Shown: piece by piece, positions 1 to 64,000 of the stretch
How the letters are laid out: every line of letters begins with the position of its first letter
Numbering within the stretch: position 1 is the stretch's first letter
Made by a program: the position numbers and the translations under genes
Notes under the pieces: generated by a model
Database searches by the model: none
What the model was told of the DNA's origin: nothing
What the model saw: only the letters and a program-made list of their open reading frames with translations
Source: an uncultured Anaerolineales bacterium
GTDB taxonomy: Bacteria; Chloroflexota; Anaerolineae; Anaerolineales; JABWBV01
NCBI GenBank assembly: GCA_964489525.1
Contig: CAZAYY010000010.1
Span: forward strand, 68,934-132,933
Length of the DNA: 64,000 nt
Reading direction: 5' to 3'

Positions 1-218
1 TCCTCACCATGATAGGCGAGCAGACCGAGTGGATGTTCACTTTTAGCCAGGAGATTGCAGAAACTGGCACGATTCCCTGTGCTCCCAGCAGCGTGAAAGT
101 CTTTGACCGGGATGATGAACCACATACACCAGCAACCATTCGTGGCCTTATCGCGGTTAAATAGCTTTGCTACATCATCAATAAAATCACTCGTTACCTT
201 TTCGATTCTAAGCATCAT
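1..218 (-). CDS. GNAT-family N-acetyltransferase, N-terminal part (gene runs off the left edge)
   Basis: Own translation of the minus strand from tandem ATG ATG at 218/215, with GGAGG 5 nt upstream: MMLRIEKVTSDFIDDVAKLFNRDKATNGCWCMWFIIPVKDFHAAGSTGNRASFCNLLAKSEHPLGLLAYHGE. Open to the window edge, so absent from the ORF track. The CWCMWF / GLLAY pattern recalls GNAT acetyltransferases. Confidence 0.45.
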   Translation of the reverse strand, partial: MMLRIEKVTSDFIDDVAKLFNRDKATNGCWCMWFIIPVKDFHAAGSTGNRASFCNLLAKSEHPLGLLAYHGE

Positions 219-269
219 CTCTACCTCCATCTCGCTAAAGGGTGCTTTCTGGGTGATGAAAATTATACT

Positions 270-324
270 CCTTGCCCCTGCCTCTGCCCGGCGTTATAAT
301 CTTTTACATGAACGCACTATTTTC
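270..324 (+). repeat. 55-bp direct repeat copy 1 carrying a sigma70-like promoter (TTGCCC 272-277, 17-bp spacer, TATAAT 295-300) and an ATG 7 nt after the -10
   Basis: 41/44 identity over the first 44 bp with 2702-2745. The ATG at 308 begins the MNALFSD... ORF. The spacing is compatible with a leaderless transcript. Confidence 0.6.
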
Positions 325-562
325 TGACACCGCCCCCGAAGCCGAAGCCGTGCTGATCCGCCTGCTGCGCCAGGCGCCATCCTGGCGTAAGCTGGAGATG
401 GTAGATCAGTTAAACCAGTCGGTAAAACTTTTAGCCTTGACCGGTTTACACCAGCGTTTTCCGTTAGAAGATGATGAACGCATTCGCAGGCGATTGGCCG
501 ACCTGTTGTTGGGGGAAGAAATGGCGTTGAAAGTATATGGCCCACTTCCTCAGGAAGCATGA
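308..562 (+). CDS. small hypothetical protein (84 aa), upstream partner of the nucleotidyltransferase gene
   Basis: In-frame ATG of ORF 272..562 (MNALFSDTAPEAEAVLIRLLRQ...). The stop overlaps the next start (ATGA at 559-562), indicating translational coupling. No family recognised. Confidence 0.5.
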   Translation: MNALFSDTAPEAEAVLIRLLRQAPSWRKLEMVDQLNQSVKLLALTGLHQRFPLEDDERIRRRLADLLLGEEMALKVYGPLPQEA

Positions 563-1140
563 GCATGTTACCAGAATCAGTCAGCGTATTAATGTCGGTA
601 GTGATGGTTTTCGAGCGGTTGGGCATTCCTTACCTGGTTGGCGGCTCCATGGCTTCCGCTCTTTACGGTGTTGCGCGCTCGACCCTGGATGCGGATATTG
701 TTGCTGATATGCGGCAGAATCAGGTAAGCGCCCTGGTCGCCGCGCTTGGCGATGACTTCTATGCGGATGATCAAATGATCCGCGGGGCGATTGAACATCG
801 CGGTAGATTCAATTCGATCCACCTCACAACGATGTTTAAGGTGGATGTCTTTATTCGCAAAGAACGCCCTTTTGACCAGATACAATTCGAACGACGGGTT
901 GAGCAGATTTTCGCCGCCAACCCTGTACAAAAAGCCTTTATGACCACCGCCGAGGACATCATCCTCGCCAAGCTTGAGTGGTATCATCTGGGTAACGAAA
1001 TTTCCGACCGGCAGTGGCGGGATATTCTGGGGGTTCTGAAAGTACAGGCCGGGCGGCTGGATTATGATTATTTGCAGCAATGGGCCGCCGAACTGAATGT
1101 CGCAGACCTGCTTCAGCGTGCCCTGAAAGAAAGCGAATAA
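559..1140 (+). CDS. Pol-beta-fold nucleotidyltransferase family protein (MNT/AbiEii-like), putative toxin-antitoxin-type module with 308..562
   Basis: GGSMASALYGVARSTLDADIV matches the G[GS]-x9-13-DxD nucleotidyltransferase signature. 193 aa in a two-gene overlapping arrangement. Confidence 0.6.
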   Translation: MSMLPESVSVLMSVVMVFERLGIPYLVGGSMASALYGVARSTLDADIVADMRQNQVSALVAALGDDFYADDQMIRGAIEHRGRFNSIHLTTMFKVDVFIRKERPFDQIQFERRVEQIFAANPVQKAFMTTAEDIILAKLEWYHLGNEISDRQWRDILGVLKVQAGRLDYDYLQQWAAELNVADLLQRALKESE

Positions 1141-1148
1141 ACGATAGC

Positions 1149-1565
1149 ATAAACCTCTTCACCCACGCCAAGCACTGTACTCAGCGCCAACGACACGCAT
1201 GAAATCCGAAGCGCCGCTCGCCGCACGCATGCGCCAGCGCACCCTGGATGAGTATATCGGCCAAGCGCAACGCAGTTGCACCGAGCACCATCCTCGGCCC
1301 CGGAAAGCTGCTGCGCCGGGCCATCGAGGCGGACCGGCTGTTTTCGTCCATCATCCTGTGGGGGCCGCCGGGCACGGGCAAAACCACCCAGGCCATGTGC
1401 ATTGCCAACCAGACCCAATCGCATTTTGAAACCCTCTCGGCTGTACTGGATGGCAAAGCCCGGCTGGTGGAAGTGGTTGAAAAAGCCCTGGAGCGCCGCA
1501 AGCTGTACCGCAAACGAACCATCCTTTTCGTGAAGGACATGGTAGAAACACTTAATTGGGCCTAA
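1149..1565 (+). pseudogene. rarA: degenerate duplicate of the 5' third of rarA (start codon ATG->ATA, two ~18-19 nt insertions, frameshifted)
   Basis: Aligns with 4279-4650 at offset 3130/3094. The core 1289-1512 versus 4383-4606 has only 6 mismatches in 224 bp, while the flanks are much more diverged. The reading frame is split between ORFs 1199..1429 and 1248..1565. It ends at a TAA inside GCCTAAC (1560-1566). Confidence 0.8.
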
Positions 1566-1625
1566 CTACTAATTATACTGCTAATATGCAGTATAGCATG
1601 CGGTTTGATATAATATACTGCATAT
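1560..1625 (-). promoter_or_regulatory. candidate attI / intI regulatory region
   Basis: GTTAGGC (canonical GTTRRRY integron core) reads on the minus strand at 1566-1560, about 140 bp upstream of and divergent from intI. An AT-rich tract holds three copies of the 8-mer TATACTGC: 1574-1581 direct, 1588-1595 inverted (forming TATACTGC-N6-GCAGTATA), and 1614-1621 direct. Confidence 0.35.
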
Positions 1626-1703
1626 GTCCTAAAAAGTCTTTTCTGCACGGATACAATACCAATGCCATAATTCTAGCATGGATCTTAAAAAACGGAGTCT
1701 TCT

Positions 1704-2696
1704 TTGACCGAACCCATTCCCCAAAAACCCAAAAAACTGCTCGACCAACTGCGCGACGCCATCCGCATCAAGCACTATTCTTATTCCACCGAGAAAACGT
1801 ATGTCCATTGGGCAAAGCGTTACATTCTCTTTCATAAAGCGAAACAAGGTTTCGCCCGTCACCCAGCAGAAATGGGCGCGCCGGAGATTGAAGCCTTTCT
1901 TTCACACCTGGCCCAAGAAGCTAATGTCTCAGCGTCCACCCAAAACCAGGCTTTCAATGCCCTGCTTTTTCTCTATCGGAATGTGCTGCAGATTGAATTG
2001 GATGCCCCGATCCATGCTTTGCGCGCCAAACGCGGCCAACACTTACCAACGGTGCTCTCCAGGCATGAAGTGATTCAGGTGCTGGACGGGATGCAGGGGC
2101 TGCACCAGCTCATGGCTCGCCTGCTGTACGGCTGCGGCCTGCGCTTGATGGAATGCCTGCGCCTGCGCGTCAAAGACATTGACTTTGAGCAGTCCCAAAT
2201 TGTCGTGCGCGAGGGCAAGGGCGAAAAAGACCGCCTGACCATGCTGCCCACCAGCCTGGTGGAACCGTTAAAAGCTCAGATTGCATTTGTGCACAAACAG
2301 CACGCCAGTGATCTGTCCAATGGCTTTGGCTCGGTGGAGCTTCCATTTGCCCTGGCGCGCAAATATCCCAACGCCGACAAAGAATTCGCCTGGCAGTATG
2401 TTTTTCCCTCCGACCGGCTCTCAACCGACCCGCGCAGTGGGATTACCCGCCGCCATCATCTGGATCCCAGCGGGTTGCAGCGCGCGGTGAAGGCAGCAGC
2501 GAAACTATCGAAAATCAATAAGCCAGTCAGCCCGCACACCTTCCGTCATTGCTTTGCCACCCACCTGCTGGAGGCTGGGTACGATATCCGCACCGTGCAG
2601 GAACTGCTCGGACACAAGGATGTCAAAACCACGATGATCTACACCCACGTGCTCAACCGCGGTCCGAAGGCGGTGCGCAGCCCATTGGATGAATAG
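1704..2696 (+). CDS. intI: integron integrase (IntI-type tyrosine recombinase), apparently intact
   Basis: 330 aa with a TTG start and GGAG 7 nt upstream. Colinear with IntI1 as I recall it: [57 protein letters not shown]. The IntI-specific insertion is present ([37 protein letters not shown]), as are [12 protein letters not shown] and [14 protein letters not shown]. Confidence 0.9.
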
Positions 2697-2701
2697 GTGT
2701 A

Positions 2702-2756
2702 CCTTGCCCCTGCCCCTGCCCGGCGTTATAATCTTTGCCATGAACATCCTGTTTCC
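2702..2756 (+). repeat. 55-bp direct repeat copy 2 (promoter TTGCCC 2704-2709 / TATAAT 2727-2732, ATG 2740)
   Basis: Starts 5 nt after the intI stop. Its ATG opens only a 13-codon ORF, MNILFPNLRPSRK (2740-2781), which shares MN.LF with the 308 gene. That ORF's TGA abuts the ATG of the AlbA_2 gene. Confidence 0.6.
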
Positions 2757-2782
2757 CAATCTCCGCCCCAGCAGGAAATGAA

Positions 2783-4165
2783 ATGCCCGGTGAACTAGAT
2801 TCCTGGCTGCAAGTTGGCGAAGGCGAACAACTGGAGTTCAAGCTCCAGTGGGCTGATTCGGCTTTGGAAACGCTGGCCGCATTCGCCAACACGCGTGGCG
2901 GAACGTTATTGGTCGGCGTTTCGGATGCTGGCCAAATCAGCGGCTGGAATGGGAATGATAAAGAGCAGCGAGCGATTGTGGATCAAATCGCGGACGGACT
3001 GCGCCTGGAACCCCTGGTGAGAATTATTTCGGATGAACGCGGTCGGGTACTGTGCATTTCGGTCGCTGCCGCCGGTTTACCGATTTCGCTGCGTGGACGC
3101 TATTTCCAACGCCTGGGCAACACCACCCGCCAACTTTCTCCCGAAACGTTAGGCCGCCTGTTTATCGAAAAATCTGGCGCTTCCTGGGACAAACAACCCA
3201 CCGCCGCCGGCCTGGACGAGATTGACCCGGCTGCCGTGCAGCGTTTCTTGCGCCTGGCGCATGACCGGCTGCCTGAAGCCAGCGAGACTGAACCGGTGGA
3301 GAGTGTCTTACGCAAGTTGGATTTATTAACCGATGATCAACTGCGGCGCGGGGCCTTACTGTTATTTGGCCGGCGGCCACAAAGCGATTTGCACATGGCA
3401 TATGTGCGTATGGGGCGTTTCAAGACTGATACCATCATCGTGGATGATAAATTCATCGAGGGCAACCTTTTCCAGCAGCTTGACCAGGTGATGCAGTATT
3501 TCCGCCAATATTTGCAGGTGCGTTTGGAGATCAATTCACGCATCAGCGAGGGCAAAAGCATGTTGGAGGCTATCCAGCGCCAGGATATTTGGGATTATCC
3601 ATTGGACGCGCTGCGCGAAGCGGTCATCAATGCCCTGATTCATCGCGATTATTTTGACTCTACCGGGCATACCAGCATTCGGGTGTATGACGACCGAGTC
3701 TATATATGGAACCCGGGCGAACTACAGCCAGGTATGACCGTAGATGACCTGCTGCGCCGCCCCCATGACTCACGTCCGCGCAATCCGTTACTGGCGCGGG
3801 TTTTCTACTATGCCGGCTGGATCGAACATTGGGGCAGCGGCGTCACTCGCATCCTGGACTTGTGCCAGGCGCAGGGATTGCCGGCGCCGCAGTTTCGTTC
3901 TGCCAGTGGGCGCTTTGAAGTCGCTTTCACCAAAAGCCTGTACACTGTAAACAGGATGCTTCCAGATGGATTGAGTGAGCGCCAGACCAAGACGCTCCAA
4001 TGGGTCTTAGAGCACAGTCGGATCAGTAATTCAGAGTATCGAAGCCTTTTCCAGGTGTCAGCGCGTACAGCCAGCCGGGAATTGGCAGCGTTGGTACAAC
4101 AAGGCATTTTGGAACAGATAGGGCGCAGCGGCCCCTTTGTATACTACCAATTAAAGACATCATAA
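2783..4165 (+). CDS. AlbA_2 (Schlafen-like) DNA-binding domain protein with RecG-C-terminal-like HATPase_c_4 domain and C-terminal wHTH
   Basis: N-terminus GEGEQLEFKLQWADSALETLAAFANTRGGTLLVGVSDAG (AlbA_2 pattern). Middle EAVINALIHRDYFDSTGHTSIRVYDDRVYIWNPG (HATPase_c_4 pattern). C-terminal wHTH-like SERQTKTLQWVLEHSRISNSEYRSLFQVSARTASRELAALVQQGIL. Confidence 0.7.
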   Translation: MPGELDSWLQVGEGEQLEFKLQWADSALETLAAFANTRGGTLLVGVSDAGQISGWNGNDKEQRAIVDQIADGLRLEPLVRIISDERGRVLCISVAAAGLPISLRGRYFQRLGNTTRQLSPETLGRLFIEKSGASWDKQPTAAGLDEIDPAAVQRFLRLAHDRLPEASETEPVESVLRKLDLLTDDQLRRGALLLFGRRPQSDLHMAYVRMGRFKTDTIIVDDKFIEGNLFQQLDQVMQYFRQYLQVRLEINSRISEGKSMLEAIQRQDIWDYPLDALREAVINALIHRDYFDSTGHTSIRVYDDRVYIWNPGELQPGMTVDDLLRRPHDSRPRNPLLARVFYYAGWIEHWGSGVTRILDLCQAQGLPAPQFRSASGRFEVAFTKSLYTVNRMLPDGLSERQTKTLQWVLEHSRISNSEYRSLFQVSARTASRELAALVQQGILEQIGRSGPFVYYQLKTS

Positions 4166-4168
4166 TCA

Positions 4169-4224
4169 CGCCAATCACGCCAAGATTGCGCCATCAATGC
4201 GCCAAATGCGCCACAAACGCGCCA
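4169..4224 (+). repeat. array of six helically phased CGCCA(A) motifs
   Basis: CGCCA starts at 4169, 4178, 4189, 4200, 4209 and 4220 (spacings 9, 11, 11, 9, 11; mean 10.2 bp). The array lies immediately after the AlbA_2 stop and 55 bp upstream of rarA. Two 19-bp direct repeats follow (4235-4253 and 4257-4275, 15/19 identical). Confidence 0.6.
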
Positions 4225-4278
4225 AACATAGTCAAGATGAAACATTAAGTGACATGATATGAAACGGTAACTGACACC

Positions 4279-5691
4279 ATGGACCTCTTCACCCACGCCA
4301 TGAACGACCGCATGAAAAGCGAAGCCCCGCTCGCCGCCCGGATGCGCCCGCGCAACCTGGACGAGTATATCGGGCAGGAACACATCCTCGGCCCCGGAAA
4401 GCTGCTGCGCCGGGCGATTGAGGCCGACCGGCTGTTTTCGTCCATCATCCTGTGGGGGCCGCCGGGGACGGGCAAAACCACCCTGGCCATGTGCATTGCC
4501 AACCAGACCCAATCGCATTTTGAAACCCTCTCGGCTGTACTGGATGGCAAAGCCCGGCTGGTGGAAGTGGTTGAAAACGCCCTGGAGCGCCGCAAGCTGT
4601 ACCGCAGGCGCACGGTGCTGTTCGTGGACGAAGTTCACCGCTGGAACAAGGCCCAGCAAGATGCCCTGCTGCCGCATGTGGAAAACGGAACCATTACCCT
4701 GATTGGCGCCACCACTGAAAACCCGTATTTCGAGGTGATTGGGGCGCTGGTTTCCCGCTCGCGGGTTTTCCAACTGCGCCCGTTGGAAAACGAGCATGTG
4801 CGCCTGCTGCTGGAACGTGCCCTGCACGACCCGGAACGGGGTTATGGCAAATTGAAGGTGCAGGTCGCGGAAGATGCCTTTGCACACCTGATTAACGTGG
4901 CCGGGGGAGACGCTCGCAATGCCCTCAACGCCCTCGAACTGGCGGTGGAATCCACCCCGGCGGGGGAGGATGGCATCATTCAGGTGACGCTGGACGTGGC
5001 CCAAGAATCCATCCAGCGCCGGGCGGTGCTGTACGACAAGGACGGCGACGCCCACTACGATACGATTTCGGCGTTCATCAAATCCGTGCGCGGCTCGGAC
5101 CCCGATGCGGCCCTCTACTGGCTGGCCAAGATGCTCTACGCCGGGGAAGACCCGCGCTTTATTTTGCGCCGGCTGATTATCCTGGCGGGGGAAGATATTG
5201 GCATGGCCGACCCGCAGGGCATGGTGGTGGCCAGTGCGGCTGCCCAGGCGTTTGACTACATCGGGCTGCCCGAGGGCATTTACCCGATTGTCCATGCCGT
5301 GCTCTACCTGTCCACGGCGCCCAAGTCCAACTCGGCCACCCACTATTTCAAAGCGTTTGAGCTGATTGAACAGCAGGGTAAAACCGATGTCCCGCTGCAC
5401 CTGCGCGACAGCACCCGCGACGCCAAAGCCCTGGGGCACGGTAAAGATTACCAGTACCCCCACGAAGACCCGGCGCATTTTTTGCCACAGCAGTACCTGC
5501 CCCGCGAGGTGTTGGGCACTTATTTCTACCGGCCTTCCAGCCAGGGCTACGAGGCAGAAATTGCCGACCGCCTGGAGCGCTGGCGCGCCGCCCAGCAGGC
5601 CGCCCTGGGGATTGAAGAAACCCAAACCCTGCCAGAACTTAGCGAAAAGAAAATCATCGAAATCAAGGGCAAACACAAGCTCAGTAAATGA
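4279..5691 (+). CDS. rarA: replication-associated recombination protein A (RarA/MgsA AAA+ ATPase)
   Basis: 470 aa. Walker [49 protein letters not shown], and the C-terminal MgsA_C-type YQYPHEDP motif. Confidence 0.92.
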
Positions 5692-5697
5692 TATGAT

Positions 5698-6348
5698 ATG
5701 CGGGCAATCCAGAAACCCATGCCCCAGGAGTTCGCGATGCCCACCATCTTACTGATCCGCCACGGAGAAAACGAATACACCCGCACAGGCAAGTTAGCAG
5801 GCCGCCTGCCCGGTGTACACTTAAACGAAACTGGCCGCCAGCAGGCTGAAAAATTGGCCAGGGTGTTGGCCAATGCCCCGGTCAAAGCCATCTATGCCAG
5901 CCCGTTGGAACGCACCCAGGAAACCGCTGCGCCCCTGGCTCAGGCGCTGGGGCTGGATGTAACCATCCGCCCTGGCTTAATCGAAACCGGCATTGGCGAT
6001 TGGGAAGGCCAAACCCTCAAAGCACTGCGCAAGTTGAAAGAATGGAAGGTCGTCCAGGCCAACCCGGCCCGCTTCCGCTTTCCCAATGGCGAATCGTTTT
6101 GGGAATGCCAGCAGCGCATCGTGGCGGAGATTGAAGCGATTGCCGCCCAACACGAACCCAAAGATCTGCTGGTGTGCGTCAGCCATTCCGACCCCATCAA
6201 ACTTGCCGTTGCCCACTACCAGGGCCTGGCGCTGGATTTATTCCAACGCATCATGATTTCCACGGCCTCGATTACCACGCTGTATATAGGGGAACACGGT
6301 GCCGCTGTGGTCAACCTGAACGTTCCGGCGGTTTTGGAGTTTCGTTAA
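5698..6348 (+). CDS. histidine phosphatase family protein (phosphoglycerate-mutase-like; MSMEG_4193-type putative phosphomutase)
   Basis: ILLIRHGENEY (RHG motif), ASPLERTQETA, SHSDPIK. The real start may be M8 or M14 (5719/5737). Confidence 0.8.
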   Translation: MRAIQKPMPQEFAMPTILLIRHGENEYTRTGKLAGRLPGVHLNETGRQQAEKLARVLANAPVKAIYASPLERTQETAAPLAQALGLDVTIRPGLIETGIGDWEGQTLKALRKLKEWKVVQANPARFRFPNGESFWECQQRIVAEIEAIAAQHEPKDLLVCVSHSDPIKLAVAHYQGLALDLFQRIMISTASITTLYIGEHGAAVVNLNVPAVLEFR

Positions 6349-6533
6349 GTTTCCCACCACTGGCAAAAGGTCCCTCCAGCTGCGCCGTTCGAGACGACAT
6401 ATCAAAAGTGCCGTCGGCTGCCATTCTGAACTTTTTCCGTTTGTTCTCCCCAAAAGGGAGCACGCAAATGTTGTTATTGCATCCATTCCCCATCCCCCTG
6501 TCCCCCTTCCCGGCGGGAAGGGGGAATTCTTAG

Positions 6534-6583
6534 GGATTGGCCACCTGGCGGGTATTGCCCGCCAGGTGGCCAATCCCTTTTTT
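6534..6583 (+). terminator. intrinsic terminator-like hairpin
   Basis: Perfect 19-bp inverted repeat GGATTGGCCACCTGGCGGG / CCCGCCAGGTGGCCAATCC with a 5-nt loop, followed by CTTTTTT. A second small hairpin, CCCCCTTCC-N-GGAAGGGGG, lies at about 6502-6525. Confidence 0.6.
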
Positions 6584-6813
6584 ACTCCCCGCCCCAAAGC
6601 CTGGGGGGTGGTTGGGGGTGGGGTTGGAAAGTGAGAACCGCAAATTCTAACAACATTTGCGGCCACCTCCCCAAAACCACAGGCGGTAACCGGGGGTTGA
6701 TTCTGGTATACTTCCCATACAAAAGCATCCCTGCGCCTCCTACCGGAGGGCCAGGCCATGCGGTAGGATGATATTTGGAAAATTCTTTGATTTGAGGCTG
6801 GTACATTTTTCCT

Positions 6814-7371
6814 ATGGCACAAGAAATTGAACTGAACCCCGTAACCCATATCACCGTAGACGCAATCGGGCAGCCCGGTAAGCGCGTTTTTTACATCCAG
6901 GGGCAAAAAGATGCCCGCACCATCACCCTGATTATGGAAAAGTTCCAGGTGCAGTCCCTGGCAGTGCATGTGGAACAGTTTATGGCCGAACTGCAGCAGA
7001 AATTCCCTCACCTGGCAGAAGCCTCATCCGAATACAACGAAGTCAACATGCGCATCCAACCCCCTGTAGACCCGCTGTTTCGGGTCAGCGAAATGTCGCT
7101 GGCTTATGACAACAGCCTGGACATGGTGGTGATTGCTGCCAACGAAATGATGCCTGAAACCGGGGAAGAAGAAACCACAGAAAAAAGCGCAGAAGAAGAC
7201 GCTGAAGGCCGGATCGTACGGTTTTGGTGTTCTCGCTCCCAATGCAGGGCGATGGCCCATTGGGGCATGGAAGTGGTAGGGCGCGGCCGGCCTTTGTGCA
7301 CCCAGTGCGGCGCACCCATTGACCCTGAAGAAGGCCATTTTTGCCCCAAGAAAAACGGGCATCGCAAATAG
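6814..7371 (+). CDS. DUF3090 family protein
   Basis: MAQEIELNPVTHITVDAIGQPGKRVFYIQG... with a C-terminal CTQCGAPIDPEEGHFCPKKNGH zinc-ribbon-like motif. The family assignment is from memory of the actinobacterial/Chloroflexi DUF3090 family. Confidence 0.75.
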   Translation: MAQEIELNPVTHITVDAIGQPGKRVFYIQGQKDARTITLIMEKFQVQSLAVHVEQFMAELQQKFPHLAEASSEYNEVNMRIQPPVDPLFRVSEMSLAYDNSLDMVVIAANEMMPETGEEETTEKSAEEDAEGRIVRFWCSRSQCRAMAHWGMEVVGRGRPLCTQCGAPIDPEEGHFCPKKNGHRK

Positions 7372-7381
7372 CGGAGGTTGT

Positions 7382-8122
7382 GTGACCGCGCCAGACCCCA
7401 ACCAGAACCCAGGCGAACTTTTGCCCCTGCTCGAAAAGGGAGAAATTTCGCTCGAAGGGCAGTTCGTTTGGGGCTCCAACTATACCCTGCTGGTCAATGT
7501 TACCAATGGCAGCCAGCACACCCAGGCAGTGTACAAACCCACCCAGGGCGAGCGCCCCTTGTGGGATTTTCCAGCCGAAACCCTGGGGCTGCGCGAAGCT
7601 GCAGCTTACCAGGTGAGTGCATTTTTACAATGGCCGCTGGTACCGCCCACCGTCTACCGCCGCGATGGCCCGATGGGGCCGGGGTCTTTGCAGGCATTTA
7701 TTGAACATGACCCGGAATACCATTTTTTCACTTTCAGCGAAAGCGACCGCGCCAGGCTGCGCCCGGTGGCCCTGTTCGACCTGGTGATTAACAACGCCGA
7801 CCGCAAAGGCGGCCACCTGCTGGTGGATTCCCAGGGCCAAATCTGGGCCATTGACCACGGCATTTGTTTTCATGAAATGCCCAAGCTGCGCACCGTAATT
7901 TGGGATTTCGTAGACGAACCCCTGCCGCCCGAACTGTGCACAGGCCTGGAGCAGCTGCGCGACCAGCTTTCCGCGGGCAGCGCGCTGGAACAAAGGCTGC
8001 TCGCATGCCTGTCTGCGGGGGAACTGCGGGCCATGCAGCGGCGGGTTGACCGGATCTTAACCCGGCAAAAATTCCCACCCCCGCCCCGCAACAGCCGCCC
8101 CTACCCCTGGCCGTTGATTTAA
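7382..8122 (+). CDS. SCO1664 family protein (PI3/PI4-kinase-like fold)
   Basis: GTG start at 7382 with GGAGG at 7373-7377, just after the DUF3090 stop. Kinase-like NNADRKGGHLL and IDHGICFH motifs. Confidence 0.75.
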   Translation: MTAPDPNQNPGELLPLLEKGEISLEGQFVWGSNYTLLVNVTNGSQHTQAVYKPTQGERPLWDFPAETLGLREAAAYQVSAFLQWPLVPPTVYRRDGPMGPGSLQAFIEHDPEYHFFTFSESDRARLRPVALFDLVINNADRKGGHLLVDSQGQIWAIDHGICFHEMPKLRTVIWDFVDEPLPPELCTGLEQLRDQLSAGSALEQRLLACLSAGELRAMQRRVDRILTRQKFPPPPRNSRPYPWPLI

Positions 8123-8153
8123 CCTGGCTGAACTGCTTCATTCGAGGTGACCC

Positions 8154-8795
8154 GTGAATTTCCCTGAACAAACCGCAGCCCCAAACGCCCTGTATACGCA
8201 TCAAACCGAACCCCTGCTCATTGTCATTTGCGGCACTTCCGGCGTGGGGAAAGATACCGTCATCCACCGCATCAACCAGCACTCCACACAATTTCACTTC
8301 GTGGTAACCACAACCAACCGCGCCAAACGCACCAAAGAAGTGGATGGGGTGGATTACATCTTCGTCAGCGATGAAGAATTTCAACGCATGATCGAAAACA
8401 ACGAACTGCTCGAATACGCCAGGGTGTATGATCATTACAAAGGGGTAAGCAAAGCCCAGGTGCAGCAGGCTTTTGACAGCGGGAAAGATGTCATCGTCCG
8501 GGTAGACGTTCAAGGTGCAACCACGCTGCGCCGGCTTTTTCCCGATGCTTTGCTGATTTTCATCACCACCCGCACCGAAGAAGAGCTGCGCACCCGCCTG
8601 CAAAAACGCAACACCGAAAGCGCCGAACAAATTGAACAGCGCATTGCAGCTGCCCGGGTGGAGCTGGAAAGCCTGCCCATTTTCGATTATGTGGTATTCA
8701 ATGAACCGGATATGCTGGAAAAAACAGCGCAGCTTGTGCTGGGCATCATCCAGAGTGAACACTTAAAAGTCCATCACAGGAAAGTGAATTTGTGA
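8154..8795 (+). CDS. gmk: guanylate kinase
   Basis: P-loop CGTSGVGKDT, TTTNRAKRTKEVDGVDYIFVS, ELLEYARVYDHYKG. Confidence 0.85.
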   Translation: MNFPEQTAAPNALYTHQTEPLLIVICGTSGVGKDTVIHRINQHSTQFHFVVTTTNRAKRTKEVDGVDYIFVSDEEFQRMIENNELLEYARVYDHYKGVSKAQVQQAFDSGKDVIVRVDVQGATTLRRLFPDALLIFITTRTEEELRTRLQKRNTESAEQIEQRIAAARVELESLPIFDYVVFNEPDMLEKTAQLVLGIIQSEHLKVHHRKVNL

Positions 8796-9592
8796 ATCCA
8801 ACCCCCTATTCCAACCCACCCCCAACCGAAGGCGCCATCCCCGACGCACCACCGCCTAACTCCGTCTCTGTCCAGGTTGCCTATGCCGCCCAAACCCCCT
8901 GGGTAAGCTACACCATCATGGCCATCACTGTGCTGGTCTACCTGGCCCAGATGGGCACCCAGGTTTTCTATGGGGTAGATTACCCGGCGGCCTACGGGGT
9001 GAAATATGCCCCGCTGATTTTGGAAAATGGGCAGTGGTGGCGCCTGTTCACGCCCTTGCTGCTGCATGGCAGCATCATCCACATTGCTTTCAATATGTAC
9101 GCCCTCAACCTGATTGGGACCGAACTGGAAAAACATTACGGCCACGGACGCTACCTGATGCTATACCTGGGGGCGGGTTTTGCTGGCAATGTGCTGTCCA
9201 TGCTGCTGACCCCCGCCCCATCCCTGGGGGCCTCGACCGCCTTATTTGGCATGCTTGGGGCACAGGGGATTTTTATCTACCTCAATCGGGGGTGGATGGG
9301 CAGCCGCTCGCGGCGTGCGCTTGGCAGCATTGTCCAAATCCTGGTGATTAACCTGCTGATTGGCCTGGCACCCGGACTGGACAACTGGGGGCATTTGGGT
9401 GGGCTGATTGGCGGGGCGATTTTCGCCTGGTTTGCCGGCCCTGTGTTGGCGTTGGAGGGGATTTACCCCGATTACCGGCTGGCCGATAAACGCAGCCTGC
9501 AGCAAGCCTGGCTTGCGATTGCCGGAGTGTTCTTGCTTTTTGCAGCGCTGGCTTTCAGCGCGTACTTTGTGGATTTTTGGCCGGGGGTTTAA
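8792..9592 (+). CDS. rhomboid family intramembrane serine protease
   Basis: WWRLFTPLLLHGSIIHIAFNMYAL, GASTALFG (GxSxxxF) and HLGGLIGG. Polytopic. Confidence 0.85.
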   Translation: MNPTPYSNPPPTEGAIPDAPPPNSVSVQVAYAAQTPWVSYTIMAITVLVYLAQMGTQVFYGVDYPAAYGVKYAPLILENGQWWRLFTPLLLHGSIIHIAFNMYALNLIGTELEKHYGHGRYLMLYLGAGFAGNVLSMLLTPAPSLGASTALFGMLGAQGIFIYLNRGWMGSRSRRALGSIVQILVINLLIGLAPGLDNWGHLGGLIGGAIFAWFAGPVLALEGIYPDYRLADKRSLQQAWLAIAGVFLLFAALAFSAYFVDFWPGV

Positions 9593-9607
9593 CGGGCTGC
9601 TGGGGAA

Positions 9608-10387
9608 TTAAGTGTATTTGGGTTCGCGCTTCTCGCGGAATGCAGCCAGCCCTTCTTTGTGTTCGGGCTGCTGCCCGGCAATATCCTGGACATGGGCTTC
9701 GTAATCCAACACTTCTTCCAGGTTGGGAAAAACCGCCTTGTTAAAGTCGCGCTTGGCCAAACCCATGGCATGCACCGGACCTTTGGCCAGTTCAGCAGCC
9801 CAGGCTGCAGCCGCCTCCGTTAGGGTTTCGGCTGGCACCACCCGGTTGACCAGCCCCCAGTCCAGGGCCTGCTCGGCGGTTATGGGCTGATTGCTGAAGG
9901 CAAACTCGGCGGCGCGCCCCAGGCCAATCAGCCTGGGCAGGGTGAGCGAAACTGCCGAATCGGGCGCCAGGCCAATGCCCAAGAAGCCCACCACAAAACG
10001 GGCGTTCTCGGCAGCAATGCGCAAATCGCAGGCCAGGGCAATGCCCAGGGCAGCGCCTGCCACCGCACCGTGAATGGCGGCAATGACCGGTTTTTCCAAC
10101 TGGCGCAGCTGCAAAACCAGCGGGTTATAGGTGTTTTGCAAATGTTTGCGAAAAGAAACATGCTCCCCTTCACCAAACTCAGATACATCCTGCCCGGCGC
10201 TGAACAGCTTCCCGGCGCCTGCCAAAACCACCACCCGGGTTTGCGGGTCGCGCCCGGCCTGCTTAAGCTGCTGCAGAAGGGCCCGCGTCATTTCGGAGTT
10301 AAACGCGTTGGCCTTTGGGCGGTTGAGGTAAATCGTCAGAACGCCTTCGTGCTGTTCCGAATGGATCGGGGTTTGCATTTCACTCAT
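9608..10387 (-). CDS. enoyl-CoA hydratase/isomerase family protein
   Basis: MSEMQTPIHSEQHEGVLTIYLNRPKANAFN..., AGKLFSAGQDV, AAIHGAVAGAALGIALACD. Start moved to ATG 10387, which overlaps the upstream gene's stop by 8 nt. ATG 10378 is an alternative. Confidence 0.85.
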   Translation of the reverse strand: MSEMQTPIHSEQHEGVLTIYLNRPKANAFNSEMTRALLQQLKQAGRDPQTRVVVLAGAGKLFSAGQDVSEFGEGEHVSFRKHLQNTYNPLVLQLRQLEKPVIAAIHGAVAGAALGIALACDLRIAAENARFVVGFLGIGLAPDSAVSLTLPRLIGLGRAAEFAFSNQPITAEQALDWGLVNRVVPAETLTEAAAAWAAELAKGPVHAMGLAKRDFNKAVFPNLEEVLDYEAHVQDIAGQQPEHKEGLAAFREKREPKYT

Positions 10388-10748
10388 CGTCTTCCTCGTC
10401 AAATTCATCATCAAAACCGAGTTCCAGTTCGATATCGTCGTTCGGGATGCGCACCCAAAGCAGCAGCACATCTCCCTCGTTCGTAGCAACCGAACGGGCG
10501 GCCACAATCGGCGTTTCAGCCTCCAAGCCGTCCATGTTGCGGTAAACCAGGTGCATCGGTTCCTGCGCCCGCCAGGCGCGGTGGCAGCGCTCCACCAGGG
10601 AAGCGCCGTTAAAGGTGCGCAGCCGGGTGACGGCTAAATCGGCCAGGTTGGCGCTTTCATTCAATCCGTAAGCCCAACCTTCCACAACATTTTCAAAAAC
10701 CGGGGGAGGCCCCTCAATAATCGTAATCTGGTTGTCGTTGGTGTCCAT
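10380..10748 (-). CDS. hypothetical protein with acidic C-terminus
   Basis: Start at ATG 10748 (MDTNDNQITIIEGPPPVFE...) preceded by GAGGA. No family recognised. Confidence 0.5.
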   Translation of the reverse strand: MDTNDNQITIIEGPPPVFENVVEGWAYGLNESANLADLAVTRLRTFNGASLVERCHRAWRAQEPMHLVYRNMDGLEAETPIVAARSVATNEGDVLLLWVRIPNDDIELELGFDDEFDEEDDE

Positions 10749-10880
10749 GTTATCCTCAAACGGCTTAATCAGCAGGCAGGGTAAATATCCATAGGGTGTT
10801 GGCCCTTTCCCGATCATCGGGGAACCATAAGCACAGGTGATGGGAGATATCATACCATAAACGCTTTTTCATGTAATCAC

Positions 10881-11010
10881 GTTTTCAACCGTGGTCCCCA
10901 TCCACCCCGTAGGGGTGAAACGATTATAGAAACCGGCACAGCCTGCCCGCCAATGCCGTAGGCATGGCATAATCTGCCCCTTGCCAACAGCGACGAAGAT
11001 TTTTTGCATG
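10881..11010 (-). repeat. ~130-bp interspersed repeat, copy A (inverted relative to copy B at 36257-36386)
   Basis: Ungapped alignment of the reverse complement with 36257-36386 gives 83/130 identities (56/80 in the core), including the identical 10-mer ATGCCATGCC (13/14 identical over the flanking GAT(T/A)ATGCCATGCC). Confidence 0.55.
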
Positions 11011-11078
11011 GTCGCCACCCACCCCCACAGGGGATATAATTTCAGGGTCAAGACCAGGCAGTTGCAGGAGGCTGCGCC

Positions 11079-11477
11079 ATGTATAAATTGATGATTTTGA
11101 TTGAACAACCCGAAGACCCCGAAACTTTTGAAGACCTTTGGCCCCAGTTCATCCAGTGGGCGGACCAAATTCCCGGCCTGGTGCGCATCATCAGCAGCGT
11201 GGTGGAATACCCCATCCAGGAGCGCTACCCATGTATGCGCGTCCATGAGCTGCTGTTTAACACCCTCGAAGAAGCCGAAGCCGGCTTGAACTCGGTGCAT
11301 GGCACGAAAGCAGGCAAAACCCTCAACCTGATGACCCAGGGCAAAGTGACCCTGCTCATGGCTTTGCACCTTGAAGACGAAGCCCTGAATGTGCAACACC
11401 CGGCGCGGGCCAAAGAACCTCCACCCCCGCAGCCCCTGCCCACCACAGCCGCCCCACCGAACGAGGACGCGGCTTGA
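11079..11477 (+). CDS. EthD domain / Dabb-like small protein
   Basis: MYKLMILIEQPEDPETFEDLWPQFIQWADQIPGL... resembles the EthD family. Pro-rich tail. Confidence 0.55.
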   Translation: MYKLMILIEQPEDPETFEDLWPQFIQWADQIPGLVRIISSVVEYPIQERYPCMRVHELLFNTLEEAEAGLNSVHGTKAGKTLNLMTQGKVTLLMALHLEDEALNVQHPARAKEPPPPQPLPTTAAPPNEDAA

Positions 11478-12226
11478 AACCCATCCCGCTGAAGCCGGAA
11501 GCCCGCCCCAACCGGGGACTGCGGTTGGTGGTGGGGGTGATTGTCGTGCTGGCAGCGGCCGCGGGCTACCTTGGATACAGCTGGTTGGCACGCAGCGGGC
11601 AGCGCTACAGCCAGGTTTGGGCCTGGTTTCAAGACCCGGCCAGCCTGGAAGCCCAACGTATGCAAATCGGAACCCGCTGCGGCGATGCCCCCTTTCTCAT
11701 GCCCACCAACGGGCTGGTGGGCTTCATTTGGGGCGACTCCTTTCGCCCGGGGCACACCCACCAGGGGTTAGACATCTTCGGCGGCGAAGGGCTGAACGTC
11801 ACCCCGGTGGTGGCGGCTTACCCAGGCTACCTCACCCGAGAGGCCGACTGGAAATCTTCCCTGATTATCCGCATCCCATCCGACCCGCTCAACCCGCAGC
11901 GCCAAATTTGGACTTACTATACCCACCTGGCCGACAGCCAGGGCAATTCGTATATCGTGCCCGATTTTCCCCCCGGAACCCGCGAGGTATATGTGGAGGC
12001 GGGTACCCTTCTCGGCTACCAGGGCAACTACTCCGGCGACCCAAACAACCCCACCGGGGTTCATCTACACTTCTCGATTGTTAAAGACAACGGGCAGGGC
12101 GGCTACCTGAACGAACTGGACATTGATAACACCTACGACCCATCTCCCTATCTCAACCTGGAGGCCAACGCCTCTGAAAACCAGGACGATATCCCCTTCT
12201 GCCCGCCAGAACAGGTGCGGCCATGA
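11474..12226 (+). CDS. M23 family metallopeptidase, membrane anchored
   Basis: N-terminal TM helix, HQGLDIFG (HxxxD) and GVHLHFSIV (HxH). Confidence 0.8.
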   Translation: MKPIPLKPEARPNRGLRLVVGVIVVLAAAAGYLGYSWLARSGQRYSQVWAWFQDPASLEAQRMQIGTRCGDAPFLMPTNGLVGFIWGDSFRPGHTHQGLDIFGGEGLNVTPVVAAYPGYLTREADWKSSLIIRIPSDPLNPQRQIWTYYTHLADSQGNSYIVPDFPPGTREVYVEAGTLLGYQGNYSGDPNNPTGVHLHFSIVKDNGQGGYLNELDIDNTYDPSPYLNLEANASENQDDIPFCPPEQVRP

Positions 12227-12966
12227 GCAGCCCAACAAACACCGGAGGTAGCATGTCAGAATTTGCAGACAAAGTTGTTCTGATAACCGGCGCCGGGCGC
12301 GGCCTGGGGGCTGCGCTCGCCAGGGCCTTTGCCGCCCGGGGTGCCCGTTTGGCCATCAACGATATCAACCCCGACCACGCCGGGCGCGTGGTGGACGAGA
12401 TTCGGGCAGCGGGTGGGCAGGCCAAAGAATACCTGGTAGACATTTCCAAAAAAATGCCCGTGCAGCAAATGGCGAACGCGATTGAAGACGATTGGGGGCG
12501 GGTGGACATTGTGGTCAACGCCGCGGCGGTGCGGCCGCAAAAGCCCCTGCTGGACCTGGACGAATGGGACCTGCACCGGGCGGTGGAAGTGAACCTGGTG
12601 GGGCCTTTTTTGGCGGCCCAGGTTTTTGGGCGGCTGATGCGCGCCCACGGGCAGGGCGGGGTGATCGTCAACCTGAGCAGTTCATTTGACTACGCCCAAC
12701 AGGCCGGGGCAGGCGCGGTGTATTTCGCCAGCAAAGGCGGGCTGGAAGCACTCACCCAGGCCGCCGCCCGCGAACTGGCAGGGTTCAATGTGCGCATCTT
12801 TGCATTACGGCTGGGACTGGTTACCGAAAGCGGCCCCTTTTCCGCCGCGCCGCGCCCGTCGAATACGCTGGAACAGCCCATTGAAACCACGCAGGAACTG
12901 GCCGCAACGGTGTTTGCCCTGTGCAGCCCGGCAGCAGCCCACCTAAGCGGGCGGGTGTTCGGCTAG
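12223..12966 (+). CDS. SDR family oxidoreductase (FabG-like)
   Basis: VVLITGAGRGLGAALA (TGxxxGxG), NAAAV, YFASKGG (YxxxK). Confidence 0.85.
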   Translation: MSSPTNTGGSMSEFADKVVLITGAGRGLGAALARAFAARGARLAINDINPDHAGRVVDEIRAAGGQAKEYLVDISKKMPVQQMANAIEDDWGRVDIVVNAAAVRPQKPLLDLDEWDLHRAVEVNLVGPFLAAQVFGRLMRAHGQGGVIVNLSSSFDYAQQAGAGAVYFASKGGLEALTQAAARELAGFNVRIFALRLGLVTESGPFSAAPRPSNTLEQPIETTQELAATVFALCSPAAAHLSGRVFG

Positions 12967-14795
12967 GGGTAAGCGGGTTGGGTCGGGAATAACGTCGGCT
13001 CAGGATACCCGCCGGGCGACGTGGTGGGGGTTGGGAACGAGGTTGGGGCGGGGTAGCCGCCAGATGGGGTGGCGGTGGGGAAGGCCGGCTGGGTGGGGGC
13101 GGGGTATCCGCCTGGTGTTGGGGTAGAAAACGGTTCGGGTGTGGCCAGGTCTTCCGGTTGGGTTGGCAGGCGGTCGCGGGTCACTCGCTCCACATATTGA
13201 ATGGCATTCTGGCAGGTGGGGCTTAACCGGCTGGACACGGTTTGCCAGTTCAACGTGCCGTCCTGGCGCAGGGCATTTTGCAAAGCCGTCAGCAGGCAGC
13301 CCGCTCCGGCGTTGTAGTTTACCAGGGTATAGCGCCACAAATCTTCATACGTGCTCACCGCCCCTGGCGTTTTGCCAGTTACCCCATGCACCATGTAGGC
13401 CACCTGCTCACAGTTGCCCAGCAGGGTTTGGGCAAACAGGTCCACCGTGTTGGCGGCATGGGCCAGGTCAATGCCCTGGTCACAGGTGGGGCAGTTGGCG
13501 TTGGTGCGCGAAGCCAGGGCGCCGCGCAAAATGGCCTGCTGATCCGTGGTCAGCTGGGCATACCCTTTCGCGCAGGTGTCTTCATAAAAAACCAGGCGGC
13601 AAAACTCGTTGTAAAACGAAACGTTCCACAAAAGCGCCGTATCAGCCCCCAGGTCGGTGAGCTGCCCCAGGCCAAACTCATCTTTAATAATCTCGCCGGG
13701 CCAAAACTGGCTCTCCTGGGCAAAAATATTCTTTAACAACTGGGCAGGAATCTGCGTATTCTGGGAAGCATTCCAGATATGCTCGTCAAAAATATTCTGC
13801 CAGTCATTCACTTCCAGGCGGGCTTTGTCCAGGCCGCAGATATTGGCAGCGCCATTCGAAAGCAAGCCGCCGTTTTCGCACTCTGTGGCATCTACCACGT
13901 TCATGCTAATCAACTGCCCGGCCAGGAAAACAAAAGGTGTTTCCGAAGCCAGCCCTGCCGGAGAGTCGGGAGTTTTCAACCAGTTGGGCGGCTCGCCAAT
14001 TGGCAAGAAAGCCTCCCACGATGCGGTGCAGCTGTTGTTATTCTGGCTGAGCCATTGGGTGCTGTACACATCTACAATCCAAAACGGGCGGCCGGTTTCG
14101 GCAGAAATACCGCCATCCACCACTCGCACCCGCCCGGTGAAGCGTTTGGTTGAATCACCAAAACTGGAATCGGCCCAAAATTCAATGTCGGTGCCGTTGA
14201 GCGAAGTGGGCTGCAGCGGAAGCTGGCAGGCATAGCCCGGGCAGTCATAGAAATTTGCCCCCATGCGAATGTGCAGGGCGGTAATCTGCTCGTTGGGCAG
14301 CGGTTCATCGCCGTAAAACACCAGGGCGGGAAGATCGTAGCAAATATTCTGGGGTGGGGTGGGGACACAGCCCGAAAGCGTCAGCCGGATGGTGGGCAGG
14401 GGCAAATCCACCACCATCACCCGCTGAGTGGCAACCTGGCCGATGTAGTACAGGTACAGGCCGGGACAGTTCTGGGTGGAGCCGCCCAAAGCTGCATCGG
14501 GGCAAGGGGCTGTTGCAATCCAGCGGTTATAGGCTGCCGAGCCGCAGTTTGAAAAAACCTCCACCGCCGTGGGCAAACCCTCATGTTCCACCGAAACGGT
14601 GCAAACCACGGCGTTATCTTTCCACTGGGCCAGCCACCAGCTGTGCACATTCACCGGCACCAAAATCTCTTTCTGACGCGCGGGGGTGGCCAACAGCGCC
14701 TGGGATGCCGAAGCGCGTTTCGACCATTCGATTCCCCCAAGCAGCAAAACGACTGCTGCAGCCGCAAAAAAACTGATGCGAATCCACAAGCGCAT
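12963..14795 (-). CDS. exported protein with lytic transglycosylase (SLT)-like domain and C-terminal GGYP(A/E)PT repeats
   Basis: N-terminal hydrophobic signal. IFAQESQFWPGEIIKDEFGLGQLT resembles the SLT E-S...GLxQ motif. Pro/Thr-rich tail with three GGYPxPT repeats. Confidence 0.55.
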   Translation of the reverse strand: MRLWIRISFFAAAAVVLLLGGIEWSKRASASQALLATPARQKEILVPVNVHSWWLAQWKDNAVVCTVSVEHEGLPTAVEVFSNCGSAAYNRWIATAPCPDAALGGSTQNCPGLYLYYIGQVATQRVMVVDLPLPTIRLTLSGCVPTPPQNICYDLPALVFYGDEPLPNEQITALHIRMGANFYDCPGYACQLPLQPTSLNGTDIEFWADSSFGDSTKRFTGRVRVVDGGISAETGRPFWIVDVYSTQWLSQNNNSCTASWEAFLPIGEPPNWLKTPDSPAGLASETPFVFLAGQLISMNVVDATECENGGLLSNGAANICGLDKARLEVNDWQNIFDEHIWNASQNTQIPAQLLKNIFAQESQFWPGEIIKDEFGLGQLTDLGADTALLWNVSFYNEFCRLVFYEDTCAKGYAQLTTDQQAILRGALASRTNANCPTCDQGIDLAHAANTVDLFAQTLLGNCEQVAYMVHGVTGKTPGAVSTYEDLWRYTLVNYNAGAGCLLTALQNALRQDGTLNWQTVSSRLSPTCQNAIQYVERVTRDRLPTQPEDLATPEPFSTPTPGGYPAPTQPAFPTATPSGGYPAPTSFPTPTTSPGGYPEPTLFPTQPAYP

Positions 14796-15049
14796 ACTGC
14801 AAGGATACCATAACCCAGGAAATTTTTCACAAGGGATTGGTGATAAGTTGATGAAAGTTTGGCTTCAAACGAGCGCAGCAATTGAGAAAAAAGCAGCGCC
14901 TCGCAAAAATATCGTAAAAACAGGCTCGGTAGTTCTTGGGGCTTCTCAGTAACCCTCTGTGAAATGAACTTATCAGGCGCAGCCATTTTTCATACACTGG
15001 TACAGCCCAGGGCGATTTCCCATCGGCTTTTTTACATTATAATTATCCC

Positions 15050-17884
15050 ATGCCACCTACTTTATACCTGATTGACGGACATGCCCTGGCCTACCGCACG
15101 TATTATGCCCTGACTGGCGCAGGCGACAGCTCGCGCTGGCTCACCAGCAAAGGCGAACCCACGGCGGGGGTTTTTGGTTTTGCCAGCGTTTTGCTGCGCT
15201 ACCTGGAGCAAGACCGCCCGGACTACCTGGCGGTTGCTTTTGACGTGGGTAAAACCTTTCGCGATGATATTTTCCCCGATTACAAAGCCACCCGCGAGAA
15301 AATGCCGGACGATTTGCGGGTGCAGATCGGGCGCATCCAGCAAATGGTGGATATTTTCAACATCCCCCGGCTGGAGATGGAAGGCTATGAGGCCGACGAT
15401 GTGCTGGGCAGCGTGGCCCGCAAGGCCGCCGCCCAGGGGCTGGGGGTGAAGATTATCACCGGCGACCGGGATTTGCTCCAGTTGGTGGACAGCCGGATTG
15501 TCGTTTCGCTGCCAGAGGGCAAAACCCTGGCCGATTCGAAAGAATATACCCCGCCAGAAGTGGTGGAGCGGATGGGCGTGCGCCCCGACCAGGTGGTGGA
15601 TTTAAAAGCGCTTCAAGGCGACAAATCGGATAACATCCCTGGTGTGGCCGGGGTGGGCGAAAAAACCGCCACCAAGCTGCTCACCGAATATGGCACCCTG
15701 GATGGCATTTACGCTCATTTGGATGAAATTAAAGGCAGCCTGCAGCAAAAACTGCGCGACCAGCGCGAGCAGGCCTACTTAAGCCAGCGCCTGGCGCGCA
15801 TCATCACCGACCTGGATATTCCACTGGACCTGGACCAGGCCCGGCTGGATAATTTTGACCCGGGCGCCGTGGAAGAACTGTTCCGCGAGCTTGAGTTTCG
15901 CACCCTGCTCAAACGGCTGCAAGAGCTGGCCAAATATTTCGGCAAGGTGATTCCGCCCCCGCCCCCGCCTGCCACCCGCCAGATGTCCATGTTTGACCCC
16001 CCGCCGGGCGAACCACCAGCCGCCGCGCAGCTGCCCATTTCACCGCTGCGCGTGGAGGCACCCATTGCAGTGGAAGTGGTCCAAACGCCCGCGGCGCTGG
16101 AAGCGCTGGTGAGCACGCTCAACGCCGCCGAGTGGATTGCCTTTGACACCGAAACCACAGCAACCGACCCGCTGCAAGCCAGGCTGGTGGGCATTTCGCT
16201 GGCGGTTGCGCCGGGCAAGGGCTATTACATTCCGGTGGGCCACGCAGCCCCCCCAGGCAGCCAGTTGGCCCTCGATACGGTGATCGAAGCGCTGCGCCCC
16301 CCGCTGACCAACCCGAAAATCCAAAAAGTGGGGCACAACGCCAAGTACGACTATCTTATGCTGGCCCAACAAGGGCTGCAGATTGCACCCATTTCATTTG
16401 ACACGATGATTGCCGAATGGCTGCGCGACCCGGCTTCGCGCAACCTGGGCCTGAAAAAGCTGGCCTGGGTCAATCTGGGTGCGTCCATGACCGAAATTGA
16501 AGAGCTGCTTGGCAAGGGAAAGAACCAGCGCACGATGGACCAGGTGCCAGTCGAGCAGGCGGCAGCCTATGCCGCCCACGACGCCGAAGTTACCCTGCGC
16601 CTGGTTCCGGGGCTGCAAACTGCCCTGGAACAAACCCAGGCCAACCGGGTATTTGCCGAAATTGAAATGCCCCTGGTTGAGGTGCTGGCTGGCATGGAAA
16701 TGGCTGGCATCACCCTGGATGTCCCCTTTCTGCACGAAATGGCCTTTGAACTGCGCCAGCAGCTGGCCGCCCTGGAAACCCGGGTGCACGAAGCCGTTGG
16801 CCAGCCCTTCAACCTCAACTCCCCACAGCAGCTTTCGGATGCCCTGTTTAAAAGGCTGCGGCTCGACCCGCCCGACCGCACCCGCAAAACGGCCAGCGGG
16901 CACTATTCCACCGCAGCCGATGTACTCGATGCCTTACGCGGCCAACACCCGGTTGTGGAGTGGATTTTGGAACACCGCGAATACGCCAAGCTGCTCTCCA
17001 CCTACGTGGAAGCCCTGCCCACCCAGGTGAACCCCCGCACCGGGCGGGTGCATACCTCCTACAACCAGACCGGCTCGGTAACCGGGCGGATTGCCTCCTC
17101 CGAGCCCAACCTGCAAAACATTCCCATCCGCACCGAGTTGGGTCGGAGGGTTCGGCGGGCGTTTGTGGCCGCCCCGGGGCATGCCCTGCTGGCGGTGGAC
17201 TATTCCCAGGTGGAGCTGCGCATTGTGGCCCACATGTCCAACGACCAGGCCATGCTGGCTGCCTTCCAGGCCGGTCAGGATATTCACGCCGCCACGGCTG
17301 CGGCAGTTTTGAGCATTCCACTGGAGCAGGTCACCAGTGCCCAGCGCCGCCACGCCAAAGCGATTAACTTCGGGCTGATATACGGCATGAGTGCTTTTGG
17401 CCTGACCCGCACCACTGACCTGACCCTGGCCGAGTCGGAAAATTTTGTAGAGGCTTATTTCCAACAATTTCCAGGGGTCAAGCGCTACCTGGACGGCATC
17501 CGGCGCAAAGCCGCCCAACAGGGCTATGTGGAAACGCTGCTGGGCCGCCGGCGCTACTTCCCCGGCCTGGCCACCCAGGGCAACCAGGCCATTCGCAGCC
17601 GCGAAGAACGCGAAGCCATCAACGCCCCCATCCAGGGCACCGCAGCTGACATTATGAAACTGGCCATGATCCACATGCCGCAAGCCCTGGCCAAAGCCGG
17701 GCTGGGCGCCCGGATGCTTTTACAGGTACACGATGAATTGATCTTCGAGTGCCCCCTGGCCGAATTGGCAGAAACCGCCCGGCTGGTCAAAACCGTGATG
17801 GCAGGTGCTTACACACTGCAAGTGCCGCTAATTACCGAAGCCCGTTCCGGCCCCAACTGGTACCAAATGGCGGTAATCCCCTGA
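15050..17884 (+). CDS. polA: DNA polymerase I
   Basis: 944 aa with a 5'-nuclease N-terminus (LIDGHALAYRTYYAL), a 3'-5' exonuclease region and polymerase motifs (DYSQVELRI, RRHAKAINFGLIYG, QVHDELIFE). Confidence 0.95.
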   Translation: MPPTLYLIDGHALAYRTYYALTGAGDSSRWLTSKGEPTAGVFGFASVLLRYLEQDRPDYLAVAFDVGKTFRDDIFPDYKATREKMPDDLRVQIGRIQQMVDIFNIPRLEMEGYEADDVLGSVARKAAAQGLGVKIITGDRDLLQLVDSRIVVSLPEGKTLADSKEYTPPEVVERMGVRPDQVVDLKALQGDKSDNIPGVAGVGEKTATKLLTEYGTLDGIYAHLDEIKGSLQQKLRDQREQAYLSQRLARIITDLDIPLDLDQARLDNFDPGAVEELFRELEFRTLLKRLQELAKYFGKVIPPPPPPATRQMSMFDPPPGEPPAAAQLPISPLRVEAPIAVEVVQTPAALEALVSTLNAAEWIAFDTETTATDPLQARLVGISLAVAPGKGYYIPVGHAAPPGSQLALDTVIEALRPPLTNPKIQKVGHNAKYDYLMLAQQGLQIAPISFDTMIAEWLRDPASRNLGLKKLAWVNLGASMTEIEELLGKGKNQRTMDQVPVEQAAAYAAHDAEVTLRLVPGLQTALEQTQANRVFAEIEMPLVEVLAGMEMAGITLDVPFLHEMAFELRQQLAALETRVHEAVGQPFNLNSPQQLSDALFKRLRLDPPDRTRKTASGHYSTAADVLDALRGQHPVVEWILEHREYAKLLSTYVEALPTQVNPRTGRVHTSYNQTGSVTGRIASSEPNLQNIPIRTELGRRVRRAFVAAPGHALLAVDYSQVELRIVAHMSNDQAMLAAFQAGQDIHAATAAAVLSIPLEQVTSAQRRHAKAINFGLIYGMSAFGLTRTTDLTLAESENFVEAYFQQFPGVKRYLDGIRRKAAQQGYVETLLGRRRYFPGLATQGNQAIRSREEREAINAPIQGTAADIMKLAMIHMPQALAKAGLGARMLLQVHDELIFECPLAELAETARLVKTVMAGAYTLQVPLITEARSGPNWYQMAVIP

Positions 17885-18003
17885 CCTTTCGGTTATAATT
17901 GCCCTGGTACAATACCCTCAACGCGAAAAGCCAGCGCTGCAAACCAGGCGCAGCCGATTCATCCCTACACACAGGCCGCCGGGCCTGAATAAGAGAGCAC
18001 GCT

Positions 18004-20331
18004 ATGGCAGGTAACAAAGAACTGTTCCAAAAGGCAATGACCCTGGGCGCTTCTGCCGCCTGGGACCTGGAATGGGAGAAAGCCATCAGCCACTACCGGG
18101 TTGCCGTGGCCGAATTTCCTGACGATATTCAGGCCCTCAACAACCTGGCAGCCGCACTGTATGAAATCAAGCAATACGACCAGGCTCTTTTTATTTACCA
18201 GAAAGTCGTCCAGGCCACACCCAACGACCCGGTTTTGCTCGAAAGGGTGTCTCTCATTCTCGAATTCCAGGGGCTCATTGAACAAAGCGCTGAATTGGCC
18301 GCCCGGGCTGGCGAAATTCACCTGCAAAACCGCGCCATCAACAAAGCGGTGGATAACCTCACCCGTTCGGTGGTGCTGGTGCCCGAAAATTTACAGCGGC
18401 GTTCGCGCCTGGCGTTGATTTTTGAAAAAATTAACCGCAAAGATGCCGCAGTGCGCGAATACCTGGCGGCAGCCAGCCTGCTGCAGCATTCCGGACAAAA
18501 AGACAAGGCCATAGAACTGGTCAATCACTGCCTTAAGCTGATTCCCAACAACAACGAAGCCTCACAGGCGCTGGGCCTTTTACGCGCCAACCAGCCCCTG
18601 CCGCGCCCACGCCGCCAGTACATTCCAAAAACGAGGTCGACGGATGAAGCACAGCCCGAACCACCCAGGGTCAGCCCTGTGGCGGCCGGGGAGGAAATTG
18701 ACCCGATTGCCAAAGCTCGCAAAGAAGCGTTGGCCGTTTTGGCAGCCCTGCTGTTTGACCAGGAAGATACCGGAACTGAACTGGAACATGCCCCCATCCG
18801 CTCGAGCATTCAATCGCTCACCCGGGGAACCGGCCCGCTCTCACAGGCCAATTTGGAACGAGCCAACATTGTGCTGCACCTCAGCCAGGCGGTAGATGCC
18901 CAGGCCCGCGGAAAAATTGAGGAAGCCGCCAACGAACTGGAAAAAGCGATTGACTCTGGCCTGGATAACGCCGCCGCCTACTTCGACCTGGGCCTGCTGC
19001 GCAAAGATATTGGCCGGCTCGAAAGCGCCATGCGCAACCTGCAGCATGCTGTTCAACACGAAATTTTCGCCCTGCCGGCCCGTTTGCTGCTCGGGCAAAC
19101 GCTCAAACAGCTCAACCGGACCCACGACGCCAGTTTGCAATACATGGAAGCCTTGCGGCTGGCGGATGCCAGCATGTTTGAAGGCAAACAGGCCCAGGAA
19201 CTGGCAGAGATGTACGAACCAATTATCGAAACCCTTTTCCAGGCTGACGCAGGGGTAGACTTCGCCCGTTTGTGCACCACGATTCAAGAACTGCTCATCC
19301 AGCCAGACTGGCGCAAGCGGGTTTTGCAGGCCCGCCAACAACTGCCGCAGCCGCCAACGGGCGCACCGCCAACCCCCCTGGCAGAAATCATCACCCAGGT
19401 ACAAAACACCCAGGTGCTGACCGCCCTTTCGCAAATTCACGAACTGGCCAACCAAAAAATGTACCGGATGGCCATGGAAGAGGCTTTTTGGGCCTTAAAA
19501 TTTGCCCCGACATACCTGCCTCTGCACACCATCATGGCAGAAATTCTGCTCGAACAGGAGCAGTTCCAGGACGCCATCACCAAGTTTAACGTTGTGGCGC
19601 GGGCCTACAGCGCCCGCGGCGAATCTGCCAGGGCCATTGATGTTTTCCGGCGCATTACCCGCCTGGCGCCCCTGGACCTGACCGCCCGCAAAAGGCTGAT
19701 TGACCAGCTGACCGCGGCCGGCAAACATGAAGATACCATCCAGGAATACATCGAACTCGGTGATGTGTATTACCGCCTGACCGAAATGGACAAAGCGCGC
19801 GAGACTTACCAAAAAGCGCTGAATTATTCTCAACAAAACAACCTGAGCGCACAATGGACGATTGAAGTGCTTCACCACCTGGCCGATATTGACTTGCAGC
19901 TTCTGGATTGGCGCCGGGCGATTAAGCTTTTCCAGCAAATCCGGGCAATGGACCCAGCGGATGAAAAAGCCGGCCTGAACGTGATTGACCTGAACCTGAG
20001 AGTGGGCAATGAAAACCAGGCCCTTTCAGAACTGGGCAACTATATTGCCTACCTGAACCGCAGCGGCAAAACGGATGTTGCCCTGGAAGTTTTAGACACG
20101 CTCTCGCAAAACTACCCGGACCACACGGCAATTCGCCAGAGCCTGGCCGAACAGTTTCAGAAATTGGGGAAGAACGATGAGGCCATCGAACAATGGGATT
20201 TGGTGGGCGATTTGTGCCTGCAGAAAGGGAATCCGAGAGGCGCAATCCACGCCATCCAACAAATCATCTCCTTAAACCCGGACAACGTGGCAGATTACCG
20301 GCAGGTATTAAGGGATTTGCAGAACTCGTAA
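18004..20331 (+). CDS. tetratricopeptide repeat protein
   Basis: 775 aa with repeated TPR-like helical units. No catalytic motif seen. Confidence 0.75.
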   Translation: MAGNKELFQKAMTLGASAAWDLEWEKAISHYRVAVAEFPDDIQALNNLAAALYEIKQYDQALFIYQKVVQATPNDPVLLERVSLILEFQGLIEQSAELAARAGEIHLQNRAINKAVDNLTRSVVLVPENLQRRSRLALIFEKINRKDAAVREYLAAASLLQHSGQKDKAIELVNHCLKLIPNNNEASQALGLLRANQPLPRPRRQYIPKTRSTDEAQPEPPRVSPVAAGEEIDPIAKARKEALAVLAALLFDQEDTGTELEHAPIRSSIQSLTRGTGPLSQANLERANIVLHLSQAVDAQARGKIEEAANELEKAIDSGLDNAAAYFDLGLLRKDIGRLESAMRNLQHAVQHEIFALPARLLLGQTLKQLNRTHDASLQYMEALRLADASMFEGKQAQELAEMYEPIIETLFQADAGVDFARLCTTIQELLIQPDWRKRVLQARQQLPQPPTGAPPTPLAEIITQVQNTQVLTALSQIHELANQKMYRMAMEEAFWALKFAPTYLPLHTIMAEILLEQEQFQDAITKFNVVARAYSARGESARAIDVFRRITRLAPLDLTARKRLIDQLTAAGKHEDTIQEYIELGDVYYRLTEMDKARETYQKALNYSQQNNLSAQWTIEVLHHLADIDLQLLDWRRAIKLFQQIRAMDPADEKAGLNVIDLNLRVGNENQALSELGNYIAYLNRSGKTDVALEVLDTLSQNYPDHTAIRQSLAEQFQKLGKNDEAIEQWDLVGDLCLQKGNPRGAIHAIQQIISLNPDNVADYRQVLRDLQNS

Positions 20332-20347
20332 AACAGAAGCGGAAAAA

Positions 20348-21307
20348 TCAGGGAAGGATGCGGTAAGACGCAACAGCATTGTCCTGCAGGTGGAGCGCCA
20401 GGGCAGCGACCTGCACCGTCACCCTGCCCTCCGCAGGCAAAACCGTTGGCGGCGGCACTTCAACCACAGCAATGCCATTGGCATCTGTAAATCCCTGCCA
20501 GGCAAAGGTTTCACCCGAAGGGTAGGTTGCCTGGATGGAGATTGAACCATTCGCAACCGGCACACGTCCATCATCCAACACAATCACATAAATTTGCTGG
20601 AATGTACCGGCCAGCGCGGTGGTTGTTTTCGGATAGGCAACCACAAAAATTTGCTCAGCCTGGAACAACTGCTGGTAGGCTGGTTCACCACCGTAAAAAA
20701 TGGAGAGCAGCCGGGCCGGGTCTTCGCGTTCCAGGTAAAAAAGCTGCATACCCAGGTCGCTCAACTGAACGCGCTGGTCCAACGATTGACCAGTGGGTTC
20801 CCAAACAAACCTGGAGAATTCAAAATATTGCACATACCGCCCGCCTTCCAGGCGAAGGAGGCTAATGGGCAAACCAAGCACAGCGGCGCCGCCATACTGG
20901 TTGTAAAACGCCAGAAAATCGCCGCATACCCAGAATGTGTTAATCAACTCACAGCGAGTGTAGTCCTGATCCACAAGATCGCCCAAAACCGTATTTACAA
21001 ACCGTTCTCCCAGGGGAATCCGGGTAACCTGGCCATTCTGAAAAATCAGCAAAGCGCGGGCAAAATATTGCAAACGGGCGCCTGTGGCGGGGTCTGTAAA
21101 GGCTTCGGTCAGCGGTGGGCCCATAACCAAATCGGCATTGGACAACTGGTTGTAATACCCCAAAAAATCGCCCTGAATGGAATGCCCATTCAGGTAAACC
21201 ACGTCGAGGCCTTGTTGGGTGGCAGCTTCTCCCCAGGTTAGCGCCAATAAAAGCGCAACCCCGAATAATATCCCTGCAAACCTGGTTAAGCGTTTCATTA
21301 GAAACAT
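20348..21307 (-). CDS. hypothetical exported protein
   Basis: Signal-like MKRLTRFAGILFGVALLLALTWG (start possibly 21298). No family recognised. Confidence 0.5.
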   Translation of the reverse strand: MFLMKRLTRFAGILFGVALLLALTWGEAATQQGLDVVYLNGHSIQGDFLGYYNQLSNADLVMGPPLTEAFTDPATGARLQYFARALLIFQNGQVTRIPLGERFVNTVLGDLVDQDYTRCELINTFWVCGDFLAFYNQYGGAAVLGLPISLLRLEGGRYVQYFEFSRFVWEPTGQSLDQRVQLSDLGMQLFYLEREDPARLLSIFYGGEPAYQQLFQAEQIFVVAYPKTTTALAGTFQQIYVIVLDDGRVPVANGSISIQATYPSGETFAWQGFTDANGIAVVEVPPPTVLPAEGRVTVQVAALALHLQDNAVASYRILP

Positions 21308-21311
21308 TATA

Positions 21312-21995
21312 TCAAATATTTTTAAAAAGTACCTCGGTTAATTGGCTGGTTGTGGGCAAAACCAGGTTTGCCCCGGCTTTGTGCAGTTCGGGTTCTTCGC
21401 CAAAGCCGCATAAAACCCCAACGGTTTGCGCCCCGGCTGAAACCCCGGCACGAATATCCACCGTGGTATCCCCAATCATCAGGCAGTTTTCAGGGGATAC
21501 GCCCATTTTTTGCGCTGCCCAAATCACGGGCTGGGGAGATGGTTTCGTCCGGGGCGTAACCTGCCCACTGGCAATCGCTGTGAAATACTTGCCCAGGTCA
21601 TAATGGTCTAAAAAGGCCTGTGTGCCGCGCTGGTCGCGAGCCGTTACCACCGCCAGTGGATATCGGCTGGAGAGCGCTGCCAACATCTCCGCTACTCCTG
21701 AAATGAGCAGTTGTTGTGGGCGTTTGCTGCCGCGCTTATCTTTCCAGAAATAGGTCCAGGCGACCATCTCGTCATCCACCCCCAGGCGGTCGCTCAGGCC
21801 ATGCAGCGAGTTCATGGGCCCCTCAATGTGCATCACGAAACGCCGGGCAGCATGGCGGTAGTCGCGCTGGGGCAGCATCCATGCAAACGGGCGAAAGAAC
21901 CGGGCTACCGAATTGACGAATATATCGTCCGTATCGCGCAGGGTGCCGTCCACATCAAAACACAAGGCCTGAATTTTGCCAACATTTAAGGTCAT
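21312..21995 (-). CDS. HAD-superfamily hydrolase (phosphoglycolate phosphatase-like)
   Basis: CFDVDGTLRDTDD (DxDGT motif I), VVTARD, GDTTVDIRAG (motif IV). Confidence 0.8.
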   Translation of the reverse strand: MTLNVGKIQALCFDVDGTLRDTDDIFVNSVARFFRPFAWMLPQRDYRHAARRFVMHIEGPMNSLHGLSDRLGVDDEMVAWTYFWKDKRGSKRPQQLLISGVAEMLAALSSRYPLAVVTARDQRGTQAFLDHYDLGKYFTAIASGQVTPRTKPSPQPVIWAAQKMGVSPENCLMIGDTTVDIRAGVSAGAQTVGVLCGFGEEPELHKAGANLVLPTTSQLTEVLFKNI

Positions 21996-22211
21996 TGATT
22001 TCTCCTATGCAGGTTGAGATTGGGGTAGAACCAGGCAAGGCAGCCTGACCGATTGTACCCTAAAATCGGGGAACCTATCTTCTTTGGCCTGTGCCAGCTC
22101 CAAACTTCGACTTTAAGCAAGGACTGCCTGTACACACTTTTGCCCTTTACAGGTTTTATAGAATCGTTACAATTGTAAGGTACCACGCGTGGTTGAATCA
22201 AATTTTGGTGG

Positions 22212-22616
22212 ATGATGACGAAAAACGGGCGAAAAATTTTGTTAATTGCAGGCGACATTGTGACCGCAGGTATCGTCACAGTGTATGGCTTTGCCACCCA
22301 CGACCGGCTGGACAGCGGTGGAGCACACATGCTGACCACACTGCTGCCTGTTTTGGCCGCCTGGGTGTTGGTGGGGTTCCCGTTAAAAGTTTTCGACCTG
22401 CCTACAGCACTTTCCTGGCGAGATCTGTGGCGACCCGTGTGGGTGATGGTGTTGGGCGGCCCCTTTGCAGCTTTTTTGCGCAGCCTGTGGCTGAACCGCC
22501 CGGTGCCGCCAATTTTTGTGATTGTTCTGGGCGGCATCAGCGGGCTGGCGCTTTTAGGATGGCGTGTGATATTTTGGGCTTTTTGGGCCTGGAGGGACAA
22601 GTATGCCAGCCGATGA
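22212..22616 (+). CDS. DUF3054-like small membrane protein
   Basis: Four predicted TM helices. LIAGDIVTAGIVTVYGFATHD resembles DUF3054. Confidence 0.55.
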   Translation: MMTKNGRKILLIAGDIVTAGIVTVYGFATHDRLDSGGAHMLTTLLPVLAAWVLVGFPLKVFDLPTALSWRDLWRPVWVMVLGGPFAAFLRSLWLNRPVPPIFVIVLGGISGLALLGWRVIFWAFWAWRDKYASR

Positions 22617-23211
22617 AATTTCCCTCATCCAGATGGCACAGGAAGGCGACCTGACCGCCTTCAACCGCCTGGTACTGCTGTACCAGGATATGGCCTACCA
22701 CGTGGCGTACCGGATCATGGGCGAAGAAAACGCCGCCGAAGACGCCACCCAGGAGGCGTTTTTGTTGGCTTACACCAACCTGAACAAATTCCGGGGCGGC
22801 TCGTTTCGCGCCTGGCTGATGCGCATTGTGACCAATGCCTGCTACGACGAGCTGCGCAAACGCAAACGCCGCCCAACCACGCCCCTTGAACCGGTGGTGG
22901 ACGATGAGGACACCTTCGATTCACCATCCTGGATGGTGGATCCTGGCGAATCGCCCGAAGAAAGCGCCCTGCGCCAGGAAATTAGCCGGGCGATTCAACG
23001 CTGTTTGCGCAATCTGCCTGAAGAATTCCGCGCTGTGGTAGCCCTGATTGATGTGCAGGGTATGGATTACTCGGAGGTGGCTGGGATCATTCAAAAACCC
23101 CTGGGAACTGTAAAAAGCAGGCTGGCACGCGCCAGGGAAAAACTGCGCGATTGTTTGCATGGATTTGGGGAACTTTTGCCTTCCACTTTTCGTTTAGAAG
23201 GGGAGAGGTGA
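22603..23211 (+). CDS. ECF-type RNA polymerase sigma-70 factor
   Basis: Region 2 (FNRLVLLYQDMAYHVAYRIMG, EDATQEAFLLAY) and region 4 HTH (EFRAVVALIDVQGMDYSEVAGIIQKPLGTVKSRLARAR). GGAGG RBS. Confidence 0.9.
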   Translation: MPADEISLIQMAQEGDLTAFNRLVLLYQDMAYHVAYRIMGEENAAEDATQEAFLLAYTNLNKFRGGSFRAWLMRIVTNACYDELRKRKRRPTTPLEPVVDDEDTFDSPSWMVDPGESPEESALRQEISRAIQRCLRNLPEEFRAVVALIDVQGMDYSEVAGIIQKPLGTVKSRLARAREKLRDCLHGFGELLPSTFRLEGER

Positions 23212-23214
23212 TTT

Positions 23215-24096
23215 ATGCGGATTCGTGAAAAAGATTGGGAACTGCTATCGGCGTATTTGGATAACCAGCTCAGCGAGCGGGAACGCAGCAAGCTGGAGAT
23301 GCAGATTAAAGGCAGTTCCGAAATGCAGCAGGCCCTTGCAGAACTGCGCCAGACAAAAACTATCTTGAGGCGTTCTGCCCGGGTGCGCGCCCCCCGCAAT
23401 TTCACCCTGACGCCTGAAATGGTGGGCATCCGCCCCCGCCAGCACCGGGCTTACCCCGTGCTGCGGCTTGCCATGGTGGTTGCCAGCTTCTTGTTTTTGC
23501 TGGTCTTTTCCGGTGACCTGACTGGCCTGATTCCTGGTGTGCCGCCGGTAACAGCAAATTTTGCCGCCCGGCAGGCCGAACCCGAAATGGCCATGGCGCC
23601 ATCCCGCCCCATGGGCGGCGGTGGGTTCGGTGGGGGTGGTGGCGTGGACCTCGCCCCAGGCACCGGACTGGGGGTCGTCATTTTTGCTACCCCTGTTCCC
23701 GATGAATCTTCCGCCAAAGTGATGGTCGCAGAGGCTGAAGTTGTTGTCACCCAGGAGGTTGCGGCTGTGGTAGAACCCGAAGCCAATCCTTCTGCCGAAG
23801 AACCCACCACCAAAGATATGGCGGTCGCTCCCACGGCAACCCCCATGATGGAAGTTTTCGCCACAGCACCCGACAGCAGCCGCGAAACGCTGGCGCTTGA
23901 GCCAACGCCGGAATTGGAAAGCAACGCTGCTGAACAGGCTGTTGAAAATGCCCAAGCACTGGACGCGGCCCAAGCCGAGACCCAACCCACCTCCAATTGG
24001 AGCCGGACACTGGTCACCATTTTGGAAATCACCTTGCTGGTGCTCGTCGTGGCTGGCGCTGCGGGGCTGTATTACCTCAAGAATAAAATCATCTAA
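23215..24096 (+). CDS. putative anti-sigma factor (single-pass membrane protein)
   Basis: Immediately downstream of the ECF sigma gene. N-terminal LSAYLDNQLSERERSKLE anti-sigma-like helix and a central TM segment. Confidence 0.65.
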   Translation: MRIREKDWELLSAYLDNQLSERERSKLEMQIKGSSEMQQALAELRQTKTILRRSARVRAPRNFTLTPEMVGIRPRQHRAYPVLRLAMVVASFLFLLVFSGDLTGLIPGVPPVTANFAARQAEPEMAMAPSRPMGGGGFGGGGGVDLAPGTGLGVVIFATPVPDESSAKVMVAEAEVVVTQEVAAVVEPEANPSAEEPTTKDMAVAPTATPMMEVFATAPDSSRETLALEPTPELESNAAEQAVENAQALDAAQAETQPTSNWSRTLVTILEITLLVLVVAGAAGLYYLKNKII

Positions 24097-24422
24097 TTTT
24101 GGTTGCCCCTGTTGTGACAGGCAAAATGGGAGAAAACGATCCCGCAGTCGCAGCGCTTGTTTGGCATGATTTATGGGGGAAGATGCCCTGGAGCGAGTTG
24201 GCCCTTGAGAACCCATAAAATGGCCCAAAATCGCTATTGCGCACCAAAAAATTTATGTTAAACTTAGGGCATTGTTGTCCCAGGCTGTTTTTCCTACTGC
24301 GTATTTTTGTTTGTCCGCTTTTAAACAACCGAGCAAAATCGGCAATAGTTTGTGATTCCGATCACGCCGGTAGTTTGTTTTTTTTATCCCAGCGCTCTTA
24401 AGAATTCGAAAGGAGAACCCAA

Positions 24423-26174
24423 ATGCGAATAAAAATCTTAAAACCATTCCTCTGGTTAGGGGCGTTCGTTTTATTGGTTGGGCTTGCCTGCAACCTGACC
24501 AGTGCGGCCGTTCCCGCCACATCCCCGGCGCCAGAACAGCCCACGGCTGCTGTGCCAACAAACGCACCCGCACCCACAACTGCCCCCGAACCCACCCCCA
24601 CGGTTTCGCTGGCCATTTCCACTTTGCAAGACGCTAAGAAAGCTGTCATCCAAATTGAAGCCCAGGGAACCTTTGTTGACCCTGAATTTGGGCTTCAGCT
24701 CAATGCGGCTGGCCGCGGCTCCGGGTTCATTATTGACCCATCCGGCCTGGCGGTTACCAACAATCATGTGGTCACCGGCGCTGCGCTGCTGCGGGTTTGG
24801 GTGGGTGGCGAAACCAACCCCCGCAACGCCCGGGTGGTGGCGGTTTCCGAGTGTTCGGACCTGGCCCTGATTGACATCGAGGGCGATGGCTACCCCTTCC
24901 TGGAATGGTACAACGGGACCATTGATGTCGGCCTGGATATGTACGTGGCCGGGTTCCCCCTGGGAGACCCGGAATACACCCTGAGCCGGGGCGTGGTTTC
25001 CAAAGCCAGGGCCAATGGCGATTCGAACTGGGCATCGGTAGATTCTGTCCTTGAGTATGATGCCAATTCGAACCCGGGCAATTCGGGTGGGCCGGTCATC
25101 ACCGCCGATGGCAAGGTGATTGCCGTGCACTATGCCGGCAATTCCAGCACCCGCCAGGCTTTTGGTGTTGCCCGCGATACCGCCAAAAGCGTGGTGGAAG
25201 AACTGAAGAAAGGCCAGGACTACCTGTCCATCGGCGTCAACGGCACAGCCATTGCCGACCCCGAATCTGGCCTGTATGGAATTTGGGTGGCTTCGGTCAA
25301 ATCTGGCTCTGTAGCTGACAAATCTGGCATCAAAGCAGGCGACATCATCTACAGCCTCGAAGGCCTAATTCTCTCCACCGATGGCACCATGAAAGATTAC
25401 TGCACCATTCTGCGCAGCCACCAGCCCAGCGATACCCTGACCATGGAAGTAATCCGGTTCTCGACGTATGAATTTCTGGAAGGCCAGCTTAATGGGCGCG
25501 CCCTGGAAGTCACTGGCTTTTTCGGGGATACCGGTTCCGGCGGCACTGCTGGCGGCAGCACCGGCGGGAGTGCAGGCGGAGGCACCGGTGGAACCACTGG
25601 CGGAACCGACCGCGGCCCGTATTTCACCGAGGAATTTGACGACGGCGCCCCTGGCTGGACCTATTTCTTGATGAGCGGTGATGATAATCTCTGGGATCTG
25701 TATACCGAAGAAGGTTACCTGGGCTTTTACCTTTATGGAACGGATATTTGGGCCTACCTGACCTATGATGAATATTATTACGCCGATGTCTGGATTGGGG
25801 CGGGCGTAGACAACTATGGCAGTGAAGATAACACCTTCAGCCTGGTTTGCCGCTACGGCGACCTTGGCTGGTATGAGTTCAGTGTTGCCAACGATGGCAC
25901 CTATTGGATTTATGCCTACGATGAAGCCACCCAAAGCTACAATGAATTGACCAGCGGGTTTACAGACGCAATGCTCCCCGGAAACAACAGCAATGAATTC
26001 ATTGCATCCTGCCTGGGCAACGAGTTCACACTCTACATCAACGGCACCGTAGTGGACACAGCCATAGACAACACCTACGGATTTTATGAAGGGCTGGTCG
26101 GCTTTTCGGTCTCGTCTTTCGACACCCCGGATGTCCAGATGGATGTGAATTGGTTCGCCATTGAAGAGCCCTAA
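24423..26174 (+). CDS. trypsin-like serine protease (HtrA/S1C-like) with PDZ domain and C-terminal jelly-roll (DUF1080/LamG-like) domain; lipoprotein
   Basis: Lipobox LLVGLAC. TNNHVV (His), GNSGGPV (Ser). PDZ-like GIWVASVKSGSVADKSGIKAGDIIYSLEG. A Gly-rich linker precedes a ~170-aa aromatic-rich C-terminal domain. Confidence 0.8.
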   Translation: MRIKILKPFLWLGAFVLLVGLACNLTSAAVPATSPAPEQPTAAVPTNAPAPTTAPEPTPTVSLAISTLQDAKKAVIQIEAQGTFVDPEFGLQLNAAGRGSGFIIDPSGLAVTNNHVVTGAALLRVWVGGETNPRNARVVAVSECSDLALIDIEGDGYPFLEWYNGTIDVGLDMYVAGFPLGDPEYTLSRGVVSKARANGDSNWASVDSVLEYDANSNPGNSGGPVITADGKVIAVHYAGNSSTRQAFGVARDTAKSVVEELKKGQDYLSIGVNGTAIADPESGLYGIWVASVKSGSVADKSGIKAGDIIYSLEGLILSTDGTMKDYCTILRSHQPSDTLTMEVIRFSTYEFLEGQLNGRALEVTGFFGDTGSGGTAGGSTGGSAGGGTGGTTGGTDRGPYFTEEFDDGAPGWTYFLMSGDDNLWDLYTEEGYLGFYLYGTDIWAYLTYDEYYYADVWIGAGVDNYGSEDNTFSLVCRYGDLGWYEFSVANDGTYWIYAYDEATQSYNELTSGFTDAMLPGNNSNEFIASCLGNEFTLYINGTVVDTAIDNTYGFYEGLVGFSVSSFDTPDVQMDVNWFAIEEP

Positions 26175-26201
26175 ACCAAACCGCTTTTTTTGACCCACGA
26201 T

Positions 26202-26243
26202 AACAACAACTCCCGAATTTGCATTCGGGAGTTGTTGTTTATT
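26202..26243 (+). terminator. intrinsic terminator
   Basis: 17-bp perfect stem AACAACAACTCCCGAAT / ATTCGGGAGTTGTTGTT with loop TTGC, then TATT. Lies 28 nt after the protease stop. Confidence 0.6.
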
Positions 26244-26273
26244 CAGGTAGAATATTGCAAAAGGAAACATTGT

Positions 26274-27422
26274 ATGACCCATTCGATCCGGTTCCAGTTC
26301 GCAATCTTTTTCCTGCTGTTGGTTCTAATCAGCAGTTTGGCAGGCTGCCAGGCCGGGGCTGCGCCTGTGGCAGAACCCCAACCAATCGCACCAACCAACC
26401 CCGCCCCCACTGAAGTGCCCACTGAAGTGCCCACGGCAGTACCCAGCCCGACCCCGCTGCCCACCAGCCTGCCCCCATCGCCCACCCTGCCGCCCACACC
26501 AGCAATCGCACCCACTTTCACCCCCGCTGAGTGGGTCGCACGCGGCTTAGAGCCAGCGCCGTACTGTTCAGCCGAAGGGCTGCTGTGCGCCCACGCCCCA
26601 ACCGGCTGGCTCAACCAATTTGGAACCGGACAAATGGAATTAACCGCCCCCGACCAGACCGCCTATATCAACCTGGAATTGATTTACACCATCACGCAGT
26701 ACGACCCCCGGGACCTGGCTTTTTTTGCCGCCGCCCGCGAGGAAAACTATTTCCGGGGGTTTGATGCTTATGTACAAACCGCGGTGTTTGAAACCCCCAA
26801 TGGCATTACGATTGAGAAAACGCTGGATTTCAGCGGCGTGGTGCAAAAGGTGGTTTCAACATACCGCCTGGCAGAACTGGCGGTTGTGGCAGTAGATTTT
26901 TGGGCAGATGCACCCATCTACCCTGGGTATGACCAGATTTTCCAGCGGGTGCTCGAAACAACCCAGGCCGCCTCTCCCCAGAACAGCACCCTGCCCCCGT
27001 ACAGCTTCCGGCTGGATTTCTCAGACCCACAGGGATTCTCCACCTTCCAGGTGCCGCGCGATTGGAACTACAGCCTGCGCACAGAAGGGGCCATCACCAT
27101 CAACGAATTCCGCGCCCCAGACATCGCCGCACAAATTCAGCAGATTTCTTACCCCGATTTTTCCAGCAGCGGGGCGGCGCCGGAAGAAATGACGCTGCGG
27201 CTTGTGTCGGCCTACCTGTCACAGGATGCAGCGGGAACTTCGGTGGAAGAACTGGCCGATGGGGGCCTACGCGTAGAATGGTCCGGCCCGGGGAGTGGGT
27301 TCAGCATCGTCTATATTCGGGAGAATACGCTGCTTGTGCTTTCGTTTGAGGCGCCCCGTTTTGGCCTGGATGAGGTGATGCCGCTGTTTGAAGAACTGCT
27401 GCTGGCGTATTATGTCCCCTGA
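26274..27422 (+). CDS. hypothetical lipoprotein with Pro/Thr-rich linker
   Basis: Start at ATG 26274. Signal plus lipobox FFLLLVLISSLAGC. PTEVPTEVPTAVPSPTPLPT linker. Confidence 0.6.
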   Translation: MTHSIRFQFAIFFLLLVLISSLAGCQAGAAPVAEPQPIAPTNPAPTEVPTEVPTAVPSPTPLPTSLPPSPTLPPTPAIAPTFTPAEWVARGLEPAPYCSAEGLLCAHAPTGWLNQFGTGQMELTAPDQTAYINLELIYTITQYDPRDLAFFAAAREENYFRGFDAYVQTAVFETPNGITIEKTLDFSGVVQKVVSTYRLAELAVVAVDFWADAPIYPGYDQIFQRVLETTQAASPQNSTLPPYSFRLDFSDPQGFSTFQVPRDWNYSLRTEGAITINEFRAPDIAAQIQQISYPDFSSSGAAPEEMTLRLVSAYLSQDAAGTSVEELADGGLRVEWSGPGSGFSIVYIRENTLLVLSFEAPRFGLDEVMPLFEELLLAYYVP

Positions 27423-27427
27423 CTGGG

Positions 27428-30343
27428 TTATCGTTCCACTGTAAAGACAACCTGGGTTTCGCTCTGGTTGCCTGCCCGGTCATAGGCAATGGCCGAAAGG
27501 GAATATTCGCCCACGGAAACCCCCAGGGAGAATGCAAAAGGCGCCTGGGTAAGGGTGGTTTGCAGCCTGCCGTTCAAGAATACCTCCACCCGATCAAGGG
27601 CCAGTTCGTCCTGGGCGTTTAGCTGAACCGTAATCCTGCGGGTTTCGGCTGCGGGGAACACCTGGTCTTGTTCGGGGTAGGTGAACCCAACTTCAGGCGG
27701 CTGGTTGTCCACTGTAACCTGCAAAATCGAGGTTTGGGTGCGCCGGTCAGCGGCAATCACCTGCAAACGGATGGCAAACAGTCCGTTCAACCCGGCGGTA
27801 TCCCAGGCCGCCAGGAGATCATCTTCAACCGGCAGTGGCTGCTCTTCCCCCACCAGCAGCCACTGCTGGGGGTTCAACCCCTGGCCCACCTGCACCCGGT
27901 AGCTGGCAAAATCAGCGCCAGCAGCCGTGCCAAGAATATCCACCACACCCCGCACATAGGCAAACATGGCTGGCCGGGAAACCTGCGCCCCGGCTGGCTG
28001 GTTGGCTGGCATGGAAACCAGGTCGTAGACTTCGGGAGGTGTGGGAACCCCGGCAGACTGCGCCCAGCCTGCCGCTTCGGGGGGAACCACCATGTACACC
28101 CTTGTTTCAACCAGGGAGGGAGGGGTAAAAACGGTGGCAAGATAGCCAGTTTCTCGGTTGATTTGAAAACGACGATACAGTGTGTCGTACTGAACCGGTT
28201 CACTGCCTGGGGCAAAAACCTCGCGCACCGTAACCGGGCAGTCCTGGGTGGGAAGCTGGCCGGAAGGGTCACAAACCTCAATTGTGCTGATACCCGGCGG
28301 GGTTCGCCAGGCTTCTGGAGGCAAATCCTGGCTGGAGACTTTTGCCAGCGCGTGCCAGGCACCTGCGGCAGCCAGCGCAGGCACGGTGCCTGGCACGCCA
28401 CCTGCGGGTTGACTGGCGCCAATCCACACACCCACAATACGTTGCGGGGTTTGGCCGACAGCCCAGCTTTGCTGCTGGTCACTGGTGCGGCCAATTTTTA
28501 CAGCGGCCGGACGGCCAATTTCCAACACATTCGGGTGCCCAAGGCTGGGCCAACGGGCCGCTTCATCGCTGAGAATGTTGACCAAAAGATAGGCCAGTTG
28601 GGCACTGATCACAGGCCGGGCCTGGGGCGGGCCGGCGTCGTACAAAATATTGCCAAAAACATCTTCTACCCGCAGCATTGCCCCTGGCGAGAGCGTGGGC
28701 ACACCCGGCAAAAATTCGGCCTGCCCTGCCAACCCGTATGGATACCCCACCAACACCCCTTGCGCACCAAATGCCCCAAAGGCATGCGCTGCGTCCAACA
28801 AAGAAAGGCTGCCACCATCAAAAATCAGCCCAAGGGCGCTTTCCCCAGGGGGAACGTTCAGCGCGGGCAGGCCAAGCTGCTGGGCAGTTTTCCAAACGGT
28901 TTCAGGCCCAACCAGCCCAAGCGCAAACACAGCCGGGGCAAGGTAATCGTTGGCAAGGGCGGTGCGCATGCGCATGGGGCCATGCGAAACGCCGTCCAGG
29001 TTGGGGGTAACGGATATGCCAACGGGCAGGCTGGCTGGAATATCCCAAACCAGGGAGGCAGGGTTAAAGCCGCGGGTGAAGGCACTCAGGTATACATACG
29101 GGGTTAAGAGCGAACCCGGGGGTGGTGCAGCAAGCCGGTTTAAGGGCTGGCCATCTGCTGCCAATGCTGCCAGAGCCAACACCTGCCCTGAGGCGGGGTC
29201 CAGCACCACCACATTGCCGGCAGTGTTCGGGGGCAGGGCCTGGCCTGGATTGTCCAGGCTGGGCAGCAGCCGGGCCCCTGTACACTGCGGGGCGATGCTG
29301 GTGCTGGCCTGTTCGGGCGCAACGAAGCGGGAAAGCTGGGCTGCCAACACACATTCCGCCTGGGATTGCAGCGCCGCGTCCAGCGTGGTCACAACCCGGT
29401 AGCCCCCCCTTTGCAGTTCTTCAAGTGTAAAAAGGCCTGTAAGCTGGTTTTGGACAAGGTTCAAAAATGCATCGGTGCCAGCAAATGCGGCGGGCGGCTC
29501 GATGCGCACGTTTGGGCGAGCAGCCCGGGCAGCCTGCAAAGCGGCAGGTTCGGCCAGGCCCTGGGTCTCCATTTGCTGTAAGACCTCAATCTGGCGTTCA
29601 AAAGCGGCTTCAGGAGTGTCTATTGGATTCAAGGCAGGCGCGTCCAGGATGGCGGCAAGCAGGGCGGCTTCCGCCAGGGTGAGGGCAGCGGCATGCTTGT
29701 CAAAATACAGTCGGGCCGCCGGCTCAACCCCATAAGCCAGCTTGCCAAAGTGGGCACTGGTTAAGTACCAGGCCAACACCTGCTCGCGGCCATACTGGCG
29801 GGTTAGCTGGGCGGCCAGCAGGCGCTCGCGCAGCGAACGGCGCAGCCCTGGGGCTTCGTCCTGGGTCAGCAGTGTCGAAACCAGGCGCAGGGCAATGGTG
29901 TTGGGCTGCTGGCCTGTCCAATCGCCGGGCAAATAGCCAGCGTGCTGCCAGAATGTCGGGTCAATGGCGGCCACCACGGCATCTACCAGGGTTTTGGGAA
30001 TGTAATTTTCCTGGCTGTTATCCAGAGTGAGTGGGATGCGCGGGCCAGCCAGTGGATTGGCCATTTCATACAACACCACCTGACCGGTGCGGTCGGTAAA
30101 TGAGGTGGGATGCAGCAAGCGTCCATCCGGGCCATCCAGCAGGCCAGGCAGTGCCGCTACCGAAGGCAGCCCGGCAGTAATTTGGACGTAAAACAGTGCC
30201 GCTGCAACAGCCCCCAAGGCCAAAACCAGGCTGAATGCCAGCGCCAGACCAACCGCCAGCCGGCGTAGCCGCTGGACTGTGGCACGTTCGGCACGCTCGC
30301 GCCGGCGGGAACGGGCGCGAATGACATCTACCGGGGTTTGCAT
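27428..30343 (-). CDS. class A penicillin-binding protein (glycosyltransferase GT51 + transpeptidase) with C-terminal Ig-like domains
   Basis: Start at ATG 30343 (MQTPVDVIRARSRRRE...). N-terminal TM helix, GT51-like AIDPTFWQHAGY, and a long transpeptidase region. Confidence 0.8.
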   Translation of the reverse strand: MQTPVDVIRARSRRRERAERATVQRLRRLAVGLALAFSLVLALGAVAAALFYVQITAGLPSVAALPGLLDGPDGRLLHPTSFTDRTGQVVLYEMANPLAGPRIPLTLDNSQENYIPKTLVDAVVAAIDPTFWQHAGYLPGDWTGQQPNTIALRLVSTLLTQDEAPGLRRSLRERLLAAQLTRQYGREQVLAWYLTSAHFGKLAYGVEPAARLYFDKHAAALTLAEAALLAAILDAPALNPIDTPEAAFERQIEVLQQMETQGLAEPAALQAARAARPNVRIEPPAAFAGTDAFLNLVQNQLTGLFTLEELQRGGYRVVTTLDAALQSQAECVLAAQLSRFVAPEQASTSIAPQCTGARLLPSLDNPGQALPPNTAGNVVVLDPASGQVLALAALAADGQPLNRLAAPPPGSLLTPYVYLSAFTRGFNPASLVWDIPASLPVGISVTPNLDGVSHGPMRMRTALANDYLAPAVFALGLVGPETVWKTAQQLGLPALNVPPGESALGLIFDGGSLSLLDAAHAFGAFGAQGVLVGYPYGLAGQAEFLPGVPTLSPGAMLRVEDVFGNILYDAGPPQARPVISAQLAYLLVNILSDEAARWPSLGHPNVLEIGRPAAVKIGRTSDQQQSWAVGQTPQRIVGVWIGASQPAGGVPGTVPALAAAGAWHALAKVSSQDLPPEAWRTPPGISTIEVCDPSGQLPTQDCPVTVREVFAPGSEPVQYDTLYRRFQINRETGYLATVFTPPSLVETRVYMVVPPEAAGWAQSAGVPTPPEVYDLVSMPANQPAGAQVSRPAMFAYVRGVVDILGTAAGADFASYRVQVGQGLNPQQWLLVGEEQPLPVEDDLLAAWDTAGLNGLFAIRLQVIAADRRTQTSILQVTVDNQPPEVGFTYPEQDQVFPAAETRRITVQLNAQDELALDRVEVFLNGRLQTTLTQAPFAFSLGVSVGEYSLSAIAYDRAGNQSETQVVFTVER

Positions 30344-30533
30344 ACAGGCAATTGTACAACAAAACCGCCTCCGTAGGGGTGATATCCCAACATAAGGTGT
30401 ACGCAAATGTCCAACCCCCCCTGGCAGGCCAGGGGGTTCAGCGCCTGCATCATGCTATAATCAAGCTGGGCGCGGTGTGAACCGCTGGTTCTTACCCCTG
30501 ACACCTGTGCATCTTAAGTAAAGGAGCGGCGAT

Positions 30534-31679
30534 ATGACCCAACAACCCGATTGGGAAACCTGGAGAGCCGAATTTCCCGGGCTGCAGAAGTCCACCTACA
30601 TGAACACCGTTTCGCTGGGCCAGCTGTCGCGGCGTTCGCGTTCTGCGGTCAACCGATTTTTGGATCTATGGACCGAGCGCGGCGCCTCTGCCTGGTATGC
30701 CTATTGGCTGCAAGAAATTGACGGCCTGCGCCGGGAATTTGCCCGTTTGGTGGGGGCCTCGGTTGAAGAAGTGGCCGTGCTGCCCAACATCTCTTCGGCA
30801 TTGGGCGCCATCAGCGCCAACCTCAACATCTCCCAAAGACCCAAGGTGGTTTCGTGTGCGCTGGATTTCCCCACTCAAACCCACCATTTTTTGGCCTTAC
30901 GCGAAAAAGGCGTTCATGTTGAAATCGTCCCCAGCCCAGACAACGTGGGCGTGCCCCTGGAAGCCTTTGAACACGCCATTGACGAACAAACTGCGCTGGT
31001 TGCCACCAGCAGGGTGTACTTCACCAGCGGCTATATTCAGGATGTAAAAACCCTGGCCAGGCTGGCGCATGCCAAAGGCGCCCTCTGCCTGGTGGACGAC
31101 TACCAGGGCACCGGGCAGGTGCCGATTGATGTCAAACAAACCGGGGTAGACATTTTGATGACGGGGGGACTGAAATGGCTGATTGGCGGCCCTGGGGTTG
31201 CCTATATGTATGTGCGCCGGGAACTCATCCCCAAGCTGCATCCCGGCGTGGCTGGCTGGTTTGGCAGCGACCGCCAGTTCGATTTCGACCCGTTTGCGTT
31301 TTCACCGCGCCCGGACGCCCGACGCTTTGAAGCCGGAACCCCGGCCGTTGGGGCTGTCTATGCGGCCAAAGCCGGGCTGGAAATCATCAATGAAATCGGG
31401 CCGGAAGCCATTCGCAGCCGGGCACATGCCCTGAACCAGGACCTGGTTGCCCGGCTCCAGGCACGCGGCTACTCGCTGCGCATCCCGGCCAACCCGGACC
31501 AGCAGGCTGCCATCACCATTTTGGAAGCCGAAAACAATGCCGAAATTGTCAGCAAGCTGGCCGACCGGCGCATTATCGTAGACAAACGCCCCAGGGCTGT
31601 GCGCCTTTCCACCTACTTCTACAACACCTTTGATGAAAACGAAATCCTGGTCAGCGCGCTGGACGAGATTCTGGGCTGA
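30534..31679 (+). CDS. aminotransferase class V-fold PLP-dependent enzyme (cysteine desulfurase/kynureninase-like)
   Basis: 381 aa. TYMNTVSLGQLS..., MTGGLKWLIGGPG (PLP-Lys region). Confidence 0.75.
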   Translation: MTQQPDWETWRAEFPGLQKSTYMNTVSLGQLSRRSRSAVNRFLDLWTERGASAWYAYWLQEIDGLRREFARLVGASVEEVAVLPNISSALGAISANLNISQRPKVVSCALDFPTQTHHFLALREKGVHVEIVPSPDNVGVPLEAFEHAIDEQTALVATSRVYFTSGYIQDVKTLARLAHAKGALCLVDDYQGTGQVPIDVKQTGVDILMTGGLKWLIGGPGVAYMYVRRELIPKLHPGVAGWFGSDRQFDFDPFAFSPRPDARRFEAGTPAVGAVYAAKAGLEIINEIGPEAIRSRAHALNQDLVARLQARGYSLRIPANPDQQAAITILEAENNAEIVSKLADRRIIVDKRPRAVRLSTYFYNTFDENEILVSALDEILG

Positions 31680-31720
31680 ATTCTGCACAAAAATCACCGG
31701 TTGACGATACAATACAGGCA

Positions 31721-32080
31721 ATGAGACGCTGGCTTTTTTTCCTCCTGGCCATTGGGCTGGGTTTTTTCCTGGGCTGGTACTACACCACCTCGGTTGACCC
31801 TGTCCAGGTGATTGACACCACCCCCGACACCCTGCGAACCGACTACCAGACCGATTATGTTCTGATGGTCGCAGAGGTATATCAAAGCCAGGGCGACCCA
31901 TCCCAGGCAGCCCGCAGCCTGGCCCTGCTGGGCGCACCCAACCCGGCAGAAAGCGTGCGGACGGCGCTTCAGTTCGCCACAGATAACAACTACCCCGAAG
32001 CGGAGCAGGCTTTGCTGCTCGGTTTACTCACTGGCCTGCAGCAGTGGAACCCTTCCCCGGCAGGAGCCGCCACCCCATGA
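31721..32080 (+). CDS. small membrane-anchored hypothetical protein
   Basis: N-terminal TM helix. The domain after the TM is paralogous to the N-terminus of the next gene. Confidence 0.5.
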   Translation: MRRWLFFLLAIGLGFFLGWYYTTSVDPVQVIDTTPDTLRTDYQTDYVLMVAEVYQSQGDPSQAARSLALLGAPNPAESVRTALQFATDNNYPEAEQALLLGLLTGLQQWNPSPAGAATP

Positions 32081-32997
32081 CCGAAGAACGCCGCGGCCCG
32101 TGGTACCTGTTTACTGGCTTGTTTATTGGCCTGGTGCTTGGCCTTTTTGCCGGCTGGATGTTGGTGCCTGTTCAAATCGCGGATACCTCCCCCGCTGCAT
32201 TGCGCGAAGATTTTAAACGCGAATACCTCGTACAAATTGCCCTGGCTTTCGCCGCAACCAATGATGAGCAGCGCGCCCAATCGCGACTGGCTTTGCTGAG
32301 AGACTCCAACCTGCCAGAAACCGTGGCGGCCCTGGCTCAGCGTTCCCTGGCAGATGGACGCCCCGAAGCCGAAGTGCAGGCCTTGGGGTTGTTGGTCCCG
32401 GTGGCCAGCAACCTGAATTCGGCACCCACCGCTGCCCCGGCTTTCACAACCACGCAGGAACCCAGCGCAACCCCCACCCTGGAACCCACGGCCACCCCAA
32501 CCCAGACCCCCAGCCCGACCACAGCCCCCAGCGCCACCCCCACCCAAACCACCCGGCCTTCCAACACGCCTGAAATCACGGGCACACTCCCCACCCAGGA
32601 AGCCAGCGCCACCCCAACCCCCAGCCCAGAACCCAGCGCCACCCCAACGCCAACCCCCACCCCGGCCTCGCCGTTTATCCTGGAAGCCCGCAACCGGCTG
32701 TGCAGCCTGGATTACCCCGAACCGCGCCTGATTGTGCGCACCCGCAACGCCGCCGGTGGCCCCGTTCCGGGGGTCGAAATTATCATCAACTGGCCCGGAA
32801 ATGAAGAGCACTTTTTCACGGGTTTGAAACCCGAACTGGGACTGGATTACGCAGATTTCACCCTGACCCCCTTCATCTCCTATACCCTGCGGTTGGAAGA
32901 CGGCAGCCAGCGGCTGACCGACCTGGCCACAGAAGAATGCACCACCGCCGGGGTAAAAACCTGGGTGTCCTGGGAACTGATTTTTGCCCAACCTTAA
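32077..32997 (+). CDS. membrane-anchored hypothetical protein with Pro/Thr-rich linker
   Basis: ATG 32077 overlaps the previous stop (ATGA). N-terminus paralogous to 31721..32080. A ~70-aa PT-rich linker precedes the C-terminal globular domain. Confidence 0.55.
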   Translation: MTEERRGPWYLFTGLFIGLVLGLFAGWMLVPVQIADTSPAALREDFKREYLVQIALAFAATNDEQRAQSRLALLRDSNLPETVAALAQRSLADGRPEAEVQALGLLVPVASNLNSAPTAAPAFTTTQEPSATPTLEPTATPTQTPSPTTAPSATPTQTTRPSNTPEITGTLPTQEASATPTPSPEPSATPTPTPTPASPFILEARNRLCSLDYPEPRLIVRTRNAAGGPVPGVEIIINWPGNEEHFFTGLKPELGLDYADFTLTPFISYTLRLEDGSQRLTDLATEECTTAGVKTWVSWELIFAQP

Positions 32998-33578
32998 GGG
33001 CTGGCTTTCAAACGGGCATAGCCCTTTTCCCCCAATAAATAGCGAAGTTCTTCTTCAAAAATAAGAACCAACGGGGCACCCTGGCTGGCCCGGCGCAGGC
33101 AGCTGGCTGGTTCATCCACCATTTCTGCGGCGGCGTCCAGGGTGATGCGCCCTTCTTCGTCCAGGTCCAGGGGATGTAAAATGCAGTAAAAGGGTTTATA
33201 ACGCCAGGGGTGCAGCCCGGCAGCCTGGGCGGCACTTTGGAGTGCACATTGAAAATCAGGGCGCATGAAGATACAGGCTGTCCCACCATAATGGTCAGGG
33301 GATTCAACCACGCTGGTGTGGACGACTTCGCCGCTCAGGGCGTGCCTGTCGGCGGCGCGGCGGTCATCAAACCATAAAGCCGGGTCTGCGTGTTCGGGGG
33401 GCAGGTGGGGAATCAATAGCCGGGCATTGCGCAAGATTTCGGATGCCTGGTGCTGGTCTACCCAGGCACCATACACACAGCAGGCCGCCTGGCAGTTGGG
33501 GAAACCGCAGCGCTGCACAGCCTCAATGTCCCGCATCCGGGGGTTTACCCGCTGCATACCCTGGCCCTCGTGCCCCAA
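32994..33578 (-). CDS. Cys-rich hypothetical protein (possible Fe-S/Zn-binding, DUF3109/YkgJ-like)
   Basis: GFPNCQAACCVYGAWVD plus further Cys/His residues. The assignment is weak. Confidence 0.45.
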   Translation of the reverse strand: MGHEGQGMQRVNPRMRDIEAVQRCGFPNCQAACCVYGAWVDQHQASEILRNARLLIPHLPPEHADPALWFDDRRAADRHALSGEVVHTSVVESPDHYGGTACIFMRPDFQCALQSAAQAAGLHPWRYKPFYCILHPLDLDEEGRITLDAAAEMVDEPASCLRRASQGAPLVLIFEEELRYLLGEKGYARLKASP

Positions 33579-33587
33579 AGCGTGGTT

Positions 33588-34475
33588 TTAGCGGCTGTTC
33601 CAGTCGGGCTTGGTCAGGGCGTAACAACGCAGGTCGCGGTATTTGCCCATCGAATAACCATAGGCACGGCGCACGCCTTCGTCCAAAAAACCCAGGCGGC
33701 GCACCACACCCGATTCCAACTCGGCCTCTGGTTCCAGCAGCACTTCCACCCGGTAAACCGGGGCAAGCGGCTCGAGGTTGAAGAGGTAATCCAGGATGGT
33801 CGTCAGCGCCTCATCCACCAGTCCCTGGCGCATCTGTTCGGGCGAACTGGAAAAACTGAGCTGGGCGCTGTGAGCTTCGGGTCTGCCCAGGATGGCAGCC
33901 ACTTTGCCAGCAGATTCGTCGGGCCGGTCGCGGCGCACAATCCGCCAGGCCAAGGTGCGGCGGCGGACGTTGCCCCCATCATGCGGGTCTGTGTTGCGGT
34001 CTTCTTGCAGCGCCAGGCGGCCAGTTCCCAGGACCGGAAAAGGGGTTGCGCTCAGCGCCCCGGTGCCCCGGCGAGTTTCATATAATTCCACCAGCACGCC
34101 ATAAGCCGCAGAAGGATGGATAAAGGCCATGCGCGCCCCCCCGGCGCCAATGGTAGGGGTTTCGTTAATCAGGCGGATATTGAGGGCTTTCAAACGAGCC
34201 AGCACAGCATCCAGGCTGCGCACTTCCAAACACAGGTGATGAATGCCTGGCCCGCGTTTTTCGAGGTATTTGGCAATTCCAGAAGTGGTGGTGGTTGGCT
34301 TCACCAGTTCCACTTCGCTGTCGCCCGTAGGCAGAAAGGCCACAATGGATTCCTGGGACGACACCTCTTCCACATGGGTCAGCTCGAGGCCAAGCGCGTC
34401 GCGCCAGAAGCCGAGGGCCGCATCCAGGTCGTCCACTACAATGGCAACATGGTTAATTTTTTCAACAGCAGGCAT
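33588..34475 (-). CDS. methylmalonyl-CoA epimerase (VOC fold) fused to a C-terminal GNAT (RimJ/RimL-like) acetyltransferase domain
   Basis: N-terminal ~135 aa: INHVAIVVDDLDAALGFW..., GIHHLCLEV, AFIHPSAAYGVLVELYE. C-terminal ~150 aa: FPVLGTGRLALQ..., YRVEVLLEPEAELESGVVRRLGFLDEG. Confidence 0.75.
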   Translation of the reverse strand: MPAVEKINHVAIVVDDLDAALGFWRDALGLELTHVEEVSSQESIVAFLPTGDSEVELVKPTTTTSGIAKYLEKRGPGIHHLCLEVRSLDAVLARLKALNIRLINETPTIGAGGARMAFIHPSAAYGVLVELYETRRGTGALSATPFPVLGTGRLALQEDRNTDPHDGGNVRRRTLAWRIVRRDRPDESAGKVAAILGRPEAHSAQLSFSSSPEQMRQGLVDEALTTILDYLFNLEPLAPVYRVEVLLEPEAELESGVVRRLGFLDEGVRRAYGYSMGKYRDLRCYALTKPDWNSR

Positions 34476-34494
34476 GGTTCACCTCCAAACACAG

Positions 34495-36147
34495 TCAGAG
34501 CAGTTGGGGCGGTTCGTATTCGCCCCAAACCTGGCGCAAGGTGTGGCAAATTTCGCCCAGGGTCACCTGGTTTTCCACGCAGTGAATCATCAGTGGAACC
34601 AGGTTTTCAGAACCCTGGGCTGCCTGGGCCAGGTTGGCGCGCAGGTCGGCCACTTTGGGGTTGTCGCGGCGGGTGCGCAAGTCTGCCAGGCGGGCTTGTT
34701 GGGCCTGTTCAATGGCCGGGTCTACTTTAAGCTGGTCGAGCTGGAGGGTTTCCTGGGTTTGGAATGCGTTCACCCCAACCACAATCTGCTCCCCTGCCTC
34801 CAGGCCGCGCTGGTAGCGGTAGGCGGCTTCCTGGATTTGGTTTTGAATAAAACCCTGCTCCAAAGCTGCCAGGGCGCCGCCTTGGGCGTCAATTTCGGCA
34901 ATCAAGGCTTCGGCGCGGGCTTCAATTTCGTCGGTTAGCTGCTCCACCAGGTACGACCCGGCCAGGGGGTCCACGGTGTCGGCCACTCCCGACTCGTTGG
35001 CGATAATCTGCTGGGTGCGCAGCGCCACTCGAACGGCGCTTTCGGTGGGCAGCCAGAGGGCTTCATCCATCGAATTGGTGTGCAGCGACTGCGTGCCGCC
35101 CATCACGGCAGCCAGAGCCTGCAGCGCCACCCGCACCACGTTGTTCTCCGGCTGTTGGGCGGTCAGGGTGGAGCCGCCGGTTTGGGTGTGAAAGCGCAGC
35201 TTGAGCGAGTTGGGGTTTTGGGCTTTGAAACGATCCTTCATAATGCGCGCCCAAAGCCGCCGGGCTGCCCGGAACTTGGCCACTTCTTCCAAAAAGTGGT
35301 TGTGGGCATTGAAGAAGAACGAAAGCTGGTCGGCAAAGCTGTCCACATCCAGGCCGGCCTCTATGGCCGCCTGGACATAGGCAATGCCGTTGGCCAGGGT
35401 GAAGCCCACTTCCTGCACGGCCGTGGAACCCGCTTCGCGAATGTGGTAGCCGGAGATGCTGATGGTGTTCCAGTGCGGCACCTCCGCCCGGCAGTATTTA
35501 AACAGGTCGGTAATCAGGCGCATGGAAGGGGCGGGCGGGAAGATGTAGGTACCCCGGGCAATATATTCTTTCAGGATATCGTTCTGCACGGTGCCGCGTA
35601 GTTTTTCGGGGGCCACACCCTGGCGTTTGCCTACTGCCACGTACATGGCCAGCAGAATGGTGGCCGGGGCGTTGATGGTCATACTGGTGGAAACCCGGTC
35701 GAGCGGAATGCCGCGAAAGAGGGTTTCCATATCTTCCAGGGATGAAATCGAAACGCCCACTTTACCCACTTCGCCCAATGCCAGTGGGTCGTCGGCATCG
35801 TAGCCAATTTGGGTGGGCAGGTCAAAGGCCACCGAAAGACCGCTTTGCCCCTGGGCCAGCAGGTAGTGGTAGCGCTGGTTGGACTCTTCCGCGGAAGCAT
35901 AGCCGGCGTACTGGCGCATGGTCCAGAAGCGCCCGCGGTACATGGTGGGCTGGACGCCGCGGGTGAAGGGGTATTCCCCTGGGTAGCCTAATTTTTCCGG
36001 GTAGGGTTCGGCCTCCGGAGGGAAAGCCACCCGCGGCATTTCAATGCCGGAAGAGGTTTCAAATTTTGGTTTGCGTTCAGGGAATTTTTTAAGCGAGGGA
36101 TGAAGGGTTTCCTTCTCCCAGTTTTCTTTTGCACCTGGTGTGGACAT
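34495..36147 (-). CDS. methylmalonyl-CoA mutase family, large catalytic (TIM-barrel) subunit without B12-binding domain
   Basis: 550 aa. [57 protein letters not shown]. Confidence 0.9.
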
Positions 36148-36256
36148 AATACCTGCCTTTTCGGTGTAATGGATCGTTGTGTTCGCCCAGGCGAACCATT
36201 TTCCATAATTTAGTATACCCCAACCGGAAATTTCCGGGCTGGCTGAAAAATGGGAG

Positions 36257-36386
36257 CATGCAAAAGATGTTGGTTCCTGTTAAATGGGGTTCGATAATGC
36301 CATGCCTAGGGCCTTGGCGCTCTGGTTGGGCGGCGTTCTATGATCATGCCGCCCCGCTGGGGGGCAGGGCTAAAGCCGTGACGACA
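36257..36386 (+). repeat. ~130-bp interspersed repeat, copy B
   Basis: See copy A (10881-11010). It sits in a 750-bp non-coding gap together with other short repeat fragments, such as GATTGCTTCGCTTCGCTCGCAACGAC near 36510. Confidence 0.55.
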
Positions 36387-36693
36387 AAGGAGGAGACACA
36401 GGAAGTGACCGAGATATTTATGAAAAAAACTCAGTGGCTTTCTGAATTTTTTCTCTATGGTTCTCGGTGTAAACCAAATCACAATGCCCTTTTGGTTCGG
36501 AAACGGGAGATTGCTTCGCTTCGCTCGCAACGACATCCCCGGTAACGGCATCCCTGTCATTTCGCTGCGAAGGTGTAGGGGCGCAGGGGTAGATTTTTTT
36601 CCCCTGGTGGTCGCCAACCTATCCCTGAGCTCCTACACGAATGGAGACACCCAAGGTACGGATTCCCTCGGGCATCCCCACAAAATTAGGTGT

Positions 36694-36722
36694 TTGACAG
36701 CTTTTATTAACCTGGGTATAAT
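36694..36722 (+). promoter_or_regulatory. consensus sigma70-type promoter (TTGACA-17-TATAAT)
   Basis: TTGACA at 36694-36699, exact 17-nt spacer, TATAAT at 36717-36722. About 180 nt upstream of infA. Confidence 0.55.
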
Positions 36723-36836
36723 GAAGGTGCGGTCAATAGATTCGCAAAGTATTCCGCGTGCTTGCCAGTTTGTCACCATCAGGAGCAATAACGGCCAAAT
36801 ATTTTTTGTTGCAGCTTGTCCCCCTGGAAATTCAAA

Positions 36837-36869
36837 CGGCAGCGCGTTCTTACTGCCGATTTTTATTTT
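36837..36869 (+). terminator. terminator-like hairpin inside the infA leader
   Basis: CGGCAG-N10-CTGCCG followed by ATTTTTATTTTA. Lies 36 nt upstream of the infA ATG. Confidence 0.4.
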
Positions 36870-36904
36870 AAAACCAGGAAACAACAATCTATGGAGGTTT
36901 TTTT

Positions 36905-37156
36905 ATGACAAAAGAAGATGATAAGCTGCTGCTCGAGGGGATGATTATCGAAGCCCTACCCGCCACCCAATTCAAGGTTAAGCTGGATAACGGGCACGAA
37001 GTGTTGGCTTACCTTTCTGGCAAAATGCGCAAGCATTATATTCGCATCCTGCTGGGCGACCGGGTTCGCCTGGAAATTTCGCCCTACGACCTGACCCGCG
37101 GCAGAATTGTATACCGGCATAAAAAAGTCGGCAGCAAGCTGGTCGAAGAAGCGTAA
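36905..37156 (+). CDS. infA: translation initiation factor IF-1
   Basis: [70 protein letters not shown]. Confidence 0.9.
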
Positions 37157-37245
37157 ATCGAACCCTCCCATTTCCTGGTTTTTAATGTTCTCTGTTTTTT
37201 TATATTTAAATCCCCGGCTGAATGGTTCGGGGATTTTTTAATTAA

Positions 37246-37971
37246 ATGCCTCCGATGATCCTGCAAGAACTTGCCCAAGAAGCCGCCGACCTGGCAGGCC
37301 TGGCCCTGAAGCCGGAACAGGTAGATCGGTTGGAAATCTATGCCCGTTTGCTGTTGGATTGGAACCAACGCATCAACCTGACGGCCATTCGCAGCCCTGA
37401 AGAAGTGCGGATAAAGCATTTTTTGGATTCGCTGAGCTGTGTGCTGGCTTTTGGGGGCGCTCCACAAGGCAGCCTGGTGGATGTGGGCACCGGGGCAGGT
37501 TTTCCAGGCCTGGCGCTCAAGATTGTTTTCCCTAAACTGCGCCTGGCGCTGGTGGAATCCGTGGGCAAGAAGCTGGCTTTTTGCGCTGAAGTGGTGAGCG
37601 AGTTGGGTTTGGAGCAGGTCAGCCTGGTGAACGCCCGGGCTGAAGATGCAGGGCGTATGCCCGAACACCGCGAACAGTACGATTGGGTGTTGGCGCGCGC
37701 CGTAGCAGAAATGCCTGTGCTGGCAGAATATCTCCTGCCTTTCGTGCGCGTGGGGGGTTGGATGGTGGCGCAAAAGGGCGAAAGCGGCCCGCAAGAACTG
37801 GCGCGGGCCAAAAGGGCGATTACGCTGCTTGGGGGTCGGGCGGAGCAGAGCATCCCGATCCAGCTGCCTGGAATTGTAGGGGAACGCTGGCTGATTCGGG
37901 TGAAAAAAATTGCGCCGTGCCCGGCGGCTTACCCGCGGCGAGCCGGGTTACCTGCCCAAAAACCACTTTAG
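37246..37971 (+). CDS. rsmG: 16S rRNA (guanine527-N7)-methyltransferase RsmG
   Basis: LLLDWNQRINLTAIRSPEEVRIKHFLDSL, DVGTGAGFPGLALKI. Confidence 0.88.
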   Translation: MPPMILQELAQEAADLAGLALKPEQVDRLEIYARLLLDWNQRINLTAIRSPEEVRIKHFLDSLSCVLAFGGAPQGSLVDVGTGAGFPGLALKIVFPKLRLALVESVGKKLAFCAEVVSELGLEQVSLVNARAEDAGRMPEHREQYDWVLARAVAEMPVLAEYLLPFVRVGGWMVAQKGESGPQELARAKRAITLLGGRAEQSIPIQLPGIVGERWLIRVKKIAPCPAAYPRRAGLPAQKPL

Positions 37972-38090
37972 GTAAACCGCCGAATGTATCGTAAATAACA
38001 TCGCATTGAAAACGGCGGTTTACTCCAGGGTTGCGCCACTTTAAGCATGTTTTTACGAATCAGACTTTTGGCGAAACCCCTGACTTCCCG

Positions 38091-38555
38091 TTAAATATCA
38101 AAATGCTCCGCCTCATGCCAGTGGGCGTTGGCGGCAATGATTAAGTGAACCGGGCGTTCGCCAAACCATTCCTGGGGTAAATCGCCCTGGATGAAGGCCT
38201 CGTCCAGCGCTTCTACCAGCGCTACCAGCGCCTTGAAGGCGGCATCAAACTCTTCCAAAACTTCCGGCAAAGGGCGGTGCTGATTTTCGGCATACACCTG
38301 GGCGTTGAAAACATCCACATCTGCGTCGGTGTGCAGCGGCGGCATATCCGGCGTTTTGCCTGAACGCGCCGCTTCGAGCCGCAGGATGGTAAAGCGCTGC
38401 CAGGCTGCCAGGTGGGCAAGCAAATCTTTAAGGGTCCAACCGTTGTCCAGCTCCGGGTTCAAAAAATCAGCTGGCTGCAGTGCGCTGAGCTGTTCCTTGA
38501 CGGCCTGGCGCGAGGTGCGCATGGCTTCGAGCAGTTCTTTTTTTGTTGGGGCCAT
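38091..38555 (-). CDS. DinB-superfamily four-helix-bundle protein
   Basis: WTLKDLLAHLAAWQ and a C-terminal HWHEAEH. 154 aa. Confidence 0.65.
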   Translation of the reverse strand: MAPTKKELLEAMRTSRQAVKEQLSALQPADFLNPELDNGWTLKDLLAHLAAWQRFTILRLEAARSGKTPDMPPLHTDADVDVFNAQVYAENQHRPLPEVLEEFDAAFKALVALVEALDEAFIQGDLPQEWFGERPVHLIIAANAHWHEAEHFDI

Positions 38556-38566
38556 ATTCCTCCAAA

Positions 38567-40177
<1,611 letters not shown>

Positions 40178-40249
40178 GCCAGGATTTTAACATAGTTATT
40201 GGGCATGCGCCTTCTATTCATAACATCGCGGGGGTATTACCGGATATGT

Positions 40250-40396
40250 CGCTGCGCTGTGACCCGCCCCTACCGGAGGACTATGGACGCCCACGGCATG
40301 CCGTAGGGGCAGGTCGCCATGCGGCGGAGGAGGTTTAGGTAAACCTTGCCCATTGCGGCGAAGGGATTGCCGATCTCACCCGCAGACCTGCCCTTG
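40250..40396 (+). repeat. 147-bp tandem repeat unit 1
   Basis: Only 4 mismatches with 40491-40637 (offset 241 bp). Contains the hairpin CCCCTACCGG...GCCGTAGGGG. Confidence 0.85.
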
Positions 40397-40490
40397 CCCG
40401 TGACCACATTTCCCCACCGGGACGGGCGGGTCTGCGGGTGGGCGGGCGGAGTTTTGACGGATAGGGCTGCCCTGGTTTGGCATTGGCCTC

Positions 40491-40637
40491 CGCTGCGCTG
40501 TGACCCGCCCCTACCGGAGGACTTTGGACGCCCACGGCATGCCGTAGGGGCAGGTCGCCATGCGGCGGAGGGGGTTTAAGTAAACCTTGCCCATTGCGGC
40601 GAAGGGATTGCCGATCTCACCCACAGACCTGCCCTTG
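40491..40637 (+). repeat. 147-bp tandem repeat unit 2
   Basis: See unit 1. A 94-bp unique spacer separates the units. Confidence 0.85.
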
Positions 40638-40780
40638 GTAAAAGGCCCCTCCGGCTGCGCCGGTTGGACGAAAGTTGGGGATTGCGATTTACCAACCAAC
40701 TTTATCAGGTTTTTTGCGTATATACTGAAGGGAGAATCTGTGTTTACAGCAACACTTGCAATCAGTCATTGGAGGAACGG

Positions 40781-41077
40781 ATGAACTGGAAACACTTTTT
40801 TATTCAACTGGCTTTCAACAGCATCATTACCATCGCCCTGGCTTCCCTGGGATTGGGTGTGTTTTTCTTCATCCTGGCCGGGCAGGAAGGATTGGTAAAC
40901 GGGCTGACCTGGGGGCTGATTTTGGGGATCATGAGCATTCCCTTCACGGCCATGGTCATTATGACGAAATACTGGGAAGGTTATTCTACCCGCTATGGCG
41001 CCTGGTGGATTAAAAAAGAAACGGAAGGGGAAAACCCTTCCGTTGATGAGAAAGCAGATAAGTGGCCTCGATCTTAA
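40781..41077 (+). CDS. small membrane protein (98 aa)
   Basis: ATG 40781 preceded by GGAGGA. Three hydrophobic helices. Confidence 0.5.
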   Translation: MNWKHFFIQLAFNSIITIALASLGLGVFFFILAGQEGLVNGLTWGLILGIMSIPFTAMVIMTKYWEGYSTRYGAWWIKKETEGENPSVDEKADKWPRS

Positions 41078-41083
41078 TGCCGG

Positions 41084-44000
41084 TTATTGGGTAAGCAAGG
41101 GGATATAAACCCGGGTTACCGGCACTGTGGTCAGGGCGTAATCGGTGAAGTGGTCAATTTGGATGGTGATGGTATTGGCCTCGGAATCTACCACATAGCT
41201 GGAGGGGAAGGTCCAGCGATTTGTTGTGGTTGAAAAATAAGCCGGTTTCAGCCATAGTTCCGAAATTCCATTGAGCGCCGCCTCATGATATTGGAAAGTG
41301 ATGACCACATCCTGGTTAAAGTTGGCTTCAATGGGCTGGCCGCTGGCATCCGAGGCCAGGAAAGCATAGCCATATTCGAAAACTGTGGCATGCTGCTGCT
41401 GGGGCAGGCCGGCCAGGGGCACAATCCGCAGGGTGACCAGGCCTTCGGCTGGCATTGCACCGGCTGGAATATAGATGGATGTACCATCGGCCAGCAAAAT
41501 GCGCTGCGGTTCGGCGGCGTCGAACGTGACCACACGTGGGGCTGGTTTAAATTGAGGGCCAGACAAAACCAGGTCTACCGGATGAGTGATCCCCGACTGG
41601 GTTTCGACATCGCTGCGGGCGATCCAGTAATACTGGTTGGTTTCAAAGATGGCCCGGACATGCCAGATTGTGCTGCCAGAAACATCCAGGTTGAAGGTTC
41701 CGGCTGCGCTGCCGCCTTCCGGCGCAGGCTCCACCGGGAAAAGGCCCTGTACATACCCACCGTCATCCGACCAGGCGGTTACCCATACCATGCCGCCAGT
41801 TTGGGTAGGTGTAACCAGTAAACTGCCTTCAACAGCGGCATCGGGTAAGCGGAACTGGAGCTGGTGTAACTGGGCAAACTGAGTGGGCAGTGGCGCATAA
41901 ACCTCGATTTCAACCGGGTTCAACCAGGCCGGGTCCCCTCCGGCAGCGCCCAGGCGGTACAGACCATGGGGCACCGGCAAACTGAAGGTACCATCGCTGC
42001 GAGTGCGGGTATGGAACCAGGTTTCTTTCAACGCAGGGTCCACCCCGCGAACCACAACGGCCGCACCCGGAAGGGGGTCGCCATTGGGGTCAAGCACAAC
42101 ACCCTGCAGGCTTGAATCTTTCCTGGCAACCGGCAAATTCACCAGCTGGACTTCGTCATCCTCCACAGCGGTGATCAGCGGCCCCCCCAGGCGGGTATAC
42201 AACCGCTCATCAATGCGATAGTTGAGCAGCCACAACCCCCCAGCAACCTGCAGCCGGTAGGCGCCTGTGGCCGGGTTAATCGGCCCTGCAGCCCAATTTT
42301 CGCCAGACGAAGCGTAAACCACGCCATTGACACCCGTAACTGGCTCGCCTGGCGCTCGAAAATCGCGCAATGCGCCGCTGATCAGGGCAGTTTTAGGCGT
42401 CACCAGCAGGGTAACTGTCGTGGTTTCACCCGCCTGAACCGAAACCTGGCCTTCTTCAGTGGACATATACGGGCTGCCTGCGGGCAAATAGGCGAACACT
42501 GAATACGAACCGCCTGGGACGAAGATATCGAAAACGCCCTCCACAATCGGTGCACCATTGACGATGCCGCCATCGCGCGGGGCATCGGGGGATGACAGGG
42601 CGGAAGCCCAACCGCTCGCCTCACTGGCCGGGCTGCCAGAATCCACATTCACCAAAACGCCATGAATCCGGGCGCTGGCAGTTTGCAGCTCAAAATTGAC
42701 CTCCCCCACAACCTCCCCGGCGGCCAGGGTAACCACTGCACTGTCTCCCTGGTACAGGTATGGTTGAGACGGGGCCGGGGCTGGCAAAACGTGCCACTCA
42801 CCGGCAGAAACCGCCAGGGCAAATTCCCCACCCGCTCCGCTCAGGGTACGCAGCGTTCCGGGAATGCCTGGCCGCCAGGCAGTGAGGGGAACACCCGCCA
42901 GGGGCAAGCCGGCATCGCTGGTCAACGTGCCTGTGATGACCGCGTCGCGGGGCAGCAAGGCGATAGTTCCCAGGTCCAGTTCCTCACCGGGCGCAAGCAG
43001 CACCTCCGGTAAAGCAGGGGGCAGGTACGCATCGGAAAAAATTCGCAAGACAAATTTATACGCTCCGTTAGGAATTTCAATTTCAAACGAGCCGTCGGCA
43101 GGGTCGGCCAAAACCTGGCGGCCCACACCTTCGCCATTGTGCAGCCCAACCGTCACCGTAAAAGGCGGGGTCGAGCCATCGGGCAGCGTAACTGTGCCCT
43201 GCAGGCTGGCATCTGCTACCAGGACGTTGAAATCGAGGGTGGATTGTTCCGGCAAACTGGTGTTCTGGAAATAAACCAGGGTGGGCGGATTGGGATAAAC
43301 CCATTCAACGGGCAGCGTGTCCGAATACGGGCGCACCGTCACTGCCCACAACCCTGGGCCAAGATTCATCAAATATGCCCCATTCACATCGGTCAGGGCG
43401 GTTTGCAGCCCCGGGCGATTCACCTGGCGAGCCACGACCTGGGCATGAAAAACAGGTTGGGTGGGTTCGGTTTGGGCTGTCACCACACCCGACAGGCCTT
43501 TGGCCGGAGCCAGGAATTTGAGCACATAGGGCGAATCCGAATTGGGCAGCGCAATAGTTTGAGGATCAGGCGCTACCAACCCACTGTTTACATCCGGGGG
43601 CAAAATCGTCACCTGGTAATCCCCGGCAGGCAAGCCGCCAACAGCCCAATTTCCCCCCAGGCCCGTTATCACCGACTGCATCTGGCCGGCGGCATTGGCA
43701 AACACCACCCTGGCGCCGGGCACAGGCAGGTTGAAGCTGCTGAGCACTACACCCCAGGCATCTGCCGGGCGCAGCGCCAGGTCAATCACCTGGGGCACAG
43801 CAGGGCTGGTTTCGGTGATGGTAATCACCGTGGGAAGTGAGCGCCAGAAGGGCTCCACGCCAATCGGGGCGGCTTGCAGCCGGTAGCTGCCAACAGGAAG
43901 CCCCCCAACGGCAAATTGCCCCTTCAAGGCCGTGATTTTCTGGAAAATTTGCCCGTCCGGAAGCCAGACGCCCACCTCTGCCAGGGTTGGGTTGACTTCC

Positions 44001-44425
44001 GGGTCTTCTACGGTGCCAGTGACCTGGGGCATGGTCAGGTTCAGGCTGCCCGCATCGGCAGCACTGTTCGCCACCAACACCTGCACAGGCAGCGATTGGG
44101 TCAGGCCGCTGGCTTCAGGCGGCACTGCTTTCACCACATACAGCCCATTGGCCACCGGGCCAAGGCTGAAAGCGCCCGTGTTCAGGTCGGGAAAAGCCAG
44201 GCCGCGCACCTCGGTAACCGTCGGGTCAAACAACCGGACGACTGTCCCCACAGGCAGGGGGTAGCCATCCGGAGCATCCACCACGCCTAATACCTGCCCG
44301 CCGTTTAAAGCGCTGGTTTCGGCAGCAGCGGTATCTACAAAACTTTGCCCCAACAGCAAAAGAGCAGACCCACCAAAAAGCAGCAACAAAGGAAATATAA
44401 AGGCCAGCAACTTGAATGTTTTCAT
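41084..44425 (-). CDS. large secreted protein built of repeated beta-sandwich (carboxypeptidase-regulatory/Ig-like) domains
   Basis: Start at ATG 44425 (MKTFKLLAFIFPLLLLFGGSALLLLG signal, GGAGGA RBS). Recurrent G.Y.L/V...P.G motifs typical of CarboxypepD_reg-like repeats. Confidence 0.65.
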   Translation of the reverse strand: MKTFKLLAFIFPLLLLFGGSALLLLGQSFVDTAAAETSALNGGQVLGVVDAPDGYPLPVGTVVRLFDPTVTEVRGLAFPDLNTGAFSLGPVANGLYVVKAVPPEASGLTQSLPVQVLVANSAADAGSLNLTMPQVTGTVEDPEVNPTLAEVGVWLPDGQIFQKITALKGQFAVGGLPVGSYRLQAAPIGVEPFWRSLPTVITITETSPAVPQVIDLALRPADAWGVVLSSFNLPVPGARVVFANAAGQMQSVITGLGGNWAVGGLPAGDYQVTILPPDVNSGLVAPDPQTIALPNSDSPYVLKFLAPAKGLSGVVTAQTEPTQPVFHAQVVARQVNRPGLQTALTDVNGAYLMNLGPGLWAVTVRPYSDTLPVEWVYPNPPTLVYFQNTSLPEQSTLDFNVLVADASLQGTVTLPDGSTPPFTVTVGLHNGEGVGRQVLADPADGSFEIEIPNGAYKFVLRIFSDAYLPPALPEVLLAPGEELDLGTIALLPRDAVITGTLTSDAGLPLAGVPLTAWRPGIPGTLRTLSGAGGEFALAVSAGEWHVLPAPAPSQPYLYQGDSAVVTLAAGEVVGEVNFELQTASARIHGVLVNVDSGSPASEASGWASALSSPDAPRDGGIVNGAPIVEGVFDIFVPGGSYSVFAYLPAGSPYMSTEEGQVSVQAGETTTVTLLVTPKTALISGALRDFRAPGEPVTGVNGVVYASSGENWAAGPINPATGAYRLQVAGGLWLLNYRIDERLYTRLGGPLITAVEDDEVQLVNLPVARKDSSLQGVVLDPNGDPLPGAAVVVRGVDPALKETWFHTRTRSDGTFSLPVPHGLYRLGAAGGDPAWLNPVEIEVYAPLPTQFAQLHQLQFRLPDAAVEGSLLVTPTQTGGMVWVTAWSDDGGYVQGLFPVEPAPEGGSAAGTFNLDVSGSTIWHVRAIFETNQYYWIARSDVETQSGITHPVDLVLSGPQFKPAPRVVTFDAAEPQRILLADGTSIYIPAGAMPAEGLVTLRIVPLAGLPQQQHATVFEYGYAFLASDASGQPIEANFNQDVVITFQYHEAALNGISELWLKPAYFSTTTNRWTFPSSYVVDSEANTITIQIDHFTDYALTTVPVTRVYIPLLTQ

Positions 44426-44599
44426 ATGAAAATCCTCCAAAAAAGGGGGTGGGCTGGCTGGAGGAGCGATCCATGCCAGCCCACCTGGCAAACTTGCGTG
44501 TTCAACAACCATTTGCAGTTTAATCGCCAGGTGTCAACACCATGTTGCGGGTGTGTAAAAATTCGGTAAATTATTCGCAGCCGCTCCAAATAATAAGTT

Positions 44600-45985
44600 T
44601 TATCGCCAGGCTGACGCCTCCAGGGTCTGGCGGGAAAGCCGGGCTTCCTCGGCGGCAAACGCCAACAGGTGGCTTTCCAAAGCCTGCTCAGCAGTCGTCA
44701 GGGGATGGGTGGAAGGATCGGCCAGGCTGCGCAAAAAAGCCGCCAGCAGGCCATGGTCGCCGCCCCCATGACCGGAACGAACCTGGGCGGCTGTGTCGTA
44801 ATGGATCGTGCGCCCGCTGCGGTGTTCATAAACCTTAATCCACGAGCCGCCAGTGCCAAAAAAGGCCTGCAGTTCGGCGCGGGCACCTTGAATGCGCGTA
44901 CTGCGGCCTTCCAAATGGGCATGCCCGTGCATGGTCAGGGTGACACTCAACTGGCCCTCAAACTCCATGGAGACCACCTGGTGGTCTACCACATCGTTGT
45001 CACAGTGATAGACACAGCGCCCATACGGCCCGGTGCGCAGGGCTTCGGTTAAGTTTTCGGGCGTGGGGTCCAGCGCCACCACGGAGCGCGGCCAGCCTTT
45101 GTATTCCGAAAGCAGTCGAAAAGCAGGAACCACCCGCCCCAGGGTTTTCGAAAGGGCAGGGGAGGCCATGTGCAGCCGGACCGCCCACTTTTGCAGCCCT
45201 TTGCGCCCCAGGGCCACCCCACGCCAGAGCGGGCGCATGGCAATATAAATATCAGGTGCATAATACGGGCAGGTATCTTGCGCCGGGCAGCCATCCAGGC
45301 AGCGCAGCGGGGCGCCAGGCGGGGCGTTTTCCGGGCGATAGTGCAGCAATGCCCCCACGCTGCTCAGACGGGTGCAGCGCCGGTCTAACAGCCAGGGGAG
45401 CAGGTCCAGGTCGTGGCAGCACTTGGCCAGGATCATCGGGCTGCTTTCGGCACTGCTGCGCCAGCTGCCGCGCACAAAACTGTGGGCCATGTGATAAAAA
45501 GACACGTTCTCGCGGTGGTCCACCTGGGTTACCTGCCCGAGAATGCCGGCCTGGATGATTTCGCGCATCGTCTGAAAATGGCTGGTATAGCGCAGCACAT
45601 GGCAGATATGCAGCTGGCGTTGGGCGTTGCGGCTGGCCTGGACCAGCGCCTGGCAGTCGGTGGCGCTGGTGGCCATGGGCTTTTCCAACAAAACATGGTA
45701 CCCGGCCCGCAAAGCCGCCAGGGCTGGCGCGGTGTGCTGCCAGTCCTGGGTGCACACCAGGGCAGCCTGGCCGAGTTGGGGCCGATCCAGCAGGGGTTCC
45801 CAGCTTTCATACTGGTTTTCGGGTGCAACCTGGTGCATGGCGGCAAAGCGCGCCCGGCGAGCCGGGTCGGGTTCGGCAACCGCCACAAATCGCAGCTGGT
45901 CTGGGTGCTGCAGGGCATACGGGCCGTAGGCTTCAGTGCCCCGCTGCCCGGCGCCAATGAGGATGGCATGGATTGGTTCATTCAT
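44600..45985 (-). CDS. Gfo/Idh/MocA family oxidoreductase
   Basis: N-terminal Rossmann ILIGAGQRGTEAYGPYA...FVAVAEPD and EKPMAT. Confidence 0.85.
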   Translation of the reverse strand: MNEPIHAILIGAGQRGTEAYGPYALQHPDQLRFVAVAEPDPARRARFAAMHQVAPENQYESWEPLLDRPQLGQAALVCTQDWQHTAPALAALRAGYHVLLEKPMATSATDCQALVQASRNAQRQLHICHVLRYTSHFQTMREIIQAGILGQVTQVDHRENVSFYHMAHSFVRGSWRSSAESSPMILAKCCHDLDLLPWLLDRRCTRLSSVGALLHYRPENAPPGAPLRCLDGCPAQDTCPYYAPDIYIAMRPLWRGVALGRKGLQKWAVRLHMASPALSKTLGRVVPAFRLLSEYKGWPRSVVALDPTPENLTEALRTGPYGRCVYHCDNDVVDHQVVSMEFEGQLSVTLTMHGHAHLEGRSTRIQGARAELQAFFGTGGSWIKVYEHRSGRTIHYDTAAQVRSGHGGGDHGLLAAFLRSLADPSTHPLTTAEQALESHLLAFAAEEARLSRQTLEASAWR

Positions 45986-46284
45986 AGGGTGAAAACCCTC
46001 CCTGGAGCCTGGAAAAACGCAGTGCTGGCTCTTTTTTTATCATACATCAGAGTACAACCTTTCGTCAATTGGCTTGCTCGTTGGGATCGGGGAGGGTTGA
46101 GCTTACCGCCCCGTGTCGTTTCGACCCGTCACTGACGGTGAGCACAGCGACGGAGAAATCCTTCACCCCCTGGGGGTTGGTCGGAACAAGAAGGGGCTTT
46201 CGGAATGGGGTTGGTAAAAGGTAAATACGGTACAATTAAAAATAACCGGATTAAGTCTCTGTTTTTTTCTTTACATGAGGATAT

Positions 46285-47280
46285 TTGCCCATGCTCACCC
46301 CGCCCGAACTTACCCTGAAAGATTTCGAAACCCTGACCCAAAACATGCTCACCGAGCTGCATAAAGTGATTGTTGGACAGGAAGGGTTGATTCACGATTT
46401 GCTCGTCACCCTGCTGGCTGGCGGCAACGCGCTGTTGGAAGGCGTGCCCGGGCTGGGCAAAACCATGCTCATCCGCACCCTGGCGGAAATTTTGGACAGT
46501 TCATTCAGCCGAATTCAATTCACCCCGGATTTGATGCCAGCCGATATCGTAGGCACGATGATCATCACCGAAAGCGGCGGCGGCCAGCGCGGCTTTCGCT
46601 TTGAAAAAGGGCCGGTGTTTGCTAACCTTGTCCTGGCGGATGAAATTAACCGGGCCACGCCGCGCACCCAATCGGCGCTGTTGGAAGCCATGCAGGAACA
46701 AAGGGTGACCATTGCCGGGCAAACCCACACGCTGCCCCGCCCGTTTTTCGTTTTGGCAACCCAAAACCCGCTGGAAATGGAAGGTACCTACCCGCTGTCA
46801 GAAGCCCAGCTGGACCGGTTTTTATATAAAATTGACGTCCATTACCCCAGCGAGGAAGAGCTGGTGCAAATTGCCCGGTTAACTACAGGCGCTGAGACGC
46901 CGCACGGCGAGAAAGTGGCCGACAGCGCCACGTTGGTTGCCATGCAAAACCTGGTCCGAACCGTGCCCGTTGCAGATAATGTGCTGCGCTACGCCGCCCG
47001 GCTGGTGGGGGCCACCCGGCCCGAAAACCCGGCCTCGCCCGACAGCGTGCGGCGCAGCTTGCGCGTTGGGGCCAGCCCGCGCGGTGTCCAGGCGCTGGTG
47101 TGGGCTGCCAAAGCCGAAGCCTTGTTAAGCAAACGCAAAGCCATATCGATTGAAGATATCCAGAAAGTAGCCTACCCTGCCCTGCGCCACCGGCTGTTTT
47201 TAAACTTTGAAGCCCAGGCCGGCGGCATCCGCCCGGATAACATCCTCTCCGATGTGCTGGCGGCGGTTCGGGTTCCTTGA
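46285..47280 (+). CDS. MoxR-family AAA+ ATPase
   Basis: LLEGVPGLGKT, RIQFTPDLMPADIVG, LADEINRATPRTQSALLEAMQE, LATQNPLEMEGTYPLSEAQLDRF. Confidence 0.9.
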   Translation: MPMLTPPELTLKDFETLTQNMLTELHKVIVGQEGLIHDLLVTLLAGGNALLEGVPGLGKTMLIRTLAEILDSSFSRIQFTPDLMPADIVGTMIITESGGGQRGFRFEKGPVFANLVLADEINRATPRTQSALLEAMQEQRVTIAGQTHTLPRPFFVLATQNPLEMEGTYPLSEAQLDRFLYKIDVHYPSEEELVQIARLTTGAETPHGEKVADSATLVAMQNLVRTVPVADNVLRYAARLVGATRPENPASPDSVRRSLRVGASPRGVQALVWAAKAEALLSKRKAISIEDIQKVAYPALRHRLFLNFEAQAGGIRPDNILSDVLAAVRVP

Positions 47281-47302
47281 TGGGGCTGAAAAAAGGGAAA
47301 AT

Positions 47303-48271
47303 ATGAATACAACCCAAACCCTCAGGTATTGTTCTCACACCAGCCTTTCCGCTGGCGAGGCGCTGACAGGCACCGCCACCCGGGTGGACTACTGGTTTCT
47401 GCTGGAATACCCGTCCGTATTCGGGCGCAAAGCCTATGAAGAAAGCGGCATCCCGGCAGAGGTTAAGCGCCACCTGGACAGCGCCCTGGCGGCCATTCCC
47501 AACAGCCGGCTGCAGTTAATTAAACGTGGAAGCTTACCGGCTGGGGCAGGTATCCGCTTTTTTTGGGTGGTTAACCACGAGGAGCAGCCCAACCTCTACC
47601 AGATGACGCTGGGAGATTATTCCGATTTACTCCAGCTGGATTTAATCGCCCTGGTCAAAGAGCCCCGCGAAAGCTGGCAGTACGACCGCAGCGAGCCGCT
47701 TTTCCTGGTCTGCACCCACGGGAAACGCGATGCCTGCTGTGCGCTGCATGGTCTCGCTCTGTACCAGGCCCTGCAAAAACGCTACGGCGCCAACGATTGG
47801 GTCTGGGAGAGCGACCACGTGGGCGGCCACCGCTTTGCAGCCAACCTGGTTTGCCTGCCGCATGGCATTTCTTATGGGCGGGTTGCGCCCGACCAGGCCC
47901 TGGGGTTGGTGGATGCATATTTGAAAAGAGAGGTTCACCTGGAAAACTATCGCGGCCGCTCGTGCTATGCCCGTCACGCACAGGCTGCCGAAAGCCTGCT
48001 GCGCCAGCAAACGGACAAAATCGGGTTGGACGAATATAAATTGGTGGAAATTCACCCCCAACCAGCCCCTGCAGGGGGGACAGGCACCCATTGGATATTC
48101 CAGTTTGTAGAGCGCAATGGCGGCGCCCGGCACTGCCTGCATGTGGAACAAGCCAAAGGCCAGGCGCAGGTTCTTGAAAGCTGCGGCGATGAGAAAACTG
48201 CCACCATTACCGAGTATCACCTGTTGGAATACGAAAGCCACCCGCCTGTGGGACACCCAGGCGCGGGTTAA
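47303..48271 (+). CDS. sucrase/ferredoxin-like (thioredoxin-like [2Fe-2S]) family protein
   Basis: Start at ATG 47303. VCTHGKRDACCALHG motif. Confidence 0.65.
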   Translation: MNTTQTLRYCSHTSLSAGEALTGTATRVDYWFLLEYPSVFGRKAYEESGIPAEVKRHLDSALAAIPNSRLQLIKRGSLPAGAGIRFFWVVNHEEQPNLYQMTLGDYSDLLQLDLIALVKEPRESWQYDRSEPLFLVCTHGKRDACCALHGLALYQALQKRYGANDWVWESDHVGGHRFAANLVCLPHGISYGRVAPDQALGLVDAYLKREVHLENYRGRSCYARHAQAAESLLRQQTDKIGLDEYKLVEIHPQPAPAGGTGTHWIFQFVERNGGARHCLHVEQAKGQAQVLESCGDEKTATITEYHLLEYESHPPVGHPGAG

Positions 48272-48307
48272 TTAACGCCCCAAAGCCTGGGTTAGGCTGA
48301 GCAGTCA

Positions 48308-48345
48308 CAAAAAACCACCCCACTGAACAGCGGGGTGGTTTTTTT
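48308..48345. terminator. bidirectional intrinsic terminator between convergent genes
   Basis: A-run, stem CCACCCC / GGGGTGG with a 10-nt loop, then a T-run (AAAAAACCACCCC...GGGGTGGTTTTTTT). Confidence 0.6.
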
Positions 48346-48409
48346 GATTTGGTTATGTGCAGGTTTCAACCCGGTTGACGGGTTGTCGCCTGTTTTGGGT
48401 TGCTGAAAC

Positions 48410-50644
48410 TTACGGGCGAGTCAGGGTAGTCACGTCGCCGCCCATGGCTTCGATGGAGTCATACAAAACCTGAGCAACGTACTTGGCGTTGTGGGTGAAA
48501 GCGCCCGGGTCCTTCTGGTAGTACTGGTAGTTGTATGCAGCCTTGAGCAGGTCGGGGGTAAAGGCATTGAAGCTGATTGCCCGGCCGCTATCGTTCAGAT
48601 CGGCAACGCCATCGCCATCCACATCCAGGAAGAAATACGGATAGGCGTGAGAATCATACAGAATGCCGGTGCCTTTCTCGGTGGCGTAGGCCCGCATGGC
48701 GTCGTACAGTAGGGCAGACAGGCTGTCCAGTTCGGCTTTGATGCCTTCGGCTACATCGCCATCACCGTCATAGTCGTTTTCATCGGCGCCGCGATAGGAG
48801 TAGATATCCTGCGGGTTGGTTTCGGTACGGTGACAATCGGCGCACTCATCCACCTCAATTTCGAGGGCATGGACATTGTGGCATTCGGCGCATTTCACCA
48901 CCGGGTGGGGGGATTGACCGACATATTCTTTGCCAGCGAACTGGTAGGCACCCTGGACATCACCACCGAAAATGGTCGCGCCAGCTGCGAAGTAGTGGAT
49001 GTTGGAGAAGCGAATCGAGGCATCAATCGTGCCGGGGTCTTTGCTTCCCAAAGCCTGGTTCACGGTCACAGTCGAGGAACGACCCTGGTGGCAGAGCAAG
49101 CAGGTGTTGGAGCTGTCGGCAACGTTCTTGCCATCGGCATCCTGGGCAAAACTGACGACCTTGCCAGAGGGGAAGGTGACCGAATTAACCGTGTAGAGGG
49201 AGGGCCATTCTTCGCTGTTATGGCAGGTGGTGCACATAAAGCCGTTGCTGAGCGGGGCAGCAACATTGACGCCCTCTTTAATGAACTGAGGCAGGCCAGT
49301 GGCACTGTGGCACTTGGCGCAACGCCCTGGAACCTCACCATCGGCATCCCAATCGCGGAAAGGCATGGTGCTGCCAGCAAAGTGGCCGGGGTCAATGCGG
49401 TGCATGGCGCTCATATCAATCGGCGCAGCCACAGCGCTGTTCAGGTCTTCCATGGAGTCATACATCAATTGAACCAGGTACTTGGCATTGTGGGCAAAGG
49501 CACCGGGATCTTTGACACTGAGCTGGTAGTTGTAGGCAGCCCGCAGCAAGCGCGGTGTCCAGGCAGGGTAACCTACTTTGCGGCCTTCGGCGTTGGTATC
49601 AGCAGCGCCGTCGCCATCGGCATCCTGAAAGAAGTACGGGTAAGAGGAAGAATCATAGACAATACCAGTGCCAGCAACTTCGGAGGCATAGGCACGGATC
49701 AGGACGTAGAGTGCCTCTTGCATGGTTTCGAGTTCAGCAGCGATGCCTTCGGCCACATCGCCATCGCCATCATAGTCGGCCAGGGAGCCAAACATGCGGA
49801 TGGCTTTCAAATCTTCCACGCTGGTAACGCCTTCGTGACAATGGGCGCAGCTTTCAACCTCCACTTCCAGGGTGTGGGGGTTGTGGCAGCTAATGCAGGT
49901 ATCGAAACCTTCCACATGGCGGAACTGAATATCATACATCTTGCCATCATATTCGTAGCCACCCTTGGCCTGGGTGCCATACAGGGTTGCGCCAGCGGGG
50001 TAGTAGTGGATGTTGATAAAGCCCAGGCTGGAGGTGCTGCCATCGGCATTGGTGATTGCGGCGGGCACGGCATCAGGAGCTTCCACGCCGCCAAAGCGCT
50101 CAATGGCAGCGTTCACACTCACGGTAGACGCGCGACCCTGGTGACATTCCATACAGCGGGAAGCATCGCCAAGACCGGTCAATTCAATGCCGGAGGGGAA
50201 GACCACGCTGTCTTTCACAGCGGTGACGGAGTTGTGGCAGGCCACGCAGGTAACGCCCATGGCGGCGGGAGCGTGGGCAGCATCCACTTTTCCGGCCTCA
50301 GAGCCATCCAGGCCGAGGAAATCCAGGTATCCATCAGCAGTGTGGCACTTGGCGCAGGATGTCGGCACTTCGCCGCTGCCATCCCAGTAGCGGAAGGCAG
50401 GTGCAGCCGCATCCGCGTGCCCGGAGGTCATCCAGGCTTCAAAGAAGGGCATATCGGGGCCAGGTTCGGGGGTAATGATCACCTCAACGATTTTTTCTTT
50501 CTCCACCACCTGGGTTTGAACGACGACGCGCGTCACTTCAACCTCGACGGTTTCGATCACTGGTTCGGCCTGGCAGCCCGCAACCAGCAGGGCAAAGCCC
50601 GCTAACGCAAGAAATATGAACATAAATTTTTTGATTTGCTTCAC
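48410..50644 (-). CDS. decahaem c-type cytochrome lipoprotein with internal two-fold duplication
   Basis: GTG start at 50644 with AGGAGG 6 nt upstream. Lipobox FALLVAGC. Ten CxxCH motifs: CAKCH, CVACH, CMECH, CISCH, CAHCH, CAKCH, CTTCH, CLLCH, CAECH, CADCH. Four DxDGDG motifs. Confidence 0.9.
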   Translation of the reverse strand: MKQIKKFMFIFLALAGFALLVAGCQAEPVIETVEVEVTRVVVQTQVVEKEKIVEVIITPEPGPDMPFFEAWMTSGHADAAAPAFRYWDGSGEVPTSCAKCHTADGYLDFLGLDGSEAGKVDAAHAPAAMGVTCVACHNSVTAVKDSVVFPSGIELTGLGDASRCMECHQGRASTVSVNAAIERFGGVEAPDAVPAAITNADGSTSSLGFINIHYYPAGATLYGTQAKGGYEYDGKMYDIQFRHVEGFDTCISCHNPHTLEVEVESCAHCHEGVTSVEDLKAIRMFGSLADYDGDGDVAEGIAAELETMQEALYVLIRAYASEVAGTGIVYDSSSYPYFFQDADGDGAADTNAEGRKVGYPAWTPRLLRAAYNYQLSVKDPGAFAHNAKYLVQLMYDSMEDLNSAVAAPIDMSAMHRIDPGHFAGSTMPFRDWDADGEVPGRCAKCHSATGLPQFIKEGVNVAAPLSNGFMCTTCHNSEEWPSLYTVNSVTFPSGKVVSFAQDADGKNVADSSNTCLLCHQGRSSTVTVNQALGSKDPGTIDASIRFSNIHYFAAGATIFGGDVQGAYQFAGKEYVGQSPHPVVKCAECHNVHALEIEVDECADCHRTETNPQDIYSYRGADENDYDGDGDVAEGIKAELDSLSALLYDAMRAYATEKGTGILYDSHAYPYFFLDVDGDGVADLNDSGRAISFNAFTPDLLKAAYNYQYYQKDPGAFTHNAKYVAQVLYDSIEAMGGDVTTLTRP

Positions 50645-50780
50645 AATCCACCTCCTAAAATGGATAAAGTGTGCAAGGCCTGGTAAGCGTTTTTTGAAAA
50701 ATAACCGGATGGGGTATGTTGGTTTCGGCACGCCTGCCAGGCCGTTTCCGGTTATTCTGTTTTTTGGCTGGTGGACAAAC

Positions 50781-51122
50781 TTATGCTTTCAAAATGTCAA
50801 CCAGGTCTTCAATTTTTCCTACGGGGAGGTTCTCGCTGGACACAACCTGGATTGTGTCTTGCTGCGAGTTCAGCCGCAGGATTTTCAAAGCCGGGTTTGA
50901 AAACATCAGTTCGCTCAGCGAACACAACTGCAAGGCTTCTGGGTCATGGGCATCCGTGATTACGGCGCTGGGGGCGCACTGATGGATACGGGCTGCAGCA
51001 TCAGCATCAAACGGATTCACCAGGCAAACCTCAATTTGCTGAGGAAATTGCTGCAAGCGCCGGGCAATTCCTTCGGCAAACAACGAGTGATTGGATAAGA
51101 TGACAACCGTTTTTACTGACAT
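50781..51122 (-). CDS. small protein with degenerate receiver-like (pseudo-receiver) pattern
   Basis: Start at ATG 51122 (MSVKTVVILSNHSLFAEGIARRL...). Alternating beta/alpha pattern like CheY, but the acidic pocket DD is replaced by SN. The assignment is weak. Confidence 0.45.
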   Translation of the reverse strand: MSVKTVVILSNHSLFAEGIARRLQQFPQQIEVCLVNPFDADAAARIHQCAPSAVITDAHDPEALQLCSLSELMFSNPALKILRLNSQQDTIQVVSSENLPVGKIEDLVDILKA

Positions 51123-51357
51123 ACAATACACCAAAACAAAAGCCACACACAGCTTTCAACAGGATTATATTAATAGAATATGAGCCGTTTGGGTATCCTC
51201 CCTTCGCGCCAAAACGGGTGTCATTAAAGATAGGTGAAAAAAAGCACAACTAACCAATAGTATTAATTGTAAATTCATCGAAAGATTGTAAAAACTTAGC
51301 CTTAAGGGTTAAATCAGGGGGGTTTTGGAGGGATTTTGGCCGGTTTTTCAAAACAGG

Positions 51358-51392
51358 ATAAATGTCCCCTGAAAACCGGGGCAAATGCCCTG
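51358..51392 (+). promoter_or_regulatory. 35-bp inverted-repeat motif copy A (AAATGTCCCC-N8-GGGGCAAATG), 34 nt upstream of the kinase gene
   Basis: 26/35 ungapped identity with 63495-63529. Shares the TGTCC(C)...(G)GGACA inverted repeat and a TGAAAA loop. Confidence 0.5.
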
Positions 51393-51426
51393 TTAGAAAT
51401 GCGGGTTTTATCTTAAAATCATATTA

Positions 51427-52941
51427 ATGTACGGGCTTAATCTGACCATTGTCTACTTTTTTTACGGCCTGGCTTTTTTTACCATGGGCGTGATTGTGCT
51501 GCTGGAGCGCGACCGTGGCTCAGACCAACGCCTGCGGCATGCTTTAGGCCCCCTGGCCGTTTTTGGGTTAGTGCATGGCGCCAATGAGTGGTTGGAGATG
51601 TTCATGAACATTGGAACCCTGCCCACGCTCGGTTCGTGGGGGTTAATCTTGAATGGGGTTCGCCTGGGCACACTGGCATTTTCGTTTATATCTTTAACCG
51701 CCTTTGGCGCATCTTTGCTTTCACCCAACGAAACCGTGCGGCGGTACAGCCTGCTGCTGCCTGTGCTGCAAACTGCGATCTGGGGGTTTGGTGTTCTCAT
51801 CTTAAAGGACCACTATACCGCCCCGCAGCGGATTTGGGATGTGGCCGATGTGTGGAGCCGCTACACCCTGGGCGTTCCCTCGGCGGTAATTGCAGCCATA
51901 GGTTTGGTTGCCCAACAGCGCGCCTTCCGCAAAGCAGGCATGGCTCAGTTTGGGCGCGACAGCCTGTATGCCGCCCTGGCTTTTGCCTGGTATGGCTTGG
52001 TGGGGCAAATATTCGTCCACCCCAGTGCGCTGCCCCCTTCAACCCACATCAACCAGGACCTGTTTTTCTTTTATTTTGGCTTTCCTGTGCAAATTTTCCG
52101 GGCGATAACGGCAGCAATTGCCGCAGCATTTGTGGTTCGCTTTTTACGTGCTTTTGAAGTGGAACGGCAGCGCCAATTAAATGAACTGCAAGAGGCCAGG
52201 GTGGAAGAAGCCAGGCGGCGCGAAATTTTGCGCGGCCAGCTACTGCGCAGGGTAGTGATGGCGCAGGAGGCCGAACGGCAGCGAGTGGCGCGGGAACTGC
52301 ACGACGAAACCGGCCAGGCGCTGACCGCAATCGGCCTGGGGCTGCGCGGCGTAACCAACTCCATGTCCTCCAACCCCGAACAGGCCGCTCAAAAAATGCG
52401 CCAGATTGAATTGATGGCCTCTCGCTCGCTGGATGAACTGCGCCACCTGATTGCCGACCTGCGCCCCTCGCACCTGGACGAATTGGGCCTGCGCGCCACC
52501 CTGCGTTGGTATTTTGGCGAGGTGCAGGCTCGCACAAAACTCCAGGTCCACCTGGAAGTTTTAGGAGATGAAGTTAACCTGCTGCCCGAAGTGCGGATCG
52601 CACTCTATCGCATCATCCAGGAATCCATCACCAACACCATCAAACATGCCCAGGCCAGCGAAATTAACGTCAAACTTGCCTATTTGCCCGCTGCTGTTCA
52701 AGCGACCATTGAAGACAACGGCCAGGGGTTCGACATGCGCAAACTGCAGCAGCCAGGCATTTATTCCTGGGGGCTGTTAGGGATGCAGGAGCGTACCTCA
52801 CTGCTTGGCGGCCAGTTTAACCTGGTTTCCTGGCCAGGCGAAGGAACCCGCATCAGTGTTACACTGCCTTACCAACCGCAGGCATTGGTAGAAAACCTGC
52901 TAGGAGATGAAGACCATGAGCACCAGAATTCTGTTGGTTGA
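51427..52941 (+). CDS. sensor histidine kinase (HisKA_3/NarL-partner type) with polytopic membrane sensor domain
   Basis: About 7 TM helices in the first 240 aa. RVARELHDETGQALTAI (H-box) and HATPase_c (EDNGQGF, GLLGMQER). Confidence 0.88.
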   Translation: MYGLNLTIVYFFYGLAFFTMGVIVLLERDRGSDQRLRHALGPLAVFGLVHGANEWLEMFMNIGTLPTLGSWGLILNGVRLGTLAFSFISLTAFGASLLSPNETVRRYSLLLPVLQTAIWGFGVLILKDHYTAPQRIWDVADVWSRYTLGVPSAVIAAIGLVAQQRAFRKAGMAQFGRDSLYAALAFAWYGLVGQIFVHPSALPPSTHINQDLFFFYFGFPVQIFRAITAAIAAAFVVRFLRAFEVERQRQLNELQEARVEEARRREILRGQLLRRVVMAQEAERQRVARELHDETGQALTAIGLGLRGVTNSMSSNPEQAAQKMRQIELMASRSLDELRHLIADLRPSHLDELGLRATLRWYFGEVQARTKLQVHLEVLGDEVNLLPEVRIALYRIIQESITNTIKHAQASEINVKLAYLPAAVQATIEDNGQGFDMRKLQQPGIYSWGLLGMQERTSLLGGQFNLVSWPGEGTRISVTLPYQPQALVENLLGDEDHEHQNSVG

Positions 52942-53566
52942 TGACCACGCCGTAATCCGCATGGGACTGCGCATGCTGCTGGAGGGGGAAGAAGACATTG
53001 AAATTGTGGGTGAAGCCGACTCCGCAAGGGAAGCGCTGCAATTTGTAAGCAAAACCCAACCCGATGTAATTTTGATGGATGTGAATCTGCCCGATAAATC
53101 TGGCATTGATGTCACCAGGGCGATCAAAGCCCAATGGCCGAAAATTGCCATTGTGGCCCTGACCATTCACGAAGACCAGGAATACTTTTTTAAAATGCTC
53201 CAGGCAGGCGCCAGCGGTTATGTCCCCAAACGGGCTGCGCCGGAAGAACTGCTCACGGCCATTCGCGCCGCTGCCCAGGGGGAGGTCTATTTATACCCAT
53301 CTATGGCCAAGCTGCTGGTGCAAGATTACCTCTCCCCAGATCAACAAGAAAGCAACAAAACCGCCCTGGACGGGCTGACCGACCGGGAGCAGGATGTTCT
53401 GGCACGCCTGGCCGATGGCGAGAGCGTGGGCGAAATTGCCGATGCTCTGTCCATCAGCCCGAAAACGGTTGCCCGCCACCGTGAAAACATCATGCGCAAA
53501 TTGAATTTGCACTCTCGAGGCGAATTGGTGCGCTATGCCATCCGCAAAGGGATTGTTGAGGCGTAA
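52916..53566 (+). CDS. NarL/LuxR-family response regulator
   Basis: ATG 52916 is preferred because AGGAG lies 9 nt upstream (the track start is 52907). RILLVDDHAVIR, DVILMDVNLPD, and the LuxR HTH LTDREQDVLARLADGESVGEIADALSISPKTVARH. Confidence 0.92.
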   Translation: MSTRILLVDDHAVIRMGLRMLLEGEEDIEIVGEADSAREALQFVSKTQPDVILMDVNLPDKSGIDVTRAIKAQWPKIAIVALTIHEDQEYFFKMLQAGASGYVPKRAAPEELLTAIRAAAQGEVYLYPSMAKLLVQDYLSPDQQESNKTALDGLTDREQDVLARLADGESVGEIADALSISPKTVARHRENIMRKLNLHSRGELVRYAIRKGIVEA

Positions 53567-53635
53567 GCGGCAGCAGGTGTGTAGTTTGTCGTGGGGGAAT
53601 TTGAGGGAAACCACAAAGGCCATGATTAAAAACAA

Positions 53636-53668
53636 ATCCTAAAGGTTTTCGAAACCTTTAGGATTTTT
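53636..53668 (+). terminator. intrinsic terminator after the response regulator gene
   Basis: ATCCTAAAGGT / ACCTTTAGGAT stem, 7-nt loop, TTTTT. Confidence 0.65.
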
Positions 53669-53705
53669 CTTAGGGTTTTCCCCGGCATGGGGTAAACAAC
53701 CCATT

Positions 53706-53745
53706 TGTGAATATGTTCACAAACCCACTTGTGACTACTTTCACA
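53706..53745. promoter_or_regulatory. two tandem perfect CRP/FNR-family-type sites TGTGA-N6-TCACA
   Basis: Site 1 at 53706-53721 (TGTGAATATGTTCACA) and site 2 at 53730-53745 (TGTGACTACTTTCACA), 24 bp centre to centre. Each sits in a 24-bp direct repeat unit CCCA(T/C)TTGTGA...TTCACAA(A/G). Confidence 0.5.
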
Positions 53746-53966
53746 AGCCCATTTTGGCTTGCCAACCATGGGTAACAAACCCCTTTTTAATGTCCCACTA
53801 ATGGGACTTTTTTGATTAAAAAGATTGGGTAAACACCGAATTTACCAAACCCTCCTTCCCTCGTACACTCAAGCTAGAACATTCGAAGAACGGCTGTGAA
53901 GGCAAAAGCCAATTCACCGTTATTTGAAAGCAAAAGTGCATGGACTGATCCATGCGGAGGTGTGAA

Positions 53967-54083
53967 ATGTCTGAAATCTTAATCCCAATTGTGCTGCTGT
54001 TCTTCTTCATCCTGCGGATTGTCATCCCCGCTGGATTGTTGCTGGCAATTGGTACCTGGCTGCAGAAGCGCTTTGCTTACTAA
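53967..54083 (+). CDS. 38-aa hydrophobic peptide (single TM helix)
   Basis: Below the ORF-track size cut-off. GGAGG 7 nt upstream of the ATG. MSEILIPIVLLFFFILRIVIPAGLLLAIGTWLQKRFAY. First gene of the plus-strand cytochrome operon. Confidence 0.45.
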   Translation: MSEILIPIVLLFFFILRIVIPAGLLLAIGTWLQKRFAY

Positions 54084-54110
54084 AGCCAAACCAAACAAAA
54101 GGAGGCCGGT

Positions 54111-54467
54111 ATGAACGAGTTGTTTGAAATTATCTCTCTGCTGATGGGATTTATGCTGCGGTTAGGGCTGCCCATTGTGGTGACGGTTCTGGGCATCATG
54201 CTGTTGCAACGGCTGGATTCCCGCTGGCAGCTCGAAGCAGAAAAGAACACCACCCTGGCAAACCTCAAACCGGGCGACTACCTGAACAAAGTTCACTGCT
54301 GGGATATTCGCGAGTGCTCCCCTGAAACCCGCTCGCAGTGTTCTGCCTATCAACAACCCGATGTTCCCTGCTGGGAAAGCCACCGAGTCGGTGGGAAATT
54401 ACAAGAATCTTGCCGCAGCTGCGCAATTCGCAAACGCGTGGTTGCCATTTCAACTGTCAATCTATAA
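54111..54467 (+). CDS. membrane-anchored Cys-rich protein (six Cys, two C-W motifs; two-CW-like domain)
   Basis: AGGAGG RBS. N-terminal TM helix, then VHCWDIRECSPETRSQCSAYQQPDVPCWESHRVGGKLQESCRSC. Confidence 0.65.
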   Translation: MNELFEIISLLMGFMLRLGLPIVVTVLGIMLLQRLDSRWQLEAEKNTTLANLKPGDYLNKVHCWDIRECSPETRSQCSAYQQPDVPCWESHRVGGKLQESCRSCAIRKRVVAISTVNL

Positions 54468-54482
54468 CACAGGAGGCATTCC

Positions 54483-55385
54483 ATGATTGCTCGTTTTATT
54501 CGCATGATTTTCGTTGGGCTTTGTTTTGCCCTGCCCTTTGGCCTGGTGACTGCGGTTGCCCAGGCTCAAACCCTTCAACCCCCCGCAGATGGCGAATGCC
54601 AGGACTGCCATGAAATCACCCAGGTCAAGTGGGCCAACAGCGCACACGGACAGGCCCTCAGCAGCCCCACCTTCCAGGCCACCTGGCAGGAAAAAGGCTC
54701 CCCGGCCGAATGTCTGGCCTGCCACACCACAGGCTTTGACCCGGAAACCGGCACCTACGCTTACGAAGGCGTTTCTTGCTCCACCTGCCACTCCTCCGAC
54801 ACGGGCAACCACCCCGATGAAATTATGCCCACGGATGTATCCTCCAGAATGTGCGGTGAATGCCACCTGGACACTTACGCCGAATGGGAAACCAGCACTC
54901 ACGGGGCAGAAAACCAAACCTGTGCCACCTGCCACGATGTTCACTCCACATCCATCAAAGCAGCCGAAGCACAGGAATTATGCCAATCGTGCCACCTCGA
55001 TGAAGTGCACTACTACCAATACACCTCGCACAGCGAAGAGGGACTGCTCTGCACCGACTGCCATGTCAATGTCTCTGGTTCAATCATGGGCGAAGGACAC
55101 GCACAGCGTAAGCACACCTTTACCGTTGACCTGAACACCTGCAACGAATGCCACAGCCAGGGGCTGCACTACCCAAGCGGGCAGTTGATGGCGGAAGCGG
55201 GCATTGGCCAGGCACCCCAACAATCTGGGCTGGCCATGCCCATTGACGGGCACACCGTGGTTGCAGAAACCACTCCGTCCAGCCCCTTCAGCTTTGCCAT
55301 CCTGGCGGCGCTGGTAGGGATGGCCGTTGGCATGGTGATCTCTCCACTGTTGGAACGCTGGTATCGCCGCAACACATCCCTCTAA
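54483..55385 (+). CDS. octahaem c-type cytochrome with signal peptide and C-terminal TM anchor
   Basis: Eight CxxCH motifs: CQDCH, CLACH, CSTCH, CGECH, CATCH, CQSCH, CTDCH, CNECH. C-terminal FSFAILAALVGMAVGMVISPLL. Confidence 0.9.
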   Translation: MIARFIRMIFVGLCFALPFGLVTAVAQAQTLQPPADGECQDCHEITQVKWANSAHGQALSSPTFQATWQEKGSPAECLACHTTGFDPETGTYAYEGVSCSTCHSSDTGNHPDEIMPTDVSSRMCGECHLDTYAEWETSTHGAENQTCATCHDVHSTSIKAAEAQELCQSCHLDEVHYYQYTSHSEEGLLCTDCHVNVSGSIMGEGHAQRKHTFTVDLNTCNECHSQGLHYPSGQLMAEAGIGQAPQQSGLAMPIDGHTVVAETTPSSPFSFAILAALVGMAVGMVISPLLERWYRRNTSL

Positions 55386-55421
55386 CCCAACCCGACAAGA
55401 AAATTCCTGGAGGTAAATCTC

Positions 55422-56222
55422 ATGGAAGAGACCAAAACCCAAAGCACCAAGCCCCGCTTGCGCATCAACCGGCGTGAATTCGTCAAAATCGCCGCACTGG
55501 GCACAGCCGCCGCTCTGGCACCAGCCCTGGCAAAAAACACCCTTGCTTCGCCTTCTTATGCACACGCCCCACACGGCAGCCCCTACCGCTGGGCTATGGT
55601 CATTGACCAGGGCAAATGCGTGGGATGCAACTACTGCGTGAAAGCCTGCAACGCCAACAACGACACCAACCCCGACATTAAGTGGATCAAGATGTACGAA
55701 ACTCAGGAACTGCGCGGCGGAAAAACCTACCTGCCGGTGGCCTGCCAACACTGCGCCAACCCGCCTTGCGTGGGGGCCTGCCCGGTTCAAGCCACGTACC
55801 AACGAGCCGACGGAATTGTGATGATGGATTACGACCGCTGCATCGGCTGCCGCTACTGTGAAGTAGCCTGCCCATACGGCGCACGCTCGTTCAACTGGGA
55901 AAGCTTCAAAGACGAAAACCCTTACGTACCCGCCTACGGCACACCAAATGTACCTCGCCGAGAACGCGGCGTTATTGAAAAATGCACCTTCTGCTACTCC
56001 AAAATTGACCGGGGCCTCGAACGCGGCCTGGTTCCTGGCGTGGACGCAGCAGCGACCCCGGCCTGTGTGCTGGCTTGCCCGCATGGCGCCCGCTTGTTTG
56101 GCGACTTGAACGACCCCGATTCCCCCGTCAGCAAAGCACTTGCCGAAAACCACTATTTCCGCCTGCAGTCGGATTCTGGCCTTGAACCCAGGGTTTATTT
56201 CTTGCCTGCTCGCAAATCATAG
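55422..56222 (+). CDS. Tat-exported 4x[4Fe-4S] ferredoxin subunit (NrfC/PsrB/DmsB-like)
   Basis: Twin-arginine signal RINRREFVKIAALGTAAALA. Cys clusters CVGCNYCVKAC, CQHCANPPCVGACP, CIGCRYCEVACP, CTFC...CVLACP. Confidence 0.9.
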   Translation: MEETKTQSTKPRLRINRREFVKIAALGTAAALAPALAKNTLASPSYAHAPHGSPYRWAMVIDQGKCVGCNYCVKACNANNDTNPDIKWIKMYETQELRGGKTYLPVACQHCANPPCVGACPVQATYQRADGIVMMDYDRCIGCRYCEVACPYGARSFNWESFKDENPYVPAYGTPNVPRRERGVIEKCTFCYSKIDRGLERGLVPGVDAAATPACVLACPHGARLFGDLNDPDSPVSKALAENHYFRLQSDSGLEPRVYFLPARKS

Positions 56223-56232
56223 GAGATTGAAG

Positions 56233-57492
56233 ATGGTCGCAGCATTACGCAACTTCCAATTTACACGATTTCATGCCTGGGTACTTTTCCTGGGGGCTGT
56301 CATTCTTTCCGGTCTGGTAGCCGCAATTATGGTCTTTGCCCAGGGTTTGTGGATCACCAACCTGAACGACCTGGTGCCCTGGGGCTTATGGATTGGCATT
56401 GACCTTTCTTCCATCGCACTCAGTGCAGGCGCTTTCCTGCTTTCCGCTGTGGTGTACCTGGTTGGCATCAAAAAGTTTGAACCCATCGCTCGCACGGCTG
56501 TGTTTGTGGGCCTGATTGGTTACTCCATGGCGCTGATGACGCTGATTATGGACATTGGCCGCCCCGACCGCTTCTGGCATGCCCTGGCCTTCTGGAACTA
56601 CCACTCACCGCTCTGGGAAGTGTCCATGTGTATCGCCATGTACTTCACCGTGCTGCTGCTGGAAGCCATGCCCATCATCGCTCGCTGGGAGTGGCTGGCA
56701 AAAACCTTCCCCGTGCTGGCCAAAAAGATGACCCACATTCACCACTACGCTCCGGTTCTCGCCATTGCTGGCCTGGCCCTTTCGGTAATGCACCAATCAT
56801 CCCTCGGCGCAATGTACGGGATTATGAAAGCCCGCCCAATTTGGTACCGCCCCAGCATGGCAGGCATGTTCATCCTCTCGGCGATGATTGCCGGGCCCGC
56901 CCTGACCCTGCTGATTTCCATGATCTCCGCCCGCCTGACCGACCGGGCCAAAGTGAACGATAAACTGGTGGAACAAGTTAGCTACTATATCGGTTGGGGA
57001 CTGGTCGCCATGCTTTATGTCCGCTTTTGGGACACCCTGGCCATGCACTACACCTACCAACCCGGGCGCACCGAAGGTCTGGAAATGCTGACCAAAGGTC
57101 AGCTGGCCTTCAACTTCTGGGGGCTGGAAATTTTCCTCGGCATCTTGCTGCCACTGGTGGTGCTGCTTACGGGCAAACTGCGCCGGATTCCGGTGGTGCG
57201 AATGATTGCCCTGGCCTCTGTGGTAATTGGGCTGATCGCCTTCCGCTGGGATACCAACATGGTCGGGCAGTTGGTGGTTTTTACCAATCTTTCGCAAACC
57301 TATGTGACCGGTTTTACCAGCTACACCCCGAATTTGATTGAAATTTTAGTTGGTGGCGCAGTGGTTGGCTATGGCATGCTCGCCATTTCACTCGGCATTC
57401 GCTACCTGCGGCTGGTGGACCACACCGACGTTCACGGCGAACATGAAGAAGCCCATGTTGAGCAGATGGTGCTCAGCCCTGCTGCCGATTGA
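56233..57492 (+). CDS. NrfD/PsrC-family polytopic membrane quinol-interacting subunit
   Basis: Start at ATG 56233 (AGGAG upstream), 11 nt after the Fe-S gene stop. About 10 TM helices. Gene order follows the NrfC-like gene. Confidence 0.85.
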   Translation: MVAALRNFQFTRFHAWVLFLGAVILSGLVAAIMVFAQGLWITNLNDLVPWGLWIGIDLSSIALSAGAFLLSAVVYLVGIKKFEPIARTAVFVGLIGYSMALMTLIMDIGRPDRFWHALAFWNYHSPLWEVSMCIAMYFTVLLLEAMPIIARWEWLAKTFPVLAKKMTHIHHYAPVLAIAGLALSVMHQSSLGAMYGIMKARPIWYRPSMAGMFILSAMIAGPALTLLISMISARLTDRAKVNDKLVEQVSYYIGWGLVAMLYVRFWDTLAMHYTYQPGRTEGLEMLTKGQLAFNFWGLEIFLGILLPLVVLLTGKLRRIPVVRMIALASVVIGLIAFRWDTNMVGQLVVFTNLSQTYVTGFTSYTPNLIEILVGGAVVGYGMLAISLGIRYLRLVDHTDVHGEHEEAHVEQMVLSPAAD

Positions 57493-57520
57493 TTGACTTT
57501 GCCTCTCATTTTCTCCTCCT

Positions 57521-57556
57521 TCCAAACCTGCCGTGCAAAATTGCACGGCAGGTTTG
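57521..57556. terminator. 16-bp perfect hairpin between convergent operons
   Basis: CCAAACCTGCCGTGCA-AAAT-TGCACGGCAGGTTTGG. Only a weak T-run follows. Confidence 0.5.
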
Positions 57557-57758
57557 GTTATAAGGGAATCGGTAAAAATGGTTTGTAACTGCGTTTTTTT
57601 TTACCGGAAATATTTGCGGATTTGTGCGAAGGGTGGTTTGGAACCTTAATCCTGCTGGTACGGGCGCAAGGTCAGGCTGGCAACTCACAGCACACTCGCC
57701 CCTCCACCCCTCACCGCCCAAACGATTAAGCCCGATTTGTCGTGCGCCAATTAAACGA

Positions 57759-57799
57759 TTCTGGCCGGTCGGGGTTCAAAACCCACAAACCGGCCAGAA
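57759..57799 (-). terminator. hairpin downstream of the minus-strand cytochrome operon
   Basis: TTCTGGCCGGT ... ACCGGCCAGAA (11-bp arms), 35 nt after the stop at 57834. Confidence 0.45.
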
Positions 57800-57833
57800 A
57801 ATCAATGGCATTTTAGGGAGAATTTATCCGGGA

Positions 57834-59561
57834 TTATTTTTCTGGCGCGCCTGCTTGAATCCAGGCCTGCAATGCTTCCAACTCATCGCCTAACATTTTG
57901 CCAAAATGGGGGGTAGATTGGGTTTGGCGAGTGAAAACCGGGCTGGCAGCAGGGTCACCCGGAACCAGGCCAGGCCCACTGCTTCCGCCTGCCAATGCGC
58001 CCGTATAAGTACTCAGGTCCAGGCTGCCTTCCGGATCTATCCCGCTATGACAGAAGATGCAGCGTCCATCAAAAACCGCCTTAAAAGTATCATCATAGGT
58101 TTGAGGGGCGCCAGGAATCAGGAAGGGGCTGGTGTTGAGCAAAATGTAGAGCTGTTGGTCCAAAATGGCAGTAAGCTCAGGCGCATTCAGGCCAATATAT
58201 TCCCAATCAGCGCCATGGCAGGCTTCATTACCACAGAAAGAGGTATCAATGGGTGGTTTGCCTTCCAACTTGGTGTAGAGAATTTTCGGGTCGCTGGGTG
58301 TGTGGCAGGCGGCACACGAGGAGTCAATCGCCTTACCATGCAGAGCGATCCAACTGCTGTGCGTATGGGATGCGGGCTGCTGTCCGGTGACAATTTCAAT
58401 ATTGCTGGTGAGTGCGCCGGGTTTGGAAATCACAGGTATGGCATGGCAAAGGTTGCACTCTAACCGGATGGCTTCCTGGGTAGAGGTGAGGTGTTTGCCA
58501 TCATGGCAGCGGAAGCAGCCAGGATCATCTTTGTGCCCCAGGTTGTTCGGGTGGGTGTCCCAATCAATAAGCTGGTCAGGAAAAACAATTTGGTTGTAGA
58601 TATCCTTCAAGGTAAAGACTGCCTGGTCAATTTCAGCCTGGCGGCTGGCATAAACTTCTGGGTAGTTCGCCTGGTAGTAAGCCGGCAGAGAATCAATCGC
58701 ATCGATGGCATCTGCGGCTTGTTCGTAAGATTTGTCAATGGCTTCTACGGCCAGTTGGTAAATGAAGGGCAAATCGGTGGAAATGAGCTGCTTTTTGATT
58801 GCCTCTGAAACCGCCTCTTCAGGTGTTGGCATGGAATGGGTTACTCGATTGTGGCAGGTAATGCAGTCCATCCGCTGCAGCGTGGCCCCGGCAACGTCGT
58901 TTGGTGTCAGCCCAGAAGCCAGGTCATAATATTCTTTGATGGTGCCATCCGGGTTGACAACGCGCACATAAGGAATCTCTTGCTCGCGGTCATCGGTAGC
59001 AAGGTAATAAACCTCACTTTCGATATGCCAGTGAATCCCAAGGCCCAGGCCTTCGCGCTGGCTTCCACCGCCTGTTTTCAGCACCAGGAAAGTGCTTTGG
59101 GGGGTGTTGGCTTCGTTATTCTGGTAGCTTCGCAGTTCCCGCAGGCTGTCATCGGAAAATTTTTCAGGGAAGTGACAGGTTTCGCAAGTCTCACGGGCCG
59201 GGCGCATGTTTTTGGCGTGGATTGGGTATTCGTAATCCTGTGTCACCATCACAACGACATGGCGCAGGTCGCCTGCTTTACGTGAAATACGGGTAGCGAT
59301 GAAGTCGCGTCCAATGTGACATTCAACACATTGAACCCGGGCATGCGGAGAACGCAGGTAAGCACTATACTCTGGCGGCATGGTATGGCAGGAAGTTCCA
59401 CAAAATTCGGTGGAATTGGTGTAATCCCAAACATAGGCACCCGCAGTCAGCATGGTCAGCGTGAGCACACCCAAAACTGCAAAGGGCATCAGGCGCAGGG
59501 CGACCGGTGTGCCCGGTGGGGGCAGAAAGAACCGTTTAATTGCAGTCCAAATAACCTTCAT
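57834..59561 (-). CDS. membrane-anchored multihaem cytochrome: NapC/NirT-like N-terminus plus further haem domains and a C-terminal PSCyt-like monohaem domain
   Basis: ATG 59561 with AGGAGG 5 nt upstream. N-terminal TM helix. Seven CxxCH motifs plus CGTSCH (CX3CH) and CGNEACH (CX4CH). C-terminal CIFCHSG...LDLSTY...GGSSGPGLVPGDP...WIQAGAPE. Confidence 0.88.
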   Translation of the reverse strand: MKVIWTAIKRFFLPPPGTPVALRLMPFAVLGVLTLTMLTAGAYVWDYTNSTEFCGTSCHTMPPEYSAYLRSPHARVQCVECHIGRDFIATRISRKAGDLRHVVVMVTQDYEYPIHAKNMRPARETCETCHFPEKFSDDSLRELRSYQNNEANTPQSTFLVLKTGGGSQREGLGLGIHWHIESEVYYLATDDREQEIPYVRVVNPDGTIKEYYDLASGLTPNDVAGATLQRMDCITCHNRVTHSMPTPEEAVSEAIKKQLISTDLPFIYQLAVEAIDKSYEQAADAIDAIDSLPAYYQANYPEVYASRQAEIDQAVFTLKDIYNQIVFPDQLIDWDTHPNNLGHKDDPGCFRCHDGKHLTSTQEAIRLECNLCHAIPVISKPGALTSNIEIVTGQQPASHTHSSWIALHGKAIDSSCAACHTPSDPKILYTKLEGKPPIDTSFCGNEACHGADWEYIGLNAPELTAILDQQLYILLNTSPFLIPGAPQTYDDTFKAVFDGRCIFCHSGIDPEGSLDLSTYTGALAGGSSGPGLVPGDPAASPVFTRQTQSTPHFGKMLGDELEALQAWIQAGAPEK

Positions 59562-59687
59562 CACAACCTCCTTGTAAGAACACAGTTTGTGAAAAAAATC
59601 GCAACCTGTCCCAGGAACGCTGAGAGCCTGCCTGCGGCAGACTCTCAGCCCTCCCCGATTAAATTTTCAACAGCCTTTGAACGACTG

Positions 59688-60851
59688 CTATTCTTCCGGT
59701 GCGCCGTTGGCAATCCAGATTCGGATGGCTGCGGCCTCGCCAGGGGTCAGGCGCCCGGCATGCGAATCCATACGGGTTGGCCAAATGACCACAAGGCTGA
59801 CACCCGGCCCGCCGGGCACAATCGCCGGACCCGAATCGCCACCTTTAAAGGCGCCTGCCAGGGTTTCCAGGTCGAGGTTGGCCTCACCATTACGAGGGTT
59901 ATGGCAGTCGGCACAGCGGTTAGTAAACACGGCGCCAATGCCGTTTGCCCAGGTATCCCCATACAACCGGGCACTCTCGGGCACAGGCGCACTGGGCGGG
60001 CGCGGGGTTGGGGTCAGGGGAACAAATACTTCAACCTTTTCCAGTTCTGGCACGGCCGCTACGGCGGTTTGTTCGCTGGCCACGAACCAGACAATCCCAA
60101 CAATCCACACCAGAGCAACCAGACCATACCCAATCGCAAAGCGAGTTTTGCGCTGTTGAACGCGGGTGGGGTCATCTTTGAGCGGGGGCGGGGCGTGCAG
60201 CGCCAATGGGTGTTCGTGTTCCATTTCCTTGCGGGAAAGATACCCCGTATACATGCTTTTGTTAAACATCTTCACGAACACGCCGTAAAAATGCCAAAGC
60301 ACAATGGAAAGTGCAGCCAGGACGGCCTCACCACCGTGGGCAGCCTTGGCTGCCGGGATAAGCTCGCCGGGGAAAAGTTCTGCCGCGGTGATGGGATTCC
60401 ACATGAAAAAGCCGGTAACCACCATCACAATGGTGCCCCAAATCAAAGCCCAGTATTCCATCTTCTCTTCAAAGGTATAGAATCCTTGCTTAGGCGGGGT
60501 TTTGGCAAAGCCAAAGTTATATTTCAACGTTTCCCAACCATTTTTTACATCATCCAAACCCGGCAACATCGTCAACGGGCCGCGCTTTACATACCAGTGG
60601 TAAATGGCATAACCGATATGCCACAAGGTAACGACGAAAAGCACAACCGCCGAAATTCGGTGGATAATGCGGGTAATTTCGATCCCTCCCAGGAGGTTGA
60701 TAATAAACACCGATATCCCAGCATCCAGGTATTTTTGCGGCAAACCTGTGATAACGAGGATAATGAACGAAATCCCGTTGGTCCAATGCTCAATCCGGCG
60801 AATGAGCGGGAAGCGCAAATAGCGTTCTGGAATTTTTTCGCTCGTGCTCAT
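59688..60851 (-). CDS. b-type cytochrome (Ni_hydr_CYTB/FdnI-like 4-TM) fused to a C-terminal PSCyt-like c-type haem domain
   Basis: ATG 60851 with GGAGGA upstream; the previous stop is at 60853. RRIEHWTNGISFIILVITG, HRISAVVLF, a further TM helix, then CADCHNPRNGEANLDLETL..GGDSGPAIVPG...WIANGAPEE. Confidence 0.8.
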   Translation of the reverse strand: MSTSEKIPERYLRFPLIRRIEHWTNGISFIILVITGLPQKYLDAGISVFIINLLGGIEITRIIHRISAVVLFVVTLWHIGYAIYHWYVKRGPLTMLPGLDDVKNGWETLKYNFGFAKTPPKQGFYTFEEKMEYWALIWGTIVMVVTGFFMWNPITAAELFPGELIPAAKAAHGGEAVLAALSIVLWHFYGVFVKMFNKSMYTGYLSRKEMEHEHPLALHAPPPLKDDPTRVQQRKTRFAIGYGLVALVWIVGIVWFVASEQTAVAAVPELEKVEVFVPLTPTPRPPSAPVPESARLYGDTWANGIGAVFTNRCADCHNPRNGEANLDLETLAGAFKGGDSGPAIVPGGPGVSLVVIWPTRMDSHAGRLTPGEAAAIRIWIANGAPEE

Positions 60852-60852
60852 G

Positions 60853-62040
60853 CTACTTTTCCTCCGAATGCGCATCTGTATGACTGTGTTGATATCCACC
60901 GCGAATATAGCGCCGGTAGAAATCTGAAACAACAAAGATGCTCATGAAGCCCAGCACGCCAGGAATGAACAGCTTGTAGAACAGGTCCACCAGATAAACA
61001 ATGGTATGGTTTTCCAAATCAGGTTCGTAGTGACTGAGCCAGGAATCGGAAAAATTTGGGGTGGCATCGGGGTGGCAGTTCTGGCACGTGGAGAGGATAT
61101 TTTGCTTGATTAGCTCGACAGATGCTGCGTCGCCCGGGTCAACAATATTATGGACACCATGGCAGTCAATACATACCGGTTTGTTGGTTTCCTGGTCAGG
61201 GGTGGTCTTTTCAAAAATGGTGACGGTCGTCCCGTGAAAATCGGCAATGTAGGTATCGAACACGTTGGTGTTGATATCGTAACGTGCCATCATCTCTTCG
61301 TCCGTGTGGCACTCCGCACAAATGGTGGGCGAGTGGAGTTTGAAGCCCTCCTGAACAATGGGACCGACATTCCCGTGATTATCGTGGCAGTCGGCGCAGG
61401 TTGGTACATCGGGATTAAAGTCTTCCACCAGTGCGGTACCGTGGACACTATCTTTGTACAGGTCATAGATGCTGCTGTGGCACTTCTGGCAGGCAAGGGC
61501 GATTTTGGCGCGAGAGCCGCCAAATTCCTCAATGCTGTGGGAACCGTGACAATCAGAGCAAACGGCAGCGTTCTGGTCTCCTTCAGCCAGCAGAATAGCG
61601 TGGTCGCCAGCTTTGTAAATATCATAAACCGGCTGGTGGCAGGTGCCGCAGGTTTGGTTCATTCGAATGGTTGCCTCGCGGGCGGTTTGCGGGGTGAAAT
61701 CATCGTGGGGGTAGCCAGTGATGTCGGTATGGCACTGCACACACGCATACTTCAGGCGTCCGTGAATGGAAGTTTTATAGAGAACGGAATCAACGGTCAG
61801 ATTCAAAACCTCACCGCTGGGCAGCGGCATGTACATCTCCGGCTGCTCGTGGCATTCCAGGCATTGATCGTTGCTCATGGGCACCACACCAATGGGCGGA
61901 GGGGGGGTGGAAGATGGGCTATCCGCCGCCAGTGTTGGGGCGGCTGAAAGCGCCAGCAGAACAATCGCTGTGAGCAGCGCAGCAACCAGCCAGGCCCAAC
62001 TGGGTGGGGAAAGCTTTCCATGGGTTTGCTTAGGCGTCAT
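60853..62040 (-). CDS. nonahaem c-type cytochrome with signal peptide and C-terminal TM anchor
   Basis: Nine CxxCH motifs: CLECH, CVQCH, CGTCH, CSDCH, CQKCH, CADCH, CAECH, CIDCH, CQNCH. ATG 62040 is preferred (AAGGAG 7 nt upstream). The alternative ATG 62073 overlaps the upstream stop (TAATG). Confidence 0.85.
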   Translation of the reverse strand: MTPKQTHGKLSPPSWAWLVAALLTAIVLLALSAAPTLAADSPSSTPPPPIGVVPMSNDQCLECHEQPEMYMPLPSGEVLNLTVDSVLYKTSIHGRLKYACVQCHTDITGYPHDDFTPQTAREATIRMNQTCGTCHQPVYDIYKAGDHAILLAEGDQNAAVCSDCHGSHSIEEFGGSRAKIALACQKCHSSIYDLYKDSVHGTALVEDFNPDVPTCADCHDNHGNVGPIVQEGFKLHSPTICAECHTDEEMMARYDINTNVFDTYIADFHGTTVTIFEKTTPDQETNKPVCIDCHGVHNIVDPGDAASVELIKQNILSTCQNCHPDATPNFSDSWLSHYEPDLENHTIVYLVDLFYKLFIPGVLGFMSIFVVSDFYRRYIRGGYQHSHTDAHSEEK

Positions 62041-62072
62041 AACACGCTCCTTAGGTTCGTAGTGGGGTTCCA

Positions 62073-63353
62073 TTACGAATCGGGGGTTGCAGTTGGTTCA
62101 GGTGCCGGAGTGGGCTCGGGGGTGGGTTGTGGCGGGGTGTGGTAGCCACGAGCAGCGGTTGCCAACATGTCCATATCCTTTTCAGTCGCCAATGGACCAT
62201 GGCAGTGTTTGCAGGCATAGTCCAGGGTGATGTAGGGCATTGCATATTCCCCATCGGCGCTGAACTGAGCAGCATTCGGGTTGGGGTTAATCGAAAAGAC
62301 ATGCGAACTCAGGTCACCGGTAAAGCGATCGAGGTTACCAACAGCCGAAAGACCGGTGGGCGGCATATGGCAATCGGTGCAGAACAGGGCAAAGTGTTTA
62401 CGAACAGCGGAATATGCGGCCTGTTCCCAGTGGCAGGTATCACAGGTTTGTGTGATGCCAGCGTTGGGGTTAAGCGTAACATCCGTGTAAACGCTGCTGG
62501 AGTGAGGATCGTGGCAGCCAATACAACCAATCGCAAAGTGTTCATTGTTGTGAAGCTGGTCATACTGCACATACTGTTCCGAAAAACCATCGGCAGCATC
62601 GATGCGAGAGTCGCCGCGTGAGTGGCATTCTCCACACGCCTGGGAACTGCGGTCAACTTCCATGGCAACGCCATAAGGGTCAGCCACATGCAGGCTGCCC
62701 GGTCCATGACAGGCTTCGCACTGCACACCTTCAAAGGCCCAGGTACCAATCAGGCCGGGTTTGTCATCCTGGAAGCCCCTGGTGCTGTAGCCAGTGGTAT
62801 GGCATTGCCCACAGCTGAAGGCCAGGTTTTCCGGATTACCATGGTAGGGTGCCCAACTGGGATTCAGTTTTAGGGTTGAATTGGCAAGGTTGTATTGGCT
62901 GAGGTAATCGGCAACGCCAGTCTGCCCGGGCGGGTTGGCAATCAGATAGCCATCCTGGTTGACAAACTGGGCTTTCCAGGCAAAACCACCAATCACATAG
63001 GCGATATCATCCCACGAATACCCTTCGGGGGGATTGGGTACGCCGCCAGTCTGCCCGTCATATGGGAAAACCGGGGCAGCGCCTTCGATTTTGGTGAGGT
63101 TATAGGGGTGACCGGAAAGCTGGTATTTGGTGTAAGCATCCTCATGACACTCAGCACACTTACCCACCCCGACATATTCCCTGCTCACGACAGCGTCATC
63201 GCCCGGAGGGCCGGCAGGCCCTTGTGGCCCGGCGGGGCCTGCTGGACCGATAGGCCCAGGTTCAGGGGCCGATTGCGTTCCGGCACAACCGACCAGCAAT
63301 AAGGCCAGCACACCAAGAAGGGCGATCATCATTAATGTTTGTTTAAATTTCAT
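62073..63353 (-). CDS. octahaem c-type cytochrome lipoprotein with short collagen-like G-X-Y tract and Pro/Thr-rich C-terminus
   Basis: AAGGAGAA RBS. Lipobox LLLVGC. GPIGPAGPAGPQGPAGPPG. Eight CxxCH motifs: CAECH, CGQCH, CEACH, CGECH, CIGCH, CDTCH, CTDCH, CKHCH. Confidence 0.88.
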   Translation of the reverse strand: MKFKQTLMMIALLGVLALLLVGCAGTQSAPEPGPIGPAGPAGPQGPAGPPGDDAVVSREYVGVGKCAECHEDAYTKYQLSGHPYNLTKIEGAAPVFPYDGQTGGVPNPPEGYSWDDIAYVIGGFAWKAQFVNQDGYLIANPPGQTGVADYLSQYNLANSTLKLNPSWAPYHGNPENLAFSCGQCHTTGYSTRGFQDDKPGLIGTWAFEGVQCEACHGPGSLHVADPYGVAMEVDRSSQACGECHSRGDSRIDAADGFSEQYVQYDQLHNNEHFAIGCIGCHDPHSSSVYTDVTLNPNAGITQTCDTCHWEQAAYSAVRKHFALFCTDCHMPPTGLSAVGNLDRFTGDLSSHVFSINPNPNAAQFSADGEYAMPYITLDYACKHCHGPLATEKDMDMLATAARGYHTPPQPTPEPTPAPEPTATPDS

Positions 63354-63438
63354 CAGGCTTTTCTCCTTCTGGACGCCAAAAGATTAATGTAAGGTGAAGT
63401 GCAAGTAATTATACATATATTTCCAATTCCGGGTAGTA

Positions 63439-63529
63439 TGACAAATGTCCCGCTGAAGAAGGGACATTTGTCATGAAAAAACAGGACGAAAATGGCAAAT
63501 GTCCTGTGAAAATGGGGACAAATGGACTG
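63439..63529. promoter_or_regulatory. two further copies of the TGTCCC/GGGACA inverted-repeat motif in the divergent cytochrome-operon/ccmE intergenic region
   Basis: Perfect palindrome TGACAAATGTCCC-N9-GGGACATTTGTCA (63439-63473). The 35-bp copy at 63495-63529 is 26/35 identical to 51358-51392. An extra CAAATATTTG palindrome lies at 63531-63540. Confidence 0.5.
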
Positions 63530-63584
63530 GCAAATATTTGAATATATTGATATGATGGTGTTTACAATCAAATACGTGGAGAGG

Positions 63585-63613
63585 ATGGGCGAGATGCTTT
63601 CTCGCCCATTTTT
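63585..63613 (+). terminator. terminator-like hairpin in the ccmE upstream region
   Basis: ATGGGCGAG-N7-CTCGCCCAT followed by TTTT. About 140 nt upstream of ccmE. Strand-specific: the T-run is on the plus strand only. Confidence 0.4.
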
Positions 63614-63753
63614 CGTCAACCCAAATGGTTTCTAAACGAACCTTAATCAATACAACAGGGAGGGAAAACCCCTGACGGTATAATCGGTTGTGAGGCGAAA
63701 GTCTTTCCACAAAAACACGCAATGAGTAACTATCTTATTTTTTGGAGGCAAGT

Positions 63754-64000
63754 GTGAACCAGACAACCTATCACCAAAACGCTACTGCAGGCAGAACCAA
63801 GTTCATTTTCGGTGGGGCGTTGATTCTTGCAGCAGTCGTTTACCTGATTGTTTCTTCTACCGCAGCCAACTCACAATACTATGTGACGGTGGATGAGTTG
63901 ATTGACCGGACTTCAAGCGGTATCAACCGTGAACTGCGCGTTTCGGGCGCAGTGGTGGGCGAAACCATCAGCTATGACCCACAAACCTTAACCCTGCGCT
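63754..64000 (+). CDS. ccmE: cytochrome c maturation haem chaperone CcmE (System I), N-terminal part; runs off the right edge
   Basis: Own translation from GTG 63754 (GGAGG 8 nt upstream): MNQTTYHQNATAGRTKFIFGGALILAAVVYLIVSSTAANSQYYVTVDELIDRTSSGINRELRVSGAVVGETISYDPQTLTLR. A TM helix followed by the YY.T..E.....G...RV.G.V pattern is typical of CcmE. Confidence 0.75.
   Translation, partial: MNQTTYHQNATAGRTKFIFGGALILAAVVYLIVSSTAANSQYYVTVDELIDRTSSGINRELRVSGAVVGETISYDPQTLTLR

What the first reader, a model, noticed from the sequence alone, without database searches (positions are those of the whole stretch)
51358..63529. Shared inverted-repeat motif (AAATGTCCC-N8-9-GGGACAAAT, loop TGAAAA-like) links the kinase promoter, the cytochrome/ccmE divergent promoter region and the NrfCD-operon upstream region
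Copies occur at four places. 51358-51392 lies 34 nt upstream of the HK gene. 63439-63473 is a perfect 13-bp-arm palindrome. 63495-63529 shows 26/35 ungapped identity to the first copy, including the spacer TG(TG)AAAA. A shorter AATGTCCCA-CTAA-TGGGAC followed by T6 lies at 53789-53813. All sit in the island's intergenic regions and nowhere else in the 64 kb that I noticed. Conservation of both arms and loop suggests one of two things. It could be a dimeric regulator site, with the island's own NarL-type RR the obvious candidate, giving autoregulation plus control of the cytochrome and ccm operons. Or it could be a transcribed RNA hairpin.
Basis: seen in the sequence. Interest (0 to 1): 0.6.

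Follow-up and report, generated by a model that had tools for sequence, protein, structure and literature searches.

The report
Tandem DosR-type activator boxes, three promoters
The "shared hairpin" is really a pair of short palindromic protein-binding boxes sitting just upstream of three promoters (a sensor-kinase operon, a multihaem cytochrome operon and a promoter facing the cytochrome-maturation gene ccmE). It closely resembles the DosR hypoxia-regulator sites of Mycobacterium tuberculosis and is most likely read by a DosR-like regulator encoded elsewhere in the genome, not by the neighbouring regulator.

Summary
Three of the four reported copies are real and homologous: A 51355-51391, B 63438-63474, C 63492-63528. 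The fourth (53789-53813) is a terminator-like hairpin of different geometry.

Each real copy is two 14-bp self-palindromic boxes (consensus GGGAC-AWWT-GTCCC) with a fixed 23-bp period. That is why it reads as both a direct and an inverted repeat. A sigma-70-type -10 hexamer lies 26-28 nt beyond the proximal box in all three copies. It does so too in many independent copies from metagenomes. This puts the boxes at about -42.5 and -65.5, a class-II activator position upstream of the predicted transcription starts. Only copy B folds as a long RNA hairpin, and there is no Rfam match.

Box sequence, tandem layout and position match the Dev boxes of M. tuberculosis DosR.

In other genomes the motif is co-inherited with response regulators carrying a DosR-like recognition helix: an Anaerolineae paralogue pair (HK'-RR', 5 of 5 loci) and an acidobacterial family. 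A strict core of the motif has no hit in 1.32 Mb around 79 homologues of the island's own kinase. A looser two-box scan finds ATGAC-type versions upstream of three distant orthologues. Those loci instead share a different operator (TGGGG-N6-CCCCA), also present before the window's nrfCD operon.

Verdict: a regulator site, but probably input from a DosR-like paralogue. It is a new member of a known kind.

The parts
51355..51391 (+). Copy A: distal box A1 51355-51368 (AGGATAAATGTCCC), 9-bp A-rich spacer, proximal box A2 51378-51391 (GGGGCAAATGCCCT). Box centres are about -65.5 and -42.5 relative to a start at 51427.
   Evidence: It lies in the divergent gap between orf121/the 773-aa cytochrome (- strand) and the kinase (+ strand).
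51414..51419 (+). Predicted -10 hexamer TAAAAT of the kinase/regulator operon. It lies 26 nt after the A2 core and 7 nt before the ATG at 51427, so the mRNA is probably leaderless. A weak -35-like CTGTTA (51390-51395) overlaps the end of A2.
   Evidence: Read from the sequence. The same layout, a -10 hexamer 5-7 nt before the ATG, is seen in kinase orthologues L004, L005, L007 and L049. -10-like hexamers are enriched at this offset.
51427..53566 (+). Island two-component operon: membrane histidine kinase (HisKA_3, 51427-52941) and NarL/GerE-type response regulator (probable start 52916, end 53566). It is the predicted target of copy A.
63438..63474 (-). Copy B: boxes B1 63438-63451 (ATGACAAATGTCCC) and B2 63461-63474 (GGGACATTTGTCAT), a perfect palindrome with 14-nt arms. 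It serves the - strand promoter of the multihaem cytochrome operon. Box centres are about -43.5 and -66.5.
63408..63415 (-). Predicted extended -10 (TGTATAAT on the - strand) of the operon encoding cyt426, cyt406, cytochrome b and the NapC-type cytochrome. It lies 28 nt beyond the B1 core. The start codon is at 63353 and is preceded by GGAGAA.
   Evidence: Read from the sequence; offset statistics; gene content.
63492..63528 (+). Copy C: boxes C1 63492-63505 (ATGGCAAATGTCCT) and C2 63515-63528 (GGGACAAATGGACT). It faces the + strand. Box centres are about -65 and -42.
63527..63556 (+). Promoter-like site: CTGGCA, 18 nt, then TG-TATGAT (-10 at 63551-63556), 26 nt after the C2 core. The predicted start is near 63563, about 190 nt upstream of ccmE (63754).
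53789..53813 (+). NOT part of the element.

Best explanation
Each copy is a composite operator made of two 14-bp palindromic boxes. The ideal box is GGGAC-AWWT-GTCCC. Box centres are 23 bp apart and separated by an A/T-rich 9-bp spacer.

**Proposed mechanism.**
- Two dimers of a phosphorylated NarL/GerE-family response regulator bind side by side.
- The promoter-proximal dimer sits at about -42.5 and overlaps a weak -35 region. There it can contact sigma region 4 and the RNA polymerase alpha subunit and activate transcription (class II activation).
- The distal dimer at about -65.5 stabilises binding cooperatively.

**The three promoters served.**
- The island's own kinase/regulator operon, whose mRNA is probably leaderless.
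- The divergent multihaem cytochrome operon (cyt426, cyt406, cytochrome b, NapC-type cytochrome).
- A + strand promoter upstream of ccmE.

**The likely binder.** It is probably not the island's own regulator. It is more likely a DosR/DevR-like paralogue (here called RR', partnered with a related membrane kinase HK') encoded outside the 64-kb window. RR' would then sit above the island's two-component system in a two-tier cascade.

**What is shown.** Motif anatomy, its position relative to -10-like hexamers, its co-inheritance with DosR-like regulators in other genomes, and the lack of strict-core hits around island-kinase homologues.

**What is inferred.** Protein binding, activation rather than repression, the existence of RR' in this genome, and the signal sensed.
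For: **Anatomy and geometry**
- The three copies share register and the 23-bp period.
- TANNNT hexamers peak 26-28 nt after the proximal core. They occur on 17 of the 86 sides counted (43 copies, both directions), against a background of about 1.9 per offset. Fourteen of the 17 are outside the window.
- Copy A's -10 lies 7 nt before the ATG, and orthologous kinases show the same leaderless layout. This puts the boxes at -42.5 and -65.5.

**Match to DosR**
- DevR promoters always carry at least two tandem boxes. Class I boxes are centred at -42.5 and -63.5, and DevR reads GGGACT in each half-site (PMC3177182).
- The DosR transcription complex has its box centred at -43.5. Residues K179, K182 and N183 read GGGACT/TGTCCC, and the protein contacts sigma region 4 and the alpha C-terminal domain (PMC13486717).

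**Co-inheritance with DosR-like regulators**
- Five of five independent Anaerolineae HK'-RR' loci with upstream DNA carry TGACAnnTGTCCC-N9-GGGACA upstream of HK' (L129, L141, L142, L144, L145).
- In the four of these where the RR' helix is readable it is SEKTVRNY(V/I)S. The L129 regulator is cut by the contig end.
- The best solved relative of RR' is DevR (3c3w, E 1.5e-52). The window regulator's best is VraR, with DevR fourth.
- An acidobacterial regulator family with helix EKT(V/I)RN has the two-box motif next to the regulator gene in L107, L135, L137 and L139/L140.

**Specificity**
- The strict inner core has no hit in 1.32 Mb around 79 island-kinase homologues. It has 2 hits in the window and is present at the RR' and acidobacterial loci.

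**Other contexts of the motif**
- Multihaem cytochromes, cytochrome c, ferrochelatase and a PFOR-like gene. This is an anaerobic/redox theme.
Against: - No DosR-like regulator is encoded in the 64-kb window. The rest of the genome could not be read.
- Three distant orthologues of the island kinase (L043, L049, L051) carry a similar two-box element (ATGAC-N4-GTCAT) at the same 26-nt offset upstream of the island-type kinase. L049 has hybrid boxes before its nrfCD operon. This is also compatible with binding by the island-type regulator.
- The period is 23 bp, not the 21 bp of DevR. The HK' promoters place the boxes 29-44 nt from the -10, so the geometry is not uniform.
- All promoters and transcription starts are predictions from sequence. 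I did not test the 26-28 nt peak formally.
Confidence: 0.55

Rival explanations
1. Same operator and same mechanism, but the binder is the island's own NarL-type regulator (52916-53566). This is positive autoregulation plus control of the cytochrome and ccm promoters.
For: - It is the only regulator gene in the window's island, and there is no paralogue in the 64 kb.
- Autoregulation is common for two-component systems, including devRS (PMC3177182).
- Two-box elements sit at the same offset upstream of island-type kinases in L043, L049 and L051.
- In other genomes the orthologous promoters (upstream of cyt406 and of the kinase) carry the island-wide type II operator. The two motifs therefore occupy equivalent places.
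- The two box types have the same overall shape (G3-N8-C3), and hybrids exist (GGGACATTTACCCC in L049).
Against: - The recognition helix SPKTVARHRENIM is conserved in about 55 orthologues. Their loci share type II boxes (TGGGG-N6-CCCCA) and show no strict type I core.
- The window boxes score below 5 bits against the type II matrix.
- The helix lacks the K182/N183 equivalents. A K182G change abolishes DevR binding (title of reference 36 in PMC13486717).
- DevR is only the fourth-best solved relative of this protein.
- L043 and L051 promoters carry both motif types side by side, which suggests two different proteins.
Confidence: 0.25
2. The boxes are bound by an unrelated transcription factor (for example a CRP/FNR-type, LysR-type or XRE-cupin protein). 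The association with DosR-like regulators is then coincidental co-regulation of redox genes.
For: - The 5-N4-5 layout and the -41.5-type position also fit FNR-like class II sites.
- Two dyads at about -65 and -42 resemble LysR recognition and activation sites (my own knowledge).
- An XRE-cupin gene flanks the motif in L097 and lies in L142.
Against: - No such gene is consistently adjacent.
- The half-site GGGAC is the one read by DosR.
- The motif is conserved precisely at RR' promoters and next to an unrelated acidobacterial DosR-like regulator family.
Confidence: 0.1
3. The elements are transcribed and act as RNA hairpins in 5' leaders (a stability, attenuation or protein-binding element).
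For: - Copy B forms a 15-bp stem (-23.3 kcal/mol, z -7.1).
- The G-T juxtapositions in A and C would be G-U pairs on the + strand (read from the sequence).
Against: - A folds as two separate small hairpins and C folds at -7.5 kcal/mol (z -1.25). The three copies therefore share no structure.
- Related copies keep the box consensus, not arm complementarity. The outer arms are direct repeats.
- There is no Rfam match.
- -10-like hexamers lie downstream of the elements at a fixed offset.
- Copy A ends only 34 nt before a start codon whose mRNA is probably leaderless.
Confidence: 0.04
4. It is a genome-wide repetitive palindromic (REP-like) element or a chance similarity with no regulatory role.
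For: Only 64 kb of the genome could be read. A-B and B-C raw identities (24/37) fall within the null range.
Against: - All three copies are intergenic and abut promoters.
- No partial copies occur elsewhere in the window.
- The same architecture recurs at homologous promoters in other phyla with a fixed offset to the -10.
Confidence: 0.03

Closest known systems
Dev boxes of Mycobacterium tuberculosis DosR/DevR (NarL-family regulator; class I promoters such as tgs1-Rv3131 and hspX)
   Same: - Palindromic box with GGGAC half-sites in a 5-N4-5 layout. I count 12 of 14 positions shared with the core GGGACTWWAGTCCC.
- Always at least two tandem boxes, one strong plus one degenerate.
- The proximal box is centred at -42.5/-43.5 and overlaps a weak -35, with the second box about two helical turns upstream.
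- The regulated set includes a two-component operon and redox/respiratory genes (PMC3177182, PMC13486717).
   Different: - The centre-to-centre distance is 23 bp, not 21.
- The inner positions are A-WW-T rather than T-WW-A.
- Here the boxes precede a two-component system whose regulator is not DosR-like.
- The partner kinases are polytopic membrane proteins without GAF domains (no Pfam match N-terminal to HisKA_3).
- The host is Chloroflexota. Binding has not been tested.
OsdR/OsdK of Streptomyces coelicolor (DevR orthologue)
   Same: It has a 16-nt palindrome, AGGGCCGATCGGCCCT, with the same GGGxC-N4-GxCCC layout. Sites cluster around the regulator's own locus and stress/hypoxia genes (PMC5069765).
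   Different: The half-site is GGGCC rather than GGGAC. No fixed two-box 23-bp architecture is reported in the passages I read. The host is an actinobacterium.
NarL 7-2-7 heptamer sites (TACYYMT-N2-AKRRGTA) of E. coli
   Same: Sites for dimers of a GerE-type helix-turn-helix regulator, built as short inverted half-sites with a 2-4 bp centre. They control anaerobic respiration and nrf/ccm genes (my own knowledge).
   Different: The half-site sequence is unrelated. No TACYYMT heptamers are visible in the sequences of copies A-C.
Island-wide type II operator found here (ATGGGG-TNAAYA-CCCCAT)
   Same: The same overall shape (G3-N8-C3 with an A-rich centre). It is intergenic, lies in front of the same cytochrome-island operons, and a proximal copy abuts the -35 of the nrfCD promoter.
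   Different: The half-site is GGGGT rather than GGGAC. It is conserved next to the island regulator in about 40 genomes. Copies A-C score below 5 bits against its matrix.

Membership tests
DosR/DevR-type tandem operator (Dev boxes) | Palindromic box whose half-sites carry GGGAC(T), with the G and C of GAC essential | tested here: met
   - B1, B2 and C2 each carry one exact GGGAC/GTCCC half-site. A1 carries GTCCC, A2 has GGGGC and C1 has GTCCT.
- Ideal copies GGGACAAATGTCCC occur in L130 and L137.
- I count 12/14 shared with GGGACTWWAGTCCC (consensus recalled from memory; half-site given in PMC3177182).
- The outer half-sites in the window are degenerate (ATGAC, GGATA, TGGAC).
DosR/DevR-type tandem operator (Dev boxes) | At least two boxes in tandem on the same face of the helix (21 bp centre to centre in DevR class I promoters) | tested here: inconclusive
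   The tandem pair is present in all three copies and in all related copies. The period is 23 bp (22-23 in Acidobacteria), which is 2 bp longer than in DevR. Whether the phase is equivalent is untested.
DosR/DevR-type tandem operator (Dev boxes) | Proximal box overlaps the -35 region, centred near -42.5/-43.5 | tested here: met
   The proximal centres are -42.5 (A), about -42 (C) and about -43.5 (B) relative to predicted starts. -10-like hexamers are enriched 26-28 nt after the core. The transcription starts are predicted, not mapped.
DosR/DevR-type tandem operator (Dev boxes) | Bound by a phosphorylated NarL-family regulator whose recognition helix has the K179/K182/N183 equivalents | not testable with these tools
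   - No such regulator is in the window.
- The island regulator has K/A/R at these positions.
- Regulators next to the motif in other genomes have K/R/N.
- DevR is the best solved relative of RR'.
DosR/DevR-type tandem operator (Dev boxes) | The cognate two-component operon is itself preceded by the boxes (autoregulation) | tested here: inconclusive
   This holds for HK'-RR' in 5 of 5 loci. In the window the boxes precede a different, paralogous two-component operon.
Intrinsic terminator / structured RNA hairpin | A stable stem-loop shared by all copies, with compensatory changes; for a terminator, a following U-run | tested here: not met
   For A, B and C, only B folds into the long hairpin, related copies do not keep arm complementarity, and there is no Rfam match. 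The feature is met only by the separate element at 53792-53807 plus T6.
REP-like / dispersed repetitive palindrome | Many copies per genome with no promoter bias | tested here: not met
   There are three copies in 64 kb, all abutting promoters, and no degenerate copies elsewhere. The whole genome was not available.
NarL 7-2-7 sites | Inverted TACYYMT heptamers with a 2-bp spacer | tested here: not met
   No TACYYMT heptamer is visible in the sequences of copies A-C. The consensus is from my own knowledge.

The most novel reading that the evidence does not exclude
Anaerolineae run their multihaem-cytochrome/NrfCD respiratory islands through a two-tier cascade of paralogous two-component systems. 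Both kinases share an undescribed polytopic membrane sensor domain.

- A DosR-like regulator (RR') acts through tandem GGGAC boxes. It switches on the island's own kinase/regulator pair, a cytochrome operon and cytochrome c maturation.
- The island regulator then acts through a second operator (TGGGG-N6-CCCCA) on nrfCD and other cytochrome operons.
- Rex-like sites add an NADH input at the window's nrfCD promoter.

The same DosR-type box pair also serves an unrelated regulator family in Acidobacteria. The DosR operator architecture would then be ancient and widespread well beyond Actinobacteria.
Probability: 0.4. Interest if true: 0.55.

Novelty: new member of a known kind. Interest (0 to 1): 0.42.

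Why it matters
This would give a concrete, testable wiring diagram for a widely conserved but uncharacterised respiratory gene island of uncultured Anaerolineae. The island comprises multihaem cytochromes, an NrfCD-type module and ccm genes. The diagram names which promoters are co-controlled, from which positions, and by which class of regulator.

It would also extend the DosR-type operator logic, known from mycobacterial dormancy, to Chloroflexota and Acidobacteria. That logic is tandem GGGAC boxes at about -42 and -65.

Finally, it points to two paralogous membrane kinases with an undescribed sensor domain as the likely redox or oxygen sensors. The result is useful rather than surprising, because the mechanism is a familiar one.

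Tried and rejected
1. **Nine-mer half-site search.** Treating CAAATGTCC as the unit was not informative: 20 hits against 22 expected by chance.
2. **Orthologous kinase promoters.**
   - The upstream regions of about 55 orthologues are not alignable, and the full motif (up to 2 mismatches, spacers 8-12) is absent from 1.3 Mb.
   - Only the distant L043, L049 and L051 have a related two-box element.
   - The two-box scan alone is statistically weak: 8 hits against 0-5 in shuffles.
3. **One operator family or two.**
   - I first thought the window boxes and the island-wide GGGG-N6-CCCC boxes were one family.
   - The type II matrix scores the window boxes below 5 bits, and the two types co-occur at single promoters.
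   - I now treat them as two operators. Hybrids keep some doubt alive.
4. **G3-N8-C3 pattern.** A bare scan for this pattern is not specific.
5. **Reaching the source genome beyond the window.** Exact look-ups of the cytochrome and regulator proteins either failed or gave only 1-3 kb Logan contigs. The metagenome scan did not contain the source organism.
6. **Metagenome pattern hits.** Of the 54, many are chance or coding-region hits, for example eight copies of one termite-gut gene and six of another gene.
7. **DegU half-site.** A resemblance to TAAATGNC (recalled from memory) was considered and dropped in favour of the closer DosR match.
8. **ANTAR-type two-hairpin RNA.** Considered and rejected, because the loops are 9 nt, the regulator is not ANTAR, and the folds are not conserved.
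9. **L009.** It encodes both two-component systems, but no type I box lies upstream of its HK'.

Full report
**1. The observation**

The window region holds a respiratory gene island:
- a 773-aa multihaem cytochrome (48410-50731, - strand);
- a HisKA_3 histidine kinase (51427-52941) and a REC+GerE response regulator (probable start 52916);
- a cytochrome/NrfC/NrfD operon (54483-57492);
- a - strand operon encoding a NapC-type cytochrome, a cytochrome b and two multihaem cytochromes (57834-63353);
- ccmE, starting at 63754.

- A pattern derived from them finds nothing else in 64 kb, even with three mismatches. That test is circular.
- In a non-circular test, A and C are reciprocal best 37-mer matches in the window at 27/37. 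Random 37-mers have a mean best match of 23.
- The fourth "copy" (53789-53813) is a 6-bp GC stem with a 4-nt loop followed by T6. It is terminator-like and has neither the cores nor the spacing of the others.

**2. Anatomy**

Aligned in register, each copy is two 14-mers separated by nine A/T-rich bases:

| Copy | Distal box | Spacer | Proximal box |
|---|---|---|---|
| A | AGGATAAATGTCCC | ctgaaaacc | GGGGCAAATGCCCT |
| B | ATGACAAATGTCCC | gctgaagaa | GGGACATTTGTCAT |
| C | ATGGCAAATGTCCT | gtgaaaatg | GGGACAAATGGACT |

For B the order shown is + strand order, so its promoter-proximal box is the left one.

- Each 14-mer is itself a palindrome of the form xxGAC-AWWT-GTCxx.
- A palindromic unit repeated directly is also an inverted repeat. 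This explains why A and C look direct (CAAATG...CAAATG) while B looks perfectly inverted.
- As RNA, only B forms the long hairpin (-23.3 kcal/mol). A folds as two separate small hairpins and C is near background. No Rfam family matches.

**3. Position relative to promoters**

- In A and C a -10-like hexamer (TAAAAT, TATGAT) starts 26 nt after the proximal CAWWTG core. In B, TGTATAAT lies 28 nt beyond the core on the - strand.
- Copy A's -10 ends 7 nt before the kinase ATG. Orthologous kinases show the same leaderless layout. The boxes are therefore centred at -42.5 and -65.5.
- I scanned public metagenomes for the motif and obtained 54 loci.
  - Some are chance or coding-region hits.
  - About 20 extend the palindrome beyond the pattern.
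- Over all 43 distinct copies, read in both directions (86 sides), TANNNT hexamers peak at offsets 26-28. They occur on 17 sides against a background of about 1.9 per offset, and 14 of the 17 are outside the window.
- The element is thus a promoter-upstream, class-II-type site that lies upstream of the predicted transcription starts.

**4. Who goes with the motif**

*Association with DosR-like regulators*
- The metagenome copies sit next to multihaem cytochromes, a cytochrome c, ferrochelatase and a PFOR-like gene. Several sit next to HisKA_3/NarL-type two-component genes.
- Two of these regulators (L107, L135) belong to an acidobacterial family.
  - Their recognition helix is EKT(V/I)RN.
  - Orthologous loci L137 and L139/L140 again carry one to three copies of the two-box motif beside the regulator gene.
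- L129 and L121 belong to a large Anaerolineae family paralogous to the island kinase, here called HK'.
  - All five independent HK' loci with upstream DNA carry TGACAnnTGTCCC-N9-GGGACA upstream of HK'.
  - Where readable, the partner regulator RR' has the helix SEKTVRNY(V/I)S.
  - The best solved relative of RR' is DevR/DosR (3c3w, E 1.5e-52).

*The island's own two-component system*
- The island kinase has thousands of homologues. The whole island is syntenic in dozens of Anaerolineae MAGs.
- In 1.32 Mb around 79 such loci the strict core of the motif never occurs.
- Those loci share a different operator, ATGGGG-TNAAYA-CCCCAT.
  - It gives 72 strong hits in the 955 kb of the 60 closest of these loci.
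  - Nearly all are intergenic, in front of the nrfCD, cyt773, cyt406, cyt426 and kinase genes.
  - The window has it at 53688-53705, 53767-53784 and 53823-53840.
- The window's A/B/C boxes score below 5 bits against that matrix.
- The island regulator's helix (SPKTVARHRENIM, conserved in all clades) lacks the Lys182/Asn183 equivalents. Its best solved relative is VraR, with DevR fourth.

**5. Comparison with what is known**

- DevR/DosR promoters always have at least two tandem Dev boxes. In class I promoters these are centred at -42.5 and -63.5 on one face of the helix, and each half-site is GGGACT (PMC3177182).
- The 2026 cryo-EM structure of the DosR transcription complex places the box at -43.5. 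Residues K179, K182 and N183 read GGGACT/TGTCCC, and DosR contacts sigma region 4 and the alpha subunit (PMC13486717).
- Streptomyces OsdR uses AGGGCCGATCGGCCCT (PMC5069765).
- The window motif matches this family in half-site, 5-N4-5 layout, tandem pairing and position.
- It differs in three ways:
  - the period is 23 bp rather than 21;
  - the inner bases are A-WW-T rather than T-WW-A;
  - it precedes a two-component operon whose own regulator is not DosR-like.

**6. Most likely mechanism**

- Two dimers of a DosR-like NarL-family regulator bind the two boxes cooperatively.
- From -42.5 the proximal dimer recruits RNA polymerase to three weak-(-35) promoters: the island kinase/regulator operon, the cyt426 cytochrome operon, and a + strand promoter upstream of ccmE.
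- The binder is most likely an RR' paralogue encoded outside the window (confidence 0.55). This makes a two-tier cascade in which the island regulator then acts through the type II boxes.

Reasons to hold back:
- No RR' is visible in the 64 kb.
- L043, L049 and L051 have related ATGAC-type box pairs at the same offset upstream of island-type kinases, and L049 has hybrid boxes.
- Binding by the island regulator therefore keeps about 0.25.
- An unrelated factor (0.10), an RNA hairpin (0.04) and a REP-like or chance element (0.03) are minor rivals.

**7. Verdict**

The favoured binder is probably wrong, the RNA alternative is not supported, and this motif does not establish the NrfCD link. It is a new member of a known kind (a DosR-type tandem operator) in a new phylum. 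The interest is moderate, and lies mainly in a testable regulatory map for a conserved, uncharacterised respiratory island.

Noticed in passing
window 53688-53705, 53767-53784, 53823-53840 (with -35-like TTTACC and -10 TACACT at 53864-53869): There is a second operator, ATGGGG-TNAAYA-CCCCAT ("type II"). It is conserved in the gap between the regulator gene and the orf118-cytochrome-nrfCD operon in most of the ~24 orthologous islands whose gap I read. It also lies upstream of cyt773, cyt406, cyt426 and some kinase genes: 72 hits in 955 kb, nearly all intergenic. It is probably the island regulator's own site.
   Followed up: partly
window 53705-53722 and 53729-53746: Two tandem palindromes, TTGTGAATATGTTCACAA and TTGTGACTACTTTCACAA. 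The first matches the Rex operator consensus TTGTGAANNNNTTCACAA exactly and the second differs at one position (consensus in e.g. PMC5355995). They lie between type II boxes upstream of the nrfCD operon. They were not seen in the orthologous gaps I examined.
   Followed up: partly
window 63585-63616 (hairpin) and 63585-63635 (small ORF): A strong terminator-like hairpin lies between promoter C and ccmE: ATGGGCGAGA-tgctt-TCTCGCCCAT followed by TTTTTCG (-21.9 kcal/mol, z -5.8). It starts about 22 nt after the predicted start. It overlaps a 16-codon ORF (MGEMLSRPFFVNPNGF) preceded by GGAGAGG. A further TATAAT lies at 63681-63686. Promoter C may therefore make a short RNA or leader rather than ccmE mRNA.
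   Followed up: no
window 53629-53671: A long hairpin (20-nt arms, 90% complementary, 3-nt loop) followed by a T-run lies about 60 nt after the regulator's stop codon. It is probably the real terminator of the kinase/regulator operon. Orthologues have a terminator at the same place.
   Followed up: no
window 51427-52270 (kinase residues 1-280); also L129, L141-L145: The roughly 280-residue N-terminal region of the kinase has no Pfam match. It is strongly conserved, with invariant Y13, G14, H50, E54, W55 and others among 22 orthologues. The paralogous HK' family shares it at about 30% identity over the full length. It is an undescribed sensor domain tied to cytochrome islands.
   Followed up: partly
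L001-L060 (for example L005 5616-21461) and window 48410-63353: The whole island is syntenic across dozens of Anaerolineae MAGs: cyt773, kinase-regulator, orf118-cyt300-NrfC-NrfD, NapC-type cytochrome, cytochrome b and cyt406/cyt426. Some genomes (L001, L004, L005, L007, L036) add a further NarL-type pair next to orf121-cyt773. L009 carries both the island pair and HK'-RR'.
   Followed up: partly
L139 6692-6728, 6917-6952, 7561-7597; L137 6699-6734: In Acidobacteria (Pyrinomonadaceae/Blastocatellia-like contigs) the same two-box motif occurs one to three times just downstream of a NarL-type regulator gene. In L139 the boxes lie upstream of a single-domain receiver gene and a 184-aa unknown protein, and in L137 upstream of a large SpaA-domain protein.
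   Followed up: partly
window, unlocated: In the null test, two random 37-mers had near-perfect second copies elsewhere in the window (34/37 and 36/37). The 64 kb therefore contains at least one other real repeat pair that I did not locate. GGGCAAAACCACCC occurs at both 1376 and 4470.
   Followed up: no

What the first reader, a model, noticed from the sequence alone, without database searches (positions are those of the whole stretch)
53706..53745. Two tandem, perfect TGTGA-N6-TCACA (CRP/FNR-family consensus) operators upstream of the NrfCD-type cytochrome operon
TGTGAATATGTTCACA and TGTGACTACTTTCACA each match the classical CRP-type consensus at all ten core positions. They lie 24 bp apart centre to centre, inside two 24-bp direct repeat units. 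Their location is between the RR terminator (53636-53668) and the first ORF of the plus-strand operon (53967). No CRP/FNR-family gene is present in the window, so the cognate regulator is encoded elsewhere. Two perfect sites by chance in a 300-bp intergenic region is very unlikely. This implies cAMP-, redox-, CO- or NO-type global control layered on the local two-component system.
Basis: partly seen in the sequence, partly recalled or inferred. Interest (0 to 1): 0.55.

Follow-up and report, generated by a model that had tools for sequence, protein, structure and literature searches.

The report
Probable Rex redox operators, not CRP sites
The two perfect palindromes are real and conserved regulator-binding sites upstream of a respiratory cytochrome operon, but they fit the operator of the NADH-sensing repressor Rex better than a CRP/FNR site, and they sit on top of a separate array of binding sites for the neighbouring two-component regulator; this is an ordinary kind of control in an unstudied bacterial lineage.

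Summary
Observation confirmed. TGTGAATATGTTCACA (53706-53721) and TGTGACTACTTTCACA (53730-53745) are the only perfect TGTGA-N6-TCACA sites in 64 kb. They lie in two 24-bp direct repeats, between the response-regulator terminator and the operon.

Interpretation partly supported. With one more base on each side, both are 18-bp palindromes. They match the Rex operator consensus TTGTGAA-N4-TTCACAA at 14/14 and 13/14 positions. Their flanks do not fit the E. coli CRP 22-mer.

In 39 orthologous Anaerolineae-type promoters, similar boxes are about 24-fold enriched. Their positions vary, and in four loci they lie over or just after the -10/TSS, which is repressor geometry.

The local NarL-type regulator has a different motif of its own, the 'G-box' ATGGGGT-N4-ACCCCAT. 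G-boxes sit in fixed slots upstream of a conserved promoter (-35 at 53841, -10 at 53864, TSS about 53876). This places the two boxes at about -138.5 and -162.5, and box 1 directly abuts the distal G-box.

Best model: a redox (NADH/NAD+) repressor vetoes activation by the two-component system of a Qrc/DsrO-like cytochrome-quinone module.

The regulator's identity is therefore inferred (about 0.55 Rex, about 0.2 CRP/FNR-type). This is a new member of a known kind.

The parts
51427..52941 (+). Sensor histidine kinase: multi-pass membrane N-terminus, HisKA_3 and HATPase_c domains
   Evidence: Pfam; translation; syntenic in 20 or more related loci
52907..53566 (+). NarL/LuxR-type response regulator (receiver plus GerE HTH). 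Recognition helix ISPKTVARHRENIMRKL is near-invariant across loci
53634..53666 (.). Hairpin of 15 pairs with T-runs on both sides: terminator of the kinase-regulator operon
   Evidence: inverted repeat I1
53687..53704 (.). Distal G-box ATGGGGTAAACAACCCAT (1 mismatch to ATGGGGT-N4-ACCCCAT), centre about -180.5. Presumed site of the local response regulator. Directly abuts box 1
53698..53745 (+). Two 24-bp tandem direct repeats, each made of a G-box right half (AACCCAy) plus a TTGTGA..TCACA box. Removing these 48 bp would put the distal G-box at the conserved -97 slot
53705..53722 (.). Box 1, TTGTGAATATGTTCACAA: 14/14 match to the Rex operator consensus; centre about -162.5 from the predicted TSS
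53729..53746 (.). Box 2, TTGTGACTACTTTCACAA: 13/14 match to the Rex operator consensus; centre about -138.5
53768..53785 (.). G-box 2, ATGGGTAACAAACCCCTT, in the conserved -64 slot (centre about -99.5 from the TSS)
53792..53807 (+). Short hairpin GTCCCACTAATGGGAC followed by T6. Flagged as terminator-like, but it is built from G-box half-sites (CCCA/TGGG) and covers the -32 slot. Its role is unresolved
53824..53841 (.). Promoter-proximal G-box ATTGGGTAAACACCGAAT overlapping the -35 (centre about -43.5). Part of the block AAAgATyGG-N8-CsrATTTAC, conserved in about 39 loci
53841..53846 (+). Predicted -35 hexamer TTTACC
   Evidence: Conserved TTTAC, 16-18 nt spacer, TAnnnT in 39 of 40 orthologous promoters
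53864..53869 (+). Predicted -10 hexamer TACACT (17-nt spacer). The TSS is inferred at about 53876
   Evidence: the TSS is inferred, not mapped
53876..53966 (+). Predicted structured 5' leader, with hairpin 53938-53955 next to the Shine-Dalgarno GGAGG
   Evidence: MFE -28.5 kcal/mol, z = -3.4
53967..54083 (+). 38-aa hydrophobic peptide gene, first ORF of the operon
   Evidence: tblastn matched the 38-aa peptide only in the window's own copy (L002), but gene callers place a 38-44-aa ORF at the same position in L083, L085, L086, L089, L090 and L091
54111..54467 (+). 118-aa membrane-anchored Cys-rich protein; no Pfam or NCBIfam family
54483..55385 (+). Multihaem c-type cytochrome (DmsE/decahaem-like domains)
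55422..56222 (+). 4Fe-4S protein of the NrfC/DsrO/QrcC type (NCBIfam DsrO 237 bits, cut-off 200)
56140..57492 (+). NrfD/QrcD-type integral membrane quinone-interacting subunit
59587..59604 (.). Weaker Rex-like box TTGTGAAAAAAATCGCAA (2 mismatches), about 20 nt upstream of the SD of the minus-strand NrfH/NapC-like cytochrome gene 57834-59564. Possible second member of the same regulon

Best explanation
The two boxes are operators for a dimeric global repressor of the Rex type, which senses the NADH/NAD+ ratio and is encoded elsewhere in the genome. They are superimposed on a promoter that is activated by the adjacent NarL-type two-component system. The operon (small peptide, Cys-rich membrane protein, multihaem cytochrome, DsrO/NrfC-like FeS protein, NrfD/QrcD-like membrane subunit) has a conserved promoter with a weak -35 (TTTACC 53841-46; TACACT 53864-69). 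The phosphorylated regulator most likely activates it by binding 'G-boxes' (ATGGGGT-N4-ACCCCAT): one overlaps the -35, and others occupy fixed upstream slots. In this genome a 48-bp tandem duplication has placed two TTGTGAA-N4-TTCACAA boxes between the distal G-box, which box 1 abuts with no gap, and the -64-slot G-box. When NADH/NAD+ is low, the repressor would occupy the boxes and interfere with assembly of the activator array (anti-activation). When NADH accumulates, it would leave the DNA and allow full activation. What is shown: the sequence match, the cross-locus enrichment, the distinct local motif, and the promoter conservation. What is inferred: the identity of the protein, the TSS, the direction of regulation, and the anti-activation step.
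For: (1) Box 1 has 0 and box 2 has 1 mismatch to TTGTGAANNNNTTCACAA. This is the general Rex consensus (PMC6391272, citing Ravcheev 2012) and the EMSA-defined S. aureus consensus TTGTGAAW4TTCACAA, where sites without mismatch bind best (PMC2883068). The chance expectation for a perfect 14-position match in 64 kb is about 2e-4.
(2) The flanks outside the CRP core agree with Rex at 7 of 8 positions here. In boxes of other loci found by the core alone, the inner flank is A in 11 of 16 half-sites against a 29% background.
(3) Phylogenetic footprint: 39 non-redundant orthologous promoters (13.7 kb) hold 10 core sites with up to 1 mismatch against 0.42 expected. In 507 kb of related loci there are 11 Rex 18-mers with up to 2 mismatches against 1.45 expected, and 8 of the 11 lie just upstream of this operon type.
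(4) Repressor geometry elsewhere: the box is centred +40/+41 from the -35, that is over the TSS, in L083 and L055. It lies immediately after -10-like hexamers in L067 and L074. It abuts G-boxes in L034 and L040, as it does here.
(5) The local regulator has its own motif. G-boxes occur in the window only in this intergenic region. They are about 90-fold enriched (41 in 12.7 kb against 18 in 511 kb) and sit in fixed slots at -8, -33, -64, -97, -109 and -119. The regulator's recognition helix is near-invariant whether or not TGTGA boxes are present. L089, L090 and L091 have G-boxes but no Rex-like box.
(6) Target logic: Rex is known to control respiratory and cytochrome genes, and in S. aureus it represses nitrate/nitrite-respiration genes that are also activated by the NreBC two-component system (PMC2883068). 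Rex orthologues are reported in Chloroflexi (PMC6682613, citing Ravcheev 2012).
Against: No rex gene lies in the window or in about 0.5 Mb of related loci (tblastn). Whether this genome, or Anaerolineae in general, encodes Rex could not be tested: two homologue searches returned only Deinococcota. At about -138.5 and -162.5 the boxes are far upstream of where Rex normally represses, so an indirect anti-activation mechanism has to be invoked. The 24-bp spacing is not an integral number of helical turns. The TGTGA-N6-TCACA core is shared with CRP-family sites, and a Crp/Fnr protein (ArcR) binds Rex boxes in vitro (PMC2883068). Only about 8 of 39 orthologous promoters carry such a box, so it is a facultative add-on. 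The two boxes are a duplication, so their joint perfection is partly inherited.
Confidence: 0.55

Rival explanations
1. One reading: the boxes are sites for a CRP/FNR-family regulator (sensing cAMP, O2, CO or NO) encoded elsewhere, acting as a distal co-activator or as a repressor.
For: All ten core positions of TGTGA-N6-TCACA match in both boxes. CRP-family proteins of many phyla use this core (established knowledge). S. aureus ArcR (Crp/Fnr family) binds Rex-type boxes in vitro (PMC2883068). The cross-locus enrichment is equally compatible with any global regulator that reads this core.
Against: The flanks fit Rex, not the E. coli CRP 22-mer (more than 3 mismatches of 16), and the FNR spacing TTGAT-N4-ATCAA is not met. 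The positions (-138.5 and -162.5 here; from -179 to +41 in other loci) show no fixed class I or II phasing. Boxes over the TSS in L083, L055, L067 and L074 point to repression. No CRP or FNR homologue is in the window or the related loci. In the S. aureus precedent the in-vivo regulator of such boxes turned out to be Rex, not ArcR (PMC2883068).
Confidence: 0.2
2. The boxes are variant sites of the local NarL-type response regulator, with the same 7-4-7 palindrome geometry as its G-box, so no second regulator is involved.
For: Both motifs are 18-bp palindromes with identical geometry, and each repeat unit carries a G-box right half (AACCCAy). Hybrid boxes occupy G-box slots: TGGGAAAAATTTCACA at -65 in L018 and TGTGAATTCCATCCCA at -64 in L025. 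GerE-type HTH proteins can read TGTG-type palindromes, for example the TraR box ATGTGCAGATCTGCACAT (from memory). L034, whose helix carries a K-to-N change, has two TGTGA boxes and few G-boxes.
Against: The G-box GGG triplet is essentially invariant, and all four half-sites here read GTG instead. The boxes here are not in G-box slots (-103 and -127 against slots at -97 and -119). The recognition helix is the same in loci with and without TGTGA boxes. Similar boxes occur over the TSS (L083, L055) and in L067, which shows no two-component system and no G-box. Near-matches also occur at other genes in the window, where G-boxes are absent.
Confidence: 0.1
3. The boxes are a non-functional by-product of a recent 48-bp tandem duplication, or belong to some other unknown element.
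For: The two boxes are copies of one unit (83% identity). They are far from the promoter. The nearest relatives lack them at this position.
Against: Independent, non-homologous occurrences of the same palindrome in 7 or 8 other lineages of this promoter. The four differences between the copies fall on the spacer, the outer flank and one weakly specified position, and never on the TGTGA/TCACA core. A perfect 14/14 palindrome is very unlikely by chance.
Confidence: 0.05

Closest known systems
Rex operator (ROP) of the NADH/NAD+-sensing repressor Rex (Streptomyces coelicolor, Bacillus subtilis, Staphylococcus aureus, Thermus; comparative regulons of Ravcheev et al. 2012)
   Same: An 18-bp inverted repeat TTGTGAA-N4-TTCACAA with an AT-rich spacer, matched at 14/14 and 13/14. 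It lies upstream of respiratory and cytochrome genes. Multiple sites per promoter are known (two at S. aureus ldh1, PMC2883068). In orthologous loci the boxes overlap the TSS, as classical ROPs do.
   Different: Here the boxes lie about 140-160 bp upstream of the predicted TSS and are interleaved with activator sites. The target is an uncharacterised cytochrome-NrfCD (Qrc/DsrO-like) module in an Anaerolineae-type genome. No rex gene has been seen, and binding is untested.
CRP/FNR-family sites (E. coli CRP AAATGTGA-N6-TCACATTT; S. aureus ArcR)
   Same: Identical 5-6-5 core TGTGA-N6-TCACA. ArcR binds Rex-type boxes in vitro (PMC2883068).
   Different: The flanks do not fit the CRP 22-mer. There is no class I or II positioning. 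The FNR half-site and spacing are not met. No family member is encoded nearby.
S. aureus nitrate/nitrite respiration promoters, controlled by the NreBC two-component system together with Rex
   Same: The same regulatory logic: a two-component system activates anaerobic-respiration genes, while Rex adds an NADH/NAD+ veto on the same promoters (PMC2883068). From my own knowledge, NreC is a NarL-family regulator like the one here.
   Different: Different sensor (here a multi-pass membrane kinase with no recognisable sensor domain), different activator motif (G-box), and different target complex. Nothing here has been tested experimentally.
DosR/DevR box of Mycobacterium tuberculosis (TTSGGGACTWWAGTCCCSAA, from memory). 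This applies to the neighbouring G-boxes, not to the two boxes themselves
   Same: A palindrome with a GGG triplet at the same distance from the dyad. It is read by a NarL-family regulator: DevR is among the closest solved structures to this one (3c3w, E 1e-29). Multiple boxes lie upstream of the promoter, one of them overlapping the -35.
   Different: The half-site is TGGGGT rather than SGGGAC. The regulator is nearer to VraR/LiaR by sequence (5hev, E 3e-40). The kinase has no GAF/haem domain.

Membership tests
Rex operator (ROP) | 18-bp inverted repeat TTGTGAA-N4-TTCACAA | tested here: met
   0 and 1 mismatches of 14; consensus as given in PMC6391272 and PMC2883068
Rex operator (ROP) | AT-rich 4-bp spacer (W4 in S. 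aureus) | tested here: inconclusive
   Spacers are TATG and TACT, 3 of 4 W in each. The general consensus allows N4
Rex operator (ROP) | A Rex protein (winged-helix PF06971 plus Rossmann PF02629) encoded in the genome | not testable with these tools
   None in the 64-kb window or in 0.5 Mb of related loci. Homologue searches returned only Deinococcota. Presence at phylum level is reported only in the literature (PMC6682613)
Rex operator (ROP) | Operator overlaps or closely follows the core promoter of a redox or respiratory gene (repression) | tested here: not met
   At this locus the centres are about -138.5 and -162.5 from the predicted TSS. The feature is met in the orthologous loci L083, L055, L067 and L074
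Rex operator (ROP) | Binding abolished by NADH and favoured by NAD+ | not testable with these tools
   Needs EMSA or ITC with the purified protein
CRP/FNR-family site | Core TGTGA-N6-TCACA | tested here: met
   10/10 in both boxes
CRP/FNR-family site | Extended 22-bp CRP consensus flanks (AAA..TTT), or FNR TTGAT-N4-ATCAA | tested here: not met
   Both boxes have more than 3 mismatches of 16 to the 22-mer. The FNR half-site and spacing are absent (sequence). The flank consensus is that of E. coli and may differ in other phyla
CRP/FNR-family site | Activator positioning near -41.5, -61.5, -71.5 and so on, in fixed phase with the promoter | tested here: not met
   -138.5 and -162.5 here. In related loci the offsets range from -179 to +41 relative to the -35
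CRP/FNR-family site | A cNMP-binding/HTH_Crp regulator in the genome | not testable with these tools
   None in the window or the loci by tblastn with E. coli CRP and FNR.
Site of the local NarL-type response regulator (G-box) | TGGGG-N6-CCCCA palindrome with an invariant GGG | tested here: not met
   All four half-sites read TGTGA. For the G-box matrix
Site of the local NarL-type response regulator (G-box) | Occupies one of the conserved slots (-8, -33, -64, -97, -109, -119 from the -35) | tested here: not met
   The boxes are at -103 and -127

The most novel reading that the evidence does not exclude
The boxes do not work as a classical promoter-occluding operator. Instead they form part of a composite, interdigitated array: G-box, box, G-box half-site, box, G-box half-site. 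In this array a redox-sensing repressor and the phosphorylated NarL-type regulator compete for abutting sites 140-180 bp upstream of the promoter. A 48-bp tandem duplication would then have rewired a two-component-controlled respiratory operon into a two-input (signal AND NADH) gate. A variant of this reading is that the boxes are read by a regulator that is neither Rex nor CRP.
Probability: 0.2. Interest if true: 0.5.

Novelty: new member of a known kind. Interest (0 to 1): 0.35.

Why it matters
If correct, this gives a concrete and testable regulatory model for a widely conserved but uncharacterised cytochrome/NrfCD (Qrc/DsrO-like) respiratory module of Anaerolineae-type Chloroflexota. A dedicated two-component system, with a newly defined G-box motif and fixed site architecture, switches the operon on. 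In some lineages an NADH/NAD+ sensor vetoes it. The case also shows that a 'perfect CRP site' in a Gram-positive-like or Chloroflexi genome should first be checked against the Rex consensus, as happened historically in S. aureus. It does not reveal a new kind of mechanism.

Tried and rejected
(1) Rfam scan of 53300-54300 with permissive thresholds gave only chance-level hits, so there is no known riboswitch or leader.

(2) The sigma-70 consensus scan found no promoter. The promoter was instead found by cross-locus conservation.

(3) The genome-contig scan with the cytochrome found a single 47%-identical Anaerolineales MAG with only 620 bp upstream, which was uninformative.

(4) A look-up of the window's own response regulator and cytochrome gave only a 2.3-kb duplicate contig. 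The rest of the genome could not be reached.

(5) Two searches for Rex homologues, meant to show Rex in Anaerolineae, returned only Thermus, Meiothermus and Trueperaceae relatives. Literature searches for Rex in Anaerolineae found nothing. The Ravcheev 2012 paper itself is not held.

(6) The window-wide excess of near-matches was considered as evidence for a regulon. It was largely discounted. 59315 is a CXXCH coding artefact, 50629 overlaps the GTG start of the 773-aa cytochrome gene, and the others lie next to unrelated genes (HtrA, unknown ORFs). Only 59587, upstream of the NrfH-like cytochrome, is suggestive.

(7) The hairpin at 53792-53807 was considered as a terminator that would separate the boxes from the operon. 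This was not adopted, because it is made of G-box half-sites and lies within the conserved activator array. It remains unresolved.

(8) A dispersed repeat or mobile element as the origin of the 24-bp unit was rejected: there is no other copy in the window.

Full report
OBSERVATION. TGTGAATATGTTCACA lies at 53706-53721 and TGTGACTACTTTCACA at 53730-53745, with centres 24 bp apart. Both sit inside two 24-nt direct repeats that are 83% identical (53698-53721 and 53722-53745). They are the only perfect TGTGA-N6-TCACA matches in the 64-kb window. With up to one mismatch there are 9 matches against 1.29 expected. The 24-nt unit is not a dispersed repeat. Two caveats apply. The boxes are duplicates of one unit, so they are not independent events. 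Some near-matches elsewhere are coding artefacts, because CXXCH haem-motif codons (TGT-GAn-nnn-TGT-CAC-A) spell the pattern inside cytochrome genes.

CONTEXT. Upstream lie a HisKA_3 histidine kinase (51427-52941) with a multi-pass membrane N-terminus and a receiver/GerE response regulator (52907-53566). A strong hairpin with T-runs follows at 53634-53666. Downstream is an operon of:
- a 38-aa hydrophobic peptide (53967);
- a 118-aa membrane-anchored Cys-rich protein (54111);
- a multihaem cytochrome (54483);
- a DsrO/NrfC-type FeS protein (55422; NCBIfam DsrO 237 bits against a cut-off of 200);
- an NrfD/QrcD-type membrane subunit (56140).
Together these form a cytochrome:quinone module of the Qrc/Dsr/NrfCD kind. 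Homologues are from Chloroflexota (Anaerolineae, Promineifilaceae, Ardenticatenaceae, Ca. Leptofilum), and the closest is only 57% identical.

RELATED LOCI. A metagenome scan with an alignment of cytochrome homologues gave 80 loci. Seven more came from look-ups of close homologues. The kinase-regulator pair is syntenic directly upstream of the operon in about 20 loci. The regulator is much better conserved (65-82% identity) than the cytochrome (31-57%).

THE PROMOTER AND THE LOCAL REGULATOR'S OWN MOTIF. Aligning the regulator-to-operon intergenic regions revealed two features that the sigma-70 consensus scan had missed.
- First, there is a block AAAgATyGG-N8-CsrATTTAC followed after 16-18 nt by TAnnnT. 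It is present in 39 of 40 promoters. In the window this gives a -35 of TTTACC (53841-53846), a -10 of TACACT (53864-53869) and an inferred TSS near 53876.
- Second, there are 18-bp palindromes ATGGGGT-N4-ACCCCAT, here called G-boxes. Within the whole window, G-boxes with up to 3 mismatches occur only in this intergenic region (53687, 53768, 53824), apart from one chance hit. Across loci there are 41 in 12.7 kb of promoter regions against 18 in 511 kb elsewhere. Their centres cluster in fixed slots at -8, -33, -64, -97, -109 and -119 relative to the first T of the -35.

The G-box geometry and its GGG triplet resemble the DosR/DevR box (from memory). The regulator's nearest solved relatives are VraR, DevR, NarL and DesR. 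The G-boxes are therefore the best candidates for the sites of the local regulator. The proximal one overlaps the -35 (centre about -43.5), as expected for an activator of this family. This assignment is an inference; no binding data exist.

WHERE THE TWO BOXES SIT. Relative to the predicted TSS they are centred at about -162.5 and -138.5. Box 1 (as an 18-mer, 53705-53722) directly abuts the distal G-box (53687-53704). Each 24-bp repeat unit consists of a G-box right half (AACCCAy) plus one box. If the 48 bp were removed, the distal G-box would move from offset -145 to -97, which is exactly the conserved slot. The boxes therefore look like a tandem duplication inserted into a pre-existing activator array.

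WHAT THE BOXES ARE. Extended by one base on each side, they read TTGTGAATATGTTCACAA and TTGTGACTACTTTCACAA. This is the operator of the redox-sensing repressor Rex. The general consensus is TTGTGAANNNNTTCACAA (PMC6391272, citing Ravcheev et al. 2012). The EMSA-defined S. aureus consensus is TTGTGAAW4TTCACAA, where consensus-perfect sites have the highest affinity, NADH abolishes binding and NAD+ enhances it (PMC2883068). The boxes match at 14/14 and 13/14 positions. They do not come within 3 mismatches of the E. coli CRP 22-mer, and they lack the FNR half-site and spacing.

CONSERVATION OF SIMILAR BOXES.
- In 39 non-redundant orthologous promoters, the CRP-type core alone (up to 1 mismatch) occurs 10 times against 0.42 expected.
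- In the non-window sites, the inner flank is A, as in Rex's GTGAA, in 11 of 16 half-sites against a 29% background.
- In 507 kb of related loci, the 18-mer with up to 2 mismatches occurs 11 times against 1.45 expected. Eight of these lie just upstream of this operon type.

The positions of these boxes are not fixed. Offsets from the -35 are -179, -127, -120, -103, -86, -71, -65, -64, -40, -31, -28, +40 and +41. In L083, the closest relative that has the regulator, and in L055, the box covers the TSS. In L067 and L074 it follows -10-like hexamers directly. In L034 and L040 it abuts a G-box, as in the window. Variable placement, TSS overlap and abutment to activator sites point to a repressor or anti-activator, not to a class I or II activator.

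IS IT THE LOCAL REGULATOR AFTER ALL? Several points argue against this.
- The recognition helix ISPKTVARHRENIMRKLNLHSR is essentially invariant in loci with and without TGTGA boxes.
- The G-box GGG is invariant, whereas all four half-sites here read GTG.
- The boxes here are not in G-box slots.
- L089, L090 and L091 keep the promoter and G-boxes but have no such box.
- L067 has a near-perfect box but no visible two-component system or G-box.

Some points remain in favour. Hybrid boxes occupy G-box slots in L018 and L025. L034 has a K-to-N change in the helix together with two TGTGA boxes. GerE proteins can read TGTG-type palindromes, as with the TraR box (from memory). I rate this rival at about 0.1.

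REX VERSUS CRP/FNR. Sequence alone cannot settle the question. In S. aureus the same boxes were first ascribed to the Crp/Fnr protein ArcR, which binds them in vitro. Genetics then showed that Rex is the in-vivo regulator (PMC2883068). The same paper provides the closest functional precedent: nitrate/nitrite-respiration genes activated by the NreBC two-component system and repressed by Rex.

Neither a rex nor a crp/fnr gene is present in the window or in the related loci. Rex orthologues are reported for Chloroflexi at phylum level (PMC6682613, citing Ravcheev 2012). I could not show them for Anaerolineae or for this genome. On flank fit, repressor geometry and target logic, I put Rex at about 0.55 and a CRP/FNR-type protein at about 0.2.

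MECHANISM PROPOSED. Steps marked 'inferred' are not shown by any result here.
1. The membrane kinase senses an unknown signal and phosphorylates the regulator (inferred).
2. The phosphorylated regulator binds the proximal G-box over the weak -35, together with the upstream G-boxes, and activates the operon (inferred from conservation and family behaviour).
3. At a low NADH/NAD+ ratio, Rex dimers occupy 53705-53722 and 53729-53746. Because box 1 abuts the distal G-box, and G-box half-sites are interleaved with the boxes, Rex hinders assembly of the activator array (inferred).
4. When NADH rises, Rex leaves the DNA and the operon is fully induced. This provides a quinone-linked cytochrome route for electrons (inferred).

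A weaker box (59587-59604, 2 mismatches) lies about 20 nt upstream of the ribosome-binding site of the convergent NrfH/NapC-like cytochrome gene (57834-59564, minus strand). It may belong to the same regulon.

WEAK POINTS. The distance from the promoter is atypical for Rex. The 24-bp spacing is out of helical phase. The hairpin plus T6 at 53792-53807, between the boxes and the promoter, is unexplained. The TSS has not been mapped. The regulator gene has not been seen.

VERDICT. It is right that a global regulator is layered on a local two-component system, and probably right that the signal is redox. It is probably wrong about the protein family. This is a new member of a known kind of site (a Rex-type operator) in an unstudied lineage, at an unstudied respiratory module. 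Interest is modest. The by-product, a well-defined G-box regulon and promoter architecture for a conserved Anaerolineae two-component system, is at least as useful as the original finding.

Noticed in passing
window 53687-53704, 53768-53785, 53824-53841; about 39 related loci (e.g. L040, L047, L069, L083): A conserved 18-bp palindrome ATGGGGT-N4-ACCCCAT ('G-box') sits in fixed slots (-8, -33, -64, -97, -109, -119 from the -35) upstream of a conserved promoter AAAgATyGG-N8-CsrATTTAC-N17-TAnAcT. It is probably the regulon signature of the syntenic NarL-type two-component system. As far as I could find, it has not been described.
   Followed up: yes
window 59315-59330 (minus strand); L034:5221, L005:480, L020:5271 and others: CXXCH haem-binding codons (TGT GAn nnn TGT CAC A) generate perfect or near-perfect TGTGA-N6-TCACA matches inside multihaem cytochrome genes. 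This is a systematic false-positive source for CRP/Rex motif scans in cytochrome-rich genomes.
   Followed up: yes
window 57834-59564 (minus strand): The real gene here is a 576-aa NrfH/NapC-like multihaem cytochrome on the minus strand, conserved downstream of nrfD in L085, L086, L088 and L089. I read the plus-strand ORFs 57906-58463 and 58836-59285 as likely antisense shadows, although they also gave weak tblastn hits elsewhere. A Rex-like box with 2 mismatches lies at 59587-59604, just upstream of the gene's ribosome-binding site.
   Followed up: partly
window 54111-54467 and 53967-54083: A 118-aa protein with an N-terminal membrane helix and a C-terminal seven-Cys motif (CW..C..C....PCW....C..C) precedes the cytochrome in most loci with sufficient upstream sequence, but matches no Pfam or NCBIfam family. 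Ahead of it is a roughly 38-44-aa hydrophobic peptide gene, called at the same position in the closer relatives. The function of both is unknown.
   Followed up: no
window 53876-53966: The predicted 5' leader folds more stably than shuffles (-28.5 kcal/mol, z = -3.4). It has a hairpin (53938-53955) adjacent to the Shine-Dalgarno sequence and a 12-nt direct repeat TGAAgGCAAAAG (53897 and 53925). It might add post-transcriptional control.
   Followed up: partly
window 53792-53807: A GC-rich hairpin GTCCCACTAATGGGAC followed by T6 lies between the boxes and the promoter. The scan flags it as terminator-like, but it is composed of G-box half-sites. Its role is unresolved.
   Followed up: partly
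window 50629-50646 and the 773-aa cytochrome gene 48410-50731 (minus strand): The likely true start of this lipoprotein-type multihaem cytochrome is the GTG at 50644, 7 nt after AGGAGG, giving MKQIKKFMFIFLALAGFALLVAGC. The mechanical ORF start at 50731 is probably wrong. A Rex-like site with 2 mismatches overlaps this start codon and is probably chance.
   Followed up: partly
L029, L030, L032, L033, L036, L039, L044, L046, L060 (divergent region between the 773-aa cytochrome gene and the operon): A sub-clade shares conserved elements GATGAATGTAAT-N4/5-TTTAyA and GTGAAT-N5/6-ATGTCA upstream of the G-box array. They may be the divergent promoter or a further regulator site.
   Followed up: no
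window 50781-51146 (minus strand) and 51232-51249: A 121-aa ORF with no family match lies between the 773-aa cytochrome gene and the kinase gene. In the divergent region upstream of the kinase there is a weak box AGGTGAAAAAAAGCACAA (4 mismatches to the Rex consensus), resembling the GCACA-type boxes of L040, L051 and L083.
   Followed up: no

What the first reader, a model, noticed from the sequence alone, without database searches (positions are those of the whole stretch)
53967..57492. Plus-strand operon: 38-aa TM peptide, two-CW-like Cys-rich membrane protein, octahaem cytochrome, NrfC-like and NrfD-like subunits
Five consecutive plus-strand ORFs each have a GGAGG-type RBS, and the intergenic gaps are short (11-37 nt). 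The NrfCD-type pair is preceded by a C-terminally TM-anchored octahaem protein instead of the usual NrfA/NrfB or PsrA. That in turn is preceded by a 118-aa protein with a TM anchor and the motif CW-x4-C-x7-C-x9-CW-x15-C-x2-C. Six Cys with two C-W pairs suggest an Fe-S or metal site or a redox sensor. This accessory pair (tiny TM peptide plus Cys-rich protein) is not part of any NrfCD-type complex I know.
Basis: partly seen in the sequence, partly recalled or inferred. Interest (0 to 1): 0.65.

Follow-up and report, generated by a model that had tools for sequence, protein, structure and literature searches.

The report
Cytochrome–NrfCD operon with two novel membrane partners
A Chloroflexota respiratory operon (eight-haem cytochrome, iron-sulfur protein, quinone-binding membrane protein) always travels with two small, uncharacterised single-pass membrane proteins, one carrying a conserved six-cysteine domain, and usually with its own two-component regulator; the core complex is a known type, the two partners are not.

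Summary
Five plus-strand genes (53967-57492) sit between flanking hairpins, with 10-36 nt gaps and GGAG(G) ribosome-binding sites. The core is a known kind: an octahaem cytochrome c with a C-terminal anchor, a Tat-exported protein with four [4Fe-4S] clusters (NrfC-like) and an NrfD-like membrane protein. It passes no curated equivalog cutoff except DsrO.

Both small ORFs are real and conserved. The 118-aa protein has 310 representative homologues. CW-x4-C-x7-C-x9-CW-x12/13-C-x2-C is invariant or nearly so, as is a TM motif (R17, P21, T25, D36, W39). The 38-aa peptide is a Cys-less paralogue of that helix.

In loci with complete flanks the peptide is present in 48/48 and the 118-aa protein in 45/48. 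The 118-aa gene almost always lies between the cytochrome-NrfCD block and a HisKA_3/NarL-type two-component system.

The family has no Pfam hit, no PDB sequence match and no Foldseek match. Its consensus scores below threshold on NCBIfam "two-CW domain" (17 bits; cutoff 35). Charge distribution puts the Cys domain in the cytoplasm, away from the outward-facing haems and Fe-S clusters.

Most likely these are dedicated membrane partners of the complex, with the Cys domain acting as a metal or redox handle. This is a new variant of a known kind, and its function is untested.

The parts
51427..52941 (+). Histidine kinase: a multi-TM N-terminal region with no Pfam match, then HisKA_3 and HATPase_c domains. 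It is a conserved neighbour of the module.
   Evidence: Pfam PF07730 and PF02518. Homologue present in 59/80 loci, and in 41/44 loci with >=3 kb on both sides.
52907..53566 (+). NarL/LuxR-type response regulator (receiver + GerE HTH). It overlaps the kinase gene by 35 nt.
   Evidence: Pfam PF00072 and PF00196. Homologue present in 60/80 loci, and in 39/44 loci with >=3 kb on both sides.
53634..53666 (.). Perfect 15-bp-stem inverted repeat just downstream of the response-regulator gene. It is terminator-like.
   Evidence: sequence.
53706..53745 (.). Two tandem perfect palindromes TGTGA-N6-TCACA (53706-53721 and 53730-53745), lying within a direct repeat ACCCAyTTGTGA-N6-TCACAA. They are a candidate operator upstream of the operon.
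   Evidence: These are the only two matches in 64 kb, against 0.05 expected. Near-matches lie about 95 nt upstream of the small-peptide gene in six related loci.
53967..54083 (+). p38: a 38-aa single-pass membrane peptide with an LRxxxP helix motif. It is a Cys-less paralogue of p118's TM helix. Predicted topology is N-out/C-in.
   Evidence: GGAGG ribosome-binding site. The family is found in 75/80 loci and in 48/48 loci with complete flanks. The p118-family HMM hits these peptides at E 1e-4 to 1e-10. Flanking K/R counts are 0.02 on the N side and 2.30 on the C side.
54111..54467 (+). p118: an N-terminal TM helix (about residues 4-33; conserved R17, P21, T25), a juxtamembrane RLDxRW motif, a variable linker and a six-Cys domain (C63 W64 C69 C77 C87 W88 C101 C104, encoded at 54297-54422).
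   Evidence: 310 representative homologues at E<=1e-3. Invariant or near-invariant columns are listed. AlphaFold2 mean pLDDT is 88.8 for the whole protein and 82.7 for the domain alone. There is no Pfam hit, no PDB sequence match and no Foldseek match.
54483..55385 (+). Octahaem c-type cytochrome with a signal-like N-terminus and a C-terminal TM anchor that carries an invariant GxxxG.
   Evidence: Eight CxxCH motifs, all conserved in 25 homologues. Pfam Cytochrome_C7 and C554. 208 relatives at E<=1e-5.
55422..56222 (+). NrfC-type subunit with four [4Fe-4S] clusters and a twin-arginine signal (RREFVK).
   Evidence: NCBIfam DsrO 237 bits (cutoff 200); QrcC, TtrB, ArrB and NrfC all below their cutoffs. 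Best solved relative is the ACIII ActB C-terminal domain, 6f0k_B, E 2e-36.
56233..57492 (+). NrfD/PsrC-family integral membrane subunit, the predicted quinone-interacting component. It has no cofactor-binding motif.
   Evidence: Pfam PF03916 116.5 bits. Best NCBIfam hit is QrcD at 226 bits, below the 570 cutoff. About ten hydrophobic spans.
57522..57557 (+). Perfect 16-bp hairpin followed by UUAU, 29 nt after the nrfD stop. It is the likely end of the operon.
   Evidence: dG -37.7 kcal/mol, z -7.7, 0 of 200 shuffles as stable.

Best explanation
The operon encodes an outward-facing menaquinone:multihaem-cytochrome oxidoreductase module. Electrons pass between the quinone site of the NrfD-like subunit, the four [4Fe-4S] clusters of the Tat-exported NrfC-like subunit and the eight haems of the membrane-anchored cytochrome. 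From there they pass to or from the other multihaem cytochromes of the surrounding island.

p38 and p118 are dedicated single-pass membrane partners of this module. They share one ancestral TM helix (LRxxxP, with a conserved Arg, Pro and Thr). That helix probably docks in the membrane against NrfD and/or the GxxxG-bearing anchor of the cytochrome.

p118 additionally carries a Cys6 domain of about 50 aa on a variable-length tether. Charge distribution places this domain in the cytoplasm, so it is off the electron path. It most likely binds a metal (Zn or an Fe-S cluster). It would then act as a regulatory or sensory (or assembly) handle, which may communicate with the HisKA_3 kinase / NarL-type regulator that almost always lies next to it.

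Shown here: gene structure, family conservation, Cys pattern, gene-neighbourhood linkage and charge distribution. Inferred: complex membership, docking, cytoplasmic location, metal binding, signalling and direction of electron flow.
For: Core module:
- Cytochrome, nrfC and nrfD are colinear in 72/80 related loci.

p118 family:
- 310 representative homologues, 131 of them at E<=1e-10.
- C69, C87, W88, C101 and P21 are invariant. C63, W64, C77, C104, R17, T25, D36 and W39 are at least 90% conserved.
- Cys spacing is 5-7-9-13/14-2 in 56 of 66 locus homologues.

Linkage to the complex:
- p118 lies directly upstream of the cytochrome gene in 34 loci and directly downstream of nrfD in 26. Gaps are mostly 3-130 nt.
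- p118 is present in 45/48 complete loci. The small peptide is present in 48/48.
- Distant homologues of only 27-35% identity (Caldilineales and others) still sit next to cytochrome-FeS-NrfD genes.
- This includes loci with no two-component system within 3-8 kb: L086/L087 and L058, L066 and L070.

Paralogy of p38 and the p118 helix.

Topology: N-tail K/R 0.05 against C-flank 3.83 in the p118 family.

Link to the two-component system:
- p118 always lies on the side of the block nearest the two-component system.
- In five loci, and in L091, it is co-oriented with HK-RR.

Precedents for small TM partners of NrfD-type cytochrome complexes are NhcD (PMC8076601) and TMH1 (PMC13047784).
Against: - There is no physical evidence of any kind: no co-purification, no multimer model, no transcript or proteome data.
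- In arrangement C (5 loci), L091 and L086/L087, p118 is not in the same transcription unit as the complex genes. In arrangement B the small peptide is divergently transcribed. Both are unusual for stoichiometric subunits.
- A cytoplasmic domain has no obvious partner in a complex whose cofactors all face outward.
- Topology rests only on the positive-inside rule.
- One homologue (L084/L085) has neither NrfD nor a two-component system nearby.
- Metal binding is inferred only from conserved Cys.
- Some variants keep only four of the six Cys.
Confidence: 0.45

Rival explanations
1. p118 (and perhaps p38) is not a subunit of the respiratory complex. It is an accessory membrane protein of the adjacent HisKA_3 kinase, making a three-component system. 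Its TM helix would bind the kinase's multi-TM sensor region. Its cytoplasmic Cys6 domain would sense redox or metal status (for example quinone-pool or iron status) and modulate kinase output. The cytochrome-nrfCD operon would be the regulon. Known small-protein modulators of kinases such as MgrB/PhoQ are a functional analogy drawn from my own knowledge, not tested here.
For: - p118 always lies between the two-component system and the complex genes.
- In five loci it is co-oriented with HK-RR and convergent with nrfD, with RR-p118 gaps of 135-202 nt.
- In L091 the order is HK>RR>p121>, and four unrelated genes separate it from NrfD<FeS<MHC<.
- The kinase has no recognisable sensor domain, only a multi-TM region.
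- The variable-length tether and predicted cytoplasmic location fit a signalling domain.
Against: - p118 is tightly coupled (3-130 nt) to the cytochrome or nrfD genes in 60 of 66 loci. It is never closer than about 119 nt to the RR gene.
- p118 persists next to cytochrome-FeS-NrfD genes where no two-component system lies within 3-8 kb: L058, L066, L070 and L086/L087.
- No fusion of the Cys domain to a kinase or any other signalling domain was seen among the homologues inspected.
Confidence: 0.25
2. p38 and p118 are purely structural or assembly factors. They could stabilise the NrfD/cytochrome-anchor membrane bundle. Alternatively, the Cys6 domain could hand over or proofread Fe-S clusters for the Tat-exported NrfC before export. 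No signalling role would be involved.
For: - Same-operon position with strong ribosome-binding sites in most loci.
- NrfC needs four cytoplasmically inserted clusters and Tat export.
- Small single-TM subunits exist in related complexes (PMC8076601, PMC13047784).
Against: - This does not explain the constant position next to the two-component system, or the loci where p118 is transcribed with it.
- It does not explain the variable-length, low-complexity tether.
- There is no similarity to known Tat proofreading chaperones or Fe-S carriers in Pfam or NCBIfam.
Confidence: 0.2
3. The topology is the reverse of the prediction. The Cys-rich domain would then lie outside the membrane as a disulfide-rich or metal-binding module. 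There it would contact the cytochrome or NrfC, or an extracellular substrate.
For: - All redox partners are on the outer face.
- Six conserved Cys could form three disulfides.
- The conserved Arg17 inside the hydrophobic stretch makes the exact TM limits uncertain.
Against: - The N-tail is about 4 residues long, acidic and lacks K/R (0.05 per protein). The C-side flank carries 3.8 K/R.
- This is the opposite of a signal anchor, and it holds across 66 family members and 46 small peptides.
Confidence: 0.08
4. The two small ORFs are chance ORFs or non-functional remnants.
For: Both are short, neither has a Pfam annotation, and p38 has only 38 codons.
Against: - Protein-level conservation across hundreds of clusters, with invariant Cys and Trp.
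- The peptide is present in 48/48 complete loci, with conservative substitutions.
- Both have GGAGG ribosome-binding sites.
- The AlphaFold model is confident.
Confidence: 0.02

Closest known systems
Nine-haem cytochrome complex NhcABCD, and the larger HmcABCDEF, of Desulfovibrio (PMC8076601)
   Same: The architecture matches: a multihaem cytochrome c, a subunit with four [4Fe-4S] clusters, an NrfD-like subunit and a small extra membrane protein (NhcD). These complexes interact with quinone and their cofactors face outward.
   Different: - HmcB and HmcC NCBIfam scores are far below cutoff (85 against 420; 153 against 550).
- The cytochrome here has 8 haems and its own C-terminal TM anchor.
- There are two paralogous single-pass partners, and one carries a Cys6 domain.
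- The host lineage is Chloroflexota.
- A cognate two-component system is linked to the module.
QrcABCD menaquinone reductase of sulfate reducers (PMC6303296, PMC13059093)
   Same: The NrfD-like subunit scores best on the QrcD model and the FeS subunit matches QrcC. Qrc also couples cytochrome c to menaquinone on the outer face.
   Different: - Scores are below cutoff: QrcD 226 against 570, QrcC 167 against 400.
- There is no QrcB (molybdopterin-like) gene.
- The cytochrome is octahaem, not hexahaem.
- Extra p38 and p118 genes are present.
Alternative complex III (ActABCDEF; PDB 6f0k, 6btm, 6lod, 8k9e)
   Same: The closest solved relative of the FeS subunit is the C-terminal domain of ActB (E 2e-36). 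ACIII also combines a multihaem subunit, NrfD-like subunits and small single-TM subunits, and it occurs in Chloroflexota.
   Different: - There is no molybdopterin-like ActB domain.
- There is one NrfD-like subunit, not two.
- There is no ActE.
- The NrfD-like protein finds no PDB chain at E<=1e-3.
TMH1-DsrOh-DsrPh-tetrahaem locus of cable bacteria (PMC13047784)
   Same: This is a predicted module of a small single-TM protein, a DsrO-like FeS protein, an NrfD-family protein and a multihaem cytochrome. It has been proposed to move electrons from quinol to periplasmic cytochromes. The FeS subunit here also passes the DsrO model.
   Different: - That cytochrome is tetrahaem, not octahaem.
- The NrfD here is QrcD-like, with a DsrP score of 68 against a cutoff of 350.
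- TMH1 is reported as unique to cable bacteria, with no Cys-rich domain described.
- Sequence relatedness to p38 could not be tested.
NCBIfam NF045718 'two-CW domain' (a curated domain model; no literature found)
   Same: Both are Cys-rich domains with two CW dipeptides. The p118-family consensus aligns across positions 1-76 of the 80-position model.
   Different: - The score is 17.3 bits against a cutoff of 35, and the window protein itself gives no hit.
- The domain here is about 30 residues shorter.
- The function and genomic context of true two-CW proteins are unknown to me.

Membership tests
NCBIfam NF045718 two-CW domain | Score at or above the curated cutoff (35 bits) on the 80-position model | tested here: not met
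   The window p118 gives no hit at E<=1. Ten of 68 homologues hit, with a best E of 0.057. The family consensus domain scores 17.3 bits, E 0.0048, covering model positions 1-76.
NCBIfam NF045718 two-CW domain | Two CW dipeptides within a conserved Cys-rich domain | tested here: met
   C63-W64 and C87-W88 are invariant or at least 90% conserved, with four further conserved Cys. This is a resemblance only, since the model threshold is not reached.
NrfD/PsrC family (Pfam PF03916) | Score above the Pfam gathering threshold; polytopic membrane protein without cofactor motifs | tested here: met
   116.5 bits against 25.8. About ten hydrophobic spans and a single Cys.
NrfABCD nitrite reductase | NrfA catalytic pentahaem with a CxxCK haem, NrfB pentahaem, and NrfC/NrfD equivalogs | tested here: not met
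   The cytochrome has eight CxxCH and no CxxCK. Scores are NrfB 15.8 against 166.6, NrfC 129.5 against 377.6 and NrfD 33.5 against 347.6.
QrcABCD | QrcC and QrcD equivalog scores, plus a QrcB molybdopterin-like subunit and the hexahaem QrcA | tested here: not met
   QrcC scores 167 against 400 and QrcD 226 against 570. The operon has only five ORFs, and none is QrcB-like.
DsrMKJOP | DsrO and DsrP equivalogs together with DsrM (cytochrome b), DsrK (CCG Fe-S protein) and DsrJ (trihaem) | tested here: not met
   DsrO passes at 237 against 200. DsrP scores 68 against 350. No DsrM, DsrK or DsrJ-type gene is in the operon.
Hmc/Nhc complexes | HmcB and HmcC equivalog scores | tested here: not met
   HmcB scores 85 against 420 and HmcC 153 against 550.
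Hmc/Nhc complexes | Architecture of multihaem cytochrome + 4x[4Fe-4S] subunit + NrfD-like subunit + small membrane protein | tested here: met
   for the window. The Nhc composition is taken from PMC8076601. Homology of p38 to NhcD could not be tested.
Alternative complex III | ActB with a molybdopterin-like domain, two NrfD-like subunits (ActC, ActF), pentahaem ActA and monohaem ActE | tested here: not met
   The 266-aa FeS protein aligns only to residues 796-1022 of ActB 6f0k_B. There is one NrfD-like gene, and the cytochrome is octahaem.
Tat-exported Fe-S subunit | Twin-arginine signal peptide | tested here: inconclusive
   An RREFVK motif lies at residues 17-22, followed by a hydrophobic stretch. 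The Pfam TAT_signal score is 17.0 bits, below the 22.7 threshold.
Stoichiometric subunit of the complex (p38, p118) | Physical association with NrfD, NrfC or the cytochrome | not testable with these tools
   Only gene-neighbourhood evidence is available. No multimer prediction or proteomic data were available.

The most novel reading that the evidence does not exclude
p118 would define a new class of membrane-tethered, cytoplasmic Cys6 (Fe-S or thiol) redox sensor. It would sit physically on an NrfD-type quinone-interacting complex and report the complex's or the menaquinone pool's state to a sensor-less HisKA_3 kinase. The Cys-less paralogue p38 would act as a competing or partner helix. That would be a 'respiratory complex + adaptor + kinase' flux-sensing circuit for multihaem (possibly extracellular) electron transfer in Chloroflexota.
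Probability: 0.25. Interest if true: 0.72.

Novelty: new variant of a known kind. Interest (0 to 1): 0.55.

Why it matters
Filamentous Chloroflexota (Ardenticatenaceae, Promineifilaceae, Caldilineales and relatives) are abundant in sediments and activated sludge and carry many multihaem cytochromes. How they connect the quinone pool to those cytochromes is not known.

This module is a strong candidate for that link. Relatives of its cytochrome were found in at least 488 species-level genomes. It comes with its own regulator and two unannotated membrane proteins.

If p118 is a subunit or a sensor, it gives a concrete handle on how an NrfD-type complex is assembled or regulated. It is a 118-aa protein with an invariant Cys6 motif and a confident structure model. 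It would also give the orphan 'two-CW'-like Cys domains a biological context.

If p118 is only a stabilising helix, the result is a modest annotation gain.

Tried and rejected
Searches that found little or nothing:
- The word-indexed protein search with p118 found only the protein itself. With the family profile it found only 26 unannotated proteins. The exhaustive HMMER search was needed to find the family.
I scanned with the cytochrome alignment instead and searched the loci locally with HMMs.
- Pfam and NCBIfam gave no family for p38 or p118.
- PDB sequence searches with the full-length profile and the domain profile gave nothing significant.
- Foldseek against the PDB, with the full model and with the domain model, gave 0 hits.
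- A literature search for 'two-CW domain' found 0 papers. Searches on Anaerolineae or Ardenticatena with NrfD found no description of this operon.

Ideas considered and dropped:
- That loci lacking p118 compensate with a longer GAF-containing kinase. L091 has both.
- That the N-terminal extensions in some homologues are fused domains. They look like over-called starts.
- That the operon is a DsrMKJOP or Nrf system. Only the DsrO model passes.
- That the TGTGA-N6-TCACA sites are general in related loci. They are conserved only in one subgroup.

Loci L064, L076 and L069 could not be extended far enough to see whether p118 follows the HK-RR pair there.

Full report
**1. The observation**

The five plus-strand ORFs are present as described.
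- p38, 53967-54083: 38 aa, one hydrophobic span, no Cys.
- p118, 54111-54467.
- A 300-aa cytochrome, 54483-55385. It has eight CxxCH motifs, no CxxCK, a signal-like N-terminus and a C-terminal TM anchor followed by ERWYRR.
- A 266-aa Fe-S protein, 55422-56222. It has an RREFVK twin-arginine motif and 16 Cys in four groups.
- A 419-aa NrfD-family protein, 56233-57492.

Stop-to-start gaps are 27, 15, 36 and 10 nt. Four ribosome-binding sites are GGAGG and the nrfD site is GGAGA. In p118 the spacing after the second CW is x12, not x15.

All five products, with exactly these limits, are on record as called genes of an NCBI contig of 148,771 bp, without names.

A 400-nt intergenic region separates the upstream response-regulator gene from p38. 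A perfect 16-bp hairpin follows nrfD at 57522-57557 (dG -37.7, z -7.7). Terminator-like hits inside the operon are weak and near the chance rate. Co-transcription is therefore likely but not shown.

**2. The core genes**

- The NrfD-like protein passes Pfam PF03916 (116.5 bits). It scores best on NCBIfam QrcD (226 bits; cutoff 570), then HmcC, HybB and DsrP, all below their cutoffs.
- The Fe-S protein passes only the DsrO model (237 bits; cutoff 200). QrcC, TtrB, ArrB and NrfC are all below cutoff.
- The closest solved relative of the Fe-S protein is the C-terminal Fe-S domain of ACIII ActB (6f0k_B, 2e-36), followed by ArrB and PsrB.
- The NrfD-like protein finds no PDB chain at 1e-3.
- The cytochrome has only generic multihaem Pfam hits and weak DmsE/GSU2203-type similarity.
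- All eight haem motifs, and a G279-x3-G283/P288 motif in the cytochrome's anchor helix, are invariant in 25 homologues.

The core is therefore a cytochrome c + NrfC + NrfD quinone-interacting module. This is an established architectural class that includes Nhc, Hmc, Qrc, ACIII and Mcc (PMC8076601) and the predicted TMH1-DsrOhPh-tetrahaem module (PMC13047784). The module here belongs to none of the curated equivalog families.

**3. The 118-aa protein is a real, conserved and unannotated family**

- An exhaustive HMMER search of 1.84 billion representatives gave 310 hits at E<=1e-3 and 131 at E<=1e-10. Almost all are 105-150 aa long.
- In a 68-sequence alignment, P21, C69, C87, W88 and C101 are invariant. 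R17, T25, D36, W39, C63, W64, C77, A79 and C104 are at least 90% conserved.
- Among 66 homologues in related genomic loci, 60 carry the full motif. Fifty-six of them have Cys spacing 5-7-9-13/14-2.
- Four short variants keep only the last four Cys.
- The linker between the helix and the Cys domain varies from about 10 to about 70 residues.
- The N-terminal extensions seen in some database entries look like over-called starts. No fused domains were seen.
- No Pfam family matches the window protein or its 68 homologues.
The window protein does not hit it. Ten of 68 homologues hit weakly (best E 0.057). The family consensus reaches only 17.3 bits (E 0.005), across model positions 1-76. This is a plausible remote relationship, not membership.
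- AlphaFold2 gives a confident model (pLDDT 88.8). It shows a long helix over residues 2-50 and then a compact domain of short helices. In that domain the conserved Cys sit at or just before the starts of the short helices. The domain modelled alone has pLDDT 82.7.
- Foldseek finds nothing in the PDB for either model.
- Profile searches of PDB sequences find nothing significant.

**4. The 38-aa peptide is a paralogue of p118's helix**

- The p118-family HMM hits short ORFs of 35-55 aa in the related loci at E 1e-4 to 1e-10.
- p38 alone hits 14 such ORFs and one p118 homologue.
- An HMM built from these peptides finds one in 75 of 80 loci, and in 48 of 48 loci with complete flanks.
- The peptides share the motif ...(L/A)R(F/I/L)xxP....
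- Some also share the juxtamembrane RW(D/E)EEA motif of p118.
- One locus (L086) holds three paralogues side by side: a 41-aa peptide, a 69-aa Cys-less version and the 118-aa form.

**5. Gene neighbourhood**

A scan of one genome per species with the cytochrome alignment found relatives in at least 488 genomes. The 80 best loci were kept. Nearly all carry Chloroflexota titles (Ardenticatenaceae, Promineifilaceae, Leptofilum, Anaerolineales and others); two carry Zixiibacteriota and Sulfomarinibacteraceae titles.

Cytochrome, nrfC and nrfD are colinear in 72 of the 80 loci. Three arrangements recur.
- A, the window type, 34 loci: HK> RR> small> p118> cytochrome> nrfC> nrfD>.
- B, 26 loci: small< cytochrome> nrfC> nrfD> p118> RR< HK<.
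- C, 5 loci: the same as B, but with p118 on the other strand, co-oriented with RR and HK.

p118 is present in 45 of 48 complete loci. One further locus has a frameshifted copy. In two others the locus ends before the place where p118 might lie.

p118 always sits on the side of the block nearest the two-component system. Gaps to the cytochrome gene or nrfD are mostly 3-130 nt. Gaps to the RR gene are never below about 119 nt.

Distant homologues behave as follows.
- L082 (Caldilineales) and L083 keep all three partners together.
- L088 has nrfD> p116>.
- L086/L087 have peptide-cytochrome-FeS-NrfD divergent from a 69-aa paralogue plus p118, with no two-component system within 8 kb.
- L058, L066 and L070 have p118 after nrfD with no response-regulator gene detected downstream of it.
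- L091 has HK> RR> p121>, and four unrelated genes separate it from NrfD< FeS< cytochrome<.
- L084/L085 is an orphan copy with neither partner nearby.

Linkage to the complex genes is therefore somewhat more constant than linkage to the regulator, but both are strong.

**6. Topology**

In the p118 family the short N-tail has 0.05 K/R and 0.64 D/E per protein. The 15 residues after the helix carry 3.83 K/R. The small peptides show 0.02 against 2.30.

By the positive-inside rule both proteins are N-out/C-in, which puts the Cys6 domain in the cytoplasm.

The cytochrome (signal peptide, with its C-terminal anchor followed by basic residues) and the twin-arginine Fe-S protein face outward. The Cys domain is therefore across the membrane from every redox cofactor of the module. 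It is unlikely to be an electron-transfer centre of this chain. This is an inference.

**7. Mechanism**

The best-supported reading is as follows.
- The core is a menaquinone:multihaem-cytochrome oxidoreductase. It feeds, or is fed by, the surrounding conserved cytochrome island.
- The island comprises a 10-haem protein, a NapC/NirT-like protein, a cytochrome b561 fusion and 9- and 8-haem proteins. These are syntenic in 16-28 of 80 loci within the 6-kb flanks.
- p38 and p118 are dedicated single-pass partners. They dock through a shared helix that has a conserved intramembrane Arg.
- The tethered cytoplasmic Cys6 domain of p118 is a metal or redox handle with a regulatory, sensory or assembly role. 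It is possibly read by the adjacent kinase, which lacks any recognisable sensor domain.

Three rivals remain open: a pure kinase accessory, a pure structural or assembly factor, and an inverted topology. I put 0.45 on the combined subunit-plus-handle model. I put about 0.9 on the narrower statement that p38 and p118 are functional partners of this module.

**8. Comparison and novelty**

In architecture the module is closest to NhcABCD and to the cable-bacterial TMH1-DsrOhPh-tetrahaem locus. In sequence it is closest to Qrc/ACIII-type subunits. It fails the membership tests for Nrf, Qrc, Hmc, Dsr and ACIII.

A cytochrome in place of NrfA or PsrA is a known architecture, and a tiny TM partner has precedents.

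What I could not find described anywhere in Pfam, NCBIfam, the PDB or the searchable literature is this combination:
- the conserved Cys6 protein family;
- its Cys-less paralogue;
- the fixed three-way association with an octahaem-NrfCD module and a HisKA_3/NarL two-component system.

I class it as a new variant of a known kind and rate interest at 0.55.

**9. Upstream region**

Two perfect TGTGA-N6-TCACA palindromes lie between the regulator gene and p38, at 53706-53721 and 53730-53745. They are the only two in the window (0.05 expected).

One-mismatch versions lie about 95 nt upstream of the small-peptide gene in six loci of the same arrangement subgroup.

They could be an operator for a CRP/FNR-type factor or for the adjacent GerE-type regulator. 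This was not resolved.

Noticed in passing
window 53700-53750: There is a tandem direct repeat ACCCAyTTGTGA-N6-TCACAA. It contains two perfect TGTGA-N6-TCACA palindromes, the only two in 64 kb (0.05 expected). They lie between the response-regulator gene and p38. One-mismatch versions lie about 95 nt upstream of the small-peptide gene in L040, L041, L043, L052, L057 and L063. An exact site lies 33 nt upstream of the orphan p118 homologue in L084/L085.
   Followed up: partly
window 53634-53666 and 53792-53817: A perfect 15-bp-stem inverted repeat follows the response-regulator stop. A second short GC hairpin with a T-run lies between the palindromes and p38. These could be a terminator and an attenuator or leader structure. 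I did not analyse them further.
   Followed up: no
window 48410-50731 (-), 57834-63353 (-): A conserved multihaem-cytochrome island flanks the operon. It comprises a 773-aa protein with 10 CxxCH, a 576-aa NapC/NirT-like protein (7 CxxCH plus 2 longer motifs, and a PSCyt1 domain), a 415-aa cytochrome b561 + PSCyt1 fusion, a 406-aa protein with 9 haem motifs and a 426-aa protein with 8. Homologues occur in 16-28 of 80 related loci within the 6-kb flanks.
   Followed up: partly
window 51427-52941 (+): The histidine kinase has an N-terminal multi-TM region of about 230 aa with no Pfam match. The motif HGxxEW..MF in this region is also seen in the kinase homologues of four other loci that I inspected (L045, L064, L069, L076). 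Some homologues are about 200 aa longer, and one of these (L091) has a GAF domain in that position. What the kinase senses is unknown.
   Followed up: partly
loci L058, L066, L070, L071: Short p118 variants lack the first CW-x4-C pair and keep only four Cys (C-x9-CW-x13-C-x2-C). In L058, L066 and L070 no response-regulator gene is detected downstream of p118. This suggests that the last four Cys form the core site.
   Followed up: partly
loci L045 (3898-4050, -) and L086 (7758-7967, +): Cys-less proteins of 50-69 aa keep the TM helix and the RW(D/E)EEA juxtamembrane motif. They occupy the position normally held by p118, or lie in tandem with it. L047 carries a frameshifted p118.
   Followed up: partly
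window 54483-55385 (residues 279-288 of the cytochrome): An invariant G279-x3-G283 and P288 lie in the C-terminal anchor helix of the octahaem cytochrome across 25 homologues. This is a helix-packing motif that could receive the p38/p118 helices.
   Followed up: no
window 50781-51146 (-): A 121-aa ORF lies next to the 10-haem cytochrome gene. It has homologues in five related loci in the same relative position. I did not run it through any family search.
   Followed up: no
loci L032 and L078: Two of the 80 loci carry record titles outside Chloroflexota (Zixiibacteriota, Sulfomarinibacteraceae). This could reflect mis-binning or lateral transfer of the module.
   Followed up: no
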